Shown here: positions 1-64,000 of the stretch, in pieces | Layout: each line of letters starts with the position of its first letter | Numbering within the stretch: position 1 is the first letter of the stretch | Virus record (IMG/VR): IMGVR_UViG_2162886007_000107 | Coordinates: 172,431 to 236,430 of that record | DNA: 64,000 nucleotides | Direction: 5' to 3' (one strand) | Notes under the pieces: generated by a model | The model's database searches: none | The model's input: the letters and a program-made list of their open reading frames with translations, nothing else | Told to the model about the DNA's origin: nothing | Translations under genes and position numbers: made by a program

Positions 1-2
1 GC

Positions 3-401
3 AACGCCATCCAGCGCCATATCGACAAGACTGTTAAAGGTCTGTCGAGAAGCGCACGGCGCTTTAAGCTGGATGGCTACGACGTACCTATTGTCAATGG
101 CAATTCCGTGTTCCGTAACGAACTGGGTGCGATCTTGGCAGTAGATGAGCCGTTCTCTGTGACGTACACCGATCACCGTGACGGACGGCAGTATTCACTG
201 CGTAGCAAAAAGGATGGTTTGCATGTAGGTGACATTGCCAAGCGCTTCGGTGGCGGTGGTCATGCTAACAGTGCGGCTTTCCGTATCCACATGGATGATG
301 ACCAATTCCATAACTCTCATCTGGAACTCTCTTCTACTCGGCACGTCAAGAACGGCAACGAGTGGGTCGAAGTTCCACGTTATGCAAAGAAGGATAGTTA
401 A
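3..401 (+). CDS. DHH/DHHA1-family phosphoesterase, C-terminal part (5' truncated by the window)
   Basis: Frame is open from base 3. Contains the DHHA1 signature YSLRS...VGDIAKRFGGGGHANSAAF. Confidence 0.8.
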   Translation, partial: NAIQRHIDKTVKGLSRSARRFKLDGYDVPIVNGNSVFRNELGAILAVDEPFSVTYTDHRDGRQYSLRSKKDGLHVGDIAKRFGGGGHANSAAFRIHMDDDQFHNSHLELSSTRHVKNGNEWVEVPRYAKKDS

Positions 402-403
402 TA

Positions 404-868
404 GTGAGAATGCGCTCCCCACGGTTAAATAAATCCTTGGAACTCGGGCGTAGTCGTATGCGAGAAGCCTTTGTTACGGAGGAAATGCAACTCCTTCGTA
501 CCAAGGCTTTTGAAAATCTGGAGACCCTCGGGTATTTTGACAAAGCCAACAAAGAGCTTCAAGGCTTTGAAGTAAGTATCCGTAATGAAATGTATGGGTT
601 TGATAACCCTACTGCTCCAGAGTTCATCAAGATTCGCGTTACTACTACCCAAGAACCATACCCGATGTTTGTAATCACGCGCGACGTGAAAATTACTGGT
701 AAACGCTTTGATCCAAACAAAGCACGCTTCCGGTTTTGCGCGGGTACCAAGAAGTGGTCGATCTTCAGCGAAAGCGCTGGGTATCCACTCCATGTGTCTG
801 TTTACAAGAAAGTATTGGAAACTCTCGTTGCCCACGATAAGGCACCTGTCAGGAGACCTGTTAAATGA
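404..868 (+). CDS. hypothetical protein
   Basis: 154-aa ORF tightly packed in a + strand operon. Confidence 0.7.
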   Translation: MRMRSPRLNKSLELGRSRMREAFVTEEMQLLRTKAFENLETLGYFDKANKELQGFEVSIRNEMYGFDNPTAPEFIKIRVTTTQEPYPMFVITRDVKITGKRFDPNKARFRFCAGTKKWSIFSESAGYPLHVSVYKKVLETLVAHDKAPVRRPVK

Positions 869-1242
869 CTTGCAATAACTGCGGCAATTGCAAATGTGAG
901 CCACAACCAACCCAGTACGAACTCGCCATGAACAAAGCTGGCGACGTCCTGGAGTACGCTCTGGATCATGTGGACCATCCACAGTTCGATCGTATCAAGT
1001 ACCCTAACCGTGTTTCGGTTGGTGGCTACTTCGCCGGTATCCACGAAGACGAGTTCTTCGGTCCCCGCATTTATCTGTGGGAAAGCGACAAGCCTGATGA
1101 AGATCCGATCGTGTACATCAACCGTACTGCGATGGGTCTGCACAACGTGGATGCTACTCCTCCAATGATCACCTCCAAGGAAATGAATGATCTGATGGCG
1201 CAGTTCAAAGACCTGCTCAACAAACACTTCTTCCAGGGGTGA
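865..1242 (+). CDS. hypothetical protein
   Basis: 4-nt overlap with the upstream gene; N-terminal CNNCGNCKC. Confidence 0.7.
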   Translation: MTCNNCGNCKCEPQPTQYELAMNKAGDVLEYALDHVDHPQFDRIKYPNRVSVGGYFAGIHEDEFFGPRIYLWESDKPDEDPIVYINRTAMGLHNVDATPPMITSKEMNDLMAQFKDLLNKHFFQG

Positions 1243-1246
1243 TATC

Positions 1247-1966
1247 ATGAATCAGACTTCTCAAAACCTTTTTGATCGGATTGTTAACGTACTCGAATAT
1301 GCCTGGGTAGCTGCTCCAGGTATGGTACAAAAGACTTCCGTTACTAGTGCTACTTTTGTTTTCAAGAAAGATGGGGAATGGACGATCCACTATTACGAGT
1401 ACCCGCTTGTTATTGGCGCGCCCTTGTTCAGCATTTCCAAGAACGGCCTTCAAGCTGACTTGAATACGACTGACGCCATTGTCGAAAGTAAGCTTCGTAA
1501 TTTGCTACATCTTCTGCGCACCGAATACGGTAACCCGTTACAAGCTAAAATGGTGACGATCGATAATTTCGAAGCCCGAGGTATGGTATTACCACCGGGG
1601 GTTGAAAGTTCTATCCAACCAAACGAAATTCTCAGTGCGGTAAGTGAGCTGTATCACCGGATGTTGGAATCCCTTCGTGTTGCCAATGACTACTATGGCT
1701 TCACTGGTCGACTGGCTACTGTCAACGGAGTAATTGTAACTACTGGACAGAATCGTACTTATGGTAAGGAGTTCACTTTTGAATTTCCTGCCAAAGACGG
1801 GGTTCGATCATCCACGGTTAACCTCTATTCCACTGGGTTCACGTTCTACTCCGGTGAACAAAGAAACATACCGGATTGTGAAGCCATGTTGGTTAACCTC
1901 CGTGTTATCAGTAAGGCGGTAATCGAATCCCTCACTCCATCCGGCATCAGCCATTTGGCTAGCTAA
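1247..1966 (+). CDS. hypothetical protein
   Basis: 239-aa ORF; GGGG SD-like sequence; operon packing. Confidence 0.75.
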   Translation: MNQTSQNLFDRIVNVLEYAWVAAPGMVQKTSVTSATFVFKKDGEWTIHYYEYPLVIGAPLFSISKNGLQADLNTTDAIVESKLRNLLHLLRTEYGNPLQAKMVTIDNFEARGMVLPPGVESSIQPNEILSAVSELYHRMLESLRVANDYYGFTGRLATVNGVIVTTGQNRTYGKEFTFEFPAKDGVRSSTVNLYSTGFTFYSGEQRNIPDCEAMLVNLRVISKAVIESLTPSGISHLAS

Positions 1967-1975
1967 GGAATAAAC

Positions 1976-2659
1976 ATGAGTTCCATCCGTGACTGTATGA
2001 CTATAGCTGCTGATGTGGTATCGGTCTACAAGAAAATTCTGGATGTCAGTATAGGGGACGTACCTATTGGTTGCGTTTACGTAGCTGATGGTATCTACGC
2101 TTCCGTGCTGACCGATACCGAGCCGTATCGTGTTGCGTTCTATGACTTTACTGTTTCTCACGAACCGTTCTTTATTGTAGGTGAAAAGACCTACGATCCT
2201 CGTGCAGATGGTAAGGATGGGGTTTACTTCTATCCTTTTGTTGTAGAAGCTCTGTATGCGTTCCTACGTCTGTTCGTTTCACGCGATCAGGTCAGGCCAG
2301 TACAGAACCCTGACATCTGGGATTGGGATCGTTCTCCACGAGTGTTGGTTGCATTCCACCACATGTGGCGTCTCATGAAGAAGAGTTATCCGAAAAGCCA
2401 GGAGATTACCACGCGCGCTGATTACTTCGTTAAAGGCGAGTCAAGCATGTGTGTCTGGATATGGAACGACGAACTTCAAACGGTAACGGCCTTTTGGGGC
2501 GGTATTGATTTGAATGGTCAAACCCGCGGCTTGGGTATTACCTATGACGGTAAAGCTCTAAGCAATGTCCGTGCAGACTGGGGAATCCACCTTGACGGTA
2601 ATGACACTTTGTTCTGTAAGGCTATTGCACATATCCCGTTCAATCCAGCGTTGCAGTAA
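1976..2659 (+). CDS. hypothetical protein
   Basis: AAGGAA RBS; 227 aa; followed by a terminator. Confidence 0.75.
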   Translation: MSSIRDCMTIAADVVSVYKKILDVSIGDVPIGCVYVADGIYASVLTDTEPYRVAFYDFTVSHEPFFIVGEKTYDPRADGKDGVYFYPFVVEALYAFLRLFVSRDQVRPVQNPDIWDWDRSPRVLVAFHHMWRLMKKSYPKSQEITTRADYFVKGESSMCVWIWNDELQTVTAFWGGIDLNGQTRGLGITYDGKALSNVRADWGIHLDGNDTLFCKAIAHIPFNPALQ

Positions 2660-2675
2660 TTTGTAAATCGTATAG

Positions 2676-2722
2676 CCTACCAGGGGTAATTCCCTGGTAG
2701 GTACACCCTTCTTTATTTTTTT
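2676..2722 (+). terminator. intrinsic terminator-like hairpin
   Basis: CCTACCAGGG/CCCTGGTAGG stem with a T-rich tract downstream. Confidence 0.75.
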
Positions 2723-2737
2723 GTTCAAGGCCTCTTT

Positions 2738-3178
2738 ATGGATCGTGATTACAGCTACATACAGGTGTCTCTAAGAGACGATCTCGTACAGGACGTATAT
2801 AGCCAGCTCATTGAGATTGGCGTTGCTCCTAACGACAAGTACGACCTCCACACAACCATCATGTTTGATGAGCGTGATCTGGTTGCTCCTTTCTGTGAAT
2901 TGGAACCTAACAAGGAATTCGTTGCCAAGATCAACGGTATGGGTAAATTGGGGGATGCTTACGTATTCCACCTTTATAGTCCGCAACTGCACGAGGCTTT
3001 TACCAAGCTTACTGAAGCCGGCTACGAGCATTCGTACGGTACTCCGTTGTGGCATCTGTCTTTGGCATACAAGCTGGATGATTTCCAATACCTATCCATT
3101 GACCATGCATTTGCTCATTGGATGGGTCGTGAGATCGTGTTGCGCAATATGGCGTTTGGTTTTAAGAAGAATAAGTGA
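2738..3178 (+). CDS. 2H phosphoesterase, Acb1/T4 gp57B-like (putative anti-CBASS nuclease)
   Basis: Two Hx[T/S] motifs (DLHTTIMF, WHLSLAY). Size (146 aa) and the intervening FHLYSPQLHE...GYEHSY pattern resemble gp57B/Acb1 as recalled. Confidence 0.7.
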   Translation: MDRDYSYIQVSLRDDLVQDVYSQLIEIGVAPNDKYDLHTTIMFDERDLVAPFCELEPNKEFVAKINGMGKLGDAYVFHLYSPQLHEAFTKLTEAGYEHSYGTPLWHLSLAYKLDDFQYLSIDHAFAHWMGREIVLRNMAFGFKKNK

Positions 3179-3187
3179 GGCTGGAAA

Positions 3188-3232
3188 TTTAACTTCTAGG
3201 ATTAGACACGTCTATATTACTCCCGTGTATGA
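3188..3232 (+). promoter_or_regulatory. phiKZ-type early promoter (TTTAACTTCTAGG-N11-CTATATTAC)
   Basis: TATATTAC at 3213-3220 in an intergenic gap; matches the known phiKZ early consensus. Confidence 0.8.
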
Positions 3233-3287
3233 ATGACAAAGGTTTTTAATAATTGCCTTGTCTCAACTGATAGCCGCGGGAGGCTCC

Positions 3288-4403
3288 ATGTTTCAAATAG
3301 ACACGATCGTAGAAGCGGTAACCAAGCACTCCAAGGTCGAGGACGATCTGGCTGCGGCTATCGTTGGGTTCTATCTGCTGGACATCAAGTTCATTGCAGT
3401 AAACCAACGCAAGAAAGTTCTGGATGCGCTGAAAGAACGTTTGGGTAAAACCTGGACTATCAGCAAGATCCGTGGTGTCAATCCAAAGATCTTGGGTGAT
3501 CTGCAATTGCCATCGAAAGAACAACCGGTAACTGGCGATAACGTCAGCCCGACTCACAAAGTCGAGGTCACCCCAAATGCCGCTCTGCAATACGAGTGGC
3601 CAGAAGGGCAAGGTCCGACAGCCGTCCAACACCAAACCAACACCAACACCATTTCGCACTCCGAGGAAACCAGCATGACCAACACCGCCATCACTCTGAC
3701 CTCCGCCCCTGAAGTTATCCTGGCGCACGTCAAAGAAAACAAGAAGGCCATCAAGGCCCAGGTCGAAGATTTCAAAGAGCTGGTCGAATCCGACAAGAAG
3801 CGCAGCAAGGCCGTCCACAAGTGGATCGAAGCCGACGAAGATCGTGAAGAAGCCTGGAAAGCTTTCAACGCTCACCTCGACGGCGCGATCAAGGACAAAG
3901 ACACCCTGCTGATCACCTTCGTTCGTCTGAGCGAAAAGCCGAAGAAAGAATTCCGCAGCCTGGAAAAAGCCATGAAGTCCAAAGCGAAAGAAATCGCTGA
4001 AGCCTCGGGTGAAGGTCGCAAAGACGTCGCAACCAGCTTCGGCCTGGGCGCAATCGTCGGTGGTCTCGGCAACATGTTCATGAACGGTTTCACGCCTGGT
4101 GCGGCAGTGGGTACCGCAGTGGCCGCTGGCGGCTGCTACTACCTCGGCACCAAGATCGACGAGCAAGGCGACGACGACGGCATCGACAAGCGCGCTGGCG
4201 CCTTCCTGCTGGGCGGTGGTCTGGGCTACGGCGGTGCAGCTCTCGGCCGCATGGCTGAAGTGCATGTCATCGAACAATACGCCGAATGGTTCGGCGGCAA
4301 GGAAGACGGCGAAGTTTCCGACAGCGTGTCGGTAGTCATCCACAACAACAACCTTCCGGCCGATAGCACTCAGAACTCTCTGCGTGCTCTGGGTCTGATC
4401 TAA
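3288..4403 (+). CDS. hypothetical protein with coiled-coil and glycine-rich hydrophobic C-terminus
   Basis: GGGAGG RBS before ATG 3288; strong C-ending codon bias; has its own promoter and terminator. Confidence 0.8.
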   Translation: MFQIDTIVEAVTKHSKVEDDLAAAIVGFYLLDIKFIAVNQRKKVLDALKERLGKTWTISKIRGVNPKILGDLQLPSKEQPVTGDNVSPTHKVEVTPNAALQYEWPEGQGPTAVQHQTNTNTISHSEETSMTNTAITLTSAPEVILAHVKENKKAIKAQVEDFKELVESDKKRSKAVHKWIEADEDREEAWKAFNAHLDGAIKDKDTLLITFVRLSEKPKKEFRSLEKAMKSKAKEIAEASGEGRKDVATSFGLGAIVGGLGNMFMNGFTPGAAVGTAVAAGGCYYLGTKIDEQGDDDGIDKRAGAFLLGGGLGYGGAALGRMAEVHVIEQYAEWFGGKEDGEVSDSVSVVIHNNNLPADSTQNSLRALGLI

Positions 4404-4410
4404 CCAGGTA

Positions 4411-4457
4411 TAGCAGAGTACCCCGTGGGGTACTCTGCTAGCACCCTTTTCTTTTTT
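4411..4457 (+). terminator. intrinsic terminator-like hairpin
   Basis: TAGCAGAGTACCCC/GGGGTACTCTGCTA stem plus T tract. Confidence 0.8.
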
Positions 4458-4473
4458 GCTGCGAGGTCTATTT

Positions 4474-4683
4474 ATGCAACATGTCGTTTTTGCAGTTCTC
4501 ACTGTTCTCGGTAGTGCAGCACCGCAAGCGCCACAAGTTACAACCTTCAGAACGGATGACTGTAAGGCAGGCATGGAACAAGTAGTTCGTAGCTACAGCC
4601 TGCAACAGTTTGTTCGTTCTTGGTCCGTTAAAAGCATGACTGCCGATAACGGTAAACTTCATTTGAAAGTCACTTGTAATTAG
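4474..4683 (+). CDS. small putative exported protein
   Basis: GAGG RBS; hydrophobic N-terminus; two Cys. Confidence 0.6.
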   Translation: MQHVVFAVLTVLGSAAPQAPQVTTFRTDDCKAGMEQVVRSYSLQQFVRSWSVKSMTADNGKLHLKVTCN

Positions 4684-4693
4684 AGGGTATCCA

Positions 4694-5344
4694 ATGGATC
4701 TGTTTAATGTTTTGACTGACGAGGATAAATGCAAATCCATCGTCAAGTACTTCATGCTCAACTTCCTGAAACAACCGTTCAACTATCGCCAAACAATCGC
4801 GCACAACAAATACCAGTTGGTGTTGGAATATTCCTGCACGTCGCGCGGTCCTAACTACGTCGTCGAGATTCTCAAGATGACTAGCGGCATGTTCACGCCT
4901 GGTCAGTTCAGTCCTGCTACTCAGCAGCGCATGGGCTTCCGTTACTTCCAGGATCGCGATGGTGTTCTGTCTTTGGGTCATGCCGAATGGCCAGAAGTTC
5001 TCGACGTTCTGGAAGACTTCCTGGTTAAGCAGTGCTGTGTCGTAGGTCCTTTGCAAGAGATCATTGCAGAGAAGACCAAAGACGCTACAGAAGCATCACA
5101 AGAGATCATCATCGGTGATGCGACCCTCTACGGAACTGTCGAGTACAATTCCAAAGAAGGCTACAGTCTTTATCTTGCAGGCGGAGATCCTTCTCGTCCA
5201 AGTGAAAAGATCATCATGAAAAGCATGGATACCAGTAAAGACGGTGTGCAATCAGGACTTGTGCGCGGTAACCTCAAGGAGCTGGCAGGGAAGATTTTCG
5301 ATATCCATAAGGACATCTGTAAACAACCCAAACGCGTGGAGTAA
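4694..5344 (+). CDS. hypothetical protein
   Basis: GAGGG RBS; 216 aa. Confidence 0.75.
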   Translation: MDLFNVLTDEDKCKSIVKYFMLNFLKQPFNYRQTIAHNKYQLVLEYSCTSRGPNYVVEILKMTSGMFTPGQFSPATQQRMGFRYFQDRDGVLSLGHAEWPEVLDVLEDFLVKQCCVVGPLQEIIAEKTKDATEASQEIIIGDATLYGTVEYNSKEGYSLYLAGGDPSRPSEKIIMKSMDTSKDGVQSGLVRGNLKELAGKIFDIHKDICKQPKRVE

Positions 5345-5347
5345 ATC

Positions 5348-5650
5348 ATGCCAGAAAGATCTCAATCCTTTCGTCGCCCCTGGATCTTCAAATCAATCGA
5401 CGAGCCAGACATTAACTACGTCTGGTTAGCCGAATACATGGCTCAGCACAACCTGACAATGGAAGTTGCTTTGGAACACCTTTCGCACAAAATGCGAGAG
5501 TTCCTGGAGAAGGGTAAGGAAGTCCTGGAGCAACTGGACGGTAGTAATCCAGACCTGCTCAAGAACTGCGAGGTCTTTGTTGGTAGTTATCAACACGCTG
5601 TAGACTTCTACAGTCCCATTCCGTTGGTGCCGATTATAAAGGAAGAGTAA
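5348..5650 (+). CDS. hypothetical protein, NPxW-motif family
   Basis: INYVWLAEYMAQHNLTMEVALEH; paralog of the next gene. Confidence 0.75.
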   Translation: MPERSQSFRRPWIFKSIDEPDINYVWLAEYMAQHNLTMEVALEHLSHKMREFLEKGKEVLEQLDGSNPDLLKNCEVFVGSYQHAVDFYSPIPLVPIIKEE

Positions 5651-6078
5651 TGTCGGATAAAGACAACAGCCTAGGCTTAGACGACTTTGGTGAGGACCCT
5701 CTTACCAAGCCGGAATTTCTTCGCAAGAAGACTGGTCCTCGTCCAATGCCATGGCTGACGTGGGATAACCCCAAAGTAAACCCCATGTGGTTGGCCGAGT
5801 ATATGCATCAACACGATCTCTCTTTAGAGGTGGCGATGGAGCATTGGGCTGTTCACATGGGGCGCTTCATAAAGCAGCTTACTAAAACGGTAGAGCTGGT
5901 TGAAAGTAGCGACGATAAAACCGTTAACGCCATAAAGGTATTTATCAAAGACCACAAACAAGTCGATGGCTTTTATGGTGAAATGCCTTTGGTTAATGTT
6001 CTCGTTAAGGGTAGCGAATGTCCTGTCCCGTTGAAAAAGAGCTTGCTGCCAGGTTCGAAAAACTCTTCAGAGACTTAG
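5650..6078 (+). CDS. hypothetical protein, NPxW-motif family
   Basis: TAATG overlap; VNPMWLAEYMHQHDLSLEVAMEH. Confidence 0.75.
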   Translation: MSDKDNSLGLDDFGEDPLTKPEFLRKKTGPRPMPWLTWDNPKVNPMWLAEYMHQHDLSLEVAMEHWAVHMGRFIKQLTKTVELVESSDDKTVNAIKVFIKDHKQVDGFYGEMPLVNVLVKGSECPVPLKKSLLPGSKNSSET

Positions 6079-6347
6079 ACCCCAAAAAGGTCGAAGACTT
6101 GATGGAAGAGTTGATTGATCACTACACCTACGGGAAGTATGGGTTGTCTGTGATCAGTGAGGTACGCAAAGTTAAGAAGTTCCAATCTTGCGTATCTATT
6201 CAACCTGTTGCTGAAAAGGCGATCCTCGTAAGCCCCTACGGATTCGAGATCACTTCCGTAACCCAACATCCAAAAGGTGGGGTCCAAGTTATCATGAAGG
6301 AGACTACTCGGAACGAACACATCCGTGAACAAAGCAGTCGAGGTTGA
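6018..6347 (+). CDS. hypothetical protein
   Basis: 109-aa ORF ending just before a hairpin; start codon uncertain. Confidence 0.6.
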   Translation: MSCPVEKELAARFEKLFRDLDPKKVEDLMEELIDHYTYGKYGLSVISEVRKVKKFQSCVSIQPVAEKAILVSPYGFEITSVTQHPKGGVQVIMKETTRNEHIREQSSRG

Positions 6348-6360
6348 GAGCAAGAACTAC

Positions 6361-6400
6361 TCCCTACTCCCCGCTAAGGGAGTAGGGAGGACTATTTGCT
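6361..6400 (+). terminator. terminator-like hairpin
   Basis: TCCCTACTCCC/GGGAGTAGGGA stem. Confidence 0.7.
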
Positions 6401-6418
6401 TTTAAAAGAAACTCAAGC

Positions 6419-6434
6419 CTAAATTATTACGGTA
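6419..6434 (+). promoter_or_regulatory. possible variant early promoter (CTAAATTATTACGGTA)
   Basis: AT-rich, TATATTAC-like sequence between a terminator and the next gene. Confidence 0.35.
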
Positions 6435-6456
6435 AGAACATAACGGAATTTTAATA

Positions 6457-6897
6457 ATGACCATGAGTAAGCGGGACCAGTTATTCAATCAGGTGCTCGG
6501 TGATTTCAAAGAGTTTTTCAAAGTTCCTGTTCGTGATGGCATGGCTGACGCTCCTGTATTGAACGTTAGCAATAACAAGAAGTTTCCTAATCTTAACGGT
6601 CGTCATTTCCTGGCTGGTTATTCCACGCCCAATGATGTGAAGAACCGTGCAGAAGGCATTGCGTTTGTAGAGTACTTCCCTGACAGAATAGGGGTGCTCA
6701 ATGTGCAGTGCATTATTCATATCTCTCCAACATCCGTACCGTCTGATGTATTAGGCTGTGAGGCAGGGGAAGATTCGGATCTTACCATTGGTGAGTGTGT
6801 GGAGTTATTCCGCATCCTGGGGGATTTCCTCACCAATTGGAAAATGGAACGTGAGTTCCTTACATCGGCAATCCCTCCCACTACTACTAAACACTAA
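6457..6897 (+). CDS. hypothetical protein, LxGRxF family
   Basis: PNLNGRHFLA...EGIAFVE. Confidence 0.7.
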   Translation: MTMSKRDQLFNQVLGDFKEFFKVPVRDGMADAPVLNVSNNKKFPNLNGRHFLAGYSTPNDVKNRAEGIAFVEYFPDRIGVLNVQCIIHISPTSVPSDVLGCEAGEDSDLTIGECVELFRILGDFLTNWKMEREFLTSAIPPTTTKH

Positions 6898-6908
6898 GAG
6901 AGTTAATC

Positions 6909-7331
6909 ATGCAAAAGTCTATCGAAGTAACCCAAGAATTCACCTTCGCAGAAGTTTACCGCGACCTGGTCTGGTTCGGTAATGAGTTTCAAAAATGTGC
7001 GGCAGTGAAGTTCGAAGCGAGTGGTGATCCATCCATTCCCGCCGATCTGAGCGGCCGTCAGTTCGTGTTCGAAACCCGCGTCGGTACCAACCGTGCTACT
7101 GGTAAATCTCTTGCCGGCATCCTGATCTACGAGGTCAAAGTCGACGGTCAGGAAGGCGAATACTTTGCCAGTGTTTCTCGCGACCTGGATCTGACAGAAG
7201 ATCCTGAAGTTATCTTCGCTGATCCAGAGAATATGCTGACAGTAGAAAGTGTCGAAATGCTGCTGCTGGTGGTTCAGAAATCGGTAATCGAATTCCGCGG
7301 TGAACTCGACCAACCTAAGGTTGTTCATTAA
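6909..7331 (+). CDS. hypothetical protein, LxGRxF family
   Basis: PADLSGRQFVF...AGILIYE. Confidence 0.75.
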   Translation: MQKSIEVTQEFTFAEVYRDLVWFGNEFQKCAAVKFEASGDPSIPADLSGRQFVFETRVGTNRATGKSLAGILIYEVKVDGQEGEYFASVSRDLDLTEDPEVIFADPENMLTVESVEMLLLVVQKSVIEFRGELDQPKVVH

Positions 7332-7343
7332 GGAGGGGTAGTC

Positions 7344-7757
7344 GTGACTACTTCTGAACCTTTCATCGTGAAATACGCCAAGGACTTCAAACTTTGGCGT
7401 ATCCACAAAACGTTCCTGAATTTCGGCTTGGCTACTCGTACCAAGCCCGAGGTTCGCTTCATGAAGAACAATCAGACTCCAGCTATTCTTCAGGGTCGTG
7501 ATTTTGTCTTCAGTACTGCTGAGGGTCTTGACTCTCAGAATAATAATCGCCCAGTGATCGGTGTACAAATTACAGAACGTATCATGGGCATGGAAGTTGA
7601 TTTGTGCAAGGTTGTGCAGTTCAAAGACGACAGATCGTCACCTGCGGTTGTAATGTTACTCGGTGGTAACGTGTTGGAAGAAGCGTTCATTAAGGACGTT
7701 CTCAAAATTGCTGAAGCAGTTATCCGTAACCATCCGGACTACTTCGACCCTAATTAA
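7344..7757 (+). CDS. hypothetical protein, LxGRxF family
   Basis: AAGGAGG RBS with GTG start; PAILQGRDFVF...IGVQITE. Confidence 0.75.
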   Translation: MTTSEPFIVKYAKDFKLWRIHKTFLNFGLATRTKPEVRFMKNNQTPAILQGRDFVFSTAEGLDSQNNNRPVIGVQITERIMGMEVDLCKVVQFKDDRSSPAVVMLLGGNVLEEAFIKDVLKIAEAVIRNHPDYFDPN

Positions 7758-7768
7758 GGAAGTCACCC

Positions 7769-8203
7769 ATGAAAACCCCTTTCTACGTTATTCAAGCGGA
7801 ATCGCGTGCTCCTGGTGAAAGTGTTACCAAAGTCGGCTATCTGTACGTCGACTCCGAATGCGGTATCGTGTTTGCCGATCGTTTCAACAGCGGTGGTTGG
7901 TTCTACACCACCGAAGCCGCCATGCAGCGCTGGGATTTCATCATGAATGAAGAACCCACCAAGTACACCGCCGGCAGCCTCCCTGGCTATCAGTACGCCA
8001 TCCCTCACGTGTTGCGCAGCGCTGTTGGTGGTCGGATCGATGTAGACGGCCGCTACGAGTTCACGTTCAAGCTGATCGAAGTCATCGGTCCTAGCCTGGA
8101 CAAGATCGAAGTTACCGTGGTTCGTGAGGTGGAAGTTATCGCCATCCAGTTCCACAATGAGTACGACAAGAAACCGATCATCACCATCAACAACATCAAG
8201 TAA
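7769..8203 (+). CDS. hypothetical protein
   Basis: AAGGAAG RBS; strong codon bias. Confidence 0.75.
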   Translation: MKTPFYVIQAESRAPGESVTKVGYLYVDSECGIVFADRFNSGGWFYTTEAAMQRWDFIMNEEPTKYTAGSLPGYQYAIPHVLRSAVGGRIDVDGRYEFTFKLIEVIGPSLDKIEVTVVREVEVIAIQFHNEYDKKPIITINNIK

Positions 8204-8211
8204 GGCTTGTC

Positions 8212-8619
8212 ATGGCTAAGGTATCGTTTAAAGAGATCCACACCAATCTGTCTACTTACATGGAAGCTCGTAAGGAATACCCTGTAGTTACTTTCGAAGA
8301 CAACGAAACTGTTCTTCGTCAGCTGCGTGGTAAAAGTTTCATGTTCGCTGCCATGAAAGGTGAGGACAAGCACAAGAAACCACAACTGGGGATCATGGTC
8401 GTAGAAAAGACCCCAGTTGGTGGTAATCCAGTCTGTGCACTCACTGCGGCCGATAAAGCCAAAGATCGTCGATTCAAAGTGCAGTTCCAAGGCAAACTGC
8501 TGCTGCTGGACGAGGAAGTCAACGTCCTTCTCCAGCAACTGGGTAACCGTATGAAGGCTGCGGCTCTTACCAGTAATCTGGCACAAGGAGCTTCTGATGG
8601 CTCGCAAACAACGCAATAA
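8212..8619 (+). CDS. hypothetical protein, LxGRxF family
   Basis: RQLRGKSFMF...LGIMVVE. Confidence 0.7.
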   Translation: MAKVSFKEIHTNLSTYMEARKEYPVVTFEDNETVLRQLRGKSFMFAAMKGEDKHKKPQLGIMVVEKTPVGGNPVCALTAADKAKDRRFKVQFQGKLLLLDEEVNVLLQQLGNRMKAAALTSNLAQGASDGSQTTQ

Positions 8620-8857
8620 AGAACCGGCTATTACTCGTACTTGCCCAGACGGTACTCTCATTATTTCTCGTGAGTGGATTGGCTGGGTTGTTATCTCTGG
8701 GACTATTGGTCAGTATTCGGGTATTGAAAGTATCCTGGCCTACGCCACTCGTCGTCTCAATGAAGACGGCATTGCCCCAGAAGGCAAGTATGCTTTGGTT
8801 TCTTACGACGGTCGTGCGATCGTTACCTACGTAGATAAAGAGGGAGTTACACCGTGA
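8597..8857 (+). CDS. hypothetical protein
   Basis: AAGGAG RBS; 86 aa. Confidence 0.7.
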   Translation: MARKQRNKEPAITRTCPDGTLIISREWIGWVVISGTIGQYSGIESILAYATRRLNEDGIAPEGKYALVSYDGRAIVTYVDKEGVTP

Positions 8858-9939
8858 CCGCCAAAAAAGCTGCTCGTCGTAATGCTGCAAAAACCCTGGA
8901 TCAGATCAAAGAAGTTTTGTTTATGACTGGGTCTTCTGACGAACAAGTGTTGGAACACATTCGTCAGTTAGAGCATTACCATTTTTACTTGAAAGAACTT
9001 GGTACTGCTGTTGCCACAGATTTGTTTAACGAAAGTACTGTCGTAGGCCGCGCAGAGCTGTTGTTTGGTGACCAAGGTCCATTTAAAGCAATGGCATCTG
9101 GCAATGGTCGTAACCTGAGAATCACCGGCGGTATTCACGGAACTCGTGAACTGGTTAAGGGCTTTGTTCAAATTCTGTCTGAGCATGCGCTGGCAGAGGC
9201 TGAGAAGCCAAAAGACCTTTTCTACGATGCAGCGGATTTCATGATTCGCAACACGCCGTCTGATGATGCAAAGCCTCAGACACTCGGACAAAGGCTTTGG
9301 CTGCTTAATCAAAGCCAAGGAATGTTTGCGCTCATGCACAAGCATCCGTCCATCAGCAGTAATGGTCATGCTGTACTGCGCTTCATTCAAAATGTTGTGG
9401 AGCAGCAGGTCGAAGAAAACAAACAGCTGACCGGACAAATTGCCACGGCTTGTTTGGCATTGGGCCTCAACCCATCAGAACCCAACCGCCTACCAACGGC
9501 ATTGTCGAACCTCACCACTGCGTTGCGGTTACTCAAGCCATTTACTGGAGATCTGACTGCAGCAACAGCAACTTTGAAACCTGCTGAAAGGGTTCTTCCT
9601 GCTGAGCCTGCTGTAATGATGGAACCTTTGAGCGCTGGCTCTCATGGTGTGTTCAAGATCACCCAAGAGTGGTACGACTGGTTCTGGGCTATCGATGATC
9701 TGGATGAAAGCCTCAGCTCCAAGATTCTCGAACGCCAAGGTCGCATGCGTCAAGCCATCGACAAACGTGTCATTGAAAGAATGACGAGCAACAAAGATGG
9801 GTGGCCACGTAACCTTTCCTTGATGGTTAACTTCGAAAGCGAAAAAGCAATGGGTCGTCCTGTTGTTCTTTTCACCGCTCAGGTTAACGACCAGGTCAAT
9901 AAGAACTTTGGTCCGGCCGCTCTGCAACAACAATTTTAA
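8854..9939 (+). CDS. hypothetical protein
   Basis: GTGA overlap; GAGGGAG RBS; 361 aa. Confidence 0.75.
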   Translation: MTAKKAARRNAAKTLDQIKEVLFMTGSSDEQVLEHIRQLEHYHFYLKELGTAVATDLFNESTVVGRAELLFGDQGPFKAMASGNGRNLRITGGIHGTRELVKGFVQILSEHALAEAEKPKDLFYDAADFMIRNTPSDDAKPQTLGQRLWLLNQSQGMFALMHKHPSISSNGHAVLRFIQNVVEQQVEENKQLTGQIATACLALGLNPSEPNRLPTALSNLTTALRLLKPFTGDLTAATATLKPAERVLPAEPAVMMEPLSAGSHGVFKITQEWYDWFWAIDDLDESLSSKILERQGRMRQAIDKRVIERMTSNKDGWPRNLSLMVNFESEKAMGRPVVLFTAQVNDQVNKNFGPAALQQQF

Positions 9940-9955
9940 TCATTAGGAGAATGAT

Positions 9956-10531
9956 GTGGATACCGTAACTCAAGAACTGCAAGCGATGTTGGCTAAGCCG
10001 AAAAAGAAATATGGCTTTCCTCCGTTCGTGCTGGATGAGTCCCTGTACCCTATCGAGCAAGAAAACCAGGTTATCGATTACTTCCGCGACAACTGGGTAG
10101 ATAACGATAAAAAGATTATCAAGATGGTGAAGCACGTTTACAACTCTGTGCCTCGCTTTATCCAGAAGTCTTTCCTGGACGTCATCTTGAAGGTAGCTGA
10201 CCCGAAAAAGATGTTGGTCTTCTACTTTACAGAGAAAGAGCGTTGGACAGAAATCATCAACCAGATGGTTGCTGAAGGTAACCACGGGGTTATCTACGAC
10301 GACCACAACGTTTACGGGTTTGTTGTAGAGACTCGTGAGAACTGGTTGAAGGAAGGCGACAAGTGGCACAAGGATGACGAACGTGAAATCATCAAGCGCT
10401 CCTACTACAAGTGGGCTCGTGAAAAAGGTCTTACTCATTTCAAGGGTAAGGTCATGATGTTTCACCACTTTGGTTTCTCGGGGATGTCTTACTTCTTCGA
10501 CCACAAAATCGACGATAGCGAAGGCTACTAA
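9956..10531 (+). CDS. hypothetical protein
   Basis: AGGAG RBS; 191 aa. Confidence 0.75.
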   Translation: MDTVTQELQAMLAKPKKKYGFPPFVLDESLYPIEQENQVIDYFRDNWVDNDKKIIKMVKHVYNSVPRFIQKSFLDVILKVADPKKMLVFYFTEKERWTEIINQMVAEGNHGVIYDDHNVYGFVVETRENWLKEGDKWHKDDEREIIKRSYYKWAREKGLTHFKGKVMMFHHFGFSGMSYFFDHKIDDSEGY

Positions 10532-10542
10532 GGAGAGCTTCT

Positions 10543-11136
10543 GTGACGTTCTATAAAGGTGGCGAGTTGTTACCCCTAACGTTGTATCGGGGAGAAGTAG
10601 ATCACCCCAGTGTCAGCAAGCCACACAGCTTCCCGCGTGCTTTGTACTTCGGTGACTTGGAAACAGCTCATGCTTATTCCGATTACCTGGAAAACTCGGG
10701 CGATTACAAGACCAGTCGTATCTATCCGGTACACATTGTTCTTAAACGCCCATTTATCAATCAACCGGAAGATCCGTTTCTGGATATGCCAGAGATTGTT
10801 AGTCGTCTTGGTCTGGAAGAAGCTCGTCGTATTGCTAAGCGCTTTGCTAAGTACATCGAAGAGACGGATCAATGGCGGTATCGTGTCAATTCAGAAGGTC
10901 GGTATGATGGGGTAGAACATTACCTTGCCTGTCCGCGTTCTGATGTAAACAATCTGTGTTTCCAGGCGTATCGATTCTTCGATAGCCAAATGGAAGTAAA
11001 TCGTTTGAGAAGGTTAGGGTATGACGGTGCGATCCATGCTGGTAGTGGAAGTGGAAGTGCCGGTAAACCCGAGTACTGCGTGTTCAACATCGAACAAGTC
11101 TTTTCCATACCCGGTCAGTCTTTTCTGAGTAAATGA
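10543..11136 (+). CDS. ART-PolyVal-like ADP-ribosyltransferase fold protein
   Basis: Ordered motifs LYRG, ALYFG..ETAHAY, IYPVHIVLKRPF, GYDGAIH and EYCVFNIEQV match the ART-PolyVal pattern. Confidence 0.65.
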   Translation: MTFYKGGELLPLTLYRGEVDHPSVSKPHSFPRALYFGDLETAHAYSDYLENSGDYKTSRIYPVHIVLKRPFINQPEDPFLDMPEIVSRLGLEEARRIAKRFAKYIEETDQWRYRVNSEGRYDGVEHYLACPRSDVNNLCFQAYRFFDSQMEVNRLRRLGYDGAIHAGSGSGSAGKPEYCVFNIEQVFSIPGQSFLSK

Positions 11137-11495
11137 AAATGGCTAATGATGAGGTATATAAAGCGGGGCTTGACGAACCTTCCGTCTTTAGTGGTGATGG
11201 GGAGCAACCAGTCAGTATCCACTGGCTGGCCTGGTACGTCCGTAACAACCATGGGGCTAGCCTCATGGTAGCAATGATCGCTGGCAACAATCTGATCCGT
11301 CAGCTGTGTAGCGAGGGGCTTCGTGCAGTCTGTACCAATAGCGAACCTATCATGTTTGTAGAAGTGTTCATCAATGAGACAGCATTTAGTGTGCCTCGGA
11401 TGGAATGGGTTATCTGGTACGCCAATCTACACAAGGTTGGTTATACCAGCGCTAACTGGGCAGGAAAGCTTCAAAACTATATCACTAACAGGTAA
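11133..11495 (+). CDS. hypothetical protein, NPxW-motif family
   Basis: VSIHWLAWYVRNNHGASLMVA. Confidence 0.7.
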   Translation: MKMANDEVYKAGLDEPSVFSGDGEQPVSIHWLAWYVRNNHGASLMVAMIAGNNLIRQLCSEGLRAVCTNSEPIMFVEVFINETAFSVPRMEWVIWYANLHKVGYTSANWAGKLQNYITNR

Positions 11496-11514
11496 TCAAT
11501 AGGAGGTATCCAGG

Positions 11515-11991
11515 ATGGCTGGCTTTAGTTACATTCCTTTGATCAACGAACCGTGCATGTTTACCGGAGTACGTTTCCGCTTAAACAGGGATTGGGTTTT
11601 CTTCGTTAAACGGTTGGCGGCTGGTATCGCTGTAAACAAAGGTCAGGAAAAGTTTAATGAGAGTGTGAAAGCATTTGAAGAATTCTTTTCGCCAACCATC
11701 CTGGGCTTCAATCAAGACAAATCCCTGCGGTCTCAACACAACTTGCAACACCAACGGGATATGGCTCTCTTTGTGAACAACATGGAGCTGGTTAAGTCGG
11801 GGATGAATGTGATGCACAACATCCATCAAGAGTTGAAAGATGATTTGGATGAAGACGGGTTTGCACAACCAACTTCAATCCTGACCATGGACAAACTCAT
11901 CAGTATGCGTTGGGTGATGCATACTGCTCGCGTAGATCGCATGCTTCCTGAAGAAGCCTATGTGCTTGCTCAGGCTTTAACTAAATCTTAA
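11515..11991 (+). CDS. hypothetical protein
   Basis: AGGAGG RBS; LNRDWVFFV weakly resembles the NPxW motif. Confidence 0.75.
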   Translation: MAGFSYIPLINEPCMFTGVRFRLNRDWVFFVKRLAAGIAVNKGQEKFNESVKAFEEFFSPTILGFNQDKSLRSQHNLQHQRDMALFVNNMELVKSGMNVMHNIHQELKDDLDEDGFAQPTSILTMDKLISMRWVMHTARVDRMLPEEAYVLAQALTKS

Positions 11992-12006
11992 TTAGGGGTA
12001 ACAACC

Positions 12007-13305
12007 GTGTCTGATAAGAATGTAACGAATTCGAACGACCCTGTTGAAAAGATCGAATATTTCGAGGACAAGCTCCACAGTGAGCATCATGTCCACACTG
12101 GATTCGCCAGCATTGCCAAAGCAGCGGATAACTCGCTGTGTGAGCGTGAAGAACTCGCTCTGGGCGATATGTCCGACAACGACCTGGCAAAGGAAGTGCT
12201 CAAGCTGCAAGAGTACCTGCAACTTCCTAGCGGTATTTATTACGGTGAGCTGCTCAAGGCCATTGTTCACCGGCTGCGTTTCCTGAGCGGTCGTCTGCGC
12301 CACTATGAAGGCAAAGAAGTCTTCGACATGGAAGACCCAACTCCAAATTTGGATGCTGCAAGGAAACGAGTTCAGGATTACCTATCGGGCCTTCCCCCAA
12401 CAAACCTCAACGATATTCTTACTCACCCCGGTGGTGGTGATCCACAGCATTTGGTGGACACTGAAGTTGTTTTCAGCTCTCCTGCAATGGAAGCCTTTGT
12501 TCGTGACAATCCTCAGTTGTTGGAGGTTCGTCTTGGCAAGCTGCGGCCACAAGGTACTTTCCATGGTGGACTGTATTACGCGATAGGGAAACCTAATCTC
12601 GATTTCAATGGCGATGGTGAATTCACCATGCCTAAAGCCGGGGAGGATATTGGTCCTGAGTATAAATACGTTTCTGCTCAGTCCACGCTAAACATGTCTC
12701 CTGAATTGCAGAAACTGATTGCCGACTCAGCGCCAAAGTTTGATGGTTCTACTTTGCGTGATATCGGCACGTCACAGACTGTTCATGTTGAAGTCAGCGG
12801 CCCTGGCGCCGACGATCTGGTTCAGTCGGCTAACCTCAAAGACCAGCCTTATCTAGTAAAGGTTGGCACCATGTTGGCGTACACCCATCCAGTAGGCGGT
12901 CTTCTCGTGAGCGACAATTTCGAGAGGACTCGTCGTGACATTCGTAATACACTGGATGCGCAAGCCGACGTATACCGTCGCACCAAAACCATGTTTGATC
13001 GTCTGTGCTTCTTCCTGGGAATTCAGGATAAAGAAAACCTAGGGGCAATTGCTCACAAGTTAGTCGAGAAACACAACGCCACTGGTGAAGGAGTGTTCGT
13101 AGTACTTCGTGCGGCTGCGCTCATGGACGGTAAAGCATCTCTCGAAGAAGCTGATAAATGCTACTTTGAGTTGCGCGATCTGGTACTGGCTATCAATCCA
13201 GGTTACGGCAAAGAGCCTAAGTACGACGCCAAGAATAGCCACGAGAGTTTCTTCAAAACAATCGTGCTCCCTTTTCCTGAAACTGGTAACGAGGAGAAGC
13301 CATAA
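12007..13305 (+). CDS. hypothetical multidomain protein
   Basis: 432 aa; N-terminal REEL..DMSDNDLA...RLRFLSGR segment shared with 44389. Confidence 0.75.
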   Translation: MSDKNVTNSNDPVEKIEYFEDKLHSEHHVHTGFASIAKAADNSLCEREELALGDMSDNDLAKEVLKLQEYLQLPSGIYYGELLKAIVHRLRFLSGRLRHYEGKEVFDMEDPTPNLDAARKRVQDYLSGLPPTNLNDILTHPGGGDPQHLVDTEVVFSSPAMEAFVRDNPQLLEVRLGKLRPQGTFHGGLYYAIGKPNLDFNGDGEFTMPKAGEDIGPEYKYVSAQSTLNMSPELQKLIADSAPKFDGSTLRDIGTSQTVHVEVSGPGADDLVQSANLKDQPYLVKVGTMLAYTHPVGGLLVSDNFERTRRDIRNTLDAQADVYRRTKTMFDRLCFFLGIQDKENLGAIAHKLVEKHNATGEGVFVVLRAAALMDGKASLEEADKCYFELRDLVLAINPGYGKEPKYDAKNSHESFFKTIVLPFPETGNEEKP

Positions 13306-13655
13306 TGGCTGATATCAACCCTGCTGCTGAACTGCCAAAACGCAATGCGGTTGTTTATCCTGTGGGTCGTGATCCAGAAGGTAAGCAGATCTGGTCTGTA
13401 AGTGTTCTCGGTCATTGCACTCTCAACCGTGCTCTGATGACCGAGATCTCGGCAGACGCCTGCGGAGAAGTAGAAAACGTTGTTTGGGCTACCGAACCTC
13501 CTCTTGTTGATGGGACAACTCTCAACAAGGATTGGTTGGTATGGTGTATGTCTACTCACCACATTGGTGAAGACGAAGCCAGGCACGAAGGCCATCGTCG
13601 ATTGCAGTTCTTTCAGTTCTGCGCCATTGCACGAGAAAGAAGCAATGGACAGTAA
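13305..13655 (+). CDS. hypothetical protein, NPxW-motif family
   Basis: TAATG overlap; LNKDWLVWCM. Confidence 0.7.
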   Translation: MADINPAAELPKRNAVVYPVGRDPEGKQIWSVSVLGHCTLNRALMTEISADACGEVENVVWATEPPLVDGTTLNKDWLVWCMSTHHIGEDEARHEGHRRLQFFQFCAIARERSNGQ

Positions 13656-13950
13656 AGAACCCACCTTGGAAGGTAGCCTTCGCGGTGGAATGAGTAAGTC
13701 CTGGGTGGAGTGGTATCGTGCTCAAGGCTACTCGTTATTGGAAGCTCGTGAAGAAGCCTTACGTCGCCTTGAACTTAAACGCGATAAAGCGGCTGAATTG
13801 GCTTCTAACAAACCGGAACCTTCCCTGCTCAATATTCATGGAAGAAAAAATCCGGAATGGGTGCGGTGGTATCGCGATAAAAATGGGGTAACTTTACTTG
13901 AGGCTTTGAATGCTCAGGTTAGTCGTATTTCTCAACTGAACAAGCAATAA
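13645..13950 (+). CDS. hypothetical protein with two NPxW-motif repeats
   Basis: SWVEWYRAQGYSLLEA and NPEWVRWYRDKNGVTLLEA. Confidence 0.75.
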   Translation: MDSKEPTLEGSLRGGMSKSWVEWYRAQGYSLLEAREEALRRLELKRDKAAELASNKPEPSLLNIHGRKNPEWVRWYRDKNGVTLLEALNAQVSRISQLNKQ

Positions 13951-13958
13951 ATATGCTG

Positions 13959-13993
13959 CTGTCAGGCTCCTCCGGGGGCCTGGCAGTCTTTTC
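13959..13993 (+). terminator. terminator-like hairpin
   Basis: CTGTCAGGCTCC/GGGGCCTGGCAG stem (G-U pairs) followed by TCTTTT. Confidence 0.65.
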
Positions 13994-14013
13994 TGTCAAA
14001 TGGGGGAATTGTT

Positions 14014-14574
14014 ATGCCGGATATGGTTAAAGGTGGGTTAATTGTTGCGTTTGCTGTTGGTCTGTTTTTCTTTTTCCGTTGGCTGATGAAACCGGAACCA
14101 GCGCTCAAGAAACGCGCTGAAGAATTCAATCGTCAATATGAGGAAGCCCAAGGCTACCCAACTGACGAACAACAACAACCGATCTACGACGAGCGTAAAG
14201 AAAAGGTTCGAGATCCAGTACCTGCTTTCCGTGAAGGTTATCCGCAACACCGTACTCGTTCCAACCCTCCTCCTCGCCCTAGTACTCCACCGCCACCTCC
14301 AGGTATGCGTGAAGGCAGTGGTCGTGAAGTACCTCTGACTTCTTCGCGTGATCGTGCTCGTGGTCTGCACCATCATCAACATTCTCGCGTATCCCATGAT
14401 GACAACATGGGTACCGGCGTAATGATGGGTATGATGTTATCCAGTAACAACCACAGCTCTCCTAGCCAGAGTGCGTGCTCTCCTTCACCTTCCTACGACC
14501 GCGACAGTCGTGCGGATGACAATCGTTGCGACGACAATAACAGCAGCTCTTCCAGCAACGATTCGAGTGATTAA
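14014..14574 (+). CDS. membrane-anchored protein with Pro-rich region and Ser/Asp-rich tail
   Basis: N-terminal TM segment; PPPRPSTPPPPP; low-complexity C-terminus. Confidence 0.7.
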   Translation: MPDMVKGGLIVAFAVGLFFFFRWLMKPEPALKKRAEEFNRQYEEAQGYPTDEQQQPIYDERKEKVRDPVPAFREGYPQHRTRSNPPPRPSTPPPPPGMREGSGREVPLTSSRDRARGLHHHQHSRVSHDDNMGTGVMMGMMLSSNNHSSPSQSACSPSPSYDRDSRADDNRCDDNNSSSSSNDSSD

Positions 14575-14579
14575 CCGTC

Positions 14580-14849
14580 ATGGAAAACGATGAAGAGATT
14601 GAAAAGCTCCCGACTGCTGCTAAAGTAATTTTGTGGGTACTGTTTCTTTGTTTGTGCGTGGCTTTGCGTAGTTGTTACGTTGATGCCAGGAAAGTAGCCG
14701 ACGATCCCAATGTTGGGGTGGCTGCCGATCTGAAGCGTTTGAAGATGAGTACTTGTTCTAATGAGTACGACACTCCTCAATGCCGTGAAGATCAGGCTGC
14801 TCGTAGAGCCGAAGCTTACGAAAAAGACAAGCACTTAATGGATAAGTAA
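14580..14849 (+). CDS. small membrane protein, Cx8C-loop family (1)
   Basis: TM followed by CSNEYDTPQC. Confidence 0.7.
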   Translation: MENDEEIEKLPTAAKVILWVLFLCLCVALRSCYVDARKVADDPNVGVAADLKRLKMSTCSNEYDTPQCREDQAARRAEAYEKDKHLMDK

Positions 14850-14851
14850 TT

Positions 14852-15109
14852 ATGTGGGACAGCAGTGGAGGTGGTGGGGTGAGCAATTCAAGTAGGTTGA
14901 ACTGTAAAGAAGGACTCGGCCTTTTGGGTGTGTTTTCCTTTATCGGTGCAATAATTTATGGTGCCTGTTATTTGCAGGATATAGAAAACCAAGATCGTTG
15001 CATGGGTAAATACAACACCTCCGCTTGCTTTGAGCTTAAAGCTAAAGAAGCTAAAGCCAAAGAAGAATACCTGTTAAAGGTTGAGGGACTTCGTAATGGA
15101 AGTAGTTAA
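14852..15109 (+). CDS. small membrane protein, Cx8C-loop family (2)
   Basis: TM followed by CMGKYNTSAC. Confidence 0.7.
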   Translation: MWDSSGGGGVSNSSRLNCKEGLGLLGVFSFIGAIIYGACYLQDIENQDRCMGKYNTSACFELKAKEAKAKEEYLLKVEGLRNGSS

Positions 15110-15203
15110 AATTGTTTTTGCTGTGCTTCTGGTAGTTATGTTTGTGGACCTGGCAGTTGATAGTTTCCGGGAACATCCCACTTGTTGCGAAGAAGATGAT
15201 TAA
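15096..15203 (+). CDS. small hydrophobic peptide (35 aa)
   Basis: Read manually as MEVVKIVFAVLLVVMFVDLAVDSFREHPTCCEEDD; GAGGGA RBS; fills the gap. Confidence 0.5.
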   Translation: MEVVKIVFAVLLVVMFVDLAVDSFREHPTCCEEDD

Positions 15204-15212
15204 GGGGTAGCA

Positions 15213-15452
15213 ATGAAATCTCTGACTCAAGCATCGTTAAAAGACGGTGTGGTCGTATGTTTGAAAATGGTCGTTATGATTACAGCGGCTTTTGCAATTG
15301 TTTTTGGTGCCGAGCATCTGCGTGACCGTATCAAGGATCAACGCGGCGGGTTTAACGACCAGAACTGCGTGGGTAGTTTCAACACTATCCCTTGCCACCA
15401 GATGAAGATCAACCAGCTCCTCAAAGAGCGGGATCTAAAAGGAGTCCAGTAA
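15213..15452 (+). CDS. small membrane protein, Cx8C-loop family (3)
   Basis: TM followed by CVGSFNTIPC. Confidence 0.7.
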   Translation: MKSLTQASLKDGVVVCLKMVVMITAAFAIVFGAEHLRDRIKDQRGGFNDQNCVGSFNTIPCHQMKINQLLKERDLKGVQ

Positions 15453-15733
15453 TGGGCGATTGGTTTAAAAACTGGTGTGGTATAAACAAACCTGTCGTAG
15501 TCGGCATTATTTGTGTCGTCGTGATCGGGGCACCCATTATGTATTGGGTATCTAAAGCAGTGGATAATTTCCAAGCTGCTAACCGGCAGATTATTGCGCG
15601 TAATAACGCAAGTAATTGCCAAGGACAGTGGCGCACTATCGAGTGCTATCAGTTCAAGATTGACCAGCTCAAACTGGAGCAATCCTACCAGGAGGTTCTC
15701 AATGCAAAACAACCTGGTAAAAGCGCCAATTGA
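15452..15733 (+). CDS. small membrane protein, Cx8C-loop family (4)
   Basis: TAATG overlap; TM followed by CQGQWRTIEC. Confidence 0.7.
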   Translation: MGDWFKNWCGINKPVVVGIICVVVIGAPIMYWVSKAVDNFQAANRQIIARNNASNCQGQWRTIECYQFKIDQLKLEQSYQEVLNAKQPGKSAN

Positions 15734-15989
15734 AGGTGAGTATTTAGCCAAGGGCGAGTATTGTCGTGACGAGGTCACCGTTGATATGGCTGACCTATTC
15801 CGAACTGTTATTGTCCATTCAGAAGAATCTTTCTGCCAATGGAAAAAGACAGAAAGCACACCTAAGCCTAAGCCCACTTTCATGAGTAAGGTAAAGGCAA
15901 ACCCTTGGCCGTATGTTTTGTTCTGCATGCAAATGTTCTGGCCAACTGTTTTAGTAGTCTGGTTAATCTTTCGACAGTTCTGGAGATAA
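15702..15989 (+). CDS. small protein with C-terminal TM segment
   Basis: GGAGG RBS before ATG 15702. Confidence 0.6.
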   Translation: MQNNLVKAPIEGEYLAKGEYCRDEVTVDMADLFRTVIVHSEESFCQWKKTESTPKPKPTFMSKVKANPWPYVLFCMQMFWPTVLVVWLIFRQFWR

Positions 15990-15991
15990 CT

Positions 15992-16486
15992 ATGGCAATT
16001 GACATGAGGGAGTTTCCTATGGTAGCTAATACCCTGCCTCCACCTGATGGGTTGGTTGGTCGCGTATATCCGGGTCATCAATACCGGCGTCCGCCTCCAC
16101 CAGCTCCTCCGCCTCCTAAAGGCGGGTTTCATGACGTGCCTTGGCCTCCAGTGCCTCCAAGGCTTGGTGAGAAGACAGATATCATTCCGCCAGCTCCTGT
16201 GAAAAGGCTGGAACTTACTTTGCCTCCACCATGGGAGCGTAAGAAAATGATAGTCAATCGTGAAAAAGAAAAGCCACCCACTCTCATTGCTTGGTTGGGG
16301 CTTATTGTAGGTATTGTTACCTTCAGTTGGCTGATGGCATTGGGTATGGAAAAGCAACAGAAGGATGTTTCCGACTGGGCTAAGGGTTTTGATTATCGTC
16401 ACTGTTGGGGTAAGTTCGACACTCCGGCTTGTCATGAACGCAAGGCTAAAGAAAATGCTGAAGCCTACAAAAATTACAAGGACTAA
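15992..16486 (+). CDS. Pro-rich membrane protein, Cx8C-loop family (5)
   Basis: Poly-Pro N-terminus, TM, then CWGKFDTPAC. Confidence 0.7.
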   Translation: MAIDMREFPMVANTLPPPDGLVGRVYPGHQYRRPPPPAPPPPKGGFHDVPWPPVPPRLGEKTDIIPPAPVKRLELTLPPPWERKKMIVNREKEKPPTLIAWLGLIVGIVTFSWLMALGMEKQQKDVSDWAKGFDYRHCWGKFDTPACHERKAKENAEAYKNYKD

Positions 16487-16489
16487 GTA

Positions 16490-17575
16490 ATGGGCTTTTA
16501 TTTGCCTCTTATTTTGATACCGGCCTTCTTAGTGGCTTTGATCGGAAAGTTCTTCTTTCCGCACAAGATCACTTTGAAGGAGTGGGGGTTGCAAGGACTT
16601 GGTGTGATTATTAGCACCGCTCTTTGCATGGGGATCGTTACCGTGTCTTCTTTCGGTTATAGTTCCGACATCTCCATCTTCAATGGGGAAGTTACTGGTA
16701 AAGACAGTGTTCACGTAAGCTGTAGTCATCAGTATGTGTGCGGGGAAACCTGCCGCACGGAAACTACAACCGACTCCAAGGGCAAGCGTTCTTCTCGTCG
16801 GGTGTGTTCGCCTAAATACTGTGACGAGCACGCCTACGACATCGACTGGGATGTTTATACGACTCTGGGGACGTACACCATTGATCGTGTAGATCGTCGC
16901 GGTACGAGCATGCCAGTGCGTTGGGATTTGGTTAACAATGGAGACCCTGTTTCCAAGAGTGTCATGGTAACCAACTACATGTTACTGGATGAGGATCGGT
17001 TTAAAACCAGTTCTGCTATTCATGCTCGTTTTGCTGAGCAGTTGCCTGCTTATCCTGAGATCTTCAACTACTACATGATTCATCGTGTCATCGTCACATT
17101 CCCTGGCGAGTACGAGAAGATCGGTGACTGGCTTAGCAACCAGTTGAGGAAGGATGGTAAAGAGAAAGAGCTAAACGTCATCCTGGTAGTTACTCGTAAC
17201 CAGCCTGACTATTTCTATGCTCTCATGGAGCACTGGAAAGGCGTTAAGAAGAATGATGTGGTCATCGTCTATGGTGTTGACGAAGAACAGAACGTCACGT
17301 GGGCTCAAGCAATGTCTTGGGCTGAAGGTCAGAACAACCAGGTTATGCTCAAGCAACTTCAGAGCATGACCTACGAACGTAAGTTCGATCAAAAGCTCGT
17401 GGAAGAACAATACGGGCTGATTGTGAAAGAATTCAAACGTGTGCCTAATGAGCACTTTGAATACATGCGTGCCGGCTGGGTTCCTCCGACTTGGATCATT
17501 GTCTTAATGGCTTTGTTCAACCTGGGAACTGCTGTTGGTATTGCATGGTTTGTTATTAAAGAAGACGTCGCCTAA
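16490..17575 (+). CDS. multi-TM membrane protein with Cys-rich loop and TPM-like domain
   Basis: N- and C-terminal TMs; CSHQYVC...C..KYC; HWKGVKKNDVVIVYG. Confidence 0.7.
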   Translation: MGFYLPLILIPAFLVALIGKFFFPHKITLKEWGLQGLGVIISTALCMGIVTVSSFGYSSDISIFNGEVTGKDSVHVSCSHQYVCGETCRTETTTDSKGKRSSRRVCSPKYCDEHAYDIDWDVYTTLGTYTIDRVDRRGTSMPVRWDLVNNGDPVSKSVMVTNYMLLDEDRFKTSSAIHARFAEQLPAYPEIFNYYMIHRVIVTFPGEYEKIGDWLSNQLRKDGKEKELNVILVVTRNQPDYFYALMEHWKGVKKNDVVIVYGVDEEQNVTWAQAMSWAEGQNNQVMLKQLQSMTYERKFDQKLVEEQYGLIVKEFKRVPNEHFEYMRAGWVPPTWIIVLMALFNLGTAVGIAWFVIKEDVA

Positions 17576-17591
17576 TCAAGGAAATGAACGA

Positions 17592-18161
17592 ATGAAAATT
17601 GTCGGTATTGTTTTTGGTGTGCTGCTGGCCTTTGCGGTTGTAGCCGGTGGTTCTGTGTTCCTGGCTTACCAGTCGATGTATGACACCGCGGTAGGCTTCG
17701 AGAACAACATCAAGAAGCTGGACAAGCAAAGTGAAGCTTCGCTGTCGTCCACTACCATCAAGATCCAGAACGCTGTGGGTCTGACCGCTCAATACACCGA
17801 ATCCCTCAAGGAAGTGGTGCGTGCTGCGGTCGAAGGCCGTTACGGTAAGGACGGTAGTAAAGCTACCATGCAGTGGATCCAGGAACAAAATCCGGTTTAC
17901 GATTCGAAAGTGATTCTGAAAGTTCAAGACATCATCGATGGTGGTGGTAGTGAATTCAAGATCACTCAGGATCGCAAGATCGAAGAATGTACCAAATACG
18001 AAACTTCTCGTGATTCCCTGGTTCGTGGCTTCTTCCTGCGCCTGGCTGGCTTCCCGAAGAAAGACGTCGAAGACATGTGTAAAGTGATCTCCGACGCTTC
18101 CACTCGTGAGGCCTTCTCGACTGGTCTGCAAAAACCAGTGATTCAAGCACCAAGCAAGTAA
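17592..18161 (+). CDS. LemA-like membrane-anchored coiled-coil protein
   Basis: N-terminal TM; YDTAVGFENNI and EQNPVYDS...KVQDII...KYE...FFLRLAGFP resemble the LemA pattern. Confidence 0.6.
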   Translation: MKIVGIVFGVLLAFAVVAGGSVFLAYQSMYDTAVGFENNIKKLDKQSEASLSSTTIKIQNAVGLTAQYTESLKEVVRAAVEGRYGKDGSKATMQWIQEQNPVYDSKVILKVQDIIDGGGSEFKITQDRKIEECTKYETSRDSLVRGFFLRLAGFPKKDVEDMCKVISDASTREAFSTGLQKPVIQAPSK

Positions 18162-18172
18162 TACCGCAGTAA

Positions 18173-18212
18173 ACTACCTAGAGGGTCTGGCCCTCTAGGT
18201 AGTATTTATTTT
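18173..18212 (+). terminator. intrinsic terminator
   Basis: ACTACCTAGAGGG/CCCTCTAGGTAGT stem plus ATTTATTTT. Confidence 0.8.
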
Positions 18213-18236
18213 CTTAACCAAAAGAGTACTTTGTTT

Positions 18237-18704
18237 ATGAATGCACTAATACAGCGAGCTAAAGATTACCTTTTTGGTAAAACCACTGTCGAGAAGATCC
18301 CTTCCTACGACAAAGAACAAATCAACAAGGAACTGGCAGTAGAGTTACAAGAAACGCTCAAGGTCGATCTGATCATGCAAGCCAAGACCGTTCCGTTATC
18401 AACGCTGGACGGCAAGCCAAACCCACAATGGGTAAAGATCTTCAAGCTGGGATTCCCCAACCTGCTCGAAGAAGAAATCAAAGCCAAGCAACTGGAACTT
18501 ATCCAGGCGGAAGTTGCAATCATCGATGCCTTCCTCGATAAGGAAGATGTCGAGGTAGATGACAGTTGGATCGACGACCTGAACCCCGAAGTCAAGATGG
18601 ACGACCTGGGTTACTGGCATGTGAAGATCAACGGTCAGTGGTGCGCTATCGCCAGTAGTACGGCAAGCGGCCACTCCATCAGAGACACGTTGTTCAATCG
18701 ATAA
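18237..18704 (+). CDS. hypothetical protein
   Basis: About 155 aa; GKPNPQWVK motif. Confidence 0.7.
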   Translation: MNALIQRAKDYLFGKTTVEKIPSYDKEQINKELAVELQETLKVDLIMQAKTVPLSTLDGKPNPQWVKIFKLGFPNLLEEEIKAKQLELIQAEVAIIDAFLDKEDVEVDDSWIDDLNPEVKMDDLGYWHVKINGQWCAIASSTASGHSIRDTLFNR

Positions 18705-18718
18705 GCAATACCAGGGCA

Positions 18719-18746
18719 CTCCTAACCTCCGCAAGGAGGTTAGGAG
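18719..18746. terminator. hairpin between convergent genes
   Basis: CTCCTAACCTCC-GCAA-GGAGGTTAGGAG. Confidence 0.75.
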
Positions 18747-18769
18747 CATCTGATATATTATTTTTTACT

Positions 18770-19480
18770 TTAGAAAGGTTGTGGGGTGTAATCACCAACA
18801 TATCTGGCAAAGTTAGAAAAACGAATACGTCCGAAGTTACCTGGATAGCAACGGTTCGTGGCGTTAAAGTACCCAAGATACATTTTGGTAACTGTAGGTA
18901 AAGCTTGGGTTTTATTAAAAAGACTTTGTTTGGTGCCGTTAACTGTACCGTTCTCTAAGAGTTGTCTTACTCCATTTAACATTACAAAAAAGTAACTTCC
19001 TTTACGTACCAAAGCCCAGCGATTAAGTTGACCAATTACTTGGGTTTTAGTAGAGCTTGGTCTCCAGATACGAGCATTGTTCCAATCAGAGGCGTTGAAC
19101 TGATTACGTTCTTGGTACCCGCCATCTGTCCAACGGCAACCTATCGGAAAACCTGCGGTATTAGTGATATCCATGAAAAGCTCAGTCGCATAACCTGACT
19201 GGTAAGCGTTCCAAATAGACGACCATTCCAAGGTCCAATTCTGCATAGTCTCTAAATCTAATGCCGTCGGTAATGTAATTAGGACACCAGAGTTAACCGA
19301 AGAAGTTTTAAGAGTGGATTGCCCGTCAATTAAAACAGCGGGGTCTACTTCAGTAGCTGTTTTAATTGCACCTACAACCGTGTCGCTAATCAAATCTTTA
19401 TTTGTAGCGGGGTCGTATAAAAAGAGGACGTCACCAGTTTGGGGTTCTTCTGCCTTGGTACCTCCAAGAAGCTCGATCAT
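18770..19480 (-). CDS. putative virion protein, ConA/LamG-like lectin fold
   Basis: MIELLGG start; WTLEW, LNRWALVRKGSYFFVMLNG and FGRIRFSNFARY are typical of LamG-like domains. Confidence 0.6.
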   Translation of the reverse strand: MIELLGGTKAEEPQTGDVLFLYDPATNKDLISDTVVGAIKTATEVDPAVLIDGQSTLKTSSVNSGVLITLPTALDLETMQNWTLEWSSIWNAYQSGYATELFMDITNTAGFPIGCRWTDGGYQERNQFNASDWNNARIWRPSSTKTQVIGQLNRWALVRKGSYFFVMLNGVRQLLENGTVNGTKQSLFNKTQALPTVTKMYLGYFNATNRCYPGNFGRIRFSNFARYVGDYTPQPF

Positions 19481-19528
19481 GTTATTTCTCACTAGGGTAG
19501 GTATAAATGGGACATCCCATAAAGTTGC

Positions 19529-19568
19529 CTTAACTCTTGAAAAAATTCAAACCTAGATTATTAGGGTA
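19529..19568 (+). promoter_or_regulatory. variant early promoter (CTTAACTC...CTAGATTATTAGGGTA)
   Basis: Same spacing of the TTAAC element and core as the canonical copies. Confidence 0.5.
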
Positions 19569-19586
19569 ACAGTACAAGAGGTAATT

Positions 19587-20186
19587 ATGAACATTAACGA
19601 ACTGCGCGTCGAAATTGTCAAAGAATTTTCCCCTGTATGGGAACTTAACGATAGAGCCCATCGAGTTGAACATTTTGAAGAAGTGTTCAACTGTGGTGTA
19701 GCAATCAACGAAAAGCTGAATCTGGGTTTCGATCCAAAGTTGATTCTCTTTGCTGCTTATTTCCACGATATGTTTGCGTGGAGTCGTAACAATCATCATG
19801 AACTCAGTTTTCACTGGATGATGTCTACGGATAACAAGTTGATTCTGGATAACTTGAATCCTCGTGAAACAATGATTGTGGCGTGGGGTTGTCAGCAACA
19901 TCGTGCTTCGTTTAAAGGCAACTTCAAAAGCGTGTTCTGCGAACTGATCAATTCTGCTGATCGTGGTTTTCCTGGTGACGTTGGGGCTATGTTGAATCGA
20001 GCTGTTCAATTCAGGGAGAAGAAATTTCCCGAGATGACACCGGGTGAACGTGTAGCAGGTGCTGTAAATCACCTGAAAGAAAAGTACGGTACTGGAGGTT
20101 ATGCTCGCTATACCGAAATGTATTTGGAAGTGTTCGGTGATCAGCTTTATCAACAGCGCGCTGATATAGACACTTTGCATTGTTAA
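19587..20186 (+). CDS. HD-domain phosphohydrolase
   Basis: H...H (AHRVEH), FHD, QHR and NSAD metal-binding pattern. Confidence 0.8.
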   Translation: MNINELRVEIVKEFSPVWELNDRAHRVEHFEEVFNCGVAINEKLNLGFDPKLILFAAYFHDMFAWSRNNHHELSFHWMMSTDNKLILDNLNPRETMIVAWGCQQHRASFKGNFKSVFCELINSADRGFPGDVGAMLNRAVQFREKKFPEMTPGERVAGAVNHLKEKYGTGGYARYTEMYLEVFGDQLYQQRADIDTLHC

Positions 20187-20196
20187 GGAGATTATT

Positions 20197-20736
20197 TTGA
20201 ACAAATGGCCAGCTCCTCTTCCTCGTCACCCGCACGTAACCAACCATTTTCCTCAGATGGATCTTCGTGCAATGATGCCTATTATCGAAATCGATAAAGA
20301 AGGGTATCCTGTTAACAGCGGTTTTAGCTTTCTGTCTGGTGTGCAGGCTGACGCAGAAAAAGCTACCAAGAATCGCCCTCTGCAAATCGGGAAGACTGTA
20401 GTCCCTCCATTCGATCCATTCCATGATCACCTGACTACATTGATCCTCAAAGATCCTCAGGTTATGTGGCATGTTAATCGGCTGAACGCATTGCAAGAAA
20501 TTTCACAGACTCCTCTTGGCTATATGTGTAAAAACATGGCCAAGTCGTTCATTAAAGATTTCTGTGGCGAAAATCAGTTGCGGCAAATGTCTGCAAGGTC
20601 CAGCTGGATAATCTCGGATGAAGAAGCAAGTAAGTTGCGTGATGTTCTCACGCATCCTACTCCTTACGTATGTCCTTACCCTGATACGCAAGTATTGGGA
20701 TATGACAGATTCGGTACACCTAAAAAGGATAGTTAA
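20197..20736 (+). CDS. hypothetical protein
   Basis: AAGGAG RBS with TTG start. Confidence 0.65.
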   Translation: MNKWPAPLPRHPHVTNHFPQMDLRAMMPIIEIDKEGYPVNSGFSFLSGVQADAEKATKNRPLQIGKTVVPPFDPFHDHLTTLILKDPQVMWHVNRLNALQEISQTPLGYMCKNMAKSFIKDFCGENQLRQMSARSSWIISDEEASKLRDVLTHPTPYVCPYPDTQVLGYDRFGTPKKDS

Positions 20737-20738
20737 TT

Positions 20739-21182
20739 ATGACTCGTATGCGTAATGTAATTCGTGGTGCTGATAAAGATGTTTTTGATAAAGCTTTCGA
20801 CGCTTTTAACAAAGACGCCCAAATCGCAAAAGGTGAGTTTTATATCAGTGGTATCGTCGCCACCGGTGACGTTACCCGGCATTTCATTCTGGAAGGCCTG
20901 GAGCTACGTCGTGAAACCAAGGACCGCATAATGTCTGCTATCGAAGCTAACCGTTATAAGCCTTCGATAGTAGAGGTAAATAATGCAAAAAATCATTTGG
21001 GACGGCTCAACGATATCGCTAAAGGTCTGGGCGGAGCGACTCATTTGATTAAGTCTTCCGCAAAGATCGTTGCTAAAGGCTCCATGGATAAACTGGGCCA
21101 TGATGAGCCGGTACAAAGTGTTACTCGGAACATCGGGGAACTGGAAGCCACCATCCGTGGCGTTAAACAGTGTTTCCACTAA
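20739..21182 (+). CDS. hypothetical protein
   Basis: AAGGA RBS; 147 aa. Confidence 0.7.
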   Translation: MTRMRNVIRGADKDVFDKAFDAFNKDAQIAKGEFYISGIVATGDVTRHFILEGLELRRETKDRIMSAIEANRYKPSIVEVNNAKNHLGRLNDIAKGLGGATHLIKSSAKIVAKGSMDKLGHDEPVQSVTRNIGELEATIRGVKQCFH

Positions 21183-21199
21183 GTCTCGGGGAGTTTTAA

Positions 21200-21520
21200 A
21201 TGACCGAGGGTGACAAGCCAGAACCTATTCTGATCTCCTCTAAAGGAGAAATGAATACGCAAGCCTGGTGTGCATGGCATCGTGAAAAGTTCAAGAGTAC
21301 TGTCCATCGGGCTCAGATGGCTTTCAATGAGAAAGTCCAGTGCATGCCTGAGCCCGAGATGATCCTTAAAGGAAACAAGGTTAATCCTGTCTGGGTCAAA
21401 TGGTATCGCATGCGCAAAAAGGTTTCTACTAACGTCGCAATATCTGTAGCCCGCAGAAGGCAAACGGCTATTGCAGAAGGTAGAAAACCATTGGAAGAAC
21501 ACCTTACAGCCTGGTGGTAA
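21200..21520 (+). CDS. hypothetical protein, NPxW-motif family
   Basis: KVNPVWVKWYRMRKKVSTNVA. Confidence 0.7.
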   Translation: MTEGDKPEPILISSKGEMNTQAWCAWHREKFKSTVHRAQMAFNEKVQCMPEPEMILKGNKVNPVWVKWYRMRKKVSTNVAISVARRRQTAIAEGRKPLEEHLTAWW

Positions 21521-21522
21521 AT

Positions 21523-21891
21523 ATGCGTGACCATAAACATTTCAAAGGTCCCCTGCCAGTTTTTAATCTGGTTCTTACAGAAGAGATGAAGGAAATTATG
21601 GATAAGAATACTCCGGCAGAAGCTTACGCAAAAGGTCTGCTTGATCCTGAAAAAGTTCAGGCAGTTGAAGTTGATCTCAGTGGGTTCAACGTCAGCCGTC
21701 ACGTCAACTATGAGTCGGCCAAGCAACACGGTTTCGAAGGCACGCCTCATCGCTGGGAGCAAGTCAAGCACAAATACGCTACTGACATGCTCGAAAAGTT
21801 TGGTCCAGATCACCGTATCGATTTCAACAATCTGTTGATCGGTACCGATAACTGGTTTGAATTCCCACCGGAACATCAACAAGGGTTCTGA
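21523..21891 (+). CDS. hypothetical protein
   Basis: Operon packing; 122 aa. Confidence 0.65.
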   Translation: MRDHKHFKGPLPVFNLVLTEEMKEIMDKNTPAEAYAKGLLDPEKVQAVEVDLSGFNVSRHVNYESAKQHGFEGTPHRWEQVKHKYATDMLEKFGPDHRIDFNNLLIGTDNWFEFPPEHQQGF

Positions 21892-21893
21892 TC

Positions 21894-22517
21894 ATGAATC
21901 TGCAAGACATTGTGAACGCAACTCTCCTCGGCACTTTCCAAGGTAACCGTGAGGAATTTGCTCTCGACTGCTTTAAGAAGTACGAAGTTGAAGAACCGGC
22001 CTTGTTTCTCAAGAAGCACGTCTCTGTCAACCAGTGGTGGGTTCTTTGGTACATGGCAAAGAACGACGTAGACCGCTTCAAAGCAGCCATGGCCATCATG
22101 CCCCGTTGTAAGGAACTGGCTGCCGATCCAAAAGCCTTTCACTGGTTGCGTCGCCATTGCCAACAGCGTCTGGCTCTTCGTAACCGGATCAAACGCCAGT
22201 ACCAAGCACTGAAAGAAGGGGGTTCTGGCATACCGCTAGATGACATGGTGGAAAATGCGCTTGGGGAACGCATGACCAAGAAAGATAACTTTGAAACAGA
22301 AATCATCTTCCAGGCCGATCTGGTTCCTAAGCATCGTTTCAAGCTTACGGACATGCATGGAGGCAAAGGCGTGATCGTTAAGGTTATCCCTAATGATCAA
22401 CTCCCGAAAGACCGCAATGGCAAGGTTGCGGACATTACCCTCCACGACTACCCGTCTTCTCCGTTCCGTCGTCCTGAAGGCGACAGCTGGATTAGCAATC
22501 TTCCCCGCAAGAAATAA
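21894..22517 (+). CDS. NPxW-family protein fused to an RNA polymerase beta-like fragment
   Basis: VNQWWVLWYM in the N-terminal half; C-terminal FKLTDMHGGKGVIVKVIPNDQLPKDRNGKVADI. Confidence 0.7.
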   Translation: MNLQDIVNATLLGTFQGNREEFALDCFKKYEVEEPALFLKKHVSVNQWWVLWYMAKNDVDRFKAAMAIMPRCKELAADPKAFHWLRRHCQQRLALRNRIKRQYQALKEGGSGIPLDDMVENALGERMTKKDNFETEIIFQADLVPKHRFKLTDMHGGKGVIVKVIPNDQLPKDRNGKVADITLHDYPSSPFRRPEGDSWISNLPRKK

Positions 22518-22569
22518 AAACGCTGTAACCTTACAAACTGTTGGCTACATTTCTTATTAGGAGTTTCAC

Positions 22570-23001
22570 ATGTTCAAGAAAGTAATCTTGGTAGTAGCGC
22601 TGTTCCCTACTCTGGCTTTTGCTGCATTGTCTAACAATCGTGTCATCGACAGTGCTCCGGTGTTGAACTCGTTTACTTGCCAGAAATACACCGACAATGA
22701 ACTGAGCATGGAACAAGGATATCTGACCGATAACCCGGCGACCGATCTGGTCTTCAATATCGATCAGACCAAATACGAGTTCATCGTTAAGAAGAACGAT
22801 CTACTCAAGAAAGATATTCGCCTCACCATTCCTGAAGGCGGAAACATCAGTGGCATGTCTGGCAATGCCCACGAAATGATGTTCAAGCGAATCGACGGTG
22901 ATGACAAGCCGTATTTCGTTATCTACTTCACCAACTCCGATCCAAAGTCGGATGGTGGTATCAATCGCGCGGTATTCATCGCCAAGTGCGACAAGGGTTA
23001 A
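22570..23001 (+). CDS. putative exported/periplasmic protein
   Basis: AGGAG RBS; signal peptide MFKKVILVVALFPTLAFA; two Cys. Confidence 0.75.
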   Translation: MFKKVILVVALFPTLAFAALSNNRVIDSAPVLNSFTCQKYTDNELSMEQGYLTDNPATDLVFNIDQTKYEFIVKKNDLLKKDIRLTIPEGGNISGMSGNAHEMMFKRIDGDDKPYFVIYFTNSDPKSDGGINRAVFIAKCDKG

Positions 23002-23004
23002 GTC

Positions 23005-24156
23005 ATGAACTTTATTACCGATACTGATCCAAGCCAAACGTTTTCAATTGTTACCACTATCAATGGTAGCGCCCAAGACATCCAGCGTTGCAACCTGGAC
23101 CTGATCCCACTCGTTGAACATCTGCTCGACGGGTTCCGTGAAGAAACCTCCCTCCGCCACTTCGTGGATGTGCAGGATCGTTTCTTTGTTGCGATCGAGA
23201 ACTCCACCGGTTTGGCGGTCGCATTGCTGGTGTTGACGAAGGAGACTGTAAAGTTTCTTTACGTACACAAGCCTTACCGTCGCCAGGGCCTGGCCACCAA
23301 ACTGTACAAGGAAGCAGTCGAGTATGGTGAAAAACAACCATACTTTGTTTTCATGTACAACCCTGTGGTAAAGGAGGCCGGGAAGTTCTTGACCTCTATC
23401 GGCGCGCTGGATGCCTTTTTGCAAGATTCAGCAGAAGGTGTGTCAGGCGGGAAAGTTCTCGTCCATACCCGTCGTGTCTATCTGAAGCCTGGCGGCTTAC
23501 ATCAACCAAAACACAAGCCTTGGGAGTTGCACGGTCTTCCGGTTAATGTGCATTTGGAGTTTTCTAGCCAGACTACAACTAACCTGAACGTCAAAACCCA
23601 GCTGGCAGAAATGATCAAGCTGTTGAAAGAAGAGGTCGGTGACACTGAAGCTACCACTGAACAAAATTATATTTTGGCAGTGGAGTACCCGAGCAATACT
23701 CCGATCGGTTTCCTTACAGCAGAACAGTCTTTTGCCTGCCGACGGTTAACCGGTGTTTGGATCAAGCCGGAATATCGTCGTAAGAACATTGCAACTGTTT
23801 TGGTTGCAACTCTTATTTCGTATGGCACCCTGGACGACGCCACCATGGCTGCTGTCGGTGTAAACAATTTGGCAGCTCGTGAGTTCTTTGGGTATGTTGG
23901 ATTTGAGCCCACCAATCTCAGTCCAAATAAACAAGAACAGTTTTACAGAATGACCAATGGGGATCTGAAACGCCAAGAGTACCTTTGTAAAGATCGTCAA
24001 ACAATCATCGACTCCAAGAGCTACGTGTATTGGGACGGTCCTGAAGAAGTAACTCTTGACGGCAGTTACAACCTGACTGAACTGAAGGCGCTTGTTCGTT
24101 TCATCGAGAACGGTGGTCCTGGTAAGGGTCACAAGAAACACGAAGAAATCTTTTAA
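23005..24156 (+). CDS. tandem GNAT acetyltransferase (two domains)
   Basis: Motif A twice: LYVHKPYRRQGLA and VWIKPEYRRKNIA. Confidence 0.8.
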   Translation: MNFITDTDPSQTFSIVTTINGSAQDIQRCNLDLIPLVEHLLDGFREETSLRHFVDVQDRFFVAIENSTGLAVALLVLTKETVKFLYVHKPYRRQGLATKLYKEAVEYGEKQPYFVFMYNPVVKEAGKFLTSIGALDAFLQDSAEGVSGGKVLVHTRRVYLKPGGLHQPKHKPWELHGLPVNVHLEFSSQTTTNLNVKTQLAEMIKLLKEEVGDTEATTEQNYILAVEYPSNTPIGFLTAEQSFACRRLTGVWIKPEYRRKNIATVLVATLISYGTLDDATMAAVGVNNLAAREFFGYVGFEPTNLSPNKQEQFYRMTNGDLKRQEYLCKDRQTIIDSKSYVYWDGPEEVTLDGSYNLTELKALVRFIENGGPGKGHKKHEEIF

Positions 24157-24166
24157 TAAACCTTAA

Positions 24167-24196
24167 TAGCAGAGTACCCCTAGGGGTACTCTGTTT
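24167..24196 (+). terminator. hairpin nearly identical to 4411-4440
   Basis: TAGCAGAGTACCCC-TA-GGGGTACTCTG. Confidence 0.65.
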
Positions 24197-24215
24197 CACT
24201 TTGAGAGTATTTTTT

Positions 24216-24911
24216 ATGAACGGCGAAATCCCTAAAGACTATCTGGCTATTCCTTTGCAAGAAGGTCGTACTGTTCGCAGTATCAACGTTGCTGTTATCC
24301 AAAAGGATTTCGGTGACATGCTCAAAGAGCAGCGTTATACCAACATGCATCATGCTCTTGTTTCTTTGTTTGTAATGCGTAATCAAGAAGTAGCTCCGAG
24401 CAATGAAGTTTTTGTTATTAGCGCGCTGGAGCATTACATCAAACACACCACCCACATTTATTTGGCTTTGACCGAAGAGAATGTGGTTATCGGCTATGCC
24501 TTGGCCGATAAAGCTTACGTACATGACATTTTTGTCGCAAAAGAATATCGTCGTGATCGCATCGGCATTAGCCTGGTCAACATGATCATGCACAAAAACC
24601 AGGAAGCCGAATACGTCAACTTCCTCAGCAAACGGGAAAAGAAAGAGCCTTGCGAAAGTTACTTCTTCAGTAAGCTTGAGGCCAGTCACCCGCACTGTGG
24701 ATACAACAACGATCATTTCAAGCATTCGCATCAAGTGGTTAACCAGGTCGCTCGTCGGGAAAAGGCCCGCAAAGAAATCACCGGACGTTTGGCTGTATTG
24801 GCTGCAGATTACGAGGTTGTCCAAGGTAAGGTTAAACTGGATGGCCTATTTAGTGTCAAACAATTGCACCTGCTCGCTGAATTGGCCGAGCTTGAAGAAG
24901 GAACGCGTTAA
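24216..24911 (+). CDS. GNAT acetyltransferase
   Basis: VIGYA...DIFVAKEYRRDRIG. Confidence 0.75.
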   Translation: MNGEIPKDYLAIPLQEGRTVRSINVAVIQKDFGDMLKEQRYTNMHHALVSLFVMRNQEVAPSNEVFVISALEHYIKHTTHIYLALTEENVVIGYALADKAYVHDIFVAKEYRRDRIGISLVNMIMHKNQEAEYVNFLSKREKKEPCESYFFSKLEASHPHCGYNNDHFKHSHQVVNQVARREKARKEITGRLAVLAADYEVVQGKVKLDGLFSVKQLHLLAELAELEEGTR

Positions 24912-25549
24912 TGGAATTTAAACACTTCAAACGAATTAAAGATCTGGTCGATGGTGAACTAGCTTTCTCCAATGGGTGGATGGATTATCGTCAGAAGCTA
25001 ATGTGCTTTGTAACTCGGCATGATGGTCTGGATCCGATTGAAGATCACCAATATGCTACAAACTATTTTGGTCAACTAATCCGTGGTTACGATATCAAAG
25101 ACGTCGTAATTGCTCTGGACGATAACGACGAGATCATCGGGTTTATCTGGGGCGACAATGGCGACATTGGTTTGGTGAAGGTTCCCCTAGCTTTGCGTCG
25201 TAAGCAGATCGCTACCAAAATGCTTAAACTGTATTTGGAGAAGACCGAGCCAAAAGCCGGTAAGTACGAATACTACTCTCACTGGTTCCATGAAGATGTA
25301 GGCCTGGCCAAGCTTTTTCTTGCACAAGGGTTTACTATCACCAGTATCCATGATGTCCAGTCGCCCACGCTGACTCGCATCATTGCAACCAAAGCAGCTC
25401 CTGATGATTTTCATGAGAAGCGTTTGGATGCTGCTGATCGTGGATATGTTGACTTCCGTGAGGATTATGCGGTGGTTGATGGTCATTACACGTTGGATCA
25501 ACTGGAGTCTCTGCTCGTGCTTGCACGTAAGGAACTGAAAGGTGGTTAA
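24911..25549 (+). CDS. GNAT acetyltransferase
   Basis: IIGFI...LVKVPLALRRKQIATKML...FLAQGF. Confidence 0.7.
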   Translation: MEFKHFKRIKDLVDGELAFSNGWMDYRQKLMCFVTRHDGLDPIEDHQYATNYFGQLIRGYDIKDVVIALDDNDEIIGFIWGDNGDIGLVKVPLALRRKQIATKMLKLYLEKTEPKAGKYEYYSHWFHEDVGLAKLFLAQGFTITSIHDVQSPTLTRIIATKAAPDDFHEKRLDAADRGYVDFREDYAVVDGHYTLDQLESLLVLARKELKGG

Positions 25550-26075
25550 GAATAACCAGTGGTTGGGTTCGTATTACAAAGTTCGGATGTTTCACAAGGA
25601 CGCTCTGTGTGAACGCACAAAGCAATTACTTTGTAATGCGTGGAATGACCTTACCAAACACGAAATGCGTCTGGTACTGCGTCACGAAGCCATTGCAAAG
25701 GTCTTTGAGCAACATGTCGGGGAACATACTTCATTTGGTCGTGATTCAGAGAAGTTCCATGCTTATTTGGCAGATGTGGAGTGGGTTTACATTATTGAAC
25801 GGATAGGTGTTCCTGGTGTCAGTGCTTTCATGGCTGTTACCAAGGATCAACAAATCCTTTCTCTATTTGTGGCTCCTCCATACCGCGGGAAGAAGCTAGG
25901 GACGTATCTGGTAAACAACCATCTGGAGATCTTCGGCAAGCCGGTGTCGTTGCAGTGCTTTAAGTTTAATGAACTAGCTTTAAAGTTCTACTCGTTCATT
26001 GGCTTCAAAGCCAGCTATGTGGCTAGCCGTGAAAATAATGGTGATCTGTATGACACACTGGTTCGTATGGTTTAA
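25542..26075 (+). CDS. GNAT acetyltransferase
   Basis: LFVAPPYRGKKLG...NELALKFYSFIGF; start could be ATG 25587. Confidence 0.8.
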   Translation: MVKNNQWLGSYYKVRMFHKDALCERTKQLLCNAWNDLTKHEMRLVLRHEAIAKVFEQHVGEHTSFGRDSEKFHAYLADVEWVYIIERIGVPGVSAFMAVTKDQQILSLFVAPPYRGKKLGTYLVNNHLEIFGKPVSLQCFKFNELALKFYSFIGFKASYVASRENNGDLYDTLVRMV

Positions 26076-26117
26076 CTTCTAGGCGGTCTTAAGCCTATAT
26101 TACTCCGGTGTATCAAT
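26071..26117 (+). promoter_or_regulatory. phiKZ-type early promoter
   Basis: TTTAACTTCTAGG-N11-CTATATTACTCCGGTGTATCAATG; core at 26096-26103. Confidence 0.8.
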
Positions 26118-26161
26118 GGAAAAAAGACATTCGGTCTGACTGATACATCGGAGTTTTCGAC

Positions 26162-26374
26162 ATGCTCTATCGACTGCAAATTTTGGCTTTACTGATGGTC
26201 CCCTTGTGCCTGTTTCTCGCAGGCTGCTGGCTCATCATCTGGGCTGCTAAACGGTATTACCCTGACTGCAAAGAGCGTCAGGTTTCCATCGCCATCATTC
26301 ACGGTGGTGTGGTCTTAGGCACATTTGGGCTTATGGGTCAAATCATGTATCACTTGCATGATCTTGATATGTAA
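26162..26374 (+). CDS. small two-TM membrane protein
   Basis: GGAG RBS; two hydrophobic segments. Confidence 0.65.
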   Translation: MLYRLQILALLMVPLCLFLAGCWLIIWAAKRYYPDCKERQVSIAIIHGGVVLGTFGLMGQIMYHLHDLDM

Positions 26375-26416
26375 GCAGTAAACCAAACGTCGAAGATTCT
26401 GGTGGAACAGTTTTAC

Positions 26417-26448
26417 CGTATGCACTGGAACAGCTATCAGTGCATACG
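26417..26448 (+). other. perfect 11-bp intergenic hairpin
   Basis: CGTATGCACTG/CAGTGCATACG with a 10-nt loop. Confidence 0.6.
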
Positions 26449-26500
26449 TTTACCTTTATTACTAACGGCTAGCTATTTCGGCAGCCAAAGGAGATTTACC

Positions 26501-27091
26501 ATGACTCAACTTTTCTCTGATCGTAAATTCGTAGACACTTTCTCCACTCGCAATGTAGTGTTTGAAAGCTACGCCGGTTTCGACAAAGCAGGTGACTTGG
26601 TTCTGCGCACCTGCATGGAGTTCGCTCACAACGGCCGTATCAAACGCACCAAGGTCATCAAGACCGAAGGCATGAGCGTCCACGCTATCCACACCGCCGT
26701 TGGTGAGTATCAGGCTGAAGTCCTGGACATCATCAACGTTCTGGAAGACTACTGCTCCTGGGTCCGTTCTGGCAAGGTAGAAGTCTTCTCGGAATTCATC
26801 GGCACCGATGATAGCCCGCTGTATTTCCACGGCCACTGCACCAAAGGCTACCCATCCCTGTTCATCTTCGGTCAGGAACTGCACAGCCTAGAACTGTACG
26901 GCAAAGGCACTCTGAAATCTCAGGGCGAGAAAGTCCCTTACATCGAGCGTATCGAATCGCTCGCTGAGTGCTATCGTGAACACCTGAAATCGCTGGATGC
27001 CGTTCCGGCTAATGCTTTTAAAGGTGGTTACGTAGAACGTGTTTCCAAAGGTTCGGTAATTTCCATTGAACAGTATGCAACCGCACGATAA
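26501..27091 (+). CDS. hypothetical protein
   Basis: AAGGAG RBS; strong codon bias. Confidence 0.8.
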   Translation: MTQLFSDRKFVDTFSTRNVVFESYAGFDKAGDLVLRTCMEFAHNGRIKRTKVIKTEGMSVHAIHTAVGEYQAEVLDIINVLEDYCSWVRSGKVEVFSEFIGTDDSPLYFHGHCTKGYPSLFIFGQELHSLELYGKGTLKSQGEKVPYIERIESLAECYREHLKSLDAVPANAFKGGYVERVSKGSVISIEQYATAR

Positions 27092-27103
27092 GGAAAAGCT
27101 TTA

Positions 27104-27571
27104 ATGAACAAGGTGTTCGCAGTAATTGTTTTTGCTTTGGCTGGTAATGCATTTGCCGGTAGTGCTAACACAATCACTTGTGCTCAGTACGGTTATACCA
27201 ACAACCCTGACAACTTTGCTGATATACCGGTTGCTGCAAAGCAATCGGTATTTAAGGTTAACGACCTTACCGTATCGTTGGATGGGAAAGTTTACAAAGT
27301 GATCGATCCAGAAATGGTCGGTCTGGAAGGCCTCGCTGTCGTTTACAAAGACAGTAAAAATAACCAACTCCTCTATCTTTATATGAACGATAATGGGGAG
27401 AAGGAAATCGGGGTTTCCAATATACCGGAAGATTCTGATACTTTCTTCGGAGATAAAGGTGTGTACAAGCAGTGCACACTTACCGAGGATAAAGAGGATG
27501 CTTCTACCGAATCGGTACTTAGAACTGCGGGAGGAAGAGTTTCGACTACTCTCCCGGTTTACAGTTTTTAA
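27104..27571 (+). CDS. putative exported/periplasmic protein
   Basis: Signal peptide MNKVFAVIVFALAGNAFA; two Cys. Confidence 0.75.
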   Translation: MNKVFAVIVFALAGNAFAGSANTITCAQYGYTNNPDNFADIPVAAKQSVFKVNDLTVSLDGKVYKVIDPEMVGLEGLAVVYKDSKNNQLLYLYMNDNGEKEIGVSNIPEDSDTFFGDKGVYKQCTLTEDKEDASTESVLRTAGGRVSTTLPVYSF

Positions 27572-27572
27572 A

Positions 27573-27722
27573 GTGAAAGTCATTAAGGGAGCCGGAGCAG
27601 TTATTGCTTGCGGTTCTCTTAATTTTTTTATTAAGTCTGGTCAAAATAACTTAAAGGTTGGCGAGAGTTTGAAGTTCCAAGGTGGACTACTCGTACCTAA
27701 AGACCAAGGGTTGTGGATATAG
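27573..27722 (+). CDS. possible small protein (49 aa)
   Basis: GTG-start ORF filling the gap; weak RBS. Confidence 0.3.
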   Translation: MKVIKGAGAVIACGSLNFFIKSGQNNLKVGESLKFQGGLLVPKDQGLWI

Positions 27723-27731
27723 GAGCTTGTA

Positions 27732-28202
27732 ATGCGTGTTGAACACCTGATGTACGCGGACGACTTCAAACTCCTCCGTGGTCGGTTAAGCGTTGTTCAA
27801 GAAAAGGATCTTGATCCTCATATTGTCCCATTCTTAACCGCAGCAAATTGTTCCGACGAATTGGTTACCGTTTGGTCCTGTGAAGGTCACCGTGGTAGTC
27901 GTCGTTGGAACAAGGGTTACGTTATCCTGGGTGTTCGTGATCGTGACCATATGTACAAGTTGTATGACTTGGTTCGCCAAGAGTTTGGTGAAAGCCAACA
28001 CTTGGTCAGTTTGAATATGACCACCCGTCTTAACTTCGTCAAGGGCAAAAATCCCAAGACTGGGTTGCATGGCTGGTTTGCTGTTTGGATTCTAAACTGG
28101 AAGCATGATAAGAATGTTTCCAGAGAAAAAGGTTGGGAGCATTTAGAGGCTGCCGGGGTAAAGTTTATCGAATGGTTGCAAGGACCGAGGTTGATGACAT
28201 GA
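27732..28202 (+). CDS. hypothetical protein with TYW3-like N-terminal motif
   Basis: LDPHIVPFLTAANCSDELVTVWSCEGH. Confidence 0.65.
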   Translation: MRVEHLMYADDFKLLRGRLSVVQEKDLDPHIVPFLTAANCSDELVTVWSCEGHRGSRRWNKGYVILGVRDRDHMYKLYDLVRQEFGESQHLVSLNMTTRLNFVKGKNPKTGLHGWFAVWILNWKHDKNVSREKGWEHLEAAGVKFIEWLQGPRLMT

Positions 28203-28588
28203 GTGAAGTAGTCGAAAAAGAAGAAGTAAAAGAAGTCGACATTATCAAGGATTTTGTTGACTACGTCTTTGACACGACCAACATCTTTGATCGTGAGAAG
28301 TTTTTGGGTGGTCGTAACGTGACTGGTAATGCTTTCGGTAAAGAAGCTAACCTGCGTTACCAGTACTGCTCTGGTGGTTACTACGCCGAAGGTTGGGCTG
28401 GCAATATCAAGTTCCGTATCTACGGCTTGACCAGTCGTACTGTTACAACCTGGCGTTATCACGTCTGTCCGATTGATGACCAGATCAATGAAGAAGACAA
28501 TGAGTTCTGCTTCATCGGCCGGCGTAAAGAAATGTTGTTGGATGAACTCAAACGTCACGTCCTGGAAGACATCTGTCCGGACATTTAA
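28199..28588 (+). CDS. hypothetical protein
   Basis: ATGA overlap; GAGG RBS. Confidence 0.7.
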   Translation: MSEVVEKEEVKEVDIIKDFVDYVFDTTNIFDREKFLGGRNVTGNAFGKEANLRYQYCSGGYYAEGWAGNIKFRIYGLTSRTVTTWRYHVCPIDDQINEEDNEFCFIGRRKEMLLDELKRHVLEDICPDI

Positions 28589-28600
28589 AGGAATAGCGTT

Positions 28601-28855
28601 GTGTCGTGGATTATTATTCAGACTATGCTGTGGTCAATCGTGTGGTACCTGTGGATTGTGCGCAGGGGCTATATCCAACACATGAGTGAAGTGCTTACAG
28701 ATACTTTCGAGTATCATGCTTTCCTGCTCAAAGAAAGTTACTGGCTTAAGTTGGTAACCAGCTTTGTGGCTGTTCTGTCGGTTTCAGATTTTGTAGTAAA
28801 GACCTGGAACCTTATTCAATACATCAAGTACTCGGGGTTACCTCATGTCTACTGA
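28601..28855 (+). CDS. small membrane protein
   Basis: AAGGA RBS with GTG start; two hydrophobic segments. Confidence 0.6.
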   Translation: MSWIIIQTMLWSIVWYLWIVRRGYIQHMSEVLTDTFEYHAFLLKESYWLKLVTSFVAVLSVSDFVVKTWNLIQYIKYSGLPHVY

Positions 28856-29246
28856 ACATCAAAAACCTGTTCCAACTATGGAAGAGTATGACATCCTGGA
28901 ACGTTGGGTGGACTTCATCCGTGCTACCGATAACTACTGGGATCCAACTACGTTCGGCACCAAGGACAGCTACGGCAAGATCTTCGGCAAGCAGGCTGCC
29001 ATGCATACGGTCTTCTGCCTGGGTAATGCCTTCGCTGATATCCGTATGACTCGGGAACGCACTAATCCAGAAGTGGCTGAAGTGCGGGTGTTTGTGTTCT
29101 TCAACTCCCTCCAAAACTTCCAGGTCTACGTTGGCTACGGTTTTGCCAATGAAGAAGTGGTCGTCAACATGGAAAAGGCCTCGGCTACTTTCCAACCGTT
29201 CCAACACGCTCGCTTCATGGAGCACATGAAAGAACTGTTCGCATAA
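28845..29246 (+). CDS. hypothetical protein
   Basis: 133 aa; codon bias. Confidence 0.75.
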   Translation: MSTEHQKPVPTMEEYDILERWVDFIRATDNYWDPTTFGTKDSYGKIFGKQAAMHTVFCLGNAFADIRMTRERTNPEVAEVRVFVFFNSLQNFQVYVGYGFANEEVVVNMEKASATFQPFQHARFMEHMKELFA

Positions 29247-29253
29247 GGAGCGG

Positions 29254-29511
29254 GTGATGGAGTGGTATTTCAAAGTACTGGCATTCGTGGTTGTTTACAT
29301 CTTGTTGTGGAAGTTCTTTTTCCATGCATTCGTTTCTGAGCTTATCGCCAATCAAAACGGCGGATTGTTGCAAGCTGGAATCATGAACAAATACGGTCTT
29401 CCGTTCAAAAAGACCAAACTGTTGTGGACCATGTATGGTTGCAACATTCTTTATGCGTTGTGCTGGATCTACATCGTGATCCTGGCCATCGTTATCATCT
29501 TCAAGTCTTAA
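29254..29511 (+). CDS. small two-TM membrane protein
   Basis: AAGGAG RBS; two hydrophobic segments. Confidence 0.7.
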   Translation: MMEWYFKVLAFVVVYILLWKFFFHAFVSELIANQNGGLLQAGIMNKYGLPFKKTKLLWTMYGCNILYALCWIYIVILAIVIIFKS

Positions 29512-29521
29512 AGGGGTTGCC

Positions 29522-29794
29522 GTGTCAACATTCAAGTTTCTCCAAAAGGTAAGTCAACCTGACTTCAAACAGATCACCGAGCAAATGCGCGGCGCTGGTC
29601 TGCACGTAATGCGGGACCCTAAACCAGGTGGTCTGAAGATGGATCATGTGGTCGGTCGCGTGTCGTCTGCGTTCAACCTGGGCAAAAAGGTTGAAGTAAC
29701 CGCCAACATTTTGTACGACCCTAAGGATGAGGTGAAACTCACCAAAGACGACGGTGTCTGGTATCTGGTGATCAAAACCAATTCCAACAAGTAA
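29522..29794 (+). CDS. hypothetical protein
   Basis: AGGGG RBS with GTG start; followed by a terminator. Confidence 0.7.
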   Translation: MSTFKFLQKVSQPDFKQITEQMRGAGLHVMRDPKPGGLKMDHVVGRVSSAFNLGKKVEVTANILYDPKDEVKLTKDDGVWYLVIKTNSNK

Positions 29795-29809
29795 CAACTA
29801 CGGTATCTT

Positions 29810-29843
29810 CTAACCCTTACCGCTATCGGTAAGGGTTAGTTTA
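29810..29843 (+). terminator. terminator-like hairpin
   Basis: CTAACCCTTACCG/CGGTAAGGGTTAG stem. Confidence 0.75.
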
Positions 29844-29869
29844 CCTAATTTTTGTTTGGGGAATTTTTT

Positions 29870-30517
29870 ATGTCATTAGGTAAGGAATACGAAGAAGGGA
29901 CTGTTGTATTCGATCCCTTAATGGTCGTAGGTAAAGATTTCGTATCAGGTAGTGGCATCGACACCCACTATTTTGATTACGCCTACACCGTCACCCCAGT
30001 AATGTCGCAAAAGAAACGCAAGAAAGGAGATCCCGAACATTTCAGATATGACTGGAACGGTTATCTCAACATCGGTTTGAAGTACCGGATTCATTTACAC
30101 AACATCGAACCTGATGTTGGACTGGTAGAGCAAGAAGCTAAGCTACAACTGCTTAAGGATACCTTAGACGAATTCTTGAAGGAATTCAGGGCTCGTCTGA
30201 AGACTCCTGGTAAGAAAGATCTGGTGGTTAAAAACTGGCTCAATCCAGAGACTAGCCGTTACACCAGTTTCGCTGCATACAACTTGGATAAGAATGGCAA
30301 TGGGTCTTTCAGTATTTCTGATTGCCATAAGAGCAACGTCATCTGGGTTTATACTGTGCGTGATGACAGTGGTAAAGTGCGTGGTGGACACTACAGCACT
30401 AAAGAAATCCAAACCCTAGAGGAAGTAAGCAAGGGTGTTGGTAAGAGTATCAGGGCGATACAGCAGCTGCGCAAGTTCTTTGAACGGGAAGTCCTGGACA
30501 GCCCTTCTGAGAAATAA
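29870..30517 (+). CDS. hypothetical protein
   Basis: 215-aa ORF. Confidence 0.7.
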   Translation: MSLGKEYEEGTVVFDPLMVVGKDFVSGSGIDTHYFDYAYTVTPVMSQKKRKKGDPEHFRYDWNGYLNIGLKYRIHLHNIEPDVGLVEQEAKLQLLKDTLDEFLKEFRARLKTPGKKDLVVKNWLNPETSRYTSFAAYNLDKNGNGSFSISDCHKSNVIWVYTVRDDSGKVRGGHYSTKEIQTLEEVSKGVGKSIRAIQQLRKFFEREVLDSPSEK

Positions 30518-30524
30518 TTGAAAC

Positions 30525-30550
30525 CTATATTACCTAGGTAGCTGTATCAA
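30525..30550 (+). promoter_or_regulatory. TATATTAC early promoter of the chaperonin gene
   Basis: Core at 30526-30533; the upstream TTAAC element is not at the usual spacing. Confidence 0.7.
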
Positions 30551-30572
30551 CAGAATTTGTAACCGGAGTAAT

Positions 30573-32210
30573 GTGATGTCTGATAACACTTTGCAATTTA
30601 TCACTCTCGATGAAACCAAACGTCTGGCCGAAGATGTGGTCAATGACGTCGAGCGTGCCGTTGTCGCGACCATGGGTCCGAACGGTCGCTTGTCCGTAAT
30701 TACTGTGGGCACTACACCTAAAGTAACCAAAGACGGTGTAACCGTAGCAAAAGGTCTGAAGTTCAACGATCCACGCAAGGAACTGATCAACAAGATCATT
30801 ACCGAACCGGCGATCAAAACCGACGAAGAATGTGGTGATGGCACCACCACTACCATCATGTTGATGGCACAGTTCTTCCGTGTGTATCGGGCCTTCCCAA
30901 GCTACCGTCAGCACGCGTTCATCGATGAAGTTACCAAAGCCTGGATCGAAGAACTGCGTCGCCTGAGCATCCAGCTGGAAGTGGATGATCCACGTCTGAT
31001 GCAAATGGCTCTGACCTCTTCGAACAACGATGCGGAAATGAGTCGTATCGTAGTAGATCTGTACCGTGGCAGTAAGGAACACTTCCCATCGATCGAACTG
31101 GTTTACGGCGTGGAAGATACCGACCGTGTGATTCACACCGACGGTCTGCGCATGAACATGGAACTGAGCAATCCTCAGTATGCAGGTAACACTGCCGGCA
31201 CCCTGACTCTGGATAATTACATCCCAGTTCTGGTAGATGGTTTCATCAAACCAGAAAACGTTCAGGAGCTGATTAAGTTCTGTGGTGAGATGACCAATCT
31301 GCATGGTGACTCTCCAGTTACTGTTGTGATCATTGCTCGTGCGCTGGAAACCCAGATCGATGGTGCCATCCTGAAACTGAATGCTCAGTTGAGACAGGCT
31401 GGCAAGAAGATCAGTTTCGCTGGTGTACGTACCAACCTGGGTGGTTCTCTGGGTAGCAACATCATGCAGGACATGGCGTGCATGCTGAACTCCAGCATGG
31501 TCAGTGATCTGGATCAAGCTTGCAGTGTTACGTGGGAAGTCAACAATGACCAGTTGACCATCACCAACAACAAAGCAATCCTGATCCCAACTGAGAAAGC
31601 TGCCACTCGTATCGAAGAACGCGTGGAAGAAATCCGCAAGGTCCTCGAAAACTACGATGCTCGTACTCGTTGGAGTCGTCGTGCTCGTTTCGACGAAGAT
31701 CGTCTGCGTAACCTGACTGGTGAAGTTGTCAACCTGTGGGTTGGTGGTGAAACTCAGTCGGAAGTCAAAGAACGTCATGCACGTTTTGAAGACGTTATCA
31801 AAGCGGTCAAGAGCGGTCTGGTTAACGGCATCCTTCCAGGTTGCGGTATCAGCCTGATCGAGAGCCTGGAAGTAGCAGGGGCCAAGTTCCTGAAAGAAGA
31901 AATGTCTGAAGAAGACCGTAGCTTCAAAACCGAAATCATCGGTGCACTGGTAGAAGTTTCTCGTCACCAGTACAAGTACCTGATGGAAAAGGTTTCCGAT
32001 GTTTACATGCAACGGAACGAAGAAGGTCGTCTGATGGTAACCAACCTGGCCACTGGCGAAAATGGTTCTCCAGAATCGTTGGGTGTGTTCGACACTGCTT
32101 ATGCGTCGATCACTGCGCTGAAGGGCGGTTCTCAAACTGCCAAGATCGTAGCGACCCTCGACTCGGTAATCATCAGTGACAAACTGACAACTGTGGCCGT
32201 ACAAGGCTAA
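30573..32210 (+). CDS. phage GroEL-like chaperonin (EL gp146 / OBP gp246 type)
   Basis: TMGPNG, TKDGVTVAK, EECGDGTTT, VGGETQSEVKER..RFED, GILPGCG, DTAYASITALKG. Confidence 0.95.
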   Translation: MMSDNTLQFITLDETKRLAEDVVNDVERAVVATMGPNGRLSVITVGTTPKVTKDGVTVAKGLKFNDPRKELINKIITEPAIKTDEECGDGTTTTIMLMAQFFRVYRAFPSYRQHAFIDEVTKAWIEELRRLSIQLEVDDPRLMQMALTSSNNDAEMSRIVVDLYRGSKEHFPSIELVYGVEDTDRVIHTDGLRMNMELSNPQYAGNTAGTLTLDNYIPVLVDGFIKPENVQELIKFCGEMTNLHGDSPVTVVIIARALETQIDGAILKLNAQLRQAGKKISFAGVRTNLGGSLGSNIMQDMACMLNSSMVSDLDQACSVTWEVNNDQLTITNNKAILIPTEKAATRIEERVEEIRKVLENYDARTRWSRRARFDEDRLRNLTGEVVNLWVGGETQSEVKERHARFEDVIKAVKSGLVNGILPGCGISLIESLEVAGAKFLKEEMSEEDRSFKTEIIGALVEVSRHQYKYLMEKVSDVYMQRNEEGRLMVTNLATGENGSPESLGVFDTAYASITALKGGSQTAKIVATLDSVIISDKLTTVAVQG

Positions 32211-32221
32211 CTGGTAAAACA

Positions 32222-32245
32222 GCTGGGGAGGGAAACCTCCTCAGC
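32222..32245 (+). terminator. GNRA-loop hairpin after the chaperonin gene
   Basis: GCTGGGGAGG-GAAA-CCTCCTCAGC; no adjacent U tract. Confidence 0.5.
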
Positions 32246-32265
32246 CGTTAGGAGTTCTATTTTTT

Positions 32266-32481
32266 ATGACCGAAGGCATGCAAAGACTGTGGGCTCAAAA
32301 ACCCATGTTGCTTATGAGTCTTGTATTAGGGTTAGCGTTACCTAGCAAGGCTTTGATTATCTGGATTATAATTGCCTCGTTCTTTTTGTTGGCAACTAAA
32401 TTCAGCACCATCAATTCAATCTTGCTTACTTTTACCATTAACTTCTTGTTAGTGGCGTATTTCCCCGAATTTTACATCTGA
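32266..32481 (+). CDS. small hydrophobic membrane protein
   Basis: 71 aa, almost entirely hydrophobic. Confidence 0.55.
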   Translation: MTEGMQRLWAQKPMLLMSLVLGLALPSKALIIWIIIASFFLLATKFSTINSILLTFTINFLLVAYFPEFYI

Positions 32482-32535
32482 TGCCTTAGGGATCTTATAG
32501 CTTAGCACCCGCAAGCTGCAATTTCCCGGGAAGGT

Positions 32536-33120
32536 ATGAGCATGGCCGATAAACAACATATGGAATTGTTCTTTGATCGATTCCTCGAATTCAACCTCGA
32601 TCGATTCAAAGACGATCCAAAATGGTTGCCCAAGTTTACTGGGCTGACCTTCAACATGTTGACCATTTCGGATATCACTCCGATCATGGGCAATACCCGT
32701 CGCAACTCGGCAGTCTTCTCTGCTGCCCGTCGCTTCCGCGGTCTCAACCAGTCTTGGACTCCAGCCAAGGCCGAAACCGATCTGAAGCTGTACAAGCCAG
32801 TCACTCCTGATGCACTGCCAAGTGTCGACAAGCTCTCTGAGCAAGTTGAAGCTGGCGTGTACTTCTACGTTGACGGTCAAGACGTTAAAGTTGGTGTTGT
32901 AATTGCCAACGGCGTCGAAGCAGGTCAACAAGCCGCTGCTGTGGAATCCACCCTGCGTGCTGCTCTGGTCTACGACATCCCAACGGTTACCGTCGCTGGC
33001 GTTGGTAACAGCGTTGCACTGGTGGGCGACTCCTACGAGGGCTCCCTGGTCTGGGCAATCGGTCAGGAAGCTATCGAAGTCATCCCTGATACCGACTACG
33101 GTCAACTGGTAGGTAAATAA
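32536..33120 (+). CDS. putative virion protein, paralog of 60187-60759
   Basis: LFFDRFLEFNLDRFKD versus LFLDRFIEYNVERYQD. Confidence 0.7.
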   Translation: MSMADKQHMELFFDRFLEFNLDRFKDDPKWLPKFTGLTFNMLTISDITPIMGNTRRNSAVFSAARRFRGLNQSWTPAKAETDLKLYKPVTPDALPSVDKLSEQVEAGVYFYVDGQDVKVGVVIANGVEAGQQAAAVESTLRAALVYDIPTVTVAGVGNSVALVGDSYEGSLVWAIGQEAIEVIPDTDYGQLVGK

Positions 33121-33130
33121 CAAGTAATCT

Positions 33131-33162
33131 CTTATCCCGGTCCCCAAAAGGACCGGGATAAG
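33131..33162 (+). terminator. terminator-like hairpin
   Basis: CTTATCCCGGTCC/GGACCGGGATAAG stem. Confidence 0.75.
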
Positions 33163-33238
33163 GGTTATGTTTGCAATATCATAAATTATAACGAAGTAAG
33201 CTATATTTTTGTGCATCAACGCACTAAGGAATTTTGTT

Positions 33239-33781
33239 ATGGAAACTCTTCAGCAGTATTACGACCGCCATCGTCGTGCCTTGGATCAGAAGACCCTGGA
33301 GGTGTTCTTCTCAGGTACACGTTTCAACGATAGCGACATGGTTGATTTTGTGAATGCATTAGACTTGTTGGATGACATTACTCGTACCCAGTATTTCAAG
33401 TCTGATCGTTACCTGGAAACCCCTGATACTTACGTTTGCAGAGCCGAGTCTCATCGTCTCTTCAATCTGAAGAAGGGTCCGCTTCCTAGTTCGGTAAACA
33501 AGATCAAAAAGGTTGGACACCCTACTAATGGACTTATCAAAGAGTTTCTAGACGGTCCTTACGTCGGTTTGTTTTACCGCATGATGTACGAGATCAAAGA
33601 AAACCGCATTGATGTAATCTGTGATCTGAGGCCAGTTAGTGTTCGTCTCGATCCAGCCGCACCCCACCCGATGTATGGTGTTATTGAATACCTGGACGTC
33701 GAGAAGAAGAACTTGTTGAAGCTTCCCTTCTTTTTACACCGCCTAGGACCGGCAAACATGCAAGCTCGGACGGGGACTTAA
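33239..33781 (+). CDS. hypothetical protein
   Basis: AAGGA RBS before ATG 33239. Confidence 0.7.
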   Translation: METLQQYYDRHRRALDQKTLEVFFSGTRFNDSDMVDFVNALDLLDDITRTQYFKSDRYLETPDTYVCRAESHRLFNLKKGPLPSSVNKIKKVGHPTNGLIKEFLDGPYVGLFYRMMYEIKENRIDVICDLRPVSVRLDPAAPHPMYGVIEYLDVEKKNLLKLPFFLHRLGPANMQARTGT

Positions 33782-33823
33782 CTTCTAAAGTTATTCAGCC
33801 CTACATTACTAGGGTAGCTGAAT
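33777..33823 (+). promoter_or_regulatory. early promoter variant (CTACATTAC)
   Basis: CTTAACTTCTAAA-N11-CTACATTAC, same spacing as the other copies. Confidence 0.65.
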
Positions 33824-33849
33824 GACAGCATTTCAAAGAGGTATCCGCT

Positions 33850-34404
33850 ATGAACGAGGCCATGAAAATGGAGGAGTCTTATGTAGACGCAGACACATTG
33901 GGTAATTACAGCTTAAACTACTTTAACGAAGTTCTATCTCCAGACTTCGTTAAAGAACTGATGGCGATCTTTGGTTTGAATGCCAAGCATCTCATCAAGG
34001 AATTCATCTTCGGGGTGGATATCCTGGTAGAGTTGGTAAATAGCCCAACCGTCCCAATGAAGCGTCTACTGAACAACAAAGACGTAACCGACGCTCTGGT
34101 CTTCAAGATGAAAGACCGAGCCTTCTCGGAAGGCAAGCCTGAGTATTACGGCTGCCAAGTCAACGCTTACGTTACCGATCTTATCGACGAGTTCTTTGAG
34201 CGCAAATATTTGCGTCTCTTCAACTATGTCCTCTCGGAGACTCGTCCTCATCTGGTAATCAAACTTGATGGCAGCGAATACCTGCTGACTATCAATAAAG
34301 CTTTGTCCCTGAGCACGCAACACTGCTCCGTGAATTTCAAGAACTTGGGAGATGGTGATCGACGGATCGTCATTCCTTTTAATACAAAACGGTTGACACA
34401 ATAG
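33850..34404 (+). CDS. hypothetical protein
   Basis: GAGG RBS; 184 aa. Confidence 0.75.
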   Translation: MNEAMKMEESYVDADTLGNYSLNYFNEVLSPDFVKELMAIFGLNAKHLIKEFIFGVDILVELVNSPTVPMKRLLNNKDVTDALVFKMKDRAFSEGKPEYYGCQVNAYVTDLIDEFFERKYLRLFNYVLSETRPHLVIKLDGSEYLLTINKALSLSTQHCSVNFKNLGDGDRRIVIPFNTKRLTQ

Positions 34405-34409
34405 GACTG

Positions 34410-34446
34410 TCCTGCTCGTCCTTAGGGGCGGGTAGGGCTTTATTTA
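34410..34446 (+). terminator. terminator-like hairpin
   Basis: TCCTGCTCGTCC/GGGCGGGTAGGG stem plus TTTATTT. Confidence 0.6.
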
Positions 34447-34464
34447 ACACGAGGAGAATGGTAA

Positions 34465-36837
34465 ATGTCTGAGCATGAATTTTTGGGTCACGGTGGTCAA
34501 GTGATGATGCGTAAAAACCTCACGGTTATTTTGACTGTTCGTGATGAAAGTTCCATGGGTCCCTTCAGTGAAAGTGAAGCGAAGGATCTGGCTGATTCGT
34601 TTAAAGTACTGGGGACGATGAAACAAGAAGAAGGTGTCTTTACCTTCGACATGGGCAAGTATGCTCGTGCAACGGATCACAAGCGCATCACTGAAGTGTT
34701 GGAAGCTTACTCCGTACGTCATCAGCGTCGAATGGTTTTCACCATGCGTTCGTCGGATGGTGAACTCGACGTCGCCAAGATCCTTCTAGAAAACAAGGAG
34801 GTCGATTCTGTCAGCATGATGGATCCTCGGCCACCTGAACTGAAGCCTGCTTCAGAAACGGTGGAAAGCACTGGCTTCATCGACGGCGTCTGGATTGCTG
34901 GTCGTAACAAAGCGGTTGCTGTTTATCTGATTGTTCCGGAAAGCCAAGACGTGTCTCTGAATTCGGAAGAGTTGATGGACGCCAACTTCATGGATTTCAA
35001 ACGGATCGATTCTCACCAGTTGTTCCTTACCTATCGTCGTTTGCAGGAAACTGCTTTCAATGATATCAAGCAACGAGTGGAATTGTTTAACCGGGGTACC
35101 GGCAATGTCGTTGTGGCCGACGTGAAGGTTCTCACTGCTGAAGAGATCGACTCTATTAATGAGAAGATTGCTCAGCGTGAAGCAATGCTGGAACGTGATC
35201 CTTTGCCAAAGGTGAATACATCCGTCCCCATGCCTCCTGTAAAGCCGCCTAAGCTCGAACTGGTTACTCGGGCTGCAGTACACCCAGATATGTTCAATCT
35301 TGACGTGAGCGTGATGCAGCGTGTCACAACAAAGGTTCTTGATGTAACCATCGGTGCTGATCGACCTTGGGGATCCGAATATCTGGCTACTGCAATTGAA
35401 ATGGAAGCTTGGCGTTTGGTCGCCCAAACCTTTCGTTCCATCCGTCAGCATCGATCTGCCACTCGTGTGCACAACAGCTTTACCGGCACTGGGATAATCA
35501 TGCTGGATGACTGCTGTGATGATCCGCACAAAATGCTGGAGACTCTTGACAAGATCAACAAAGAGTTTCCATGCAACATGCAGGTGAAGTTGTACGATCC
35601 GAACCTTATTCCGGTGAAGCCGATCGAACCTGGCGTTCGCATCATGAAGAACCACAAGGACATCAGTAACTATCGAGTGATGGCTCGTGTTACTGTAAAC
35701 GGTTTGGAAAAGTCAGAACGTGAGTTCTTCCAGCTGTTGTGTGCCGCTATGAACGGTACAGTTGTTTCGGCCAATGATTTTGAAATCGATTTGGGTGAAG
35801 CTCCTGATGAGTACACTTTGCGGGCTATTGTTGCCGGACTTATCCGAGTCAGCGATCTGCAAACAGGTAACGCGACCTACGACTACCGCTTCTACAAGAA
35901 GCATGTCTCTGATGGTACTGTTATCAAAGACGCAGTAACGTTCGACGAGGGCAAGAAAGTAGTACAGGCGACTATCCATGGTGAAATGACTACTGACATT
36001 GTTCAGAAGTTCAGTAAAGCCTTTCCTGTTACTGGTTCCTGGCTCAACTCCAATACCTTCCAGGTAGAGTGTGGTGAGCACGAAACTCCGTTTGAAGTGG
36101 CAGTTGCTTTGAACACCATGGTCAATGAAGTAAACAATGAGCGGCCTAAGGGATTCATCTCCCGCTTCTTGAGCAACCGTAATCCTCTGCGTCCACCACC
36201 ACGTCCTGGTAGCGCAGAACAAAAACGTCAGTCTGCTGTATGGGGGGCTGTGAACCAAAACTTCAACAACAATCTTGACGGAGCCATCTACGAACTGGAA
36301 AGGCAGATCGAAGAACGTCCACTGGAGAACATTCCAAAAGACGAACTGGCCAATGATCCTGCGATCAAAGCTCTGGGTGCTTTACGTTACACCAAGGCTG
36401 CTGCACGTAAACGAGTCATCAAAACTCGTCTGTGGCGATTCTTCATCGTTGCTCTGCTGATTGCTATCGGTGGTGCAATTTACCAATACAACGAGTACCT
36501 GTTTGACCGTGGTTATGCTACCTCGGTTCTGGATTGTTCGGTGCCTTATGGTAGCGATCGTTTAACCGGTAAACGCTACGTAACTAGCGAATACCGTTCT
36601 CTGTTTGGCGTACGTCTTTCCTTCGATAGCAATATCAAGGATGTGACGAAACTGGATCTGCCGAATGACAACATTATTCTGTTGGGTATCAACCCGAAGA
36701 ATAACAAGCCATGGCGAATGAATTTCGGTAAAGGTGAACAAGGCGCTCAGCCTTTGCAACCAACCGAGCAATACTGGTTCGTGGGTAACAAAGATGCCGC
36801 GACCGTTTCTTACTCCAACTTCTGCACTAAGGGCTAA
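34465..36837 (+). CDS. large membrane-anchored hypothetical protein
   Basis: 790 aa; GAGGAG RBS; single TM near residue 655 (FFIVALLIAIGGAIY). Confidence 0.8.
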   Translation: MSEHEFLGHGGQVMMRKNLTVILTVRDESSMGPFSESEAKDLADSFKVLGTMKQEEGVFTFDMGKYARATDHKRITEVLEAYSVRHQRRMVFTMRSSDGELDVAKILLENKEVDSVSMMDPRPPELKPASETVESTGFIDGVWIAGRNKAVAVYLIVPESQDVSLNSEELMDANFMDFKRIDSHQLFLTYRRLQETAFNDIKQRVELFNRGTGNVVVADVKVLTAEEIDSINEKIAQREAMLERDPLPKVNTSVPMPPVKPPKLELVTRAAVHPDMFNLDVSVMQRVTTKVLDVTIGADRPWGSEYLATAIEMEAWRLVAQTFRSIRQHRSATRVHNSFTGTGIIMLDDCCDDPHKMLETLDKINKEFPCNMQVKLYDPNLIPVKPIEPGVRIMKNHKDISNYRVMARVTVNGLEKSEREFFQLLCAAMNGTVVSANDFEIDLGEAPDEYTLRAIVAGLIRVSDLQTGNATYDYRFYKKHVSDGTVIKDAVTFDEGKKVVQATIHGEMTTDIVQKFSKAFPVTGSWLNSNTFQVECGEHETPFEVAVALNTMVNEVNNERPKGFISRFLSNRNPLRPPPRPGSAEQKRQSAVWGAVNQNFNNNLDGAIYELERQIEERPLENIPKDELANDPAIKALGALRYTKAAARKRVIKTRLWRFFIVALLIAIGGAIYQYNEYLFDRGYATSVLDCSVPYGSDRLTGKRYVTSEYRSLFGVRLSFDSNIKDVTKLDLPNDNIILLGINPKNNKPWRMNFGKGEQGAQPLQPTEQYWFVGNKDAATVSYSNFCTKG

Positions 36838-36840
36838 ATC

Positions 36841-37611
36841 ATGAAATCTGTAAAAGCAGTTATTGTTGTTGATGCAATGCAATTTCCTGATCCTCTCTCC
36901 GGCCAGCACGGACCCATTGATTGCATGCAGTTCAAAGGTAACCCTCTCTGCACGCCGGTCGGCAAATTGCGTGTCTCAATGAGCCGTCCCCCAATCAACA
37001 TGATGCAGGGTCAGATGCACATGTATCAGGCTCAACATCATGGAGTTGATGCGTATCTGAGCATGCACAACCCAGGTATGTGGATGACCAAAGAAGGTCA
37101 ATTCTCTTTCAACTGTGTCGACGGCAATGCACTAACGGCAACCCTTCCACAGTTGCTGGAAAAGCTCAAAGAAAATCTGGGAGGTGGGGATGACGTAGAG
37201 ATCATTAACGCTCATCTCCATAACCCAGGCACCCTGATGCATCTGGCCGGTATCCCTCGTTACGACGTTCGTTTTGAAACGATACTGGGTCAAGCAGTCA
37301 AGATCGCTGCTTTTGACGAGCACGACTGGGGTGTTCTGGATTTGGCGACCCGGAACTGGTACGGGGTCAATCTGAAACGGCACGTGCCAGGTGTCTTCAC
37401 CATTGAAGAAGGGGCAAAGGATATCACCTTGCACATGGCCAACGTCAATGACATTGTGTGTCGTTTTAACAAGGCGGGGCATCTCGTCAATGTTTTCTAC
37501 AAAGACACTGAAGAGCCCGTGGAGTCCTTGCACCTGAACGTCAACAACCCATTCCTCGACCTCATCGAGTCTGATGGCGTCGCAATTACCACCACCACCG
37601 AACAAGAATAA
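36841..37611 (+). CDS. hypothetical protein
   Basis: 256 aa; operon packing. Confidence 0.75.
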   Translation: MKSVKAVIVVDAMQFPDPLSGQHGPIDCMQFKGNPLCTPVGKLRVSMSRPPINMMQGQMHMYQAQHHGVDAYLSMHNPGMWMTKEGQFSFNCVDGNALTATLPQLLEKLKENLGGGDDVEIINAHLHNPGTLMHLAGIPRYDVRFETILGQAVKIAAFDEHDWGVLDLATRNWYGVNLKRHVPGVFTIEEGAKDITLHMANVNDIVCRFNKAGHLVNVFYKDTEEPVESLHLNVNNPFLDLIESDGVAITTTTEQE

Positions 37612-37620
37612 CCTGGCGAT

Positions 37621-37646
37621 AGCCCTGGAGTGACGCCCAGGGCTTT
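37621..37646 (+). terminator. hairpin
   Basis: AGCCCTGG/CCAGGGCT stem. Confidence 0.45.
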
Positions 37647-37651
37647 AAGGA

Positions 37652-38146
37652 ATGACCATGAAAGAGCATTATGGGGCGGAGATTAAACAGCTTTTCGATC
37701 GGATCTATTTGATCGATGGGGATAAGCACTCTTTCTTTTATCACAAGAAAGATTTCCGAGTGCTCGGGCCAGATGATGTGGTTAGTGTTTACGATCTCGA
37801 ACATGTGACTCGTATCAACACTGGGCTGACTGATCAGCGTGCTCTTAACTACATTGTCGTGTTGGGGGATGATGAGTTCCAGTTCGTATTCATCAGCAAC
37901 AAGGTTAGTACTTGTGTTGTCCTGTTTTCTATCTTCAGTCCACAGGGCCACAAGATCATTCTGGATCAGGGAGTGTCTGAACCGATTCTGGGTCTTAGTT
38001 CGTTAGTGAACGTGACCGGTGAAAAGGTTAAGGCAGGGATGGGTAACTGGTCGCATATTCATGGGTATGCTTCTAAACTGTTGGCGGTTCATTGTGATCC
38101 CAGCAGGCCGTCTATTGTTAAGTCTATTTATCGTGATGGAGTATGA
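37652..38146 (+). CDS. hypothetical protein
   Basis: AAGGA RBS. Confidence 0.7.
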   Translation: MTMKEHYGAEIKQLFDRIYLIDGDKHSFFYHKKDFRVLGPDDVVSVYDLEHVTRINTGLTDQRALNYIVVLGDDEFQFVFISNKVSTCVVLFSIFSPQGHKIILDQGVSEPILGLSSLVNVTGEKVKAGMGNWSHIHGYASKLLAVHCDPSRPSIVKSIYRDGV

Positions 38147-38149
38147 TTC

Positions 38150-38608
38150 ATGCAAGAAGTCGTCGAAACACCAGACACCGAGGAAATGCTGAAACTTTGC
38201 ACAGCTCGTCCGTTTGTTAACCGCCTTACAGGTCTGCCGGTCTCTCCTAAAGAAGCCGACAAGCTCGGTCACATCGAAGGCCGACACACTCTGCGTCTGA
38301 TCGCACCATGCATTCCAACCTATCTGAAAAAGAAGGTTGTGTTCCTTGCAGTGTTCCAGGCGAAGAACTCCAAGTTCACTGTAATGAGCGATGGTCTCAT
38401 TACTTTGTACATTTACCTGGGTGCTCCTGAAGATGGGTATACGACAATGCGTATGCGCATTCGTGCCGGTTCTCGGGATGTAGAAGAAGCTCGTTATTTC
38501 TTCCTCAACAGACCAAGCATTTCGTCTCCGGCAATTGTGTCGTTGATGCGTAACAAGATGAAAGACATCGAAGAGATCCCTCTCTTGTATAGTTTTTCTG
38601 AACTGTAA
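38150..38608 (+). CDS. hypothetical protein
   Basis: GGAG RBS; 152 aa. Confidence 0.7.
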   Translation: MQEVVETPDTEEMLKLCTARPFVNRLTGLPVSPKEADKLGHIEGRHTLRLIAPCIPTYLKKKVVFLAVFQAKNSKFTVMSDGLITLYIYLGAPEDGYTTMRMRIRAGSRDVEEARYFFLNRPSISSPAIVSLMRNKMKDIEEIPLLYSFSEL

Positions 38609-38663
38609 CCACCATTCTTATTGGGGCAATTCGCCCTTTGACTTTCTTTAAGGAGAAATTCGC

Positions 38664-39245
38664 ATGTTGACTAAAGCCTTTGAGTTGAAAAAAGAATTCC
38701 CGTTTCCCTTCCGTGGCGGCAAGCTGCTGTTGGACAAACGCACGTTGGTGCCTACCAACCTTAACGTTGCTGTAGCCATCAACAATGATCTGGTTTACAC
38801 TTTGAAACCAGACTTGAAAGGCGAGATCACTCTGTACGGTATCACCTACGGTAACCAAGGGTTGCCTATGGTTGTCATGAGTGACGGTCATCACACCCGT
38901 TACTACTGGTTCAGTCGCAAACGCCATTACACCTACCTGGTCGAAAGCGGTAGCAATGATCTGGACGAAGCCTGGCTGAACCTGTTCAAATCCATCGTCA
39001 CCAACACTCGGTCGAAAGTGATCGACATGTACGAGATCATGCGGACATTCATTCGTGAATACTTCTGGACTCTCGGTGACAAGGAACTGCACCTTACATT
39101 GTCGACGAAACACAACGATGAATTGTTGTACATCGAAGTGGCCAAAGAACACGGCATGCGTCGGGCGATGTTCATTACTGTCAATGGCAAGAACCGGTTG
39201 GTAGATTTCAGCAAGCATCCATTGCTGGAAGTATTGGAGGCCTAA
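38664..39245 (+). CDS. hypothetical protein
   Basis: AAGGAG RBS; 193 aa. Confidence 0.75.
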   Translation: MLTKAFELKKEFPFPFRGGKLLLDKRTLVPTNLNVAVAINNDLVYTLKPDLKGEITLYGITYGNQGLPMVVMSDGHHTRYYWFSRKRHYTYLVESGSNDLDEAWLNLFKSIVTNTRSKVIDMYEIMRTFIREYFWTLGDKELHLTLSTKHNDELLYIEVAKEHGMRRAMFITVNGKNRLVDFSKHPLLEVLEA

Positions 39246-39299
39246 GGGCTTTGACAGGGGTGGATTGTTCCGCCCCTTTTCTTATTTGAGGGATTAAAC

Positions 39300-40634
39300 G
39301 TGTCTAAGAAACAAACTCCGTTGCAGGTTCCATACAGCGTGGCTAAAGCCTTGTTAGCAGTTCACCTCGCAGGAAAAGGGGTGGATGTACACAGTAAAGA
39401 TTTCGATAAAGAATACGGTCCGTCTATCATGAAGCTTTACGGTACGGATGAGCCGCCGGTCAACATGGATCACCTGGTCCGTCCTGATCTGAATGACGAA
39501 CAGTTCGACGAACTCATCCGCCAAAGTCGTAGCCTGCGCATGTGGGACAAGCTAAGGGAGATTAACGATAAGTCTCCTACCGGCACGGCGTACATGATGT
39601 ATACCGATGCAAACGGTCACCCTACCTGTGCTGGCAGGAATTGCGGCGAGTGCGCTTCTTGCTACGACAAGGAGCTTTCTTTTAATCCGGTAATCGTTGG
39701 GGGCAACATGGGACCTGTTGATTACTTGAATGGTCTGCACATGAGCGGTTCCGGCAAGACTGGGTTGCTTTCAGCATTCCACAGTGCCAAGCACATTCCG
39801 GACAATATCCCCTTGACCAGTCTGTGCAGAACCGGTGGCTTCCGTCGTGGTGAGTTTGCGACGATAAGCTCCCTTGGTTTCGGTCGTTTTGACAAGCCGA
39901 CTACCAGCCATATCGCCAATCTGGTTCGTTCCATGATTGACAAGAAACCTTTGTGGCACATTAGCCTGGAGAACACTCCTCGCGGGTTTGCCTATGACTT
40001 TGAAATGGATGTCCATACCCCATCACATCCGATAACGAAGATGGCAATGTGGGGTAACGGTCCTCTTCGGGCTTATCGCTCGCGTCCTGGTAATCCTCAT
40101 CGTCCTACTCTTTATCCGGAGCAGATATTCAATCTGAAGGAACTGGAAAGCAAATCCTACATCTCAGTTACCTATTACGGTGACATCGAAGTAGGTGGTA
40201 AAAAGGTTCCAGGCGTTAAAGGTGTTCCTGCAACACCACGCAATGGGTATCACGAATACTTTTACGCAGATAGCTTGTCCGACAGGACTCTTTATCGTAA
40301 GCATTATTACGCGCGTAATGGTGTTTCTGGTATGCATGGTCTGGACGCCGATTATTACGGCGAAAGCATGTTGCTCCGCCCTATCGGTCCACGTGACAGC
40401 CTGGGGTACCCGGTGCGTGAAGACTGGGCTGAAGAAGCCATCGACAAAATGATCTGGTTGCAGTTGAACAAAGATCACATCCCGCTGACTTTTGACCCGA
40501 CGTATGGTCATGTCCGAAGCATCACCAACATCGGTAAGCCTAAAGCTACCTGGCAAACCCGTCATATCAAAGAAACAGCGCGCGAGCGTCTGCGTCAAGC
40601 CACCTCGCCAGGGAAGGATAAGCGTGGGTATTGA
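39300..40634 (+). CDS. mosaic hypothetical protein with Cys cluster and degenerate DnaB-like segment
   Basis: CAGRNCGECASC; GGFRRGEF...KKPLWHISLEN. Confidence 0.7.
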   Translation: MSKKQTPLQVPYSVAKALLAVHLAGKGVDVHSKDFDKEYGPSIMKLYGTDEPPVNMDHLVRPDLNDEQFDELIRQSRSLRMWDKLREINDKSPTGTAYMMYTDANGHPTCAGRNCGECASCYDKELSFNPVIVGGNMGPVDYLNGLHMSGSGKTGLLSAFHSAKHIPDNIPLTSLCRTGGFRRGEFATISSLGFGRFDKPTTSHIANLVRSMIDKKPLWHISLENTPRGFAYDFEMDVHTPSHPITKMAMWGNGPLRAYRSRPGNPHRPTLYPEQIFNLKELESKSYISVTYYGDIEVGGKKVPGVKGVPATPRNGYHEYFYADSLSDRTLYRKHYYARNGVSGMHGLDADYYGESMLLRPIGPRDSLGYPVREDWAEEAIDKMIWLQLNKDHIPLTFDPTYGHVRSITNIGKPKATWQTRHIKETARERLRQATSPGKDKRGY

Positions 40635-41262
40635 TTATTACGTACAAGACTTAGAGAACGGGGGGTACAAGTTGGACAGACGAATTGATGGAAATGCACA
40701 GCGTGTGTTTGATCACTCTTCGCGTTTTAGTTTTGCTGCGCGTCATGACGTGGGTTGGCCTTATCCACAGAGTCGTCTCATGCGAGACCTCAAATTCATG
40801 AAAGTCTTTGGTGGTTTCCAGAAATGTGAGACACCAATTACAGAAGGTTCTAATCCCTTCATACGCGTGGTCTACGTGCCTAAGCTTGCTCCGCTTATGG
40901 TGCTGGACAGAAAGATGTGTATCACTGTAGCCGGTCACAAGGTCTATGTTGGTTGGATTGCCCGTTTAGGCCAGAACATGTGGCGGGATATTTCCAACAG
41001 CATTAAGTCAGTGCATCACGCGATCAGAAACTTGGATAAAGATGGTTACCCACGAGATCCGGTTAATCGTAATACTGATCGTGCTGAATGGGTGGAGAAG
41101 GCCATGTACCAAATGGGGTTCTCTCGTTCCAACTACAAACCAACGTTTCAAGAACGGTTTCCATACGTCAACGTAGGAACCATCGGTCACCGGGATCATC
41201 CAAAAGCGTTGACCCCAAACACTATTAAAGCAACTATTAAGGAATTTCTGCATGACTTCTAA
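40624..41262 (+). CDS. hypothetical protein ending in an EF-Tu G1-like motif
   Basis: AAGGA RBS with GTG 40624; [23 protein letters not shown]. Confidence 0.7.
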   Translation: [212 protein letters not shown]

Positions 41263-42052
41263 AACTGATAATCTGTTGGGTCTGTTCACTATCTGCACTG
41301 GTTATGTGGCCCTGACCGGTAACTACCACAAAGACGACAACAAGACCGTCCAGGAATGGATCAACGGCTATCGCCATGCTCACGAAATCACTGCTGAAGA
41401 AAAAGCAGAGATGGTTGAACTCGACCAGGTCATCACCATCGATTTCTGGCTGGATCGTTTCGGTGAACGCTACACCTGCTTCGGTGGTTCGGTAGAAGCT
41501 GCTGCGGCTCGTGCTTTCGAACGTGCCAAAGTGCTGACCGAAAAAGCCGACTTCACCTTCGAGCTGGGCAAGATTAACCTGACCGAAGCAGTCGAACTGT
41601 TGGTCAAGATCTGTGCCAAGTCGGTGGATCTGGAATACAACCAGTACAAATCCACCAACTGGGGCTACCACGGCACGCAGGGCGAAGACCGTACTGCTGC
41701 CGATTACGTGGCGTTCCTGAAAGACACCAATCCGGAAGATTTCGTACCGGATATGGATGGTGACGTCGTCTTCACTCAGGAAGTTTGTGAGAAGATGATC
41801 GAGACTGGTGAAGTCTTCGAACTCCGCATCTATCCTCACACTACGATCGGTTCTTACTCTTACCTGCATCACGACATCGGCTTCATTGTCTATGGCGCTC
41901 TGGTAACGGTCAAAGACGAGAACCTTTTCAACGGTGGTGACGTCGAACAAAATCGCGCCCTCTCCCAGGCCATCCAAAACCTGGAAGTTAATCCAGCGAT
42001 CAATACAGTCGGGTTCGATAACGTTAACCTCAACGGCGGGTGGAAACCCTAA
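41252..42052 (+). CDS. hypothetical protein with internal domain duplication
   Basis: AAGGA RBS; strong codon bias; two similar halves. Confidence 0.8.
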   Translation: MTSKTDNLLGLFTICTGYVALTGNYHKDDNKTVQEWINGYRHAHEITAEEKAEMVELDQVITIDFWLDRFGERYTCFGGSVEAAAARAFERAKVLTEKADFTFELGKINLTEAVELLVKICAKSVDLEYNQYKSTNWGYHGTQGEDRTAADYVAFLKDTNPEDFVPDMDGDVVFTQEVCEKMIETGEVFELRIYPHTTIGSYSYLHHDIGFIVYGALVTVKDENLFNGGDVEQNRALSQAIQNLEVNPAINTVGFDNVNLNGGWKP

Positions 42053-42613
42053 ATGACGCTCCCCAACTTCAAGACTACAAAAGCGAAGCCGGGGCGGGCA
42101 GAGTTGTACCACATCTCGTTTAAGGATCGTTCCTTTGGCGGGATGTGGAGTCCTGATAACCCAGCAGGGTTTGATGAGTCGGAAGAAAGTTCTCCAGGGG
42201 TCGTGGGTGATCCCTCCTGGCCTTATGGGGAACCTAGCCTCCCTCGCATCAGTGTAGGTCCAACCATCGAACAATGTTTCCGTGGTGTGTTCCCCAATGT
42301 AGCGCAGTTCTTCGAGAAGAAGAATTATCCCTACATGCAGTTCAGTGTGTTCTCTCCTAAGTTTGTTGGTACTGAACGTATCATCACTCCGGAAGAACTC
42401 ACTAAGCACCGTATGGTTTGGGATGCGTGTGTCAATGATGAGCATTGCATCTTGGATGAAGTTTACATGGGCTACGTGGGCACTGTGATTGTGTATAACA
42501 CGAATAAGTCGCCTACCATGTATATCCATCCCTTCGGTGATGAAAAGCTTAAGCTGGAGAGTGTAGGGCCTGCTACCATCAAGTGGAAGTGGGAAACCAA
42601 ACTAGTTCCTTAA
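42053..42613 (+). CDS. conserved phage protein, possible ART-like fold
   Basis: LYHIS...EPSLPRISVGPTIEQC...VWDACVNDEH. Confidence 0.7.
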   Translation: MTLPNFKTTKAKPGRAELYHISFKDRSFGGMWSPDNPAGFDESEESSPGVVGDPSWPYGEPSLPRISVGPTIEQCFRGVFPNVAQFFEKKNYPYMQFSVFSPKFVGTERIITPEELTKHRMVWDACVNDEHCILDEVYMGYVGTVIVYNTNKSPTMYIHPFGDEKLKLESVGPATIKWKWETKLVP

Positions 42614-42654
42614 CTTGAAGATGAAGTTGGGTCTATATTACCAGAGTGTATGAA
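42609..42654 (+). promoter_or_regulatory. phiKZ-type early promoter
   Basis: CTTAACTTGAAGA-N11-CTATATTAC; core at 42634-42641. Confidence 0.8.
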
Positions 42655-42687
42655 GAAACAACTTTTATTTTCCAAGGAGAAAGTGTC

Positions 42688-43260
42688 ATGGGTCTGGGTC
42701 CTGGCGTCGAACCTGATGCTAAAGAAGCATCTGAAAGTAATAACAAAAACATGTATCGCGATAAAGATGATCGCGATGGTGTTTCCAGCATCCTGTTGTC
42801 TGTTGGTCCGGAAGACGAAACCCAGATCATCAAGCGTGGTGCTCTGGCTGAAAAGCAATCCGGCCTGATTGAAATGGATAACCGCTACCTCGCTCAAGGC
42901 GTAGCAAAGCTGGCTGACTTCGGTAATGTCGGTCGCGATGTGGCAAACATGCTGCGTGTCGTAGCCGGTCGTCTAATTCTGGAAAGTGTCCCACGTGATT
43001 TGTGGCGTGAGTACATTCCAGAAGGTAGTGAAGCCAAGGCCTGGTCGCTGATCGAATACCGTTCTTTCGGCACTATCGCTCGCTACACCATTTTCAAACA
43101 AGGACCTGGCAACGATCGTCGTGATGAAGATTCGGTAATGCAGATCCTCATGATCAGTAGCTCTGGTCAATTGCTGGAACGTCAACACCTCACTGGTGGC
43201 AAGGCTGAAGAACATCGCAACTATCTTGACGCCTGGATGCACCAGCAGCGTAGTTGCTAA
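42688..43260 (+). CDS. hypothetical protein
   Basis: AAGGAG RBS before ATG 42688. Confidence 0.75.
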   Translation: MGLGPGVEPDAKEASESNNKNMYRDKDDRDGVSSILLSVGPEDETQIIKRGALAEKQSGLIEMDNRYLAQGVAKLADFGNVGRDVANMLRVVAGRLILESVPRDLWREYIPEGSEAKAWSLIEYRSFGTIARYTIFKQGPGNDRRDEDSVMQILMISSSGQLLERQHLTGGKAEEHRNYLDAWMHQQRSC

Positions 43261-43283
43261 GTTTCAACTGTAATCTGTAATAC

Positions 43284-43309
43284 CTAAGGAGGAAATGATT
43301 TCTCCTTAG
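43284..43309 (+). promoter_or_regulatory. hairpin sequestering a perfect SD sequence
   Basis: CTAAGGAG...CTCCTTAG. Confidence 0.4.
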
Positions 43310-43354
43310 TTTCTCTTGTTGGATACACTTCTACTAGTAAAAAGGAATCTTTCC

Positions 43355-44305
43355 ATGTCCGCTGTTAAAGCCGCAGTCCCTGCTTCTTCCGTTACCGTCC
43401 AGAACAAGAAAGCGTTGCAGTTCGTTCTCGACACCGGTCCAAACGAAAAGAATCTGGAAGAACTCGGTATGAGCCGTGACTTCCAGCGTGATACCAAGAA
43501 CCGCATGATCGAGATCAACGTCCAGACCGGCCTGCCAGCCAAGCAAGGTCAAGACGTTCCGGTGCACGTCGTCTACCTCAACGGTCCGGTCATCGCTTAT
43601 GGTCTGATCTCCACTGTCGAAGATGGCTTCCGCCTGGCCACGATCTGCACCCAAGCCAGCACCACTTACATGGTCATGGTCGGCAAGAAGTGCTTCCACT
43701 TCGTCTACGACAAGACTGCTCGTTCGTGCCGTGAAGCGCTGGAAACCCTGTTCACCGAATGCCTGAATCGTGGTCCTCGTGGCTACGAAAACAACAACAC
43801 CATGATCCCGGACTTCTGGGACCGTCTGCTAACCCTGCTGATGCCTGAAGGCGGCATCCTGGAATTCGGTCTGTTCACTCGTGACAAAGACTACGTTCCT
43901 TCCCGTCTGTACTTCACCGTCGGTGCCAAAGACCACACCCTGTCGGTTGGCGGTCTGTGCTACAACCTGGTGTTCGACAAGTTCCCACGCGAGTCGATCA
44001 ACAAAGGTCTGAACAAGTGGAACGATCAGCAGAAGCAGGCTGGCAAAGCTGTGGGTGCTCGCGTTTCCCTGGGCGACCTCATCGTCCCAAAAGGCAACAA
44101 GGACAAAGCCAAACGTCCTGAAGCTATCGATCCTGCAAAGCTGGGTATCAAGCCGTGGGAAGAGCTGGTGAAAACCCACGAGCGTACTCCTGCTGAAATC
44201 GAAGGCGATCGCAAGCGTGCTCTGGCGGTACAAGCCAAGCGTGAAGCCAAAGGCGGTACCAAGCCTGCTGCAAAGCCTGAAGGCAAGGGCAAAGCCAAGA
44301 AGTAA
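43355..44305 (+). CDS. hypothetical protein with Lys/Ala-rich tail (probably highly expressed)
   Basis: AAGGA RBS; very strong codon bias. Confidence 0.8.
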   Translation: MSAVKAAVPASSVTVQNKKALQFVLDTGPNEKNLEELGMSRDFQRDTKNRMIEINVQTGLPAKQGQDVPVHVVYLNGPVIAYGLISTVEDGFRLATICTQASTTYMVMVGKKCFHFVYDKTARSCREALETLFTECLNRGPRGYENNNTMIPDFWDRLLTLLMPEGGILEFGLFTRDKDYVPSRLYFTVGAKDHTLSVGGLCYNLVFDKFPRESINKGLNKWNDQQKQAGKAVGARVSLGDLIVPKGNKDKAKRPEAIDPAKLGIKPWEELVKTHERTPAEIEGDRKRALAVQAKREAKGGTKPAAKPEGKGKAKK

Positions 44306-44324
44306 GTAACAACGCTGCGCATAT

Positions 44325-44370
44325 CCTCCTAGTCCCTAAACAGGACTAGGAGGTTTTATTTCTTTTATTT
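44325..44370 (+). terminator. intrinsic terminator
   Basis: CCTCCTAGTCC/GGACTAGGAGG stem plus TTTTATTT. Confidence 0.85.
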
Positions 44371-44388
44371 GTTTTAGGGGTAGTTGTT

Positions 44389-45294
44389 GTGTCTAAAGAA
44401 GAACGTCCTGCACCAGTAGATATGCTTTGGTTGGCCAATGGTGAAAAAGATCTGCATCCTCGTTATGTAGAGATTGGTCGTGAAGAACTGATGGGTGCTC
44501 ATCGCCTCAGTGATGATGAACTCGCCTGGCATCTGGCTATGATGTCAACTATTAGCGAGGCTGAAGATACTCAGCGCATGATGCAGTCTCATCGTACCGG
44601 TGGCGACTACATTAACAAAAGCACCCTGGGTGAAATGGGTAAAGACCGCATTCGTTGGTTGTCTCGTCGGGTGGCTGTGCTGGAAGGTCGGTATCCAGGC
44701 GTTCTCCCGCCAATCTCTGCCCAACCAGCACCGCCTGTTGCTCTGGACGATATCAAGATCGATCCTCCAGAGTTGGTTGCTGAAGCAGAGTTGGAATTCC
44801 ATCTGCCAAGACTGACTGCGGTATTGGGAATTACTCCGGATACTCCAAGCACGTCGGTTCCTCGGATCCTTCGTGAGAAGAAGTTCGGACTCAACCCGGT
44901 TAAAGTCGGTATTGTCTTTGGGCATCTGCTCAAGAGCAAATCGTCAGAGCGTTGGCATCTGTACGTGGAAATGGTTCGCGATCTCCTGAAGAACTACAAG
45001 CTTTATGTTCCATTCCGTGAAGACGAGTTCTCATTGATTCGTCATGAGCGCGGTGAACGTACTGTTCTCATCGGGAAGTCGCGTTACCTATCCAGCGGGT
45101 CCCACGTTATCCGGGAAACCCCTACCACTGGTTTCAGTCAACAGGCTATCGATCATGAAGCTGAGAAGATCTACAACTCCTGGAAAGAACAGGAAGGGTG
45201 GACTCCTTGGCAGAAAGGTGGTAACTCAACCAAACAAACCGAAGCCCGCCAACTAGCTCTCCAAGCACTGACCAAGGAACATAACGATGTCTAA
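44389..45294 (+). CDS. mosaic hypothetical protein
   Basis: REEL...LSDDELA...KDRIRWLSR at the N-terminus; GWTPW..GGNS.KQ.EAR at the C-terminus. Confidence 0.75.
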   Translation: MSKEERPAPVDMLWLANGEKDLHPRYVEIGREELMGAHRLSDDELAWHLAMMSTISEAEDTQRMMQSHRTGGDYINKSTLGEMGKDRIRWLSRRVAVLEGRYPGVLPPISAQPAPPVALDDIKIDPPELVAEAELEFHLPRLTAVLGITPDTPSTSVPRILREKKFGLNPVKVGIVFGHLLKSKSSERWHLYVEMVRDLLKNYKLYVPFREDEFSLIRHERGERTVLIGKSRYLSSGSHVIRETPTTGFSQQAIDHEAEKIYNSWKEQEGWTPWQKGGNSTKQTEARQLALQALTKEHNDV

Positions 45295-45937
45295 TTCTTA
45301 CATTCCAGATTCTCCACAAGGCCACCTTGAATGGTCCGGGCAAAAGATCAAGAACCTGCTGGAAATCCATGATTACAGCAACACCAAGGCGATCATCAAA
45401 CAGTTGATTGTCAAAGACATCAACTTGAACCCTCGTCACCTTTCTGTCTTGTTTGACCAAAGACTTCCTCTTATCACCGATGGTGACCGTTTCACGGTAC
45501 TCAAAGAAGTGATGGAAAACCTGCGGTCTCAAGGCATCTACATTCCGTACATACTGGACAGCTACACCCTGAAAAACGGTGTTGGGTATATTGTCAAGTC
45601 CAGTCATCATATACTCGGCACTTTGCCTATTACCAAACACAACGCCCTGGATCTCTGGCGTTGGATGAAGTACGGTCAAAGCGTTCAGTCTCTTGTCGAA
45701 CGACATGAGAAGGTTGCGGCTATCGCCAAGGAAATCCATGCCGGCTGGAACCACCGCCTGGGTTGGCAACCGTGGGTTCCTACAACTATGGCGGAGGGTT
45801 ATCAGCTTTACGCAATTAACGCAGCCATGGATCAGATCGATCAAGAAGATCGTACCGAAATGAAATGGGACCAGGTAATGGAGTACGCCAAAAGCATGAT
45901 GGAGGGTAATCTTCCTCTGGAGCTTCCAAGTGCCTAG
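45287..45937 (+). CDS. hypothetical protein
   Basis: AAGGA RBS; A..I...W...GWQPW motif shared with the upstream gene. Confidence 0.75.
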   Translation: MSNSYIPDSPQGHLEWSGQKIKNLLEIHDYSNTKAIIKQLIVKDINLNPRHLSVLFDQRLPLITDGDRFTVLKEVMENLRSQGIYIPYILDSYTLKNGVGYIVKSSHHILGTLPITKHNALDLWRWMKYGQSVQSLVERHEKVAAIAKEIHAGWNHRLGWQPWVPTTMAEGYQLYAINAAMDQIDQEDRTEMKWDQVMEYAKSMMEGNLPLELPSA

Positions 45938-46361
45938 ACGTCCAACCAAGAACCCGGGTACTAATGAAAAGGTAGTCATCAGTAAAAAGCACGAGATGCT
46001 TGCACTGACCCTGTCTATCCTTCGTCTGTGCCCGCTGTACCTGTTTTATCGTTACGACCGTGCAAAGGTAGGTCTGGAATGGGATCGTCCCGCTAACACG
46101 GTTGTGGTGACTTACTGGTATAACGAAGTATTGATGTACCGGGTTAAAGCATACGTGCATCAAAATGCCGATAAAGAAAAGGTCGAAATCGATCTACGGC
46201 ATATGTACGTGCCTGACCACACGCCGGAAGAATTGGCGTTGTTAAAGGGCATGACTATTATCACGGCGTTCTACAACTTGATGGGGGTTATTACTCGCGT
46301 TACGTGGCAGAACAATCGTGAAGCTGAAGATACTGAAGATAGTTGTACTCGACAGTATTGA
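45930..46361 (+). CDS. hypothetical protein
   Basis: GGAG RBS with GTG start; ends before a terminator. Confidence 0.65.
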   Translation: MPRRPTKNPGTNEKVVISKKHEMLALTLSILRLCPLYLFYRYDRAKVGLEWDRPANTVVVTYWYNEVLMYRVKAYVHQNADKEKVEIDLRHMYVPDHTPEELALLKGMTIITAFYNLMGVITRVTWQNNREAEDTEDSCTRQY

Positions 46362-46369
46362 TCGGTATA

Positions 46370-46410
46370 CTACCTCTACTCCCAAACGGGAGTAGAGGTA
46401 GGTCTTTTCC
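46370..46410 (+). terminator. terminator-like hairpin
   Basis: CTACCTCTACTCCC/GGGAGTAGAGGTAG stem. Confidence 0.8.
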
Positions 46411-46413
46411 TTA

Positions 46414-46459
46414 TTTAATTTCTGGGCCTTTTTAAACCTATATTACTTGGGTATATCAA
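46414..46459 (+). promoter_or_regulatory. phiKZ-type early promoter
   Basis: TTTAATTTCTGGG-N11-CTATATTAC; core at 46439-46446. Confidence 0.8.
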
Positions 46460-46504
46460 TAGTAACAATGATTCATTCTGGATCATTAAACTAAGGGACT
46501 AAAA

Positions 46505-47017
46505 ATGAAACTGATTAACTCTGATCTGCGTACCTTCATCGATGCTTTCGGTATTGAAGGTGTTCGTCTGGTAGAAGCCTTCAATGTAGATATCTACATG
46601 CTGGATGATGCAACCGCCCAATCCTTGAACCTGGGTGAAGTTGGTGCGATGACTGCTGGTAACTGGTTCCGTAAAGACGGTGAAGCTGTTGCCATGATGT
46701 TCTTCAACATGGACCGCATTGCCGCATCGGTTGATCCACTGACCCGTCATATCAAAGGTTCGGTCTCCAAAATCTTCTGCTCCTACTTGGTGCATGAACT
46801 GACCCACGTTCAACAAATCATCGACGGTCGTATGAACCAGAAAGATGGTAAGTTGATCTGGGAAGGCAAGGTTTGGAAATTCAAGAACGATGGCTCGGCA
46901 GAGTACTACAACTACCCGTGGGAGCAGGAAGCCCACATGGCTCAGTTCACTTACCAGTGTGATGGTGATGTGAAAGCCGCTCGTAAAGCTCTGAACAAAC
47001 TGGCTAAAGCCGCTTAA
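46505..47017 (+). CDS. putative zincin metallopeptidase
   Basis: VHELTHVQQ...YYNYPWEQEAH. Confidence 0.7.
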   Translation: MKLINSDLRTFIDAFGIEGVRLVEAFNVDIYMLDDATAQSLNLGEVGAMTAGNWFRKDGEAVAMMFFNMDRIAASVDPLTRHIKGSVSKIFCSYLVHELTHVQQIIDGRMNQKDGKLIWEGKVWKFKNDGSAEYYNYPWEQEAHMAQFTYQCDGDVKAARKALNKLAKAA

Positions 47018-47027
47018 GGATAAGCAA

Positions 47028-47597
47028 ATGAAGTTTGAGAATTTCAACATTACTCTGTTCCGGGCAATGTTTGGTAGTGATGTTTATGACCTTGTTAAAC
47101 ACCTTGACTTTACGTTCAAGGTTACTAACAACCCAGTCAAAAATTTCAAGACCCTTAGTCCGGCGCATACCACTTGGTATGTCAACGAGGATGGCAAGAA
47201 CTGCATCATAGTTGAGTACAACATGCACCAGGTAATGGTGGCAGCCCAATTGGAGGGTCGCAGTAAAGGAGACTATTTGCGGGCATATCGCTGTGGTGTC
47301 TTTGCTCATGAACTCAAGCATGTGATTCAGATGTTGGATAGTCGTCTGTCAGGTAATAAGAAACACATTATCTGGGAAGGCAAGAAGTATCCAATGAAGC
47401 CAAGGAATCACTGGAAGTATTTGCAACAGCCTTGGGAGACTGAGGCTTTTGTAGCTGGGTACGTAATCACTTACGGGATCAGCGAGCAAGCAGCAATTAA
47501 ACTCTACCATGCAGCGGTCCACCGTGCGCGTCCTGCGTACATCGTTGTTTGGGATTGTCTTAAAGCCCTATTCGGGAAGGAACAGAAAAATGGCTAA
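47028..47597 (+). CDS. putative zincin metallopeptidase (paralog of 46505)
   Basis: AHELKHVIQ...YLQQPWETEAF. Confidence 0.7.
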   Translation: MKFENFNITLFRAMFGSDVYDLVKHLDFTFKVTNNPVKNFKTLSPAHTTWYVNEDGKNCIIVEYNMHQVMVAAQLEGRSKGDYLRAYRCGVFAHELKHVIQMLDSRLSGNKKHIIWEGKKYPMKPRNHWKYLQQPWETEAFVAGYVITYGISEQAAIKLYHAAVHRARPAYIVVWDCLKALFGKEQKNG

Positions 47598-48057
47598 CGT
47601 AACTGGTTATCGCGCTACCACCACTTTCCGCTACTTGGATCAATCTGACTTCTGCGACCATGTTTCTCATGGCGATGTCAGCAATGCGGTTGGCGAGTTT
47701 TACGAAGACGATAGTTTCGGCCCAGTTGGTATTTATATCGTCTGTGCTGCTTGCCGTGATAAATGTTTGGAATCTCAGGGTAATGAACCTAAAGTTTGCC
47801 ACGACTGCCGTATGACTGTCTTGCATAAAGACACCATCACCTGGAAGTGGTATGACTTCGATTCCAGACAAGGTGACGAGCCGCTCGTGATCTGCAATGG
47901 TTGCTGTGTTCTCCCTACTCACATTGCGCGGGTAGATAACGACACTCGTAACTATCGCGAAGAAATGGGCTACGAAGATGAAGATGACCGCGATGACGAT
48001 GATCAAGATGATGATCGCGATCGTTTCGATGTAGAAGACGAGCTTCTCGGGATGTAA
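47590..48057 (+). CDS. Cys-rich (putative Zn-binding) protein with acidic tail
   Basis: CDH, CAAC, CHDC and CNGC motifs; D/E-rich C-terminus. Confidence 0.7.
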   Translation: MANVTGYRATTTFRYLDQSDFCDHVSHGDVSNAVGEFYEDDSFGPVGIYIVCAACRDKCLESQGNEPKVCHDCRMTVLHKDTITWKWYDFDSRQGDEPLVICNGCCVLPTHIARVDNDTRNYREEMGYEDEDDRDDDDQDDDRDRFDVEDELLGM

Positions 48058-48145
48058 CAATGAAATACAAAAAGCCCGGCAAGTTAAAGCACTTGTACTT
48101 GTTGTTAAGAAGACTCTTTTCCAAAGATGCGTAATAAGGTTAATA

Positions 48146-48196
48146 CCTCCTATCTCCCAAGTGGGAGATAGGAGGATAACTTGTTTCTTTTTTTTG
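48146..48196. terminator. terminator between convergent early and late blocks
   Basis: CCTCCTATCTCCC/GGGAGATAGGAGG stem plus T tract. Confidence 0.8.
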
Positions 48197-48198
48197 CT

Positions 48199-49536
48199 TT
48201 AGACTTCTTCGATGATTGGTCTCCAACCAGCGTAGGTTTGAGTGCCGTTTAAAGCAACATACCAGCCAGCCAAAAGTTGACGGTTACCTGCGTTGTCAGC
48301 ATCGTTGTAGCCACGAACCAAATGAGCACTGTTACCAGTGATAATTTCCTGACACCAGGTCATTACACCAGCGCCTGCTGAGGTAGCTTTACTGGTAGAA
48401 AGCCCCAGTTCAGCATCCGTGTAAGCAGCCCAACGTGGATAAGCTTGCACCTCTGGCTGATTCAACGATACACCGCCGTATACGGGGTATATGAGGTCGT
48501 TAAACGAACCACCTGTGGCAATGGTGCCATAACCAGCAGGCTCGCTAGCAGCGCCTGTAGGAAGCCTCAGGGTATGTGCTTTACCATTGATCTGGAACTG
48601 TGTCGTCCCTTTGGTAATACCCAAATTATTCATTGCTTCCCATGTCATGCCATGACGCAGAGCTTTCTTCGGCATGTACACAGTCTTGCCTTTATAACGA
48701 TACTTCAACCAGGTGGTGTTAGCATTCGTTACAGAACCAATGGAACCCATACCAACCAAGGACGTCAGTGCAGCAACAGTAATGAAGTCTGCTTCAGCTA
48801 CTTCCCCATAGAACAAATCTTCAGGAGGAAGTTCACCAATGAATTCCAACACAGGACGGAAGCCATAAACATCCAACGTACCTTGTCCGTTACCTTCACT
48901 AGCATTAGCGTCATTGATAATGGTGTGCCGGGCAATTGGATTAAGACTTGTGCCAGCAGAGTAATCCCAGCCACGAGCAGACAAAGCAGTAGTAATGCTG
49001 GTATGTTGGTTTTTACATACCGAGATCACACCTCTTTGTCCAATCAAGTTGGGCGCTGTTAGCAAACCTAGATCTCCTGCGGTGTAATACGACCACACAT
49101 CAGCAGAAGGACGATCGGGAGCAGAAAAAATTGGCCACAGATATTGATCCCACTCACCGCCACCGTTGTTGTTCAGGATGGAAGAGAAAGGGTCAATAGA
49201 CATACCAGACATCAGACGGACCTTGTAACCTAATCCGCCGATAAGAACTTGCTTACCTGTCAGCAAAGAAGCTGCCTTTAAAGCAGCGACTGTTGTGCCA
49301 TAACGCAATGGTTTACGTGCAATGTAAAACGTCTTGCCTGCATCGATGTATTTCAACCAACCAGCTTTATCGTTGATCGGTGTCCCAGAGGTCAAGTTTA
49401 ACAAACTAGCCAATGCAGGACCATCAATCAGATCATCAGAACTCACCCATCCTTGGAATGGTTTACCTGCCACTACGGCAGGAGGGACAAACGGGAGCAC
49501 TCCGGTACTCCCAACAGAAATCAATTGTTCTATCAT
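48199..49536 (-). CDS. virion structural/putative receptor-binding protein, two GWRP domains
   Basis: MIEQL start; WLKY...GKT...P...; GFRPVLE and GWRPIIE. Confidence 0.75.
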   Translation of the reverse strand: MIEQLISVGSTGVLPFVPPAVVAGKPFQGWVSSDDLIDGPALASLLNLTSGTPINDKAGWLKYIDAGKTFYIARKPLRYGTTVAALKAASLLTGKQVLIGGLGYKVRLMSGMSIDPFSSILNNNGGGEWDQYLWPIFSAPDRPSADVWSYYTAGDLGLLTAPNLIGQRGVISVCKNQHTSITTALSARGWDYSAGTSLNPIARHTIINDANASEGNGQGTLDVYGFRPVLEFIGELPPEDLFYGEVAEADFITVAALTSLVGMGSIGSVTNANTTWLKYRYKGKTVYMPKKALRHGMTWEAMNNLGITKGTTQFQINGKAHTLRLPTGAASEPAGYGTIATGGSFNDLIYPVYGGVSLNQPEVQAYPRWAAYTDAELGLSTSKATSAGAGVMTWCQEIITGNSAHLVRGYNDADNAGNRQLLAGWYVALNGTQTYAGWRPIIEEV

Positions 49537-49546
49537 GAAATGGCAC

Positions 49547-50008
49547 CTATGCCGCCATAGCAACAGGCTTTGGCAAAGTTGGATTCTTAACGATACGGTA
49601 CACGTTAACACCGGCCATGATTACTTTCTTCTTCCATGGGGTTACTTCTAGCACATCCATTGACTCTTTCAAGATAGCGTCAATTTCTTTGCGTGTAACC
49701 GGTACTCTGGTTTCAACTCCATTTACCAACTCAATGATGTAGTAAGTAGTACAGAGCTTGTCATGCAAAGTGGTGCATTGAGTGTACTCGCCAATCGGAG
49801 GAAGCAACCACCACAGCCAACGTGGGATAGTAGCGCCATCCGTTTGAAAGCCTGTCTCAACAGTGACGTAGCGTTTGGAGTTCTCTACGCCAATGTAATA
49901 ATTAAACCCAGGAACAGTGTCCCAAAGATCCTTCTTATTAATCGCGCTCGCAAGTTTGTTGTAACGCAACTGCTCTTCAGCGCTAAACCGTGTGAATGCG
50001 CTCATCAT
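49547..50008 (-). CDS. DUF1353-like protein
   Basis: VTVETGFQTDGATIPRWLW...LHDKLC...RKEIDAIL. Confidence 0.75.
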   Translation of the reverse strand: MMSAFTRFSAEEQLRYNKLASAINKKDLWDTVPGFNYYIGVENSKRYVTVETGFQTDGATIPRWLWWLLPPIGEYTQCTTLHDKLCTTYYIIELVNGVETRVPVTRKEIDAILKESMDVLEVTPWKKKVIMAGVNVYRIVKNPTLPKPVAMAA

Positions 50009-50031
50009 TAAGCTCCGTGCAAGTGTTCGGT

Positions 50032-50661
50032 CTATACCCAGGGCTGGTATCCAGAAACCCAGATAAGAAGAGGACGCCAACCGTTAGAAGCAAAGGTGGT
50101 ATCCATGTTCTGATTATAGAGCGTTGTGTATTCGCCCTTAACTCCACGCGTGTAATACTGGAATTGGTTGTAGGTTTCGGTAATGTAGTTACTGACACCC
50201 TGACCAGCCGTGTTTTCTGGACCTATACCAATATCGTCATAGCTAAGGTTTGCCCAGCGGATTGGTGGATTTTGCCCATTCTGCAATTTACCACCAACAA
50301 TGATGCCAGACATAATCCTCATCCAATCGCTAGTATTGCCGTCTAAACCAGTAAAAGCCTTAATCATCCAGACACCACCCGCAATGTTCACATTCTTGCC
50401 GTACAGCAAGTTAGCGCTTTGCATGGTGCGATAAGAAACAGAATGGCGCAAAGGTTTCTGAGGAATGGCGTAAACGGTGTTGCCCTCGCGAAGAATCATC
50501 CATTGGATGCTGTCTCCTCCAGGCATTAACGTCCCCATCGACCCGGCACCTACAAGTGTGGACAAAGCAGACGCAGTAATAAAGTCGGCTGGATCAACTT
50601 GTACAAAAATTGGTTTGGGAGGAGTACCCTCAGTTGGGTTACTTATTAGCGCTTCGATCAC
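50032..50661 (-). CDS. virion structural protein, GWRP domain
   Basis: MIEAL start; C-terminal GWRPLL. Confidence 0.7.
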   Translation of the reverse strand: MIEALISNPTEGTPPKPIFVQVDPADFITASALSTLVGAGSMGTLMPGGDSIQWMILREGNTVYAIPQKPLRHSVSYRTMQSANLLYGKNVNIAGGVWMIKAFTGLDGNTSDWMRIMSGIIVGGKLQNGQNPPIRWANLSYDDIGIGPENTAGQGVSNYITETYNQFQYYTRGVKGEYTTLYNQNMDTTFASNGWRPLLIWVSGYQPWV

Positions 50662-50680
50662 GGTAAAACTCCTTCAGGAC

Positions 50681-50707
50681 TATCCTCCCCCAACTAGGGG
50701 GAGAATA
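50681..50707 (-). terminator. hairpin within the late cluster
   Basis: CTCCCCC/GGGGGAG stem. Confidence 0.45.
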
Positions 50708-50729
50708 ACCTGTTTACTTAAGCGCTTTA

Positions 50730-51386
50730 TTACGCGGTGAAGAAATCTTCTTCTGTTGGCAGGGTCGGAAGTTCTTCAATGGTGGTGGCGTCACGAGCAG
50801 CGTCTTTCACGTCCCAAGTTTTCTTGTAGCCAAGGTTAGCAGCAGTAAATGCGGCGTTAGCCACTTCTACCATTTCAGCTGCACTGATGTCTACCACAAC
50901 GTTTTCATAGACGCGGAACGAGAAGGTTTGTTCGACGTTTGCTTCCACCATTTCTTTAGCAATGATGCGCAACCCAGTCAAGTTAGCGCGGTCGGCATTG
51001 CGAATCTGAACGTGATAAACGTTCTCGCCGAAAGTGTGAGGGAAGCCACGATCGAACATAGCGATACGCATGGTTTCAGCCTGAGTCTGCAACAGAGCTT
51101 TAGCGGTAGCCAGTTTCTCGGCCATCTCGACTTCACTGAAAGTACGAGAAATCCAAGTCTGACGCCATTCGCCATTAACTTCTTCAGGTGGGCCTTCAGT
51201 TACAACATCATTCACTGGAGGAGAAACTTCGGTCACAACTTCCAAGCCGAACTCGATCAGAATTTCAGCAGTGCTGGTTGGACCAAAAGAAGTATTCGGT
51301 GCAAAGGCCGACAGATCGGTCAGGAACAACGGATACGTGCCGGATTCAGAATGGATCAGGCGGGTTTGACGGGTTACTGTGGTCAT
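50730..51386 (-). CDS. tail fibre assembly-like protein (DUF4376-like C-terminus)
   Basis: VTEGPPEEVNGEWRQTW; QIRNADRANL...FRVYENVVVDISAAEM. Confidence 0.65.
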   Translation of the reverse strand: MTTVTRQTRLIHSESGTYPLFLTDLSAFAPNTSFGPTSTAEILIEFGLEVVTEVSPPVNDVVTEGPPEEVNGEWRQTWISRTFSEVEMAEKLATAKALLQTQAETMRIAMFDRGFPHTFGENVYHVQIRNADRANLTGLRIIAKEMVEANVEQTFSFRVYENVVVDISAAEMVEVANAAFTAANLGYKKTWDVKDAARDATTIEELPTLPTEEDFFTA

Positions 51387-51398
51387 GAATTGTTCTCC

Positions 51399-52304
51399 TT
51401 ACAGAACTAGTTCAAAGAGTGGACGCCAGCCGTGTTGAGGGTGTACTGCGGCTGTAGTCAGGCTGACGTTAAGCAAATCGGGGTTTGTCCCGCTACCACG
51501 GTTAATGCAAGTACTGGTTTGCAAGTCTGTGGAGAAGGTAATCCATCCGGCGTTAGCAATGTCATCCATTTGCCGGATACCCAATGTATCTGGATATGCG
51601 CGTGCTTGGAAAACATAAGGAAGAATCAGATCGTATTCGCCACCAACCTGATCAGCTGCCGCACCACTGGTACTGGACATTACTGCACGAGACGTAGGTA
51701 CTCGCATGATGAAAGAATGGTCACCCTTCGTTACTCCTTTGGCTTGAGGGATAGTACCAAAGGTAGTTTTAGCGTAGGGAGCCCAATCCGCACTTGGGAA
51801 GTTACCGTAGATCACACCGGCACGATACAACAGCTCCCAGGTCAGGTTGGTATAGATAGCCTGGCTTGCGATAAAGAGGATCTTCCCTTTATACACAAAC
51901 TTAAACCAACCTAGGTTAACGTCGGTGTTCTCGGTAGCAGAGCTAGGAATAGTTCCGACAAAGTTTTTACACTCTTGGGTCGTGAACAAATCAGACATTG
52001 CAAGTTTGCCGAAATAACCGAAGTTCCAATCACCACGATTAAGTACCTGAGGTCCCGGACCGGTGTATGGCATGTAAGCCAATGCCTTGTTTGGTGTCAA
52101 AGCTACGTCGGTTCCTTTACGAGAAGCTACGCGATAGTAGTACAGCTGATTACGTACCGCGGTATCGTCTGTGTAGGTCAGAGTGCCGCCGGGAACGACT
52201 ACCAATGGAGCTGGTAACGCGCCATCAGCAATCGGCGAAGCAGACCGATAGATCGTGTAATCATCAGCCGCATTTGAATCGGTCCAATCAATTTTGACGG
52301 GCAT
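51399..52304 (-). CDS. virion protein: FN3-like N-terminus plus GWRP domain
   Basis: IDWTD...YTIYRS...YYYRV; GPGP..L..GD..FGYFG; GWRPLFEL. Confidence 0.75.
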   Translation of the reverse strand: MPVKIDWTDSNAADDYTIYRSASPIADGALPAPLVVVPGGTLTYTDDTAVRNQLYYYRVASRKGTDVALTPNKALAYMPYTGPGPQVLNRGDWNFGYFGKLAMSDLFTTQECKNFVGTIPSSATENTDVNLGWFKFVYKGKILFIASQAIYTNLTWELLYRAGVIYGNFPSADWAPYAKTTFGTIPQAKGVTKGDHSFIMRVPTSRAVMSSTSGAAADQVGGEYDLILPYVFQARAYPDTLGIRQMDDIANAGWITFSTDLQTSTCINRGSGTNPDLLNVSLTTAAVHPQHGWRPLFELVL

Positions 52305-52315
52305 TTAACCCTCCG

Positions 52316-53269
52316 TTAAGCAGGAATGTATTCAAGAACAGGCACCCAGCTAACCCAAGCTCCAGAAGCCGCACCAGTAATGGCCCGGGGGAACACATCA
52401 GACCAGTTGGCGTTACTAACCGACCAGTTGTTAGTAGTGTTGAAATGCTGGGTAGCCATTAATGGATAAGGAACACCAGAAGCATCGCCCCATTTAAAAG
52501 GCTGTAGTAAAGGGACGTCAGCAGCAAGAATAGACGTGGTCATAGAGCACATCAACTCACACCACTCGCTTCCTTTAAACGTGCTACGATCAGGAACGTT
52601 TTGATCCGTTGCCAAAGTACTGTTTTTAGGAATACGTACCAAGAAACTATCGCTACCGACGGTGACGACCTTTTTCTGGTTAACTGGGGCCGAGATAACA
52701 GGACTGGCTCCAACCGTTGTCAGGTTAAATGGAGCAGCCCCTGGGCCATCAACACCGTAAACCAATCCCAAGTTATAAATCTGAGACCAGGTGGAAGTGC
52801 CTGCTACGGAGAACGTGTTGTTGGGGAAAAACAAGATTTTGCCATTAAAGACAAACTTGTACCAACCGGTCATTGTGCCATCGGCCGGAGCAGATCCCAG
52901 CTGATTACTGGCATTTACTGCTGTACGCAATCCAGAGATAGTAAACAGCTGGGCAGCGGGCACAAAGCCCATATACCCAGCATTCCAGTTACCGCGCAAT
53001 ACGGTATTGCCGCCTGGCCCTGTCTTGGAGAAGTTTCCGTACAACATGCACTGACTGTATTGAGTATTGGACCCGGCCTTAACGGCCTCAACCATGTAAT
53101 ACCGAGTGCTTCGATCTGGGACCGTAGTGTCGGTATACGTGACGGCTGTTGGATCCAACACCGCTTTGGTGCCTGGCAATGTTGCTGGAGTGAACGCCGT
53201 ATCGGACCAGTAGATCGTCAACGTGTCAGGAAGGCTGGACATTGCAGGCCAATCAATTTTGATAGACAT
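52316..53269 (-). CDS. virion protein: FN3-like N-terminus plus GWRP domain
   Basis: Paralog of 51399; WYKFVFNGK; WVPVLEY. Confidence 0.75.
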   Translation of the reverse strand: MSIKIDWPAMSSLPDTLTIYWSDTAFTPATLPGTKAVLDPTAVTYTDTTVPDRSTRYYMVEAVKAGSNTQYSQCMLYGNFSKTGPGGNTVLRGNWNAGYMGFVPAAQLFTISGLRTAVNASNQLGSAPADGTMTGWYKFVFNGKILFFPNNTFSVAGTSTWSQIYNLGLVYGVDGPGAAPFNLTTVGASPVISAPVNQKKVVTVGSDSFLVRIPKNSTLATDQNVPDRSTFKGSEWCELMCSMTTSILAADVPLLQPFKWGDASGVPYPLMATQHFNTTNNWSVSNANWSDVFPRAITGAASGAWVSWVPVLEYIPA

Positions 53270-53278
53270 GGAATCTCC

Positions 53279-54229
53279 TTAGCTTTCGATCAATTCCAGT
53301 ACTGGCCACCAGCCGTAGAGTACACCGTTCCAGGTGGCCGCAGCTCGGTTGGCAGGACCGGTACGGTTAGCAGTACCGTTACCACGAACCAAGTTGTTGG
53401 CGGAGTTACCAGCGGCAATACGTTCTTGAACGACACTGCCAGAAGTCACGCCAGTGGAGGACATGAACAGGTCGGCTACAGTAGCTTGTTGAACGTTAGC
53501 CATTCGTTGCAGATCTGGGCAATACATCGACAATGGATAGACAATGTCATTCCATTCGTTAGGCCACAATTCAGTAGGCTCGGTAACGCTTGGTGTAACA
53601 GGATAACGTGCCAAAGTATCGTCAAAGCCAGTCATGCAGCGCACACGGTAGAGTTCACCGCCAATGGTTACCTTAGCACTTTGGTTAACGTTAGCCCCGG
53701 CGTTAGTTGGGCCAGGACCATCAACACCGTAAACCAGCCCGAGGTCATAAAGAGTTTTCCAACCAATGTTACCGCAGATAGGACCATTAGGAACGTACAA
53801 CACTTTCCCGTTACGAATCCATTTATGCCACAAAGGACCTGGTTGGTTAACTACACCAATGGTCAGACCTACAGCAGTACGCAGATCAGTGGTATTGATA
53901 AACTCGCCAGAGGTCAGTGTACCAAAGTAACCATAATTGAAATCACCAATCTGCAAACTAACAGGCCCAGCACCTTTACGAGGGACAGCCCGAATAGGGA
54001 TGTTGTCGGTGCTTTGTTTATCGCCGTTGCTATTGATGGTGGTTTCAAACACGTAGTAGTACAACGTGTCGCGAACAGTGGTAGTGTCGGTGTAAGTGGT
54101 TTCGTTATTGGTCAATGTCGCAATGGGGTTAGCGAGATTAGAACGATCCAATTTACTGGTACCACGATAGATCTTGGTGGTGAATGTACCTGGAGCATTC
54201 AGGTTAGTCCACTGAAGAATCGTATCCAT
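53279..54229 (-). CDS. virion protein: FN3-like N-terminus plus GWRP domain
   Basis: Paralog of 51399; WHKWIRNGK; GWWPVLEL. Confidence 0.75.
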   Translation of the reverse strand: MDTILQWTNLNAPGTFTTKIYRGTSKLDRSNLANPIATLTNNETTYTDTTTVRDTLYYYVFETTINSNGDKQSTDNIPIRAVPRKGAGPVSLQIGDFNYGYFGTLTSGEFINTTDLRTAVGLTIGVVNQPGPLWHKWIRNGKVLYVPNGPICGNIGWKTLYDLGLVYGVDGPGPTNAGANVNQSAKVTIGGELYRVRCMTGFDDTLARYPVTPSVTEPTELWPNEWNDIVYPLSMYCPDLQRMANVQQATVADLFMSSTGVTSGSVVQERIAAGNSANNLVRGNGTANRTGPANRAAATWNGVLYGWWPVLELIES

Positions 54230-54241
54230 TATTTACTTCCT

Positions 54242-55246
54242 TTAAGCGACATACGAGCCGGTGATAGTAAAAGCCTTAAGGCCCGGAGACTCCGCGGTAC
54301 CTCTAGGTGCCGATGGTTTAAGAGCCTGATTAACAAAACTGTAAGTCGGGTTAGGTAGCTGATAAGGCCAAGTTTTTTGTCTTGGAGCTGCCGGTTTTTG
54401 AGCCGGGCTACCTGTCCACTGCCGAACATCATTAATGACTGGAGCAAAAGGACCTGGGGTTCTGTACAACAGGGTATATGGATCTTTAGCCTCTGTATCA
54501 GGAATCAGCTCCAGCACTGGACGCCAGTAATGGCCACTAATGCCTGATACTCGATCTGTTTTAAGGATCGTTCTGTAAGCACCCATGATCACACCACTAG
54601 CGCCATCACCACGTACGTTACACTGGTTAACGTTGTTGGACATGGTTTCCATGGTAACGGAGTCAGGGCTAGACTGACTCCACCCTAAGGCGTTATAGGA
54701 CATTGTAGCAAACTTTGGGGTAATGTTGCCATCAAGCGAAATACTGCAACGACCCAGCAATTGACTCCATTCACCCGTGTAGTCCCCGACGTTTGCAGGG
54801 GCAACAGGATCAGCAGCGTAACCTCTAACTAGTCGAGGTTTTAATACCCAGAGTTTTTCACCCTCATATTTAGGCATCTGAATGAACTGATGCTTAGGAG
54901 TGGCCAGAGGGTATTTGCCGTTATCGCGCGTCCCATACACCATACCAGCAGCATACAGGTCAGCCCAGGACACGTTACTGCGGAAAGGTCGTTTAGCAAT
55001 GAAGATGACCTTGCCGTTCCAGATGAATTTAAGCCAGTGGTTAGCACCAGGGACCAAGTCTGGGTGGTCGGTACCTTGATACATACCACCCGCACCAGCC
55101 ACCTGGGAAATGCCAAACAGTTGAGTGTCCGTCACTTCACCAAAGTAACCCAGGTTCTGATCACCGCTAAGCAGTGCTTTTGGTCCAGGACCTGAGTTAC
55201 CGATGTAAATAGCTTTACTACCTGTAGTAAGTAGTTGCTCAATCAT
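54242..55246 (-). CDS. virion protein, GWRP domain
   Basis: MIEQL start; GPGPKALLSGD..GYFG; YWRPVLEL. Confidence 0.75.
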   Translation of the reverse strand: MIEQLLTTGSKAIYIGNSGPGPKALLSGDQNLGYFGEVTDTQLFGISQVAGAGGMYQGTDHPDLVPGANHWLKFIWNGKVIFIAKRPFRSNVSWADLYAAGMVYGTRDNGKYPLATPKHQFIQMPKYEGEKLWVLKPRLVRGYAADPVAPANVGDYTGEWSQLLGRCSISLDGNITPKFATMSYNALGWSQSSPDSVTMETMSNNVNQCNVRGDGASGVIMGAYRTILKTDRVSGISGHYWRPVLELIPDTEAKDPYTLLYRTPGPFAPVINDVRQWTGSPAQKPAAPRQKTWPYQLPNPTYSFVNQALKPSAPRGTAESPGLKAFTITGSYVA

Positions 55247-55259
55247 GTTGTTCCCTCCA

Positions 55260-56516
55260 TTAAGGGACTAATTCGAGTACCGGTCTCCAGCCATAACCAG
55301 CATGAGTGGTGTTAGCGATCTGGTACCATACGCCAAGGAATCCAGGATAACCGCGTGTCAACCATCCACCATTAGCACTGTTGGCTTCTTGGCACAAGGT
55401 CAGCTCGCCGTTGCCTGTACTACCAGTCCAACCAACATCAGTATTGGTAAGAGAGTCCCAACGATCAGCAGCTTGTCCCGAATAGTTGACAGTAACGCGG
55501 GAGAAGTAACTGTTATATTCACCACCAGCCGTAGCGCCTGGGTTAGAGGTCGCGCCTGTCATTAAACGAACTTTGTAGTTAAGCCCACCAATGTTAACAA
55601 CCTTCGTACCGTTAACAGCGCCAACGGCATTCAGTTGCTCATATGTAATCGCACCGAAGAAAGGAGTCTTGGCAATGTAGAACGTTTTGCCGTTGTCAAC
55701 AAACTTCAGCCAACCACCGTCCGGTTGGATAGATACTTTACCGGTGTTAGTAACACCAAGAAGGTTGTACAACGCCAGACCACCAATTAAGTTAGCTGCC
55801 GTTACTACACCTCTATAAGGAGATGGAGGAATGGTAGATTTCTTAACAAGTACTGGACGCCAACCGTAATACGTCTGCGGGTTATTAGGCGGCATGTTCC
55901 AGATACCCATGATAGGGTGGTTACCACTGGAATTCTGCCAGTCATTGCCTCGCAAACAATAACCGTTAGCTAAAGTCTCGGCGCAAATAGTGAAAACACC
56001 ATCGCCAAGGTCGGCTCCTCCTGGAGCACCAAGTCCTAACATTGTTCTTGTGTAGTTACCCCAAATGGGGGCTCCACTAATGCCACCACGGTCAGAGTTA
56101 TCATAGATCGCATACATGTAGCGATTCCACTCACCCCCAGCGTTGGACGGCACTGCATTTGCAGAAGAAGAAATTGCACCTGTCATCATTCGACAGATGT
56201 AAACCTCCCCTCTGATAGTAATCTCTTTGGCACCATTGTTGGTGGCCTGCATGATTTGTTCGTAAGTAGTCGCGTAACGAATCGGCTTCTTAGCGATAAG
56301 CAGTTCTAGTCCGCTGTCTTCAATGAAATGAAGCCAACCACCATCCCTATTCATTGTTGCGCCGGGAGTTAACCCGATAAGTGTAGCGAGGGCATCACCA
56401 TAAATAAAGTCAGCTGACTTTGTTATTCCTTTAAACGGAGTCCCTTCCGGAAAAGGTATGTCGGAATTGTCATCAGCTCCCTGTTTATATCCGGTCCCAA
56501 TCAGAGCTTCGATCAT
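55260..56516 (-). CDS. virion protein, two GWRP domains (paralog of 48199)
   Basis: MIEAL start; GWRPVLV and GWRPVLEL. Confidence 0.75.
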   Translation of the reverse strand: MIEALIGTGYKQGADDNSDIPFPEGTPFKGITKSADFIYGDALATLIGLTPGATMNRDGGWLHFIEDSGLELLIAKKPIRYATTYEQIMQATNNGAKEITIRGEVYICRMMTGAISSSANAVPSNAGGEWNRYMYAIYDNSDRGGISGAPIWGNYTRTMLGLGAPGGADLGDGVFTICAETLANGYCLRGNDWQNSSGNHPIMGIWNMPPNNPQTYYGWRPVLVKKSTIPPSPYRGVVTAANLIGGLALYNLLGVTNTGKVSIQPDGGWLKFVDNGKTFYIAKTPFFGAITYEQLNAVGAVNGTKVVNIGGLNYKVRLMTGATSNPGATAGGEYNSYFSRVTVNYSGQAADRWDSLTNTDVGWTGSTGNGELTLCQEANSANGGWLTRGYPGFLGVWYQIANTTHAGYGWRPVLELVP

Positions 56517-56547
56517 CTTGTGATCCTTTAAAGGAAGAAACGAACAC

Positions 56548-56575
56548 TAGGAACCTCCCCGTAAGGAGGTCCCTG
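56548..56575 (-). terminator. hairpin after the tail fibre gene
   Basis: ACCTCC/GGAGGT stem. Confidence 0.4.
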
Positions 56576-56586
56576 TGTCCATGAGG

Positions 56587-59500
56587 TTACGGAACTACAG
56601 CGCCCGCTGCACCGACCCACTCAACACCATCCCAGGTGAAGGTAATGAAGGTACGGCTACCAGTCAACGATGGAGGAGCACCAGTGTTCCATACCAGAGC
56701 CGTAGCACCAGTAGGAGCAAAGGTGATCGCACCAGTTGCACCATTGATCTTGAACACCAGTACCTTGGCACGAACAGGACCTTTCGGACCATCGCTCAGG
56801 GTAATGGTTTTAGCAGTGGCTGCAGTGTTGGTGATAACAATGAATTGATCCACCAGCGCATCGACAGTACCAGTCGCAGACAGAGTCTTGATTGGCAGGT
56901 CGTACTGGTTGAACTCGATCCATTGGCTGTTCTTGTACACGTAGGTCTTGCCGTCGTTACCGCCAACAGGACCAGAGATGCCAGACGAAGGTGCGGTGTA
57001 AACCACCCAGGTCTTGTCACCTTTACGAAGGTACAGATTGCTGTCTGTCGGAACATCAGCAAAGCCAGGTACAAACGCATTGATCTGCGCCTGGATTTTA
57101 CCGAACGCCTGGATCACCGTGTCAGCAGCAGCGATCGCGCTGTTGGTTGCCAAGCTCAAACCAGTCAGAGGCGTCGAACGAACACGAGCCTGAGTGAAGT
57201 AGAGGTTAGTAGTACCCTCCACAACAGCATCAGTGGTGCCAGGCGAAGCCACCAGCTGGATGTACGCGGAACCAGACCAGCGATACTGAACGTTGGTGTT
57301 GAGGGCGATGTAGATTTTGCCAGTTTCACCAGTAGCCGGGAAGGCTGCAAGGTTGGCAAACTCCAGCACGTCATCAACGTAGCTTGGCAATTGGCTTGCA
57401 GGAACGAAACCGTTAACCAGCGTAGCAACCGACACACCCAGTTCTGCGACAGGAACACCACCCAAGCTCATGAGAGTCGGAGGCTGGTATTTCAACCAGT
57501 CACCGTTATCAGCACCTTCGGTACGAGTACGCATGTACGGGAAACCGTCATCAGGCACGTCGTCCTGAATTGCAGCGGGCACCCAGTTACCGCCCAGACG
57601 CACAACTTTGCCCAGAGACAGCAGTGGCGAGTTAACGTCACCAGCAACCAGACGACCCCACAGTACCCAGCCATCAGTAGCCGTCTTATAAAAGACGTTG
57701 AAGGTAGCCGAGATAGCCCAGTCGCCAACACGACCAGAGAAGGTATCGGAAGGAGCATCCATGCCAGCAGGCAGAGTCAACCAACGGCTACCCTGATCAC
57801 CTTTAACACCAGGCTTACCAGGCAGGCCTTCACCAGGAGGACCTTCTTTACCCTCAGGACCACGGAACTCACCAACGTCTTTCCAGTCGGTAATGCTCGG
57901 AGCCCAAATAACCAGGTGACCGTTTTCCAACATGTAAGCGTCGGTCTGGGTACCGGTAGGGTGAGCAGCACGCAATGCGGCCATGTCTGCGAAGGTGTCT
58001 TTGATGGCTACGGTCGCGCCAGGATCGCCCTGGATACCTTTACCGCCATCAGGACCTACAAAGTCAAACGGACCGTTGTACTGACCATCGACAACAACAT
58101 AAACCTGCTTGTCGTCCAGAGTCTGCCAGCCGTCGCCTTCTTCAGCAAAACCATCGCCTTCACCGATTGGAGGAAGTGCCGCCAGGTTTTCAACAACGCC
58201 ACGCAGTTTGAGCGGAGTACCGTTCTTACCGATGTCACCTTGTTGACCCTGGAACTTACCCGCATTCTGCCAAACGTTTTCGACGTTCACCCAGACAAAC
58301 TTGTCGAGATCGACGTAAGCTTTGCCTTTGGTGATATCGGTGGCTGGAGGAATGGTCTGATCTTCTTCGGTCAGGATCTTGATGATGTCGAGGGATTTAC
58401 CATCTTTACCATCAGTACCTTTGAAGCTACCCATCTTCAGCCAGGAGCTGCCGATGTAAGCGTACAGAGCGTTTTCATCCTGTACCGAGTACACCCACTG
58501 ATCTTGCGGGCTAGCCGGCAAGTCAGCAAAGGTCGCCACAACACCACGCAGATAAATGGACTGGCCGTCAGCACCTTTAAGCGAAGTATTGAAGTCAGCT
58601 TCAGATCCAGAGTTACCCAGATCCAACCAGTTTTGGTAAGCGGACTTACCATCAGCGCCTTTGAAAGGACCGAGGTCTTTCCAGCCACCACCCGAAGTGC
58701 TCCAGACCCACAGACGATGAGTGGAGTTAACCACGTATGCGTCTTGATCCTGAGGAGAAGGAATGGCTTGAAGTGCTGCGTCATCGGCTACGGAGCCTTT
58801 GATTTGCAGGTTCTTACCGTCTTCACCATCAGCGCCTTTCTGAGCAATCCAGTAATCTGCTTCAGTCTTGCCATTGTTTTCTGGCAGGGTCAGCCAGTAG
58901 GCAACAGCGTTAAGACCAGGATCACCTTGGAGACCTGGTTCACCTTTGAACTCACCCAGGCGAACCCAAGCGGCGTTGATGTAACCGTAAATCGAGTTAT
59001 CTGCACGTACAGCCCAGATATCCTGTTCTTCAGGTTCAGCAGGCAGATCACCGACGGTGTTAACTGCGCCCTTCAGGATCAGGCTTACACCAGGAGTACC
59101 GTCGATACCTTGGAAGCGACCCAGGTTTACCCATGCATCGACAATCCACATCCAGACGGTGCTGGTGTCTTGGACGGCCCAAGCATCCTGATCGGCAGGA
59201 GAGGCAGGTAATGCAGACTGAGTAGCCACGGCGCCTTTGATAATGACGTTACGACCGTCAGTACCGTCTTCACCTGGTTCCCCGTCTTTACCGTTGAATT
59301 TGCCCAGGTCTTTCCAGACAGCATCTACTTCAACGTATACCCACAGGTGGGACGTATCACGCAGAACGTAAGCGGCCTGGTCATCCTTAGGCTTGGTGTC
59401 GAGTTCGGCAGCATTAGCAACCGTACCAAGGATCTGGAGGTTTTTACCAGGGATGCCCTGATCGCCTTTGGTGGACTCTTGCCATTCTTCAATGGTCTTG

Positions 59501-60168
59501 TTTTCGTTACCAGGAATTTTCTTCCAGGTTGCGAAGGCGTCGTCACCAGGGTTACCTTTCAGACCGCGTTGAGCCTCGATGAACTCAGCTTCGGTCTTGT
59601 TCTCGTTACCTGGCTGACGTTTCCAGATATCGTAGTTGGATTCACCGGCAGGACCACGGATACCCAGTGCTTCCCATTTCTGGGTGTCATCACTTGGAAC
59701 CAATACGTGGATGTCGTGTTGCCAGATGTAAGCATCACCGATTTCATTCTCGGTAATTTCTGGCAGTTCGAGGTTGTCAGGCCAGGTACCCAGGAGGTTC
59801 AAACCATTCTTACCACGCAGGCTACCGGAGCTAGCCCATTCAGTACCGTTCCATACACGCAGAGAGAACTCCACGAAGTAAGCAGTACCTACTTTCAGAC
59901 CTACGGTAGGAATGGCATTCAGTTCGTCTTCGTCACGCAGCTCACCCTTGAGGATGATACCGCCTGTAGCTAGACCCTGAATGATTTCGTACAAGTAACG
60001 AGTACGTGCATCCAAGACACGAGCCTGGAAGTTAGCAGCACCCAAGCCATCAGCACCACCACGGACCTTTACGCCAGTGACAAGAGCCGGAAGGTGTTCT
60101 ACCCACAATGCCTCTTCGGCAATAGCAGGCAACTCACCAGGAGTTACAGAATCATCATCGATAGCCAT
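56587..60168 (-). CDS. long tail fibre-like protein with collagen G-X-Y repeats
   Basis: N-terminal W...GG.DG.AN.QA..L..RT.YL; about 10 repeated ~45-aa modules separated by GXY runs. Confidence 0.85.
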   Translation of the reverse strand: MAIDDDSVTPGELPAIAEEALWVEHLPALVTGVKVRGGADGLGAANFQARVLDARTRYLYEIIQGLATGGIILKGELRDEDELNAIPTVGLKVGTAYFVEFSLRVWNGTEWASSGSLRGKNGLNLLGTWPDNLELPEITENEIGDAYIWQHDIHVLVPSDDTQKWEALGIRGPAGESNYDIWKRQPGNENKTEAEFIEAQRGLKGNPGDDAFATWKKIPGNENKTIEEWQESTKGDQGIPGKNLQILGTVANAAELDTKPKDDQAAYVLRDTSHLWVYVEVDAVWKDLGKFNGKDGEPGEDGTDGRNVIIKGAVATQSALPASPADQDAWAVQDTSTVWMWIVDAWVNLGRFQGIDGTPGVSLILKGAVNTVGDLPAEPEEQDIWAVRADNSIYGYINAAWVRLGEFKGEPGLQGDPGLNAVAYWLTLPENNGKTEADYWIAQKGADGEDGKNLQIKGSVADDAALQAIPSPQDQDAYVVNSTHRLWVWSTSGGGWKDLGPFKGADGKSAYQNWLDLGNSGSEADFNTSLKGADGQSIYLRGVVATFADLPASPQDQWVYSVQDENALYAYIGSSWLKMGSFKGTDGKDGKSLDIIKILTEEDQTIPPATDITKGKAYVDLDKFVWVNVENVWQNAGKFQGQQGDIGKNGTPLKLRGVVENLAALPPIGEGDGFAEEGDGWQTLDDKQVYVVVDGQYNGPFDFVGPDGGKGIQGDPGATVAIKDTFADMAALRAAHPTGTQTDAYMLENGHLVIWAPSITDWKDVGEFRGPEGKEGPPGEGLPGKPGVKGDQGSRWLTLPAGMDAPSDTFSGRVGDWAISATFNVFYKTATDGWVLWGRLVAGDVNSPLLSLGKVVRLGGNWVPAAIQDDVPDDGFPYMRTRTEGADNGDWLKYQPPTLMSLGGVPVAELGVSVATLVNGFVPASQLPSYVDDVLEFANLAAFPATGETGKIYIALNTNVQYRWSGSAYIQLVASPGTTDAVVEGTTNLYFTQARVRSTPLTGLSLATNSAIAAADTVIQAFGKIQAQINAFVPGFADVPTDSNLYLRKGDKTWVVYTAPSSGISGPVGGNDGKTYVYKNSQWIEFNQYDLPIKTLSATGTVDALVDQFIVITNTAATAKTITLSDGPKGPVRAKVLVFKINGATGAITFAPTGATALVWNTGAPPSLTGSRTFITFTWDGVEWVGAAGAVVP

Positions 60169-60186
60169 TGAGCTTTTCCTCTGACT

Positions 60187-60759
60187 TTACAAGTAGCGCA
60201 GATTTGGTTCGTCGTAACTGTGCAAGCCGTTATAACGAAGTACATTGTCGTAAAGAGACTCGTACACAGTGAACAGACCAAAAATAGTCTCGTTACGAAT
60301 ACTTACCTGACCACCACCGTAGCCAAGGTCAACATCCGCCGCACTGTATTTCAAAGAATTCTTCACTTGAGCGAGGACGTAATCCGGATCCCCTTTCTTG
60401 CCACTAATGACAAGTAGGCTGGCAATCATTGCCTCGCCCATGGTGTAAACACCTTCTTCGGTTTTCAACGACAATTCGTTCTCGTCGTCTACATGACCAA
60501 GGATGGTGAAAAGTTTGCCGGTTTCTACGTCGGCTGGAATGAACTTCTGATTGATGCCCATAAAGACGCCTGGCATGCTCACATCGTAGAAATGAACAGG
60601 GCGGGCGGGATTAGTGTTGTCAACCTGGAAGTTCGTAATCGTGATTTGATCCAGAGTGAGGCCCTGGAGCACTGCAACAAGTAACGGCTTATCCTGGTAA
60701 CGTTCGACGTTATATTCGATAAACCGATCCAAGAACAGTTGCCGATTTGGAATGGCCAT
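60187..60759 (-). CDS. putative virion/tail-associated protein
   Basis: First gene of the late operon; paralog of 32536. Confidence 0.7.
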   Translation of the reverse strand: MAIPNRQLFLDRFIEYNVERYQDKPLLVAVLQGLTLDQITITNFQVDNTNPARPVHFYDVSMPGVFMGINQKFIPADVETGKLFTILGHVDDENELSLKTEEGVYTMGEAMIASLLVISGKKGDPDYVLAQVKNSLKYSAADVDLGYGGGQVSIRNETIFGLFTVYESLYDNVLRYNGLHSYDEPNLRYL

Positions 60760-60801
60760 GTTCTTTTTCCCGGGAAAGGTTAAGAGCCTTAGGAGCTAGG
60801 G

Positions 60802-60805
60802 CATA
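60802..60805 (-). promoter_or_regulatory. candidate phiKZ-type late promoter (TATG)
   Basis: TATG on the - strand about 45 nt upstream of 60759. A 4-mer, so position is the only support. Confidence 0.35.
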
Positions 60806-60847
60806 ACATTGATCAAAATAGAATATAACTAGCATGGCTAAAATATA

Positions 60848-60892
60848 CTTGACTTTTGCAATTTCTCAGACCTATATTACTTGAGTAGATAA
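60848..60892 (+). promoter_or_regulatory. phiKZ-type early promoter
   Basis: CTTGACTTTTGCA-N11-CTATATTAC; core at 60873-60880. Confidence 0.8.
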
Positions 60893-61002
60893 ACAACAAC
60901 GGATTATTTCGTTCTTGTTTATTTGGTAAATGAAGTTACTTGTTGATAGGACGAGAAGTATTCTGCTTCTCTCACTTGGATAGTCTTAAGGAAAGAACCG
61001 TA

Positions 61003-61248
61003 ATGGCAAAGTCTGCTCTGGTAGTAACTCTGGAAAATCGTGCACTGCGTCACATGTCTGCTATGGAAAAGCTGAATAAGCGGATCGATAGTTTGTACAA
61101 CCGCGTGGTTAAATGCACCTGCCCAGAGAAGCGCAATGAACATATGCTGAAAGCTATGGAGTTGCGTAAAGATCTCAACCTGGCCAAGTTCAATTATGAC
61201 GTAGTCATGACTGAGTTGTATGGCACTGCACACAAACGTGTTTCCTAA
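61003..61248 (+). CDS. small helical hypothetical protein
   Basis: AAGGA RBS before ATG 61003. Confidence 0.7.
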   Translation: MAKSALVVTLENRALRHMSAMEKLNKRIDSLYNRVVKCTCPEKRNEHMLKAMELRKDLNLAKFNYDVVMTELYGTAHKRVS

Positions 61249-61270
61249 ATCACTAAAAGAGGATAGTTCA

Positions 61271-61525
61271 GTGATCGATGTTAAAGTTGCGAAGGATCGT
61301 GCTCAACGTGTTGCCCAGATTAAACAATTGATCGAAGACGGTAACCGTATCTGCTCCCAGGGTTTGAGCCACCCTAACGATACAACGTATCAAGAACTTG
61401 TAAAAGAAGGCCAAGCCAAGCTGCAAGAAGCAGCTCAGCTTCGGGATGAGTTTTGGGAGTTGTACCCTAATGCTCTGATTATGAACAACTGTCCGTGGAT
61501 GGCTCGACAAGTCACCCATTCTTAA
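61271..61525 (+). CDS. small helical hypothetical protein
   Basis: GAGGA RBS with GTG 61271. Confidence 0.65.
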   Translation: MIDVKVAKDRAQRVAQIKQLIEDGNRICSQGLSHPNDTTYQELVKEGQAKLQEAAQLRDEFWELYPNALIMNNCPWMARQVTHS

Positions 61526-61538
61526 TTAGGAGAAACTG

Positions 61539-61751
61539 ATGGGCCAGGTCATCGATTTCATTCGTTACAAGAAGGCTCGTAATTCCAACGAGCTTGTCCA
61601 GATTGATGGCCTGCGTCGTCAACTGGCAGAGCTAGAAACTGTCTTGCACACTTCTGGTAACTACTTGCTTCGTGAGCAGGCGGCTATTGAAATGAGCACG
61701 GTACAGATGGAGATTGTTGAACGCATGCACAAGTTGGGAATCATGCGATGA
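61539..61751 (+). CDS. small helical hypothetical protein
   Basis: AGGAG RBS. Confidence 0.7.
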   Translation: MGQVIDFIRYKKARNSNELVQIDGLRRQLAELETVLHTSGNYLLREQAAIEMSTVQMEIVERMHKLGIMR

Positions 61752-62065
61752 ACAAAATCCTTCAGTTTCCTGTGAATCCAAAAGTTGCTCACCTGGGCAA
61801 GATTCGTTGTGAACTGCAAGTGGTGCTGAATGATTTTGCGAAAGCTCAGACTCTTGAGGAACGCGATCGTTTGGCTACTCGTTTTCTGGAACTTGAAAGT
61901 GAGATTGGTGAAGCGGAGATCAGCATTCGTACTACGCTGTTTGTTCCTAATCACCGGGCCGACAACTACATGTTCCTTAAAAACAACTTTAAGGTCACCA
62001 TCAAAAATGAAGTGACCTTTAAACCTTTCAATTACATTCCTCCGGATCAAACCCCGGAAGAATAA
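61748..62065 (+). CDS. hypothetical protein
   Basis: ATGA overlap. Confidence 0.7.
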   Translation: MNKILQFPVNPKVAHLGKIRCELQVVLNDFAKAQTLEERDRLATRFLELESEIGEAEISIRTTLFVPNHRADNYMFLKNNFKVTIKNEVTFKPFNYIPPDQTPEE

Positions 62066-62099
62066 ATTTAGTAAGCAACTAAGACTCTAGGATTAAACA

Positions 62100-62444
62100 A
62101 TGAGCCAAGATCTGAACAACCCCGCTCGCCGCCGCGTTGTAGCTACTATGACTCGCGGTCAATCCAAAGAAGTAATCATGACTCGTCATTATGCTTATTT
62201 CGATACCGCCATGCCCCGCATGTTGCAAATGGCTATCAGCTATTGCAACGAGGGCGATTTTGTTGAATTCGCCAGCATCGAGCATGGCTTCCAGCTCGGT
62301 GTGTTGCATGTTCGCAAAGGCGGTAAGTTTGAGGTGAGCATGAGTGCTCTGGTTAAAGCCAGTCCGTCTCTCCTCAAACTCATGTCCGAAGACGCCAACT
62401 GGGATAACCCGTTGATCAACTCGGCAATGCGTAAAGCTTCTTAA
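62100..62444 (+). CDS. hypothetical protein
   Basis: AGGA RBS; codon bias. Confidence 0.75.
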   Translation: MSQDLNNPARRRVVATMTRGQSKEVIMTRHYAYFDTAMPRMLQMAISYCNEGDFVEFASIEHGFQLGVLHVRKGGKFEVSMSALVKASPSLLKLMSEDANWDNPLINSAMRKAS

Positions 62445-62470
62445 ACTCATCGATCAGAGGACGTGCTGAA

Positions 62471-62740
62471 ATGGGCAAAGTCGTGTATATCGAAGACTAT
62501 CGAAAGGAATCTCCGGAACAGATGTGGGATCGCATCGTGGGAATCCATCTGGTAATGCTTACGGTGATCCAAGACCCTCGCAGCACTGTCCTGGATCTTG
62601 AGATGGTAATGAAGCTGGATAGCCTCAAGGACCTTCTTGTAGATAAGGTCCTCACTTATCAGGAGCAACATCAGTATGGCGAAGTCCAAAGCACAGAAAC
62701 AAGAGGAAGCACTTCAACGCAAACGACGGTTGTTTGGTGA
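62471..62740 (+). CDS. hypothetical protein
   Basis: GAGGA RBS. Confidence 0.65.
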   Translation: MGKVVYIEDYRKESPEQMWDRIVGIHLVMLTVIQDPRSTVLDLEMVMKLDSLKDLLVDKVLTYQEQHQYGEVQSTETRGSTSTQTTVVW

Positions 62741-63086
62741 GAAGAAGTCCGACAACATCCGTTACAACCCAGGTGGTATGTGGTACGAGAACTGTAAGAA
62801 GTTCCAAGGTCAGGAGTTAGCCGACCGACGTGCTGCGGAGAACAATACAGCATTCGGTCGCTATCTGCGAGAAGCACAACTCACCAGCGAAGGCCTGCCG
62901 TATTACCCCGGTCAAAAGGTGGTAGTCGAAGCCGGCGAAAGCGTTTTGGGTGACATCATGACGATCGCTGCTCTTACTGGCGGCAAGTTCGTCAAGCGCC
63001 CGCCAGAATGGCAAGGCGCATACACCATCGAAAATGGTCAAACGGTCAAACGTACTCCTACTGGGAAAGAAACAGCATGCCATTAA
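62676..63086 (+). CDS. hypothetical basic protein
   Basis: AGGAG RBS inside the upstream gene. Confidence 0.7.
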   Translation: MAKSKAQKQEEALQRKRRLFGEKKSDNIRYNPGGMWYENCKKFQGQELADRRAAENNTAFGRYLREAQLTSEGLPYYPGQKVVVEAGESVLGDIMTIAALTGGKFVKRPPEWQGAYTIENGQTVKRTPTGKETACH

Positions 63087-63274
63087 TAATGTCGGTTGAG
63101 CAACGCTTCAAAAAGGTAGAAGATTACTGCAAGACTAACCATATTGCACTGAGCCTTGACTTCGACCACGTTACTGGTACTTGGACCGCATGGGAAGACC
63201 AGGAACAACTCACCGATGCCGCTGACGGCTGGGCTGAGTTGGTCGAAGCTCTCGAATCAGAGTTCTCGATTTAA
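63077..63274 (+). CDS. hypothetical protein
   Basis: ATG 63077; ends before a terminator. Confidence 0.65.
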   Translation: MPLIMSVEQRFKKVEDYCKTNHIALSLDFDHVTGTWTAWEDQEQLTDAADGWAELVEALESEFSI

Positions 63275-63283
63275 CACCATGGT

Positions 63284-63316
63284 AAAAGCTCTCTTTATGG
63301 GAGCTTTTATTTTTTT
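63284..63316 (+). terminator. intrinsic terminator
   Basis: AAAAGCTCTC/GGGAGCTTTT stem plus T tract. Confidence 0.75.
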
Positions 63317-63335
63317 GCATTAGGGGAAGGGAAGG

Positions 63336-63770
63336 ATGTCAAGAAAGCATTTGGAAACACCAGTCATTATCAATGTGTATGCTGCATTGCGTAAACGTAA
63401 GGGTGCGCCGATGGTCACTCTGCGGCATGATATGAAAAAGGTTATCAGCAAGATCACTTCTGATATCGGAGTTAGTGCTCGTCCTGGGTTCCCTCAGGAG
63501 GGTGTTCGTTATTCCAGAATCAGTAGTGAAATTGATCGGTTGGGTGAATCCCTGGCACAAGGCGATCACGATAACAATCTCTATCTGGTGCTGGGTAACC
63601 ATGATACTGTAGCCAACGGTAACTGGGAAGATCCGCAGTTCCAGGCTTTCTTGATGGACCACCTGGCCAACAACTTCAGAAGCGATTACCCAGGCTTCAT
63701 GTTTATCAAGAACGTTCCAAGAAACTTGAGCACTATTCTGCTCGAACGCGACATGACCTGTCACGGATAA
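63336..63770 (+). CDS. hypothetical protein
   Basis: 144 aa; GGGAAGG RBS. Confidence 0.7.
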   Translation: MSRKHLETPVIINVYAALRKRKGAPMVTLRHDMKKVISKITSDIGVSARPGFPQEGVRYSRISSEIDRLGESLAQGDHDNNLYLVLGNHDTVANGNWEDPQFQAFLMDHLANNFRSDYPGFMFIKNVPRNLSTILLERDMTCHG

Positions 63771-63791
63771 TTTAACTTTGGGGGGCTTATC

Positions 63792-63950
63792 ATGAGAATT
63801 CGCATGACTTATGAAGAAGCCCTCGAAGGCTTCCGAGAGGCTACAGAACACCTCGCACGTTTACACCCTGATGACGAGTTGGTCTACTTAGTAAAAGCTC
63901 AGGTAGAACAGTATAGACGTCTTGTAGCGGCATTTGAGAAGCATAAATAA
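63792..63950 (+). CDS. small hypothetical protein (52 aa)
   Basis: Read manually as MRIRMTYEEALEGF...FEKHK; GGGGG RBS. Confidence 0.55.
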   Translation: MRIRMTYEEALEGFREATEHLARLHPDDELVYLVKAQVEQYRRLVAAFEKHK

Positions 63951-64000
63951 CCTACTCTTAGCCCTGAGGCTAAGAGTAGGTTAGATACATTCTTTTTTTT
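63951..64000 (+). terminator. terminator
   Basis: CCTACTCTTAGCC/GGCTAAGAGTAGG stem plus T tract. Confidence 0.8.

What the first reader, a model, noticed from the sequence alone, without database searches (positions are those of the whole stretch)
22290..22470. RNA polymerase beta active-site fragment grafted onto a 207-aa accessory protein
Seen: FETEIIFQADLVPKHRFKLTDMHGGKGVIVKVIPNDQLPKDRNGKVADITLH at the C-terminus of an NPxW-family protein. Known: this corresponds to the beta-subunit GDK.xGRHGNKGV...dMP...G...DI motif containing the two conserved NTP-proximal lysines. From recall, the KLTDxHGGKG form is typical of phiKZ-type RNAP subunits. A ~60-aa piece cannot form a polymerase. Inference: either a recombination relic of the phage's own RNAP gene or a decoy/mimic for factors or immune sensors that recognise RNAP.
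Basis: partly seen in the sequence, partly recalled or inferred. Interest (0 to 1): 0.75.

Follow-up and report, generated by a model that had tools for sequence, protein, structure and literature searches.

The report
RNA polymerase hairpin reused in phage protein
A giant (236 kb) phage carries a small, fast-swapping accessory gene whose tail is an old, selectively maintained copy of the active-site hairpin of the phage's own RNA polymerase beta subunit; it cannot be a polymerase, so it most likely imitates that surface, but its job is untested.

Summary
Window 21894..22517 (+) encodes a 207-aa protein. Residues ~125-201 match conserved region H (the two-lysine double-psi beta-barrel hairpin) of phiKZ-type non-virion RNAP beta (PDB 7OGP chain C, E 1.5e-9; phrog_3295, E 5.6e-15).

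It is not a decaying relic:
- An ortholog is gap-free with dN/dS 0.2.
- About 20 small proteins from uncultured jumbo phages share only this module, on at least four unrelated N-termini. Several sit at the same syntenic position.
- The module is not a recent copy of the resident beta gene (44% identity).
- The catalytic lysines are relaxed. The second is K in 32 of 32 full-length betas but in only 5 of 21 small proteins.
- Both phage RNAPs keep their own hairpin.

The gene is a sharp divergence island between nearly identical flanks. The module's centre coincides with the group I intron / HNH insertion site of phiKZ gp71/73.

Best reading, at modest confidence: an exapted, non-catalytic mimic of an RNAP surface in a conflict-type cassette. 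Its partner and function are unknown, and the structure and complex predictions were uninformative. The main rival is a by-product of intron and homing-endonuclease recombination.

The parts
21894..22517 (+). Gene for the 207-aa accessory protein. Its ATG lies 2 nt after the stop of the upstream gene.
   Evidence: Identical protein on record (P0001). Ortholog P0002 is 72% identical with no gaps.
21981..22118 (+). Residues ~30-75: one unit of the EPxL...NPxWVxWY repeat (the 'NPxW' family).
   Evidence: Iterative HMM search of the genome's ORFs and the resulting alignment.
22119..22265 (+). Residues ~76-124: predicted long helices linking the two parts.
   Evidence: AF2 model, helices 79-107 and 115-132, moderate confidence.
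22266..22496 (+). Residues ~125-201: module derived from nvRNAP beta region H (C-terminal half of the beta double-psi beta-barrel).
   Evidence: Some HMMER alignments to full-length betas reach residue 193-201.
22338..22391 (+). Residues 149-166, FKLTDMHGGKGVIVKVIP: the core hairpin, the only piece shared by every family member.
22341..22343 (+). K150, equivalent to phiKZ gp71-73 K386 and E. coli beta K1065.
   Evidence: It is E in ortholog P0002.
22365..22367 (+). K158, equivalent to gp71-73 K394 and E. coli beta K1073.
   Evidence: It is R, N, M or C in 16 of 21 small-protein copies and K in 32 of 32 betas.
22359..22364 (+). Codons G156-G157: the position homologous to the group I intron insertion site of phiKZ-type beta genes (HG^GK). 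No intron is present here.
   Evidence: site mapped in phiKZ-type phages; no intron or HNH gene found in this window or genome.
22482..22514 (+). Residues 197-207, DSWISNLPRKK: basic C-terminal tail, conserved in P0002, P0003, P0004 and P0005.
21514..21891 (+). Upstream 125-aa gene: the conserved left flank of the variable cassette.
   Evidence: 100% aa identity to L010 and 97.4% nt identity to L027 up to the target gene's start codon.
22570..23001 (+). Downstream 143-aa gene with an N-terminal signal-peptide-like sequence: the conserved right flank.
   Evidence: 100% aa identity to L010. Homologs follow the module gene in L028 and L031.
21200..21520 (+). 106-aa paralog made of two NPxW-type repeat units.
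   Evidence: Homologs lie upstream of the module gene in L028 and L031.

Best explanation
Shown: the gene is a real, maintained accessory gene of a distant Elvirus-like jumbo phage. Its last ~80 residues are an exapted, non-catalytic copy of nvRNAP beta region H, the beta hairpin that carries the two active-centre lysines plus the following loop and strand. That segment is half of a double-psi beta-barrel. The copy is old and evolves under its own constraints. It is the only constant part of a family of small proteins whose N-terminal parts are exchanged by recombination inside a hypervariable cassette. Inferred: the module works as a structural mimic of that RNAP surface. On its own it is an unfolded or partner-dependent peptide. 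It would dock onto whatever normally recognises this beta element: the beta' barrel or sigma-like subunit during nvRNAP assembly, an assembly or import factor, or an RNAP-directed factor of a competing phage or the host. The variable N-terminal domain would set specificity or deliver the effect. The outcome would be modulation or poisoning of an RNAP, or titration of an RNAP-binding factor, in phage-phage or phage-host conflict.
For: Homology and register with the two-lysine hairpin.

Purifying selection in situ, window versus the syntenic ortholog on L010: no indels or stops; dN/dS is 0.20 for the whole gene and 0.22 for residues 138-195; the excess of synonymous change has P = 8e-4 for the module and 4e-12 for the gene.

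Long-term constraint: among small-protein modules pS is 0.6-1.0 while pN is 0.16-0.25.

Family: about 20 small proteins of 120-340 aa share only the module on at least four N-terminal architectures. Members lie at the same syntenic position in L010, L027, L028 and L031.

Not catalytic: the second lysine is K in 32 of 32 betas but 5 of 21 small copies (Fisher P = 1.4e-9). The first lysine is E, Q or S in some copies.

Not needed for the polymerases: the resident nvRNAP beta (735 aa) and the vRNAP beta-like protein (1466 aa) each keep their own motif.

Not a recent copy: 44% identity to the resident beta. The resident betas form a separate clade (99/95 support), while the small copies cluster together (3 label changes against 13.3 in shuffles).

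Conflict-type locus: flanking genes are 99-100% identical between the window and L010 (dS ~0.2), but this gene is 72% identical (dS 0.82, dN 0.164). In L027 the flank is 97% identical up to the ATG and the N-terminal part is then replaced.

The module is not predicted to fold alone, which fits partner-dependent folding.
Against: - No partner is identified. The only complex test (207 aa plus the resident beta'N) scored 0.01, 'no answer'.
- AF2 confidence is low, so 'unfolded alone' is weak evidence.
- There is no expression evidence. RNA-library contigs cover neighbouring genes but not this gene, at very low depth.
- In-situ selection rests on one ortholog pair and 58-207 codons.
- In the intact enzyme the hairpin is an integral strand pair of the beta barrel. 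It is unclear that a free copy could reach the same contacts.
- Hypervariability may simply reflect a recombination hot spot.
- The coincidence with an intron insertion site suggests a different origin or role (see rivals).
Confidence: 0.35

Rival explanations
1. By-product of intron and homing-endonuclease biology. The module is an ectopic copy of a homing site. Segments centred on the intron insertion site of the beta gene were copied into, and are shuffled within, a non-essential cassette by repair or gene conversion triggered by HNH nicking. In sister proteins the same applies to the beta' NADFDGD site. The protein-level role of the module would be incidental.
For: In phiKZ-type phages a group I intron interrupts the beta gene at HG^GK, the exact centre of the module core. 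The intron is 307 bp, or 1218 bp with an HNH gene. In phage EL an HNH-containing intron splits beta'N at NA^DFDGD. Of 95 beta'N homolog gene calls, 44 lack an intact motif, and many stop at NA, NADFDG or IAIF. Sister proteins carry an 'MNADF[ED]G' piece that aligns to beta'N and ends at NADFDG (E 0.0025-0.015). Module length varies from about 20 to 80 aa but always spans the insertion site. Tandem partial duplications of the core occur in P0003, P0037, P0053 and L048. Intron HNH nickases are known weapons between co-infecting jumbo phages (PMC11620839).
Against: Synonymous sites in the core are saturated among family members, so no DNA-level constraint is visible. The amino-acid sequence is under purifying selection in situ. 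No intron, group I RNA or HNH homolog is found in this window or genome. Introns and detectable fragments are both expected to fall on the most conserved motif, so part of the coincidence has a trivial common cause. An ectopic cleavable site would be a liability to the phage.
Confidence: 0.25
2. Decoy for host immunity. The module imitates an epitope of the phage RNAP that a bacterial defence system senses or attacks, and soaks it up. This is the second alternative offered by the first reader.
For: The same evidence as for mimicry in general: a conserved non-catalytic module, relaxed lysines and a hypervariable cassette typical of conflict genes. The neighbourhood is rich in accessory genes (an array of GNAT acetyltransferases, a secreted protein, an HD protein).
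Against: A literature search turned up no defence system reported to sense nvRNAP beta. In nucleus-forming phages the nvRNAP is shielded in the phage nucleus. PADLOC was not scanned. There is no direct evidence.
Confidence: 0.15
3. Exapted scaffold with a function unrelated to RNAP. The hairpin is kept only as a convenient structural element, for example a dimerisation half-barrel or a nucleic-acid or phosphate-binding loop.
For: Half double-psi barrels are homologous repeats that could in principle pair. Some members have two tandem copies. The conserved residues (T, D, H, G..GV, P) are mainly structural.
Against: The shortest members keep only about 20 residues, too few for a half-barrel. 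AF2 gives no confident fold. Homodimerisation was not tested.
Confidence: 0.15
4. Neutral recombination relic of an RNAP gene that happens to lie in frame.
For: It is a fragment of a larger gene, in a region full of small ORFs of unknown function.
Against: There are no indels or stops across dS 0.6-0.8, and dN/dS is 0.2 with P < 0.001. The module is retained in positional orthologs whose flanking proteins are only 37-71% identical. It is the one constant part of the family.
Confidence: 0.05
5. A genuine split piece of a polymerase that supplies the two-lysine hairpin in trans to an RNAP lacking it.
For: Jumbo-phage RNAPs are split into several polypeptides. The vRNAP beta-like protein ends just after its region-H-like motif, so this is a natural break point.
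Against: Both RNAP sets have their own motif: FKIAGMNGDKGV in the 735-aa beta and ADKFVVGNQMKATTGF...EDGKAVHL in the 1466-aa protein. The lysines are not conserved in the small proteins. Cultured jumbo phages have one copy only.
Confidence: 0.03

Closest known systems
phiKZ nvRNAP beta C-terminal subunit gp71-73 (PDB 7OGP chain C; phrog_3295)
   Same: Residues ~125-201 are homologous to gp71-73 residues ~361-430. This is the second half of the beta double-psi barrel with K386 and K394. The motif FKLTDMHGGKGV...P.D..G..ADI follows the phiKZ-type consensus.
   Different: It covers under 10% of the subunit. It lacks the first barrel half, flap, clamp and other regions. It is fused to an unrelated helical N-terminus. 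The catalytic lysines are not conserved among its orthologs. It is not the resident beta and not close to it (44% identity).
Bacterial RpoB conserved region H (E. coli beta 1065-1100; Pfam RNA_pol_Rpb2_6)
   Same: The same motif register, with K1065 and K1073 aligned.
   Different: The Pfam score is 13.9 bits, below the 23.4-bit gathering cut-off, and only profile positions 226-259 of 373 are covered.
Group I intron / HNH homing sites in jumbo-phage RNAP genes (phiKZ gp71/72/73, gp55/56/56.1; EL ORF024-026; PhiPA3 gp210, PMC11620839)
   Same: The module core straddles the homologous intron insertion site (HG^GK). Sister proteins carry a piece ending at the beta' site NADFDG.
   Different: There is no intron, HNH gene or DNA-level conservation here. 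The sequence is translated and constrained as protein.
Phage-encoded protein mimics and decoys in general (for example Ocr-type mimicry). This is recalled knowledge, used as an analogy only.
   Same: A small accessory protein in a variable locus that imitates a surface normally recognised by another factor.
   Different: This would be a fragment of the phage's own essential enzyme rather than a DNA mimic. No target is known.

Membership tests
Multisubunit RNAP beta subunit (functional polymerase subunit) | Complete beta architecture: both halves of the double-psi barrel plus the hybrid-binding, flap and clamp regions. Pfam RNA_pol_Rpb2_6 at or above the gathering score. | tested here: not met
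   Only phrog_3295 positions 372-433 of 698 are matched. Pfam gives 13.9 bits against a 23.4-bit cut-off over profile positions 226-259 of 373.
Multisubunit RNAP beta subunit (functional polymerase subunit) | The two active-centre lysines are present and invariant. | tested here: not met
   K150 and K158 are present in the window protein. The first is E in ortholog P0002. The second is non-K in 16 of 21 small-protein copies, against 0 of 32 betas.
Multisubunit RNAP beta subunit (functional polymerase subunit) | Required because the genome's RNAPs lack this element. | tested here: not met
   The resident nvRNAP beta and the vRNAP beta-like protein both carry their own motif.
Homolog (fragment) of phiKZ-type nvRNAP beta region H | Significant sequence similarity in register with the two-lysine hairpin. 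| tested here: met
   E 5.6e-15, E 1.5e-9, and about 30 betas at E <= 1e-3 in 1.8 billion proteins.
Local 'NPxW' repeat family | Shares the ~45-aa EPxL...NPxWVxWY unit with paralogs in the same genome. | tested here: met
   First-pass phmmer E 3.8e-4 and 9.5e-4 among 1123 ORFs. The family converges on four ORFs.
Mobile group I intron / homing-endonuclease element | Presence of an intron RNA or a homing endonuclease gene at or next to the site. | tested here: not met
   No Rfam family is found in the window. No homolog of the EL or phiKZ-type HNH proteins is found in the genome. The gene is followed by a 52-nt spacer and an ordinary ORF.
Mobile group I intron / homing-endonuclease element | The sequence is a cleavable homing site. 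| not testable with these tools
   This needs a nuclease assay. At the DNA level the core is 84% identical over 63 nt to one distant beta gene and about 62% identical to the phiKZ-type intron-less allele.
Protein mimic or decoy of an RNAP surface | Binds a factor that normally recognises the imitated surface. | tested here: inconclusive
   Complex prediction with the resident beta'N scored 0.01, which the tool reports as no evidence either way.

The most novel reading that the evidence does not exclude
A previously undescribed family of jumbo-phage 'active-centre mimic' proteins. They are small cassette proteins assembled from catalytically disabled copies of the two RNAP active-site elements: the beta two-lysine hairpin and, in sister alleles, the beta' NADFDG loop. 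Phages would use them to interfere with the assembly, import or activity of a multisubunit RNAP, most plausibly that of a co-infecting competitor. Under frequency-dependent selection the alleles turn over rapidly. The same two motifs are the targets of intron homing endonucleases, so the RNAP active-site motifs would be a shared battlefield of phage-phage conflict at both the DNA and the protein level.
Probability: 0.15. Interest if true: 0.85.

Novelty: new variant of a known kind. Interest (0 to 1): 0.62.

Why it matters
If the module really acts as an RNAP-surface mimic, it would be a new class of phage accessory factor: a fragment of the virus's own essential enzyme turned into a tool. It would also give a handle on how split jumbo-phage RNAPs are assembled, imported or sabotaged during co-infection. 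Even without a function, the locus is a clean natural example of three things: exaptation of half a double-psi beta-barrel, modular cassette exchange between near-identical phage genomes, and overlap between protein-fragment reuse and intron homing sites. The family is absent from the cultured phage genomes searched here, so it has probably escaped notice.

Tried and rejected
- Trans-complementation was rejected. Both RNAP sets keep their own region-H motif.
- A recent duplication of the resident beta gene was rejected: 44% aa and 58% nt identity, and a separate clade.
- A neutral relic was rejected.
- A DNA-level function as a conserved homing site is not supported, because synonymous sites are saturated. 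It cannot be excluded.
- AF2 of the 207-aa protein (pLDDT 63.5) and of sister P0004 (pLDDT 55.7) was too poor for fold searches, so none was run.
- Complex prediction with beta'N gave no answer.
- Megablast of the locus against cultured phages found nothing. tblastn found only full-length beta genes, one place per record.
- Pfam and PHROGs gave nothing for the N-terminal part or for the two flanking genes.
- The first related-loci run with the broad alignment failed for lack of conserved columns. It was redone with a module-only alignment.
- Reads and contigs from an RNA library did not cover the gene, so expression is untested.
- The beta'-like 'NADF[ED]G' piece of sister proteins is only suggestive (BLASTP E 0.008-0.015; hhalign E 0.0025, probability 12%). 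It is not present in the window protein.
- Two hits (P0008, P0045) are tandem-repeated cellular rpoB pieces, probably assembly artefacts, and were ignored.

Full report
**What is there.**
The window is the last 64 kb of a 236,430-bp virus record rated complete. The record encodes the two split multisubunit RNA polymerases typical of phiKZ-like jumbo phages:
- an nvRNAP beta'N with NADFDGD (genome 74844-76481);
- an nvRNAP beta C-terminal subunit of 735 aa (86605-88812; phrog_3295, E 7e-206);
- a beta'C (88809-90821);
- vRNAP-type proteins of 541 aa (DHDGD) and 1466 aa.

By beta'N, the closest cultured relatives are Pseudomonas phages GXNNE2, HHBS47_1 and EL, at 52-54% amino-acid identity. The phage is therefore a distant Elvirus-like jumbo phage. 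It was seen in soil, rhizosphere, plant and indoor metagenomes.

The finding lies in ORF 21894..22517 (+), 207 aa. The ORF starts 2 nt after the stop of the upstream gene.

**Check of the observation.**
The quoted peptide is residues 133-184. Its similarity to RNAP beta is real:
- phrog_3295, E 5.6e-15, residues 126-187 against profile positions 372-433 of 698;
- the solved phiKZ nvRNAP subunit gp71-73, E 1.5e-9, residues 125-184 against 361-420;
- weaker hits in register with E. coli beta 1065-1100;
- about 30 full-length jumbo-phage betas in an exhaustive search of 1.8 billion representatives.

K150 and K158 align with gp71-73 K386 and K394. The structure paper names these as the two conserved lysines of the beta double-psi beta-barrel (PMC8287921).

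The N-terminus is also as described. Residues ~30-75 are one unit of a ~45-aa repeat (EPxL...NPxWVxWY). The repeat occurs once or twice in three other ORFs of the window. AF2 predicts helices for residues 3-132 and almost no regular structure for the module, at low overall confidence (pLDDT 63.5).

**Not a relic and not a polymerase part.**
A syntenic ortholog (P0002, on contig L010) is 72% identical with no gaps. Nei-Gojobori dN/dS is 0.20 for the gene and 0.22 for residues 138-195. Synonymous changes are in excess over the neutral expectation, with P = 8e-4 for the module and 4e-12 for the gene.

The resident beta is only 44% identical to the module and keeps its own motif, FKIAGMNGDKGV. The 1466-aa vRNAP protein also has a region-H-like motif near its C-terminus. 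The fragment is therefore not needed to complete either enzyme.

**A family.**
The exhaustive search and a profile search found about 20 further small proteins (120-340 aa, plus one 486-aa protein and one 591-aa open frame), all from uncultured jumbo phages. They share nothing with the window protein except this module.

There are at least four N-terminal architectures. The common core is [FY]KLTDMHG[GD][KR]GV[IV]C.V.P[DE]. The shortest members keep only those ~20 residues.

In L010, L027, L028 and L031 the gene sits at the same position. It lies between homologs of the 106-aa repeat protein and the 143-aa signal-peptide protein, upstream of GNAT genes. The flanking proteins are only 37-71% identical in L028 and L031.

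Among modules, synonymous sites are saturated (pS 0.6-1.0) while pN is 0.16-0.25.

The second lysine is K in all 32 full-length betas examined but in only 5 of 21 small-protein copies. Elsewhere it is R, N, M or C (Fisher P = 1.4e-9). The first lysine is E in the window protein's own ortholog.

A tree of the 40-residue core is poorly resolved. It still shows that the small copies cluster (3 label changes against 13.3 in shuffles) and do not join the well-supported clade of the resident-type betas.

Cultured phage genomes show only the full-length gene, one place per record.

**A hypervariable cassette.**
Between the window and L010, the flanking genes are 99-100% identical in protein (dS 0.17-0.21). 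This gene has dS 0.82 and dN 0.164, and the island's borders coincide with the gene's borders.

In a third relative (L027, also seen as a contig of run X2), the upstream gene is 97.4% identical in DNA up to the start codon. The N-terminal 130 codons are then replaced by an unrelated sequence, and the module resumes at about 80% identity.

Allelic replacement of this kind is what one sees in genes at a conflict interface. A recombination hot spot could give the same pattern.

**The intron coincidence.**
In phiKZ-type phages the beta gene is split by a group I intron of 307 bp, or 1218 bp when it carries an HNH endonuclease gene. By comparison with an intron-less relative, the insertion lies at codons G397/G398 of FKMTDFHG^GKGV, the centre of the module core.

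In phage EL an HNH-containing intron splits beta'N at NA^DFDGD. Of 95 beta'N homolog gene calls, 44 lack an intact motif, and many stop at NA, NADFDG or IAIF.

Several sister proteins of the window protein carry, upstream of the beta module, a piece 'MNADF[ED]G'. Its best alignment in beta'N ends exactly at NADFDG. The statistics are only suggestive (E 0.0025-0.015).

Such intron nickases are known weapons between co-infecting jumbo phages (PMC11620839).

The window genome has no homolog of these HNH proteins, and the window has no Rfam-detectable intron. The saturated synonymous sites argue against selection on the DNA sequence itself. Part of the coincidence is expected, because both introns and detectable fragments favour the most conserved motif.

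**Interpretation.**
I am confident (about 0.85) of the following:
- this is a real gene;
- its C-terminal module is an old, exapted, non-catalytic copy of beta region H;
- the module is maintained by selection;
- it is the constant part of a modular family.

How it works is inferred. The most likely mechanism (0.35) is mimicry of that RNAP surface toward a partner of the beta hairpin, with the variable N-terminus giving specificity. The main rival (0.25) is that the fragments are products of intron and homing-endonuclease-driven recombination, with the protein-level role secondary. A host-immunity decoy (0.15), an unrelated scaffold function (0.15), a neutral relic (0.05) and a trans-acting polymerase piece (0.03) follow.

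The single complex prediction (with beta'N) gave no answer, and a second AF2 model of a sister protein was also poor. No structural support exists either way. Expression was not shown.

**Novelty.**
My literature searches found no description of small jumbo-phage proteins carrying RNAP active-site fragments. I file it as a new variant of a known kind of phenomenon: exaptation of a gene fragment, and possibly protein mimicry in a phage accessory cassette.

Noticed in passing
window 23005-26075: An array of four or five GNAT acetyltransferase paralogs lies directly downstream: a 383-aa double GNAT, then ORFs of 236, 212 and 177 aa. The array is conserved in relatives. Two of the genes (23005-24156 and 24201-24911) are themselves divergence islands between the window and L010, with dS 0.57-0.63 against ~0.1-0.2 in their neighbours.
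   Followed up: partly
window 22570-23001: A 143-aa protein with an N-terminal signal-peptide-like sequence (MFKKVILVVALFPTLAFA...). It is 100% conserved in L010 and always follows the module gene in relatives. No family hit was found.
   Followed up: partly
window 19587-20186: A 199-aa ORF with a weak HD-domain match (Pfam E 0.0011). Its homolog in L031 is 66% identical.
   Followed up: no
genome G000:C1:26552-30952 (locus L011, outside the window): The 1466-aa vRNAP beta-like protein ends about 30 residues after its own region-H-like motif (ADKFVVGNQMKATTGF...EDGKAVHL). The natural split point of the virion polymerase beta therefore lies at the same boundary as the end of the module.
   Followed up: partly
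genome G000:C1:86605-88812 (L021) and L032: The resident nvRNAP beta and that of relative G001 have an atypical sequence exactly at the phiKZ-type intron insertion site: FKIAGMNGDKGV and FKFAGLNGDKGV, against the consensus FKLTDxHGGKGV. This could be a homing-endonuclease-resistant allele. It was not tested.
   Followed up: no
L039 (phage EL 28226-31274) and P0055-P0149: The beta'N genes of EL-like phages are often interrupted within or just after NADFDGD, at no fewer than three break points (NA^, NADFDG^, IAIF^). EL ORF025 is annotated as an intron-encoded HNH endonuclease.
   Followed up: partly
L047 and L043 (IMGVR_UViG_3300042934_000594), L048, L042: Other jumbo-phage lineages (contigs of 269 kb, 278 kb and 105 kb) also carry non-beta open frames with the core motif. 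These are frames of 214 aa, 44 aa and 591 aa, and the second lysine is M, C and R respectively. The 269-kb contig has its full beta elsewhere.
   Followed up: partly
P0003, P0037, P0053, L048: Tandem partial duplications of the FKLTD...G.GV core occur within single small proteins.
   Followed up: no
L028 12726-12936: The 229-kb relative that carries P0016 encodes a Cpn60/GroEL-like protein near the locus, as phage EL does. This is consistent with an Elvirus-like affiliation.
   Followed up: no
window 20500-24500, run X4: An RNA-Seq library from a plant metagenome holds low-depth contigs 95-100% identical to neighbouring genes (20500-20845, 21038-21282, 22570-22837) but none over the 207-aa gene. 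DNA carry-over cannot be excluded.
   Followed up: partly

Follow-up and report, generated by a model that had tools for sequence, protein, structure and literature searches.

A 3.07-kb stretch on the plus strand (23005-26075) of the 64,000-nucleotide window analysed here, which comes from virus record IMGVR_UViG_2162886007_000107, is filled by four co-oriented, tightly packed open reading frames, A to D (Table 1). The start of C overlaps the stop codon of B (TAATG), and D overlaps C by 8 nt. For B we used the ATG at 24216 given by public gene calls (231 aa) rather than a TTG at 24201. As the original prediction had proposed, these are consecutive, divergent GNAT genes carrying five acetyltransferase domains, as judged by the open reading frames, by Pfam, and by pairwise identities of 19-30% over aligned parts; the five coenzyme A (CoA)-binding motifs that it quoted (YRRQGLA, YRRKNIA, YRRDRIG, LRRKQIA, and YRGKKLG) are all present.

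Table 1. Positions of genes, domains, and candidate regulatory elements at the GNAT locus
Feature	Position in window (nt)	Strand	Description
Promoter-like bipartite motif	19530..19563	+	TTAACT, ~17-18 nt, ACCTAgATTAT; nearest copy upstream of cluster
up1	22570..23001	+	143 aa; N-terminal signal peptide; left neighbour; stop 3 nt before A start
Gene A	23005-24156	+	383 aa; tandem GNAT
A, N-terminal GNAT	~23068-23424	+	~aa 22-140; motif YRRQGLA, aa 91-97
A, second GNAT	~23545-23955	+	~aa 181-317; motif YRRKNIA, aa 257-263
A, C-terminal tail module	23956-24153	+	aa 318-383
Palindrome	24171..24194	+	Perfect, 11-bp arms, CAGAGTACCCC TA GGGGTACTCTG; in 59-nt A-B spacer
Gene B	24216-24911	+	231 aa; GNAT core match ~24414-24614; motif YRRDRIG, aa 111-117
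B, linker		+	~aa 140-185; hypervariable
B, degenerate tail	~24768-24908	+
Gene C	24911-25549	+	212 aa; divergent GNAT; core ~25103-25336; motif LRRKQIA, aa 95-101
C, C-type tail	~25388-25546	+
Gene D	25542-26075	+	177 aa; GNAT core ~25785-26009; motif YRGKKLG, aa 114-120
Next promoter-like motif copy	26072..26103	+	TTAACT, 18 nt, TATATT, with AGCCTATATTAC; immediately after D
Right neighbour	26162..26374	+	70 aa; predicted membrane protein, hydrophobic

The assignment to the GNAT family is backed by matches in Pfam, PHROG, and NCBIfam. In Pfam, Acetyltransf_1 matched A in two separate stretches, one in each half (1.7e-17, 64.2 bits; cut-off 20.7), and also matched D (2.6e-7, 31.3 bits; cut-off 20.7), and Acetyltransf_10 matched B (6.9e-6, 26.5 bits; cut-off 23.6). 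C alone was below threshold (Acetyltransf_10, 0.0095, 16.4 bits versus 23.6), and gave a match to PF13673 at 7.4e-4 in a genome-wide search. We accepted C as a GNAT because its orthologue in a related phage contig (L019_210, 51% identity) has precomputed GNAT Pfam matches, because both its GNAT core and its tail aligned with a profile of the A C-terminal family (hhalign probability 84%, E = 7e-6; 94.6% for B), and because C orthologues have canonical CoA loops. When the whole 236,430-bp genome was searched, four of four matches to PF00583 and five of five to PF13673 fell inside 23005-26075, and because all of them are confined to 3.07 kb the clustering cannot be put down to chance. GNAT-fold modelling of full genes was confined to A. 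In its AF2 model the C-terminal half had pLDDT values of 76-91 and the N-terminal half was poor (~50-60); a Foldseek search of the PDB returned GNAT structures, including tandem GNATs, at 4e-7 with a probability of 1.00.

CoA-Binding Loops

Of the five domains, only the N-terminal one of A has a canonical motif A (Q/R-x-x-G-x-G/A), reading RRQGLA. In the other four loops another residue takes the place of the central glycine, i.e., Asn in the second domain of A, Arg in B, Gln in C, and Lys in D; the first arginine and the last Gly/Ala are retained in all five. In addition, B lacks the usual "GF" of motif B, and C lacks the tyrosine of "FY". The glycine is kept by most orthologues of the second domain of A (His is found in contig L015 and in gp137 of Pseudomonas phage EL) and by all C and D orthologues, the loops of the former reading RRKGIG or QNQGVG and being canonical in L019_210 and L021_203 (38% identity). 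Because most orthologues retain it, its loss in the second domain of A, in C, and in D is lineage-specific. All B orthologues have Arg in place of the central Gly; the B loop, RRDR[ILV][GA], is conserved in distant orthologues and reads RQDRIG in the close relative L005. Domains without the glycine may be impaired in CoA binding or turnover, making the activity of the array uncertain, and some domains, particularly B, may serve as partners without catalytic activity. A residue other than Gly at this position does not in itself abolish CoA binding, which is mediated by backbone amides.

The C-Terminal Module

A, B, and C, but not D, end in a common module of 45-60 aa with the pattern Y-x-(V/I)-x-W ... 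VTLDG-x-(F/Y) ... L ... (ENGGPG), which is full in A and shortened and degenerate in B and C. Neither Pfam, PHROG, nor fold searches yielded a match to this tail, the best structural hit being a weak one to the EpoB docking domain (Z = 3.9, 52 of 62 residues). Modelled alone, it gave an alpha-beta-beta-alpha-beta arrangement with a pLDDT of 86. Four other contigs encode it as a gene of its own (52-106 aa), located after an unrelated protein ("X"), and the only match of its profile in EL was weak and partial (E = 0.006). The tail probably serves as a small domain for protein docking or for targeting.

Phage Context and Putative Transcription Unit

The original prediction had also taken the source of the DNA to be a phage, and we identify this as an uncultivated soil or rhizosphere relative of Pseudomonas phage EL, probably of the phiKZ group. 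There is synteny with EL gp136-gp139 and gp145-gp146; a gene for a Cpn60-type (GroEL-like) chaperonin lies ~4.5 kb downstream of the array; and there are open reading frames resembling RNA polymerase (RNAP) beta (739 aa; 23.2 bits, right at the cut-off) and tubulin (348 aa; 22.6 bits, under the cut-off of 33). The left neighbour, up1, is homologous to EL gp136 (29% identity, E = 4e-16), and its homologues precede the GNAT array in contigs L010, L013, L015, L019, and L021. To the right, genes of 70-73 aa directly follow the D orthologue in L010, L015, L019, and L021 (56% identity between L010_70 and L015_70). BLAST found no match between these proteins and the 70-aa protein of the window, so homology of the latter is indicated by position and size only. 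No DNA-binding Pfam domain was found in the flanking open reading frames, and PADLOC reported nothing.

The core of the promoter-like motif has seven copies in the window, where 1.4 would be expected, and none of 100 shuffles reached seven; the 13 copies genome-wide are all intergenic and on the plus strand, with conserved flanks. It resembles features annotated as "putative phage promoter" in EL. Transcription of the GNAT genes putatively starts at the copy at 19530..19563, and the copy immediately after D is a probable marker of the end of the unit. A single phage transcription unit running from ~19.55 to 26.09 kb probably spans the four genes, with B, C, and D translationally coupled. The palindrome between A and B has a predicted RNA fold of -22.1 kcal/mol (z = -4.2), and none of 200 shuffles was equally stable; it is a possible terminator, attenuator, or RNA-stability hairpin, with no clean T-run. 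Parts of the locus are covered by contigs from RNA libraries, in which DNA carry-over is possible.

Conservation, Selection, and Mosaicism

Other metagenomic phage contigs of 235-244 kb carry genes in the order A-B-C-D at the corresponding site. The arrays of L019 (221/238/210/178-aa genes), L021 (211/180/203/166-aa genes), L015 (210/180/166-aa genes), and L010 (215/56/166-aa genes) all lie between up1 and the 70-aa gene. Orthologues are closer to each other than paralogues are, and a tree of the domains groups all D sequences together, and likewise those of the N-terminal domain of A, of B, and of C; four changes, the minimum possible, account for the five labels (shuffled mean 13.6). All four genes are under purifying selection, with dN/dS values of 0.06-0.17 against a relative of 91.7% nucleotide identity (A, 0.10, versus L005; B, 0.17; C, 0.06; D, 0.075). 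D is the most widely conserved member, with orthologues that are 33-66% identical; a tblastn search of 50,697 phage records with D matched nine, from EL-like phages only, and the same search with A gave no match. Judged by these comparisons, the array is old and ancestral to a small phage clade, and not a recent burst in one phage. The fusion that produced A is recent because relatives carry its halves as single-domain proteins and because one natural variant of A is split by a stop codon between the two domains. Matches to PF00583 are also found in other phages of the phiKZ group (201phi2-1, four, two of them adjacent; Lu11, four; EL, two; OBP, one; phiKZ, none), and jumbo phages have previously been noted to encode numerous GNATs, of which some are most similar to ribosomal-protein GNATs (PMC7824862). 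The claim that such an expansion is unusual for one phage locus was thus overstated.

The locus is also mosaic. One A allele has had its inner GNAT core swapped (26% identity, between flanks that are 93% and ~85% identical), the linker of B is hypervariable between alleles, and gene content varies among related phages, from two to four genes, with tails lost or standing alone. From these sequence patterns, it behaves like a fast-changing accessory locus.

Relationship to Characterized GNATs

EL carries two annotated acetyltransferases, both without the C-terminal tail. One, gp137, occupies the syntenic site between homologues of gp136 and gp139, like the array, although EL has a single GNAT there rather than four genes; it is nearest to the GNAT type of the second half of A. 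The other, gp152, is the sole homologue of D in a cultured phage (24% identity over 93% of the length), but lies ~10 kb off, after the chaperonin, unlike D.

Outside phages, the best profile and fold neighbours of the A-type family are RimI and Ard1/Naa10-type enzymes, i.e., single small GNATs acting on proteins. The A-type profile matched RimI (9mto, 1.4e-8), 4pv6 (1.5e-6), 5isv, Ard1, Naa30, and VipF in the PDB, and Naa40, RimI, and Ard1 were among the top fold matches of A. The array proteins are only ~13-17% identical to RimI and Ard1, and RimI lacks both the C-terminal module and the tandem architecture. In NCBIfam, rimI (TIGR01575) ranked first for A and was the sole match for B; membership of that family was rejected, with scores of 36.1 (A), 19.4 (B), and 18.8 bits (D) against an equivalog cut-off of 86.4. 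For the D family, the best PDB and NCBIfam neighbour was E. coli YjaB (2kcw, 4.2e-8 by profile; PRK10514, 9.6e-7), which has been reported to be a protein lysine acetyltransferase, and the D-type profile also matched Naa50 and Naa60. The YjaB family score of D was far below the cut-off (28.8 versus 134); in its loop, RGKKLG in this phage, Lys stands where YjaB has the central Gly (RGCGVG), and a conserved 80-aa N-terminal extension sets D apart from YjaB. Polyamine and aminoglycoside acetyltransferases share the same profile match lists. With all similarities to RimI, YjaB, and Naa enzymes far under the family cut-offs, the class of substrate is unreadable from sequence at such distances.

Tandem GNATs, i.e., those of the clavulanic-acid pathway (2wpw/2wpx) and Legionella VipF (7wx6/6wqb), have two domains per chain, like A, and are among its Foldseek matches over >310 columns; the one canonical and one deviant CoA loop of A recall their pairs of active and inactive domains. 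A shared domain arrangement is unsupported because superposition was poor (rmsd ~20-22 Å, TM ~0.3).

Discussion

The reading that we prefer, with a probability of roughly 0.5 for its parts taken jointly, is of a vertically inherited array that arose by old tandem duplication and whose products N-acetylate proteins, with the tail serving for docking. A to D would most likely be protein acetyltransferases for host takeover, a role suggested by the fact that their nearest characterized relatives, i.e., RimI, Naa enzymes, and YjaB, are protein acetyltransferases. The array would be typical of a small clade of EL-related jumbo phages from soil and rhizosphere; its four paralogues would stem from the old duplication, two GNATs having fused to give A in this sub-lineage, and remodelling by cassette exchange, domain loss, and tail loss would be ongoing. 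Protein N-acetylation of the RimI, Naa, YjaB, or Rac type would take place during infection, with acetyl-CoA as the presumed donor and a timing of expression that we infer. Each paralogue may have its own substrate, among components of host transcription or translation or among phage proteins. Host RNAP is a less logical target here, because phages of the phiKZ group transcribe with their own RNAPs. Rac of the phiKMV-like phages, a GNAT leading to cleavage of host RNAP alpha (PMC7552054), is also a small phage GNAT for host takeover but, unlike the array, a single gene, and Rac or ribosomal-protein GNATs have been predicted to be the functional model for jumbo-phage GNATs (PMC7824862). Homology to Rac was not detected in the tblastn searches of phage records with A and D.

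The same match lists would accommodate enzymes that acetylate small molecules, i.e., polyamines, amino-sugars, antibiotics, or other metabolites, either tuning the polyamines used in packaging or detoxifying compounds in soil hosts: DpA, PaiA, diamine acetyltransferases, AAC(6')-Ih, and AAC(3)-XI scored only slightly below RimI and YjaB. We regard this as unlikely. A phage operon holding four or five distinct small-molecule enzymes has no obvious rationale, genes for biosynthesis or transport were not found near the array, and a docking-type tail, which also occurs as a separate small protein, is better suited to targeting macromolecules. The original prediction favoured an acetylation arsenal directed at host proteins or defences, in which the paralogues would inactivate immune proteins, as AcrVA5 does with Cas12a, and their diversity would reflect an arms race. 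The variable gene content, the swapped core of A, and the variable linker of B agree with the accessory character that this implies, such variability being typical of host-interaction and counter-defence loci, and AcrVA5 is likewise a GNAT encoded by a mobile element with a host protein as target, although it has a single domain and no tail, and the array has no known Cas12a context. The specific link fared less well: AcrVA5 was absent both from the PDB profile lists of the A- and D-type families (E <= 0.1) and from the top 50 Foldseek matches of A, in a library that we assume to hold it. Conservation of D as far as EL and the strong purifying selection on A to D fit a housekeeping function in infection at least equally well. 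Moreover, phages of the phiKZ group shield their DNA in a protein shell and so have less need for enzymes against DNA-targeting defences. We consider it unlikely that the array acts against host defences.

Alternatively, the array might consist largely of pseudo-enzymes, most domains acting as binding or scaffold subunits, for example as decoys or as substrate adaptors serving the canonical N-terminal domain of A. This would explain the four altered loops, the family-wide Arg of B, and the missing "GF" and "FY" residues of B and C in genes that are under purifying selection despite these changes, and it would suit the translational coupling of B, C, and D. It would also suit the tandem form of A, with fold matches to 2wpw and VipF, as one half of tandem GNAT proteins is often non-catalytic. 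Against it, the loop substitution alone does not abolish CoA binding, and the fully canonical loops of C and D orthologues argue that these families were ancestrally enzymes; we consider the proposal unlikely. Very improbable is a role as GNAT toxins, which the original prediction also mentioned, of the TacT/AtaT/ItaT type, which would shut off host translation by acetylating aminoacyl-tRNA, or the related one of Mom-like modifiers of nucleic acids. In its fold class and small size, D is compatible with these, and phage Mu provides a precedent for a GNAT-fold enzyme that modifies DNA using charged tRNA (PMC13219725, PMC7261163). Nevertheless, TacT, AtaT, KacT, and Mom were absent from the PDB profile matches of the A- and D-type families, and no RHH or antitoxin-like protein was found among the neighbours, which are a signal-peptide protein, a membrane protein, and other GNATs.

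Returning to an array of protein acetyltransferases, a bolder version, which we consider unlikely, is that the tail is a portable docking domain of EL-like jumbo phages that joins varied effectors, namely several GNATs in the phage studied here and the separately encoded protein X in others, to a common partner or compartment. Candidate partners would be the ribosome, the phage chaperonin, and the import route of the phage nucleus. If this were true, the array would be a cassette-exchangeable set of targeted protein modifiers with a docking domain that was previously undescribed, and the swapping of an inner core next to a constant tail would point to an arms race in which the catalytic or substrate end changes while the address label stays fixed.

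Four Adjacent Genes Encode Five Divergent GNAT Domains

The original prediction, that four consecutive and mutually divergent genes encode five GNAT domains, was confirmed by the ORFs, by Pfam and hhalign, and by the orthologues of one of the genes. The ORFs, designated A, B, C and D, were arranged back-to-back on the plus strand (window 23005-26075), and all five of the predicted acetyl-CoA-binding loops (motif A) were recovered within them. The start of B was taken as the ATG at 24216, as in public gene calls, rather than the TTG at 24201. Although the Pfam match of C fell below the cut-off, we regard it as a GNAT because GNAT Pfam matches were present in its 51%-identical orthologue, its orthologues carried canonical loops (RRKGIG and QNQGVG), and C aligned with the family of the second half of A across both the core and the C-terminal tail (hhalign 84%). 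Pairwise identity between domains was only 19-30%. Within the whole 236,430-bp genome, every PF00583 match and all five PF13673 matches lay inside this 3-kb stretch. A sub-threshold Acetyltransf_7 match outside the window, in a 78-aa ORF, could reflect either a GNAT fragment or chance.

Coordinates of genes and sequence features (window positions unless a contig is named)
Feature	Position	Strand	Description
Promoter-like motif copies	6418, 19552, 26094, 30524, 33800, 46437, 60871	+	
199-aa protein	19587-20186	+	First gene after a promoter-like motif
207-aa ORF	21894-22517	+	Two genes upstream of A
up1, EL gp136 homologue	22570-23001	+	Small protein, clear N-terminal signal peptide
A	23005-24156	+	383 aa; Pfam GNAT models 1.7e-17, two separate stretches
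B	24216-24911	+	231 aa; Pfam GNAT 6.9e-6
C	24911-25549	+	212 aa; Pfam GNAT 0.0095
D	25542-26075	+	177 aa; Pfam GNAT 2.6e-7
EL gp139 homologue	27104-27571	+	Small protein, clear N-terminal signal peptide
GroEL-like chaperonin	~30576-32210	+	Cpn60_TCP1, 544 aa; hallmark of EL-type phages
phrog_1062 paralogues	48202-49611 and 55263-56516	-	Virion-structural-type proteins
Tail fibre protein	56590-60168	-	1193 aa
78-aa ORF	C1:51350-51481	+	Acetyltransf_7, E 4e-4, 18.7 bits
X gene plus stand-alone tail gene	L017:14-813		
X gene plus stand-alone tail gene	L022:4328-5159		
X gene plus stand-alone tail gene	L023:1-890		
X gene plus stand-alone tail gene	L030:4264-5171		

A canonical R-x-x-G-x-A loop was present only in the first domain of A. 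The central glycine was replaced by asparagine in the second domain of A, by arginine in B, by glutamine in C and by lysine in D. The arginine of B was kept by all orthologues; in the second domain of A, in C and in D, loss of the glycine was confined to this phage and a 92%-identical relative, most orthologues having glycine. All four genes were under purifying selection (dN/dS 0.06-0.17), a constraint which indicates that they are functional, possibly as enzymes.

The Array Pre-dates the Divergence of These Phages

Homologues of these proteins were very rare: a set of 1.8 billion proteins yielded 11 representatives, and one of 5.8 billion yielded 6 clusters. The long contigs carrying them were phage-like and 107-244 kb in length. 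Neither the A nor the D pattern turned up relatives in scans of IMG/VR, and a metagenome scan with the D family yielded only six loci, most of them already known.

The array order is repeated in relatives, between a homologue of gp136 of Pseudomonas phage EL and a 70-aa membrane protein. A 238.7-kb metagenomic contig (L019) encodes proteins of 221, 238, 210 and 178 aa in array order, with identities of 28% to the N-terminal half of A, 31% to B, 51% to C and 66% to D. Two others encode, also in array order, proteins of 211, 180, 203 and 166 aa (L021, 243.7 kb) and of 210, 180 and 166 aa (L015, 242 kb). In L010 the series is 215, 56 and 166 aa, the 56-aa gene comprising only the tail of C (66% identity). 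Contigs L005/L006 carry all four genes, with 91.7% nucleotide identity to the window. In a maximum-likelihood tree of the GNAT cores, D, the first domain of A, B and C each formed one group (support 71-94%), and the five labels required the minimum number of changes. Because the tree groups by paralogue, the paralogues must pre-date the divergence of these phages, and the array is ancestral. A recent expansion within a single phage was rejected, since orthologous arrays occur in distant relatives.

The fusion that gave rise to A is lineage-specific. Relatives encode each half of A as a separate single-domain protein, and in L006 a TTG to TAG change at position 2553 (~23624 in the window) divides A exactly between its GNAT domains, giving ORFs of 206 and 158 aa; A was intact in another, almost identical assembly of this 92%-identical relative. 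The locus is also a mosaic. In the L020 allele of A, which comes from an indoor metagenome, the first GNAT domain was 93% identical and the tail ~85%, but the second GNAT core only 26%, its closest counterpart being a gene of another phage (49%). Residues ~140-185 of B were hypervariable, with conserved flanks.

A, B and C Share a Portable C-Terminal Module

A, B and C share a common ending (the tail; residues 318-383 in A) with the pattern Y-x-V-x-W/F ... (V)TLDG-x-F/Y ... L ... L, which A-type tails extend as RF(M/I)ENGGPG...H..L. A tail profile matched only these three proteins in the genome. The tail on its own was predicted to fold confidently as alpha-beta-beta-alpha-beta (pLDDT 86; 18 sequences). 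It matched no family in Pfam or PHROG, gave nothing usable in the ESM Atlas, and had no Foldseek match at E < 1 in the PDB and AFDB clusters; TonB/TolA C-terminal domains recurred among the Foldseek results, with probability < 0.1. The top match in an exhaustive VIA search was the EpoB docking domain (Z only 3.9), a resemblance that we treat as a lead rather than a match. Nothing convincing was found with the tail profile in phiKZ, 201phi2-1, OBP, Lu11 or EL, and a scan of IMG/VR with the A-type alignment added one further contig.

Stand-alone tail genes (52-106 aa) were found on four other jumbo-phage contigs, directly 3' of a gene for a conserved non-GNAT protein, X (190-213 aa). X matched neither Pfam nor PHROG, and this genome lacks a homologue of it. 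A C-type tail also occurs on its own in L010. The confident fold of the isolated tail and these stand-alone occurrences argue that it is an autonomous, portable module, for which we infer a role in docking or targeting.

The Locus Lies in a Distant Relative of Phage EL

The IMG/VR phage record is 236 kb long, and the window covers its final 64 kb. The phage is a relative of EL, probably in the phiKZ group, as judged from its chaperonin, a 739-aa RNAP beta-like ORF, a tubulin-like ORF, phiKZ-type virion paralogues with a tail fibre gene, and gene-by-gene synteny with EL gp132-gp146. The order of the phrog_1062 paralogues and the tail fibre gene is comparable to EL gp155-gp156. A nucleotide search of 50,697 phage records with the locus, and tblastn with A, gave no match, which places the phage, by sequence, very distant from all cultured phages. 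Near-identical sequences were present in soil, rhizosphere, plant, groundwater and indoor metagenomes.

The phage proteins flanking the region, homologues of gp136 and gp139, are probably secreted or periplasmic. Residues 126-187 of the 207-aa ORF resemble an internal piece of the RNAP beta subunit (phrog_3295, 5.6e-15; weak PF00562 Rpb2_6). This ORF evolves fastest in the neighbourhood (72.5% amino acid identity and dN/dS 0.20 versus L005, in which flanking genes were 99-100% identical), and could encode an RNAP-fragment-like accessory protein or decoy.

The genome contains 13 copies of a bipartite promoter-like motif (TTAACTT, ~17 nt, ACCTAnATTAC(T)nnGGT), all intergenic and on the plus strand. 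The motif resembles "putative phage promoter" features annotated in EL and contains TATATTAC; it may correspond to the phiKZ early-promoter consensus. With the motif present on either side of the cluster, at 19552 and 26094, the GNAT genes are probably the last of a unit beginning ~3.5 kb upstream. For the 199-aa protein, phrog_3921 (function unknown) was a strong match and the HD domain (PF01966, 0.0011) a weak one. Only 3 nt separate up1, the signal-peptide gene, from A; the A-B spacer contains a strong hairpin (-22 kcal/mol, z = -4.2); the start of C overlaps the end of B (TAATG), and C and D share 8 nt. Short contigs from one plant-metagenome RNA-seq library fall in up1, in A, in B and in the 70-aa gene; DNA carry-over could account for them.

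Protein N-Acetylation Is the Favoured Function

Among solved structures, the nearest to the A-type profile were RimI (1.4e-8), Ard1/Naa10, Naa30 and VipF, and to the D-family profile YjaB (4.2e-8), PaiA, Naa50 and Naa60. Of the NCBIfam models, rimI was the top match for A and the sole match for B, and the YjaB-type model PRK10514 was the best match for D, all scoring far below cut-off. The best fold matches included Naa40, RimI, Ard1 and tandem GNATs. These neighbours agree with a survey of jumbo phages that found numerous GNATs, some in the phiKZ group being closest to ribosomal-protein GNATs, and for which Rac-like modification of host proteins was proposed (PMC7824862).

The original interpretation, an acetylation arsenal directed against host proteins or defences, was borne out in part; its link to AcrVA5 and to toxins acting on tRNA was not. 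AcrVA5 and the TacT/AtaT toxins were absent from the match lists, the flanking genes included no antitoxin-like neighbour, and PADLOC returned no matches. These negative results, together with the RimI/Naa/YjaB-type neighbours and the agreement with the survey, lead us to favour protein N-acetylation in host takeover as the predicted function of A-D, with a probability of about 0.5. That they instead acetylate small molecules seems unlikely. A role in anti-defence is slightly less probable again, and the least probable of these readings is that the domains are mostly non-catalytic. A toxin module of the toxin-antitoxin type was rejected, there being neither an antitoxin nor kinship to known toxins.

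A Variant of a Known Theme

The expansion had also been called unusual. Counts of PF00583 matches in other phiKZ-group genomes (four in 201phi2-1, two of them adjacent; four in Lu11, two over the cut-off; two in EL; one in OBP; none in phiKZ) show that several GNATs per jumbo phage are normal. At the array site EL encodes one GNAT only, gp137, against four genes in the phage under study; EL's D-like protein (gp152) is encoded elsewhere. An array of five contiguous domains that has its own private C-terminal module sits at the upper end of the range, as a variant of a known theme.

To our knowledge, phage GNATs such as Rac and AcrVA5 are among the few known enzymatic tools of host takeover or anti-defence, and nearly all jumbo-phage GNATs are uncharacterised. 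Should A-D prove ordinary acetyltransferases, or inactive ones, the finding amounts to routine annotation. Its main attractions are the unexplained tail, the swapping of cassettes and the way the CoA-loop glycine has been systematically lost. The tail, a small and confidently folding domain, resembles nothing known; should it prove to be an address label, it would offer a handle on protein targeting in nucleus-forming phages. The locus as a whole is a natural series of five domains, whose CoA loops are canonical in one and deviant in four, with canonical-loop orthologues, fused and split forms of one gene, and alleles with swapped cores, which could reveal how phages diversify protein-modifying enzymes.

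Follow-up and report, generated by a model that had tools for sequence, protein, structure and literature searches.

Few bacterial proteins are as abundant and as conserved as EF-Tu, which is central in the conflict between phages and their hosts (Lit, type IV Thoeris, Avs7, Qbeta replicase). Lit cuts EF-Tu at G59-I60 and Doc modifies it at T382. In plants, the activity of elf18, the ligand of the receptor EFR, needs an acetylated protein N-terminus. In the short linear motif mimicry of eukaryotic viruses, and in the phage mimic protein Ocr, a host determinant is copied to engage the partner of that determinant. Type IV Thoeris cuts EF-Tu after R45 and R59 (10.1101/2024.10.24.620036). On the ribosome, the exposed residue D21, an elongation-factor signature residue of EF-Tu, sits in a pocket of the 23S rRNA (PMC9825190). 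Phages themselves carry pieces of elongation-cycle factors. Small phage proteins with the EF-Tu N-terminus are labelled 'Tu' on genome maps of the phiPLPE phage group (PMC3391216), and gp247 of the Caulobacter phage Colossus is a 98-aa fragment of EF-Ts (PMC3556154). Proteins with an isolated EF-Tu N-terminal module are held by PHROG 27465 and PHROG 12626, for example the 59-aa proteins ORF27 of Aaphi23 and VPDG_00052 of Vibrio phage henriette 12B8. Here we analysed a window of 64,000 nucleotides (64 kb) from an uncultured ~236-kb relative of Pseudomonas phage EL, seen in soil, rhizosphere and plant-associated samples, in which one gene encodes an EF-Tu-like segment near the end of its product.

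The ORF listing gives 40492-41262 for this gene, and GTG 40624 is its likely start (Table 1). An RBS-like AGGGAAGGA is found 5' of the GTG, which overlaps by 11 nt with the stop of the upstream gene, and the protein translated from this start is identical to database entry P0001. An orthologue of the same length (P0002) is 76% identical. The window protein had no Pfam match and no PHROG match at E <= 0.01. Two candidate signals were considered and dropped. A prohead-protease site before the motif has Phe three residues before the candidate Glu, a position at which phiKZ-type proteases take Ser, Ala or Gly, and a chaperonin tag like the GroES mobile loop showed no sequence resemblance.

Table 1. 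Features of the motif gene and its surroundings, in positions of the 64-kb window.
Feature	Position	Strand	Basis
Upstream terminator-like hairpin with T-run, just 5' of the 444-aa gene	39256..39277	+	consensus scan only
Upstream 444-aa gene, distant tandem paralogue of the motif gene	39300..40634	+	BLASTP via P0007
Decayed motif counterpart in the upstream paralogue, TFDPTYGHVRSITNIGKPK	40488..40544	+	P0007 alignment; translation
Motif gene, 212-aa protein	40624..41262 (stop codon included)	+	GTG start; ORF table
Most conserved family block, residues 141-181, leading straight into the motif	41044..41166	+	column conservation, alignment A3
EF-Tu-like segment, residues 175-197, matching EF-Tu residues 5-24	41146..41214	+	translation; phmmer against PDB; hhalign
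Exact core VNVGTIGH, equivalent to EF-Tu V12-H19	41167..41190	+	alignment to EF-Tu
Degenerate P-loop remainder R-D-H-P-K	41191..41205	+	translation; EF-Tu alignment
C-terminal helix after the motif	41215..41259	+	AlphaFold2 helix 198-211, low-confidence model
Terminator-like hairpin after the fifth gene	43284..43309	+	consensus scan only

Residues 5-24 of EF-Tu comprise the N-terminal arm, strand beta-1 and the first half of the P-loop. Aligned with fetched EF-Tu sequences, the segment of the window protein is identical at 13 of 20 positions (F5, P10, V12-H19, D21, H22 and K24), and translation of the window bore out the exact VNVGTIGH core that the first-pass annotation had reported within 41146-41214. 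The elongation-factor signature His-x-Asp is present as H189-R-D191, corresponding to H19-V-D21. When the single window protein was compared with all PDB sequences using phmmer, EF-Tu chains made up nearly all of the 60 matches listed (E = 0.003-0.1). The profile of its family aligned with the EF-Tu alignment by hhalign at a probability of 95.7% (P = 9.4e-9, 28 columns), and its nearest neighbours in the ESM Atlas were EF-Tu N-terminal fragments at a score of 0.68, which is under the tool's reliable level. These comparisons indicate that the similarity to the N-terminal G1 region of EF-Tu is not due to chance. The proposal of an EF-Tu G1 mimic at the C-terminus thus stands as to the copy and needs correcting as to its place, since 15 residues follow the motif.

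Little else of EF-Tu is present. The segment keeps D21 and H22, with the Walker-A Gly23 replaced by Pro and the T25 position by Ala, so that it reads G-H-R-D-H-P-K-A and fails the Walker A pattern GxxxxGK[ST] of GTP_EFTU (PF00009). The G2 (RGITI), G3 (DxPGH), G4 (NKxD) and G5 boxes and the beta-barrel domains II and III are absent, the protein stopping at residue 212. GTP_EFTU did not match the window protein and matched 1 of 17 family members, at E = 0.055. Because the Walker-A Gly and Thr are replaced, normal GTP binding is predicted to be impossible, in agreement with the earlier remark that it was unlikely. Judged by its sequence, the segment is an EF-Tu mimic peptide and not a GTPase.

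The first-pass annotation had also noted that the DNA resembles tuf and had taken the segment for a captured host tuf fragment. The resemblance holds, trivially, for the 24-nt core. Of 185,579 species genomes, 17, scattered over unrelated phyla, have this sequence, GTCAACGTAGGAACCATCGGTCAC, in tuf, and as the core can be spelled synonymously in 12,288 ways, chance alone would give 15-30 such identities. It does not hold for the flanking codons, which are merely 36-46% identical to tuf. Most motif codons of the window gene and its 76% orthologue differ synonymously only, the third codon positions of the core vary freely between orthologues, and its spellings are free across all families. We therefore rejected a recent capture of tuf: there is no donor at the DNA level, the motif is old in a diverged phage family, and orthologues keep the peptide while the codons change. 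This codon pattern indicates that the motif is held by selection at the peptide level. Neither an Rfam match nor a tRNA gene was found within the 64-kb window.

A profile search among 1.84 billion representatives recovered a family of 17 clusters (alignment A3; E down to 6.5e-30), whose members lie on contigs of 233-242 kb. The family consensus is ..SRSNY.PTF.ERFP.VNVGT[IV]GH.D.G., and the window protein matches the family pattern (DPVPRN..RE.WVEKAMW.MGMSRSNY.PT, then ERFP.VNVGT[IV]GH.D). The core is VNVGT[IV]GH, apart from one VSVGTIGH and one MNVGTVGH. The commonest-residue share is 0.56-0.71 at residues 141-190 compared with 0.18-0.54 elsewhere, and relatives that are 28-41% identical to the window protein keep the motif. 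In this diverged family of ~235-240-kb phages the motif is ancestral, and it terminates the most conserved block. Orthologues thus keep the motif, the point on which the first-pass annotation had made its reading depend, and its idea of an interaction tag fits this evidence of selection. The motif is present in 11 of the 17 clusters, with two changes (losses) on the tree. Since it was lost in two A3 clades and has decayed in the upstream paralogue, it is not indispensable.

Pfam and PHROG scans of all 17 A3 members gave nothing consistent, and a match of a single member to Formyl_trans_C_2 (E = 0.017) was rejected as chance. No match among 50,697 phage records was found for the region at the nucleotide level, nor by tblastn for the window protein, for family member P0007 or for L046, from a second family described below. 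By these searches, the A3 family is absent from the cultured phages among the 50,697 records. The syntenic block of phage EL holds no counterpart of the A3 gene.

The A3 gene keeps its position between homologues of the window genes 38664-39245 and 42053-42613 (PHROG 10766), and the gene order around it is the same in loci L001, L062 and L103. The block that contains the motif gene has a phage GroEL at one end and a homologue of a phiR1-37 structural protein at the other. The upstream 444-aa protein was matched to P0007 by BLASTP over residues 179-412 (E = 1e-8), with an N-terminal match at E = 5e-5. It is visible through P0007 alone, the A3 family HMM having found no paralogue in the window beyond the motif gene. 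At this place L103 has a single 360-aa gene. The upstream hairpin is likely the upstream boundary of a transcription unit, and the hairpin after the fifth gene is likely the downstream boundary of a five-gene unit at 39300-43260. Contigs from an RNA library span about 39.9-43.3 kb and little outside it, which is weak evidence since DNA carry-over is possible.

A second giant-phage family (alignment A4; loci L046, L055 and L081, on contigs of up to ~230 kb) resembles the window protein in the VNVGTIGH.D motif and a short helix at the C-terminus, whereas the rest of the protein is unrelated. By hhalign, A3 and A4 align over the C-terminal ~40 aa alone (probability 95.7%), and the motif and helix thus make up a C-terminal module of ~40 aa common to both. 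A4 matched the EF-Tu profile at P = 2e-7 and the EF-G profile at P = 3.5e-4 and a probability of 37.5%, the latter a short match that is suggestive only. In addition, A4 proteins carry a look-alike of EF-G helix 1 (ERILFYTG / PNERILYYTG) that is absent from the window protein and includes a 10-residue string identical to one EF-G. Both factor-like motifs are invariant in A4, and the middle of the protein is variable or deleted. AlphaFold2 modelled the A3 family with a mean pLDDT of 63.8 and a pTM of 0.25, too poor for a fold search, and left residues 185-193, inside the motif, unstructured between helices at low confidence. The prediction for the second giant-phage family (alignment A5) was unusable (mean pLDDT 38.8). 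Because both predictions are poor, they are weak evidence for a disordered tail.

A survey of phage proteins that carry the core and lack a G-domain had been proposed as a check. Exact VNVGTIGH was required and was found at 85 viral loci, with EF-Tu homology downstream in 32, none in 47 and 6 unjudgeable. The 49 orphan viral loci, in which VNVGTIGH lies outside any EF-Tu gene, fell into 24 unrelated clusters once the motif was masked. Among these clusters the core is N-terminal, internal or C-terminal, and in 8 of 24, several of them unrelated giant-phage families, it lies within 30 aa of the C-terminal end. Asp21 is the best-kept residue outside the core (18 of the 24 clusters), compared with K24 in 10 and S/T25 in 9. 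A3 and A4 are families found by whole-protein searches, and elsewhere the conservation of the core is partly ascertainment because the survey was conditioned on it. Two controls behaved differently from the core: DCPGHADY, the EF-Tu G3 box, had none of its 65 matches outside EF-Tu, and AHIDAGKTT, the EF-G P-loop, had none of its 21 outside EF-G. The elongation-factor residues H19 and D21 and the buried strand residues are kept, and the nucleotide-holding G23, K24 and T25 are dispensable.

The carriers range from small temperate Pasteurellaceae phages through Vibrio phages of ~107-161 kb to ~240-kb soil phages, and the isolated module is present in the complete genomes of the cultured phages Aaphi23, Vibrio henriette 12B8 and Vibrio 150E35-1. 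Some phage modules carry the whole EF-Tu N-terminus. Many N-terminal modules of temperate phages keep an intact Walker A (GHVDHGK[ST]) and helix 1 and have strongly basic tails. The temperate-phage modules sit in the recombination (nin) region, where a YbcO nuclease is fused to one of them and another immediately precedes a YbcO nuclease. When 5,426 E. coli genomes were searched for a prophage with a similar module-YbcO fusion, none matched. From their sequence, the modules with an intact Walker A could differ in role (phosphate or nucleic-acid binding) from the degenerate version of the giant phages. Its presence in at least two dozen unrelated phage protein families suggests that phages use the segment over and over as a portable module. 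The literature search found no paper that mentions VNVGTIGH in a phage context, and nothing relevant on EF-Tu mimics or EF-Tu fragments in phages. The wide modular recurrence of this EF-Tu piece in phages is a previously unreported regularity, which the first-pass annotation had missed.

We put at about even chances the explanation that the start of a translational GTPase was copied into a portable segment that is kept by selection and serves as a peptide-level mimic in a giant-phage protein of otherwise uncharacterised fold. Such a segment would act without nucleotide binding and would bring its carrier protein into contact with a partner that the EF-Tu N-terminus has in all bacteria. Some of the conserved residues are buried when EF-Tu is folded, so an extended strand is the form in which the partner would most likely recognise the segment. 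The partner could be EF-Tu itself, whose G domain would be complemented in strand or fold while it folds, or a chaperone or enzyme that acts on the EF-Tu N-terminus in its unfolded or nascent state. By either route, the phage protein would be tethered to the translation factor or would compete with it. Strand complementation with so stable and abundant a protein is mechanistically demanding, and we know of no phage precedent. More tentatively, and with well under even chances, many phages may dock proteins through an EF-Tu strand-loop module, accompanied in some giant phages by EF-G helix 1, onto elongation factors or the handlers of their N-terminus. Such docking might work by complementing the fold of the nascent G domain, or by capturing a dedicated chaperone, enzyme or immune sensor.

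Other explanations were weighed against the peptide-level mimic. It is unlikely that the tail is a decoy or pseudosubstrate that diverts or blocks an EF-Tu-directed enzyme, such as an Asp21 ADP-ribosyltransferase or a defence effector. Such a role would agree with the retention of Asp21, which is best kept after the core in the survey clusters (18 of 24) and in A3 (11 of 12 motif-bearing rows). Asp21 of EF-Tu is surface-exposed and a proven target of the toxin TreTu (PMC9825190), and EF-Tu is a recurrent target or co-factor in phage defence, as with Lit, type IV Thoeris (10.1101/2024.10.24.620036) and Avs7 (PMC13581612). However, TreTu recognises folded, GTP-bound EF-Tu and in AlphaFold2 docking lies against helix D, which is absent from the peptide (PMC9825190), and neither type IV Thoeris (10.1101/2024.10.24.620036) nor Avs7 (PMC13581612) involves the EF-Tu residues copied here. 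A decoy would also leave the strict retention of the buried strand residues V12-I17 unexplained, and a stoichiometric one is implausible because EF-Tu is so abundant. We know of no defence system that acts on the EF-Tu P-loop. The known defence proteases cut at R45, R59 and G59, beyond the copied segment, and the Lit- and Doc-type targets to which the first-pass annotation had pointed (G59-I60 and T382) likewise fall outside it. Somewhat less probable than a decoy is a sorting or assembly tag of giant phages that is read by a phage protein, its EF-Tu ancestry being incidental. Virion packaging, phage-nucleus import and chaperonin handling are examples of what such a signal might serve. The position of the module at or near the extreme C-terminus in several unrelated giant-phage families (within 30 aa in 8 of 24 clusters), the fact that A3 and A4 share this module alone, and the gene block between GroEL and the structural-protein homologue are all consistent with such a tag. 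Against it, the same core occurs in small temperate Pasteurellaceae phages and in Vibrio phages, where there is neither nucleus nor chaperonin, and there is a single motif-bearing ORF in the 64-kb window and one per fetched locus. A private tag, moreover, need not stay identical to EF-Tu across phages of very different hosts.

The segment might also be a functionless remnant of an ancestral fusion with, or overprinting of, the 5' end of a tuf-like gene, which we hold to be as improbable as the private tag. The losses in two A3 clades, the decay in the upstream paralogue, the absence of the family from phage EL and the low-confidence structure model are what a relic would leave, but a relic would hardly be kept down to 28-41% identity with its third codon positions randomised, belong to the most conserved block of A3, or stay invariant in A4 around a middle that varies or is deleted. 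Nor does it account for 24 clusters with the core against zero for the control motifs. Convergence, in which an ordinary strand and glycine-rich loop came to look like EF-Tu by chance or structural demand without descent from a GTPase, is a little less probable again. Strand-glycine-loop starts are common in nucleotide-binding folds, the match is short, and the phage variant GH.DY weakly resembles the G3 box PGHADY. The profile-profile comparison (P = 9e-9) nevertheless argues for descent, as do the matching of the flanking F5 and P10, the phage modules that carry the whole EF-Tu N-terminus and the co-occurring EF-G helix-1 look-alike, with its 10 residues identical to one EF-G. Slightly lower still we place a minimal phosphate-binding loop, a strand-loop(-helix) that binds nucleotide, phosphate or nucleic acid, alone or as an oligomer. 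The many N-terminal modules with GHVDHGK[ST], helix 1 and strongly basic tails, and those of temperate phages in the nin region with YbcO fused or adjoining, would suit this, whereas the Pro and Ala in place of the Walker Gly and Thr in the window protein, the A3 members that end at GHIDHGR or have GHQDQE, and the retention of K24 and S/T25 in only 10 and 9 of 24 clusters do not. Very improbable is a DNA or RNA element (a recombination site, a regulatory structure or homology to tuf) with the peptide incidental. The identity of the 24-nt core to some tuf genes would favour it, but those genes are of a chance number and taxonomically scattered, the flanks are unrelated to tuf and the window has no Rfam match. 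We rejected it, as it is already contradicted by the synonymous turnover of codons that are free between orthologues and between families.

The recurrence of the module bears on how phages deal with translation. One EF-Tu piece of ~12-20 residues, and not the other equally conserved pieces tested, was repeatedly installed in unrelated phage proteins and kept by selection. If there is a common partner, it would reveal a new phage route to tap or disable translation, or a new mechanism of host surveillance built on the EF-Tu N-terminus, and would assign a role to two PHROG families and to several families of giant phages labelled 'unknown'. If the docking reading is true, bacterial viruses would practise a new class of host mimicry, directed at the two translation proteins with the highest conservation. 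The question is approachable with the cultured phages Aaphi23 and Vibrio phage henriette 12B8.

Compared with EF-Tu itself, the window protein shares the 13 of 20 identical residues, the exact core, the signature His19 and Asp21 and a significant profile match, but has only these ~20 residues, near its C-terminus rather than at its N-terminus, and lacks G2-G5, domains II and III and the Walker Gly and Thr. The proteins of PHROG 27465 and 12626 are alike in that an isolated EF-Tu G1 core stands in a phage protein of uncharacterised function that has no G domain. Their modules, however, are N-terminal and usually have the full arm, an intact Walker A and helix 1, followed by a basic tail or nuclease domain, whereas the module of the window protein is C-terminal with a degenerate P-loop and gave no profile match to them at E <= 0.01. 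Colossus gp247 is another case of a phage that carries just a piece of a host elongation-cycle factor. It differs in being a folded subdomain encoded as a separate gene, whereas here a motif of ~20 residues lies inside unrelated proteins of many families. The likeness to elf18 that the first-pass annotation had raised involves the same part of EF-Tu (residues 1-18), and the phage does occur in plant-associated samples. The likeness fails in detail, as the segment matches 10 of 18 positions and is not at the protein N-terminus, and there is no reason for a link between a cytoplasmic phage protein and plant sensing. By analogy, the module most plausibly works like the short linear motif mimicry of viruses, with the difference, from these motifs and from Ocr, that the copied EF-Tu segment is normally a buried strand and not a surface motif.

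Translation of the plus strand places an EF-Tu-like segment with a VNVGTIGH core near the C-terminus of a 212-aa protein, with 15 residues remaining after it. We took the GTG at 40624 as the likeliest start because AGGGAAGGA lies just 5' of it, it gives an 11-nt overlap with the stop of the upstream gene, the product is identical to the 212-aa database protein P0001, and the 76% identical orthologue P0002 has the same length. The segment matches real EF-Tu sequences at 13 of 20 aligned positions (F5, P10, V12-H19, D21, H22 and K24), and its Walker A is altered at G23 (to Pro) and T25 (to Ala); the description in the first-pass annotation is thus correct. Both structure models obtained were of poor quality; in the AlphaFold2 model of the family (pLDDT 63.8), residues 185-193, inside the motif, are unstructured (pLDDT <50), with a short helix on one side and the C-terminal helix on the other.

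Features in the window and in viral loci fetched for comparison (L-numbers; window positions unless a locus is named)
Feature	Position	Strand	Remark
GroEL-type chaperonin gene	30573-32210	+	PHROG 5725, E = 9e-118; counterpart in phage EL: gp146
Terminator-like hairpins bounding five-gene unit	39256-39277; 43284-43309		
Five-gene unit	39300-43260		
Upstream paralogue	39300-40634		444 aa
Decayed motif in paralogue	40488-40544		
Motif gene	40624-41262	+	212 aa
EF-Tu-like motif	41146-41214	+	by translation; residues 175-197
Antisense ORF	41237-42529	-	430 aa
Gene two places 3' of motif gene	42053-42613	+	PHROG 10766
Two paralogous virion-structural-protein-like ORFs	48199-49611; 55260-56516	-	PHROG 1062/16120
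Similar-sized ORFs	51399-55246	-	
Tail-fibre-like gene	56587-60168		1193 aa
Motif-pair loci	L103:3033-4112; L046:4308-4955; L055:1518-2060; L081:2696-3190	-	
EF-G-like string ahead of VNVGTIGH	L104:3-377	-	
nin-region EF-Tu-start loci	L044:3053-3634 (-), L093; L029:1204-1419 and 1424-1720; L105:2998-3177 (Aaphi23 ORF27)		
Loci with (E/A)RGITI	L107:3013-3732 (150E35-1 P0089); L101:2444-2905		

When the window protein was compared with all PDB sequences, EF-Tu chains made up nearly all of the 60 listed matches, at E values of only 0.003-0.1. The family profile aligned with 13 bacterial EF-Tu sequences over 28 columns (EF-Tu residues 6-33; hhalign probability 95.7%, P = 9.4e-9). The DNA had been thought to resemble tuf and to be a captured host fragment. 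Of 185,579 species genomes, 17 (among them candidate-phyla bacteria, Actinomycetota and Planctomycetota) do have a tuf gene containing the exact 24-nt core, but this number is at chance level (15-30 expected, given 12,288 synonymous spellings) and the flanking codons are 36-46% identical to tuf; searching these genomes with the core and comparing the flanks revealed no DNA-level donor. In the 76% orthologue most of the 12 motif codons are spelled differently, with the peptide unchanged except for N to S. The profile match, the lack of a DNA donor and the codon turnover together indicate that the likeness is real, old and kept at the protein level, and recent capture of tuf was rejected.

We searched 1.84 billion representatives exhaustively with the profile, without the motif as a criterion, and recovered a family of 17 clusters (16/17 at E <= 1e-10). 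Its members share 28-41% identity with the window protein and come from contigs reaching 233-242 kb. The family gene occupies an equivalent genomic position in the relatives L001, L062 and L103; the family is absent from phage EL and has no Pfam or PHROG match. Its best-conserved part is residues 141-190 (DPVPRN..RE.WVEKAMW.MGMSRSNY.PTF.ERFP.VNVGT[IV]GH.D.G). The motif, whose absence from orthologues would have counted against the first-pass reading, closes this block and is kept in 11 of the 17 members. The core is VNVGT[IV]GH, the D is retained in 11/12 motif-bearing rows, and some proteins stop directly after GH.D.G. Since the six motif-less members form two groups on the maximum-likelihood tree, the simplest history is an ancestral motif that was lost twice. 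The upstream gene is a distant tandem paralogue carrying a decayed version, TFDPTYGHVRSITNIGKPK; in L103 a single 360-aa gene replaces both.

The window belongs to a 236-kb contig (IMG/VR 2162886007_000107), of which the analysis covered 64 kb; the one motif-bearing ORF seen is a count for that stretch, and the phage may have further ones. Nucleotide searches found no cultured relative, and near-identical DNA is present in metagenomes from soil, rhizosphere and indoor sites. The tail-fibre-like protein is 53% identical to its Pseudomonas phage EL counterpart. The motif gene occupies second place in a compact run of five genes with terminator-like hairpins on both sides. Contigs of a plant-associated (plant-metagenome) RNA library, compared over 38600-43600, cover ~39.9-43.3 kb and leave 38.6-39.9 kb bare, roughly matching this unit, which is weak evidence of transcription given possible DNA carry-over. 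The GroEL-type gene starts a block that is syntenic with L103 and extends to the motif gene; the EL version is much shorter. Two places 3' of the motif gene lies a gene whose product shares 40% identity with g082 of Yersinia phage phiR1-37, labelled a structural protein there; homologues are present in giant phages of Erwinia, Klebsiella and Salmonella, with none found in EL-like phages. The two virion-structural-protein-like ORFs enclose ORFs of similar size and adjoin the tail-fibre-like gene. Long antisense ORFs opposite coding genes have homologues only at the mirrored orthologous locus and look like shadow ORFs of plus-strand genes.

We scanned 2.9 million viral contigs for VNVGTIGH with degenerate codons. 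Among the 85 loci, 32 had EF-Tu homology downstream and were true or broken tuf genes, 47 had none over at least 300 nt, and 6 were not assessable. The 49 orphan loci, lying outside EF-Tu genes, formed 24 clusters after masking of the motif, with nothing else in common between clusters; beyond the window family (A3) and a second giant-phage family (A4), an exact 8-mer was demanded, so that decayed copies were invisible and core conservation there is partly ascertainment. Both equally conserved control motifs stayed in their own factors (EF-Tu G3 box DCPGHADY, 65/65 occurrences; EF-G P-loop AHIDAGKTT, 21/21), which shows that the module does not reflect a general scattering of translation-factor gene fragments. 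Its placement varies: it is N-terminal in small proteins on temperate-phage-sized contigs, internal in some clusters and, in 8/24, no more than 30 residues from the C-terminus, several of these on 230-277 kb contigs. Complete genomes of cultured phages encode it in Aaphi23 ORF27 (59 aa, flanked by NinB and NinG), Vibrio phage henriette 12B8 VPDG_00052 (59 aa) and Vibrio phage 150E35-1 P0089 (239 aa), and PHROGs 27465 and 12626 (function unknown) include module proteins. It is fused once to a YbcO nuclease (PF07102 / PHROG 131) and in another case lies directly upstream of one. In lambdoid-type phages a small EF-Tu-start protein occupies the nin recombination region, 3' of NinB and 5' of NinG/Q. 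The sole literature trace of the module is the label 'Tu' on phiPLPE-group genome maps (PMC3391216). P0018, a predicted 92-aa protein from the representative library, consists of the EF-Tu N-terminus twice in tandem and could have arisen by misassembly.

The EF-G control brought up a second motif (ERILFYTG / ERILYYTGRT), which resembles the EF-G stretch after the P-loop (helix 1) and whose order and spacing vary among VNVGTIGH-bearing giant-phage proteins. In P0006, P0007 and L103, of the window family, ERMLFYTG(K/N)SH or GRILYYTGKDN follows VNVGTIGH.D; in L104, ERVLRYTG lies 6 residues ahead of VNVGTIGH. In the nine members of A4 (among them L046, L055 and L081), PNERILYYTG lies ~70-100 residues N-terminal to a C-terminal EF-Tu-like motif ending.DY. 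A4 keeps the two motifs and a short C-terminal helix invariant, and the stretch between the motifs is variable and in one member deleted. The A4 profile matched EF-Tu (P = 2e-7) and, suggestively only, EF-G residues 26-47 (P = 3.5e-4, probability 37.5%). Likeness between A3 and A4 is confined to the last ~40 residues, that is, motif plus helix; the window protein has both of these and lacks the EF-G-like motif. An 82-aa viral ORF (L164) starts MERILYYTGE, the EF-G helix-1 string, and is possibly the EF-G counterpart of the small EF-Tu-start proteins.

Outside the searched 8-mer, D21 is kept in 18/24 clusters, position 22 is His, Tyr or Trp in 20/24, G23 is kept in 15/24, K24 in 10/24 (Arg in 6 more) and S/T25 in 9/24. 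Because K24 and S/T25 are often lost and some proteins end after GH.D.G, the conserved property, as judged from sequence, is not nucleotide binding. What is retained is the EF-Tu-specific strand and the His-x-Asp that marks elongation factors. V.VGTIGH.DY of A4 and several orphans resembles the G1 (VGTIGHVDH) and G3 (DCPGHADY) boxes alike, which form adjacent strands of the G domain. Two orphan-module proteins, P0089 and that of L101, also carry (E/A)RGITI, the switch-I/G2 box string of translational GTPases, which marks the part of EF-Tu cleaved by Lit; the L101 string directly precedes VNVGTIGH, unlike the natural order. D21 of EF-Tu is exposed and on the ribosome occupies a 23S rRNA pocket (PMC9825190).

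Together, these results show the motif to be a peptide module under selection, derived from EF-Tu or resembling it, and neither a GTPase nor a nucleic-acid element. It would allow its carrier to bind a partner that the EF-Tu N-terminus has throughout bacteria, a statement we hold at about even chances overall, with any single partner much less probable. The partner would most plausibly read it as an extended strand, because the strictly kept residues include ones buried in folded EF-Tu and constraints are alike across very different hosts. This partner could be EF-Tu's own G domain while folding (strand complementation), or a chaperone or enzyme working on the unfolded or nascent N-terminus. 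A decoy for a P-loop-directed enzyme is unlikely. Lit, Doc and EftM, which had been put forward as relevant, act elsewhere on EF-Tu or require its true N-terminus. It is rather improbable that the module is a phage-internal sorting tag, a reading that the C-terminal copies would suit. A neutral relic, for which the decayed paralogue copy speaks, is as improbable, the motif closing the best-conserved block. Convergence, for which the shortness of the match might speak, is a poor prospect beside the profile match to EF-Tu. A minimal phosphate-binding loop is fitted better by the intact N-terminal versions of temperate phages than by the window motif, and we consider it very doubtful. That a DNA or RNA element underlies the exact core match is extremely improbable, the orthologue having changed its codons.

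The window protein differs from the EF-Tu family in having no working Walker A, G2-G5 boxes or domains II and III, and membership in that family was rejected. It also gave no match to the PHROGs of small EF-Tu-start proteins. Short-motif mimicry of host proteins is established for viruses of eukaryotes and, to our knowledge, hardly documented in phages. The new, testable part is the regularity: one specific EF-Tu piece recurs in 24 unrelated phage clusters, the controls in none, and it is paired with an EF-G look-alike. By analogy, the module appears to work most like such viral mimicry.
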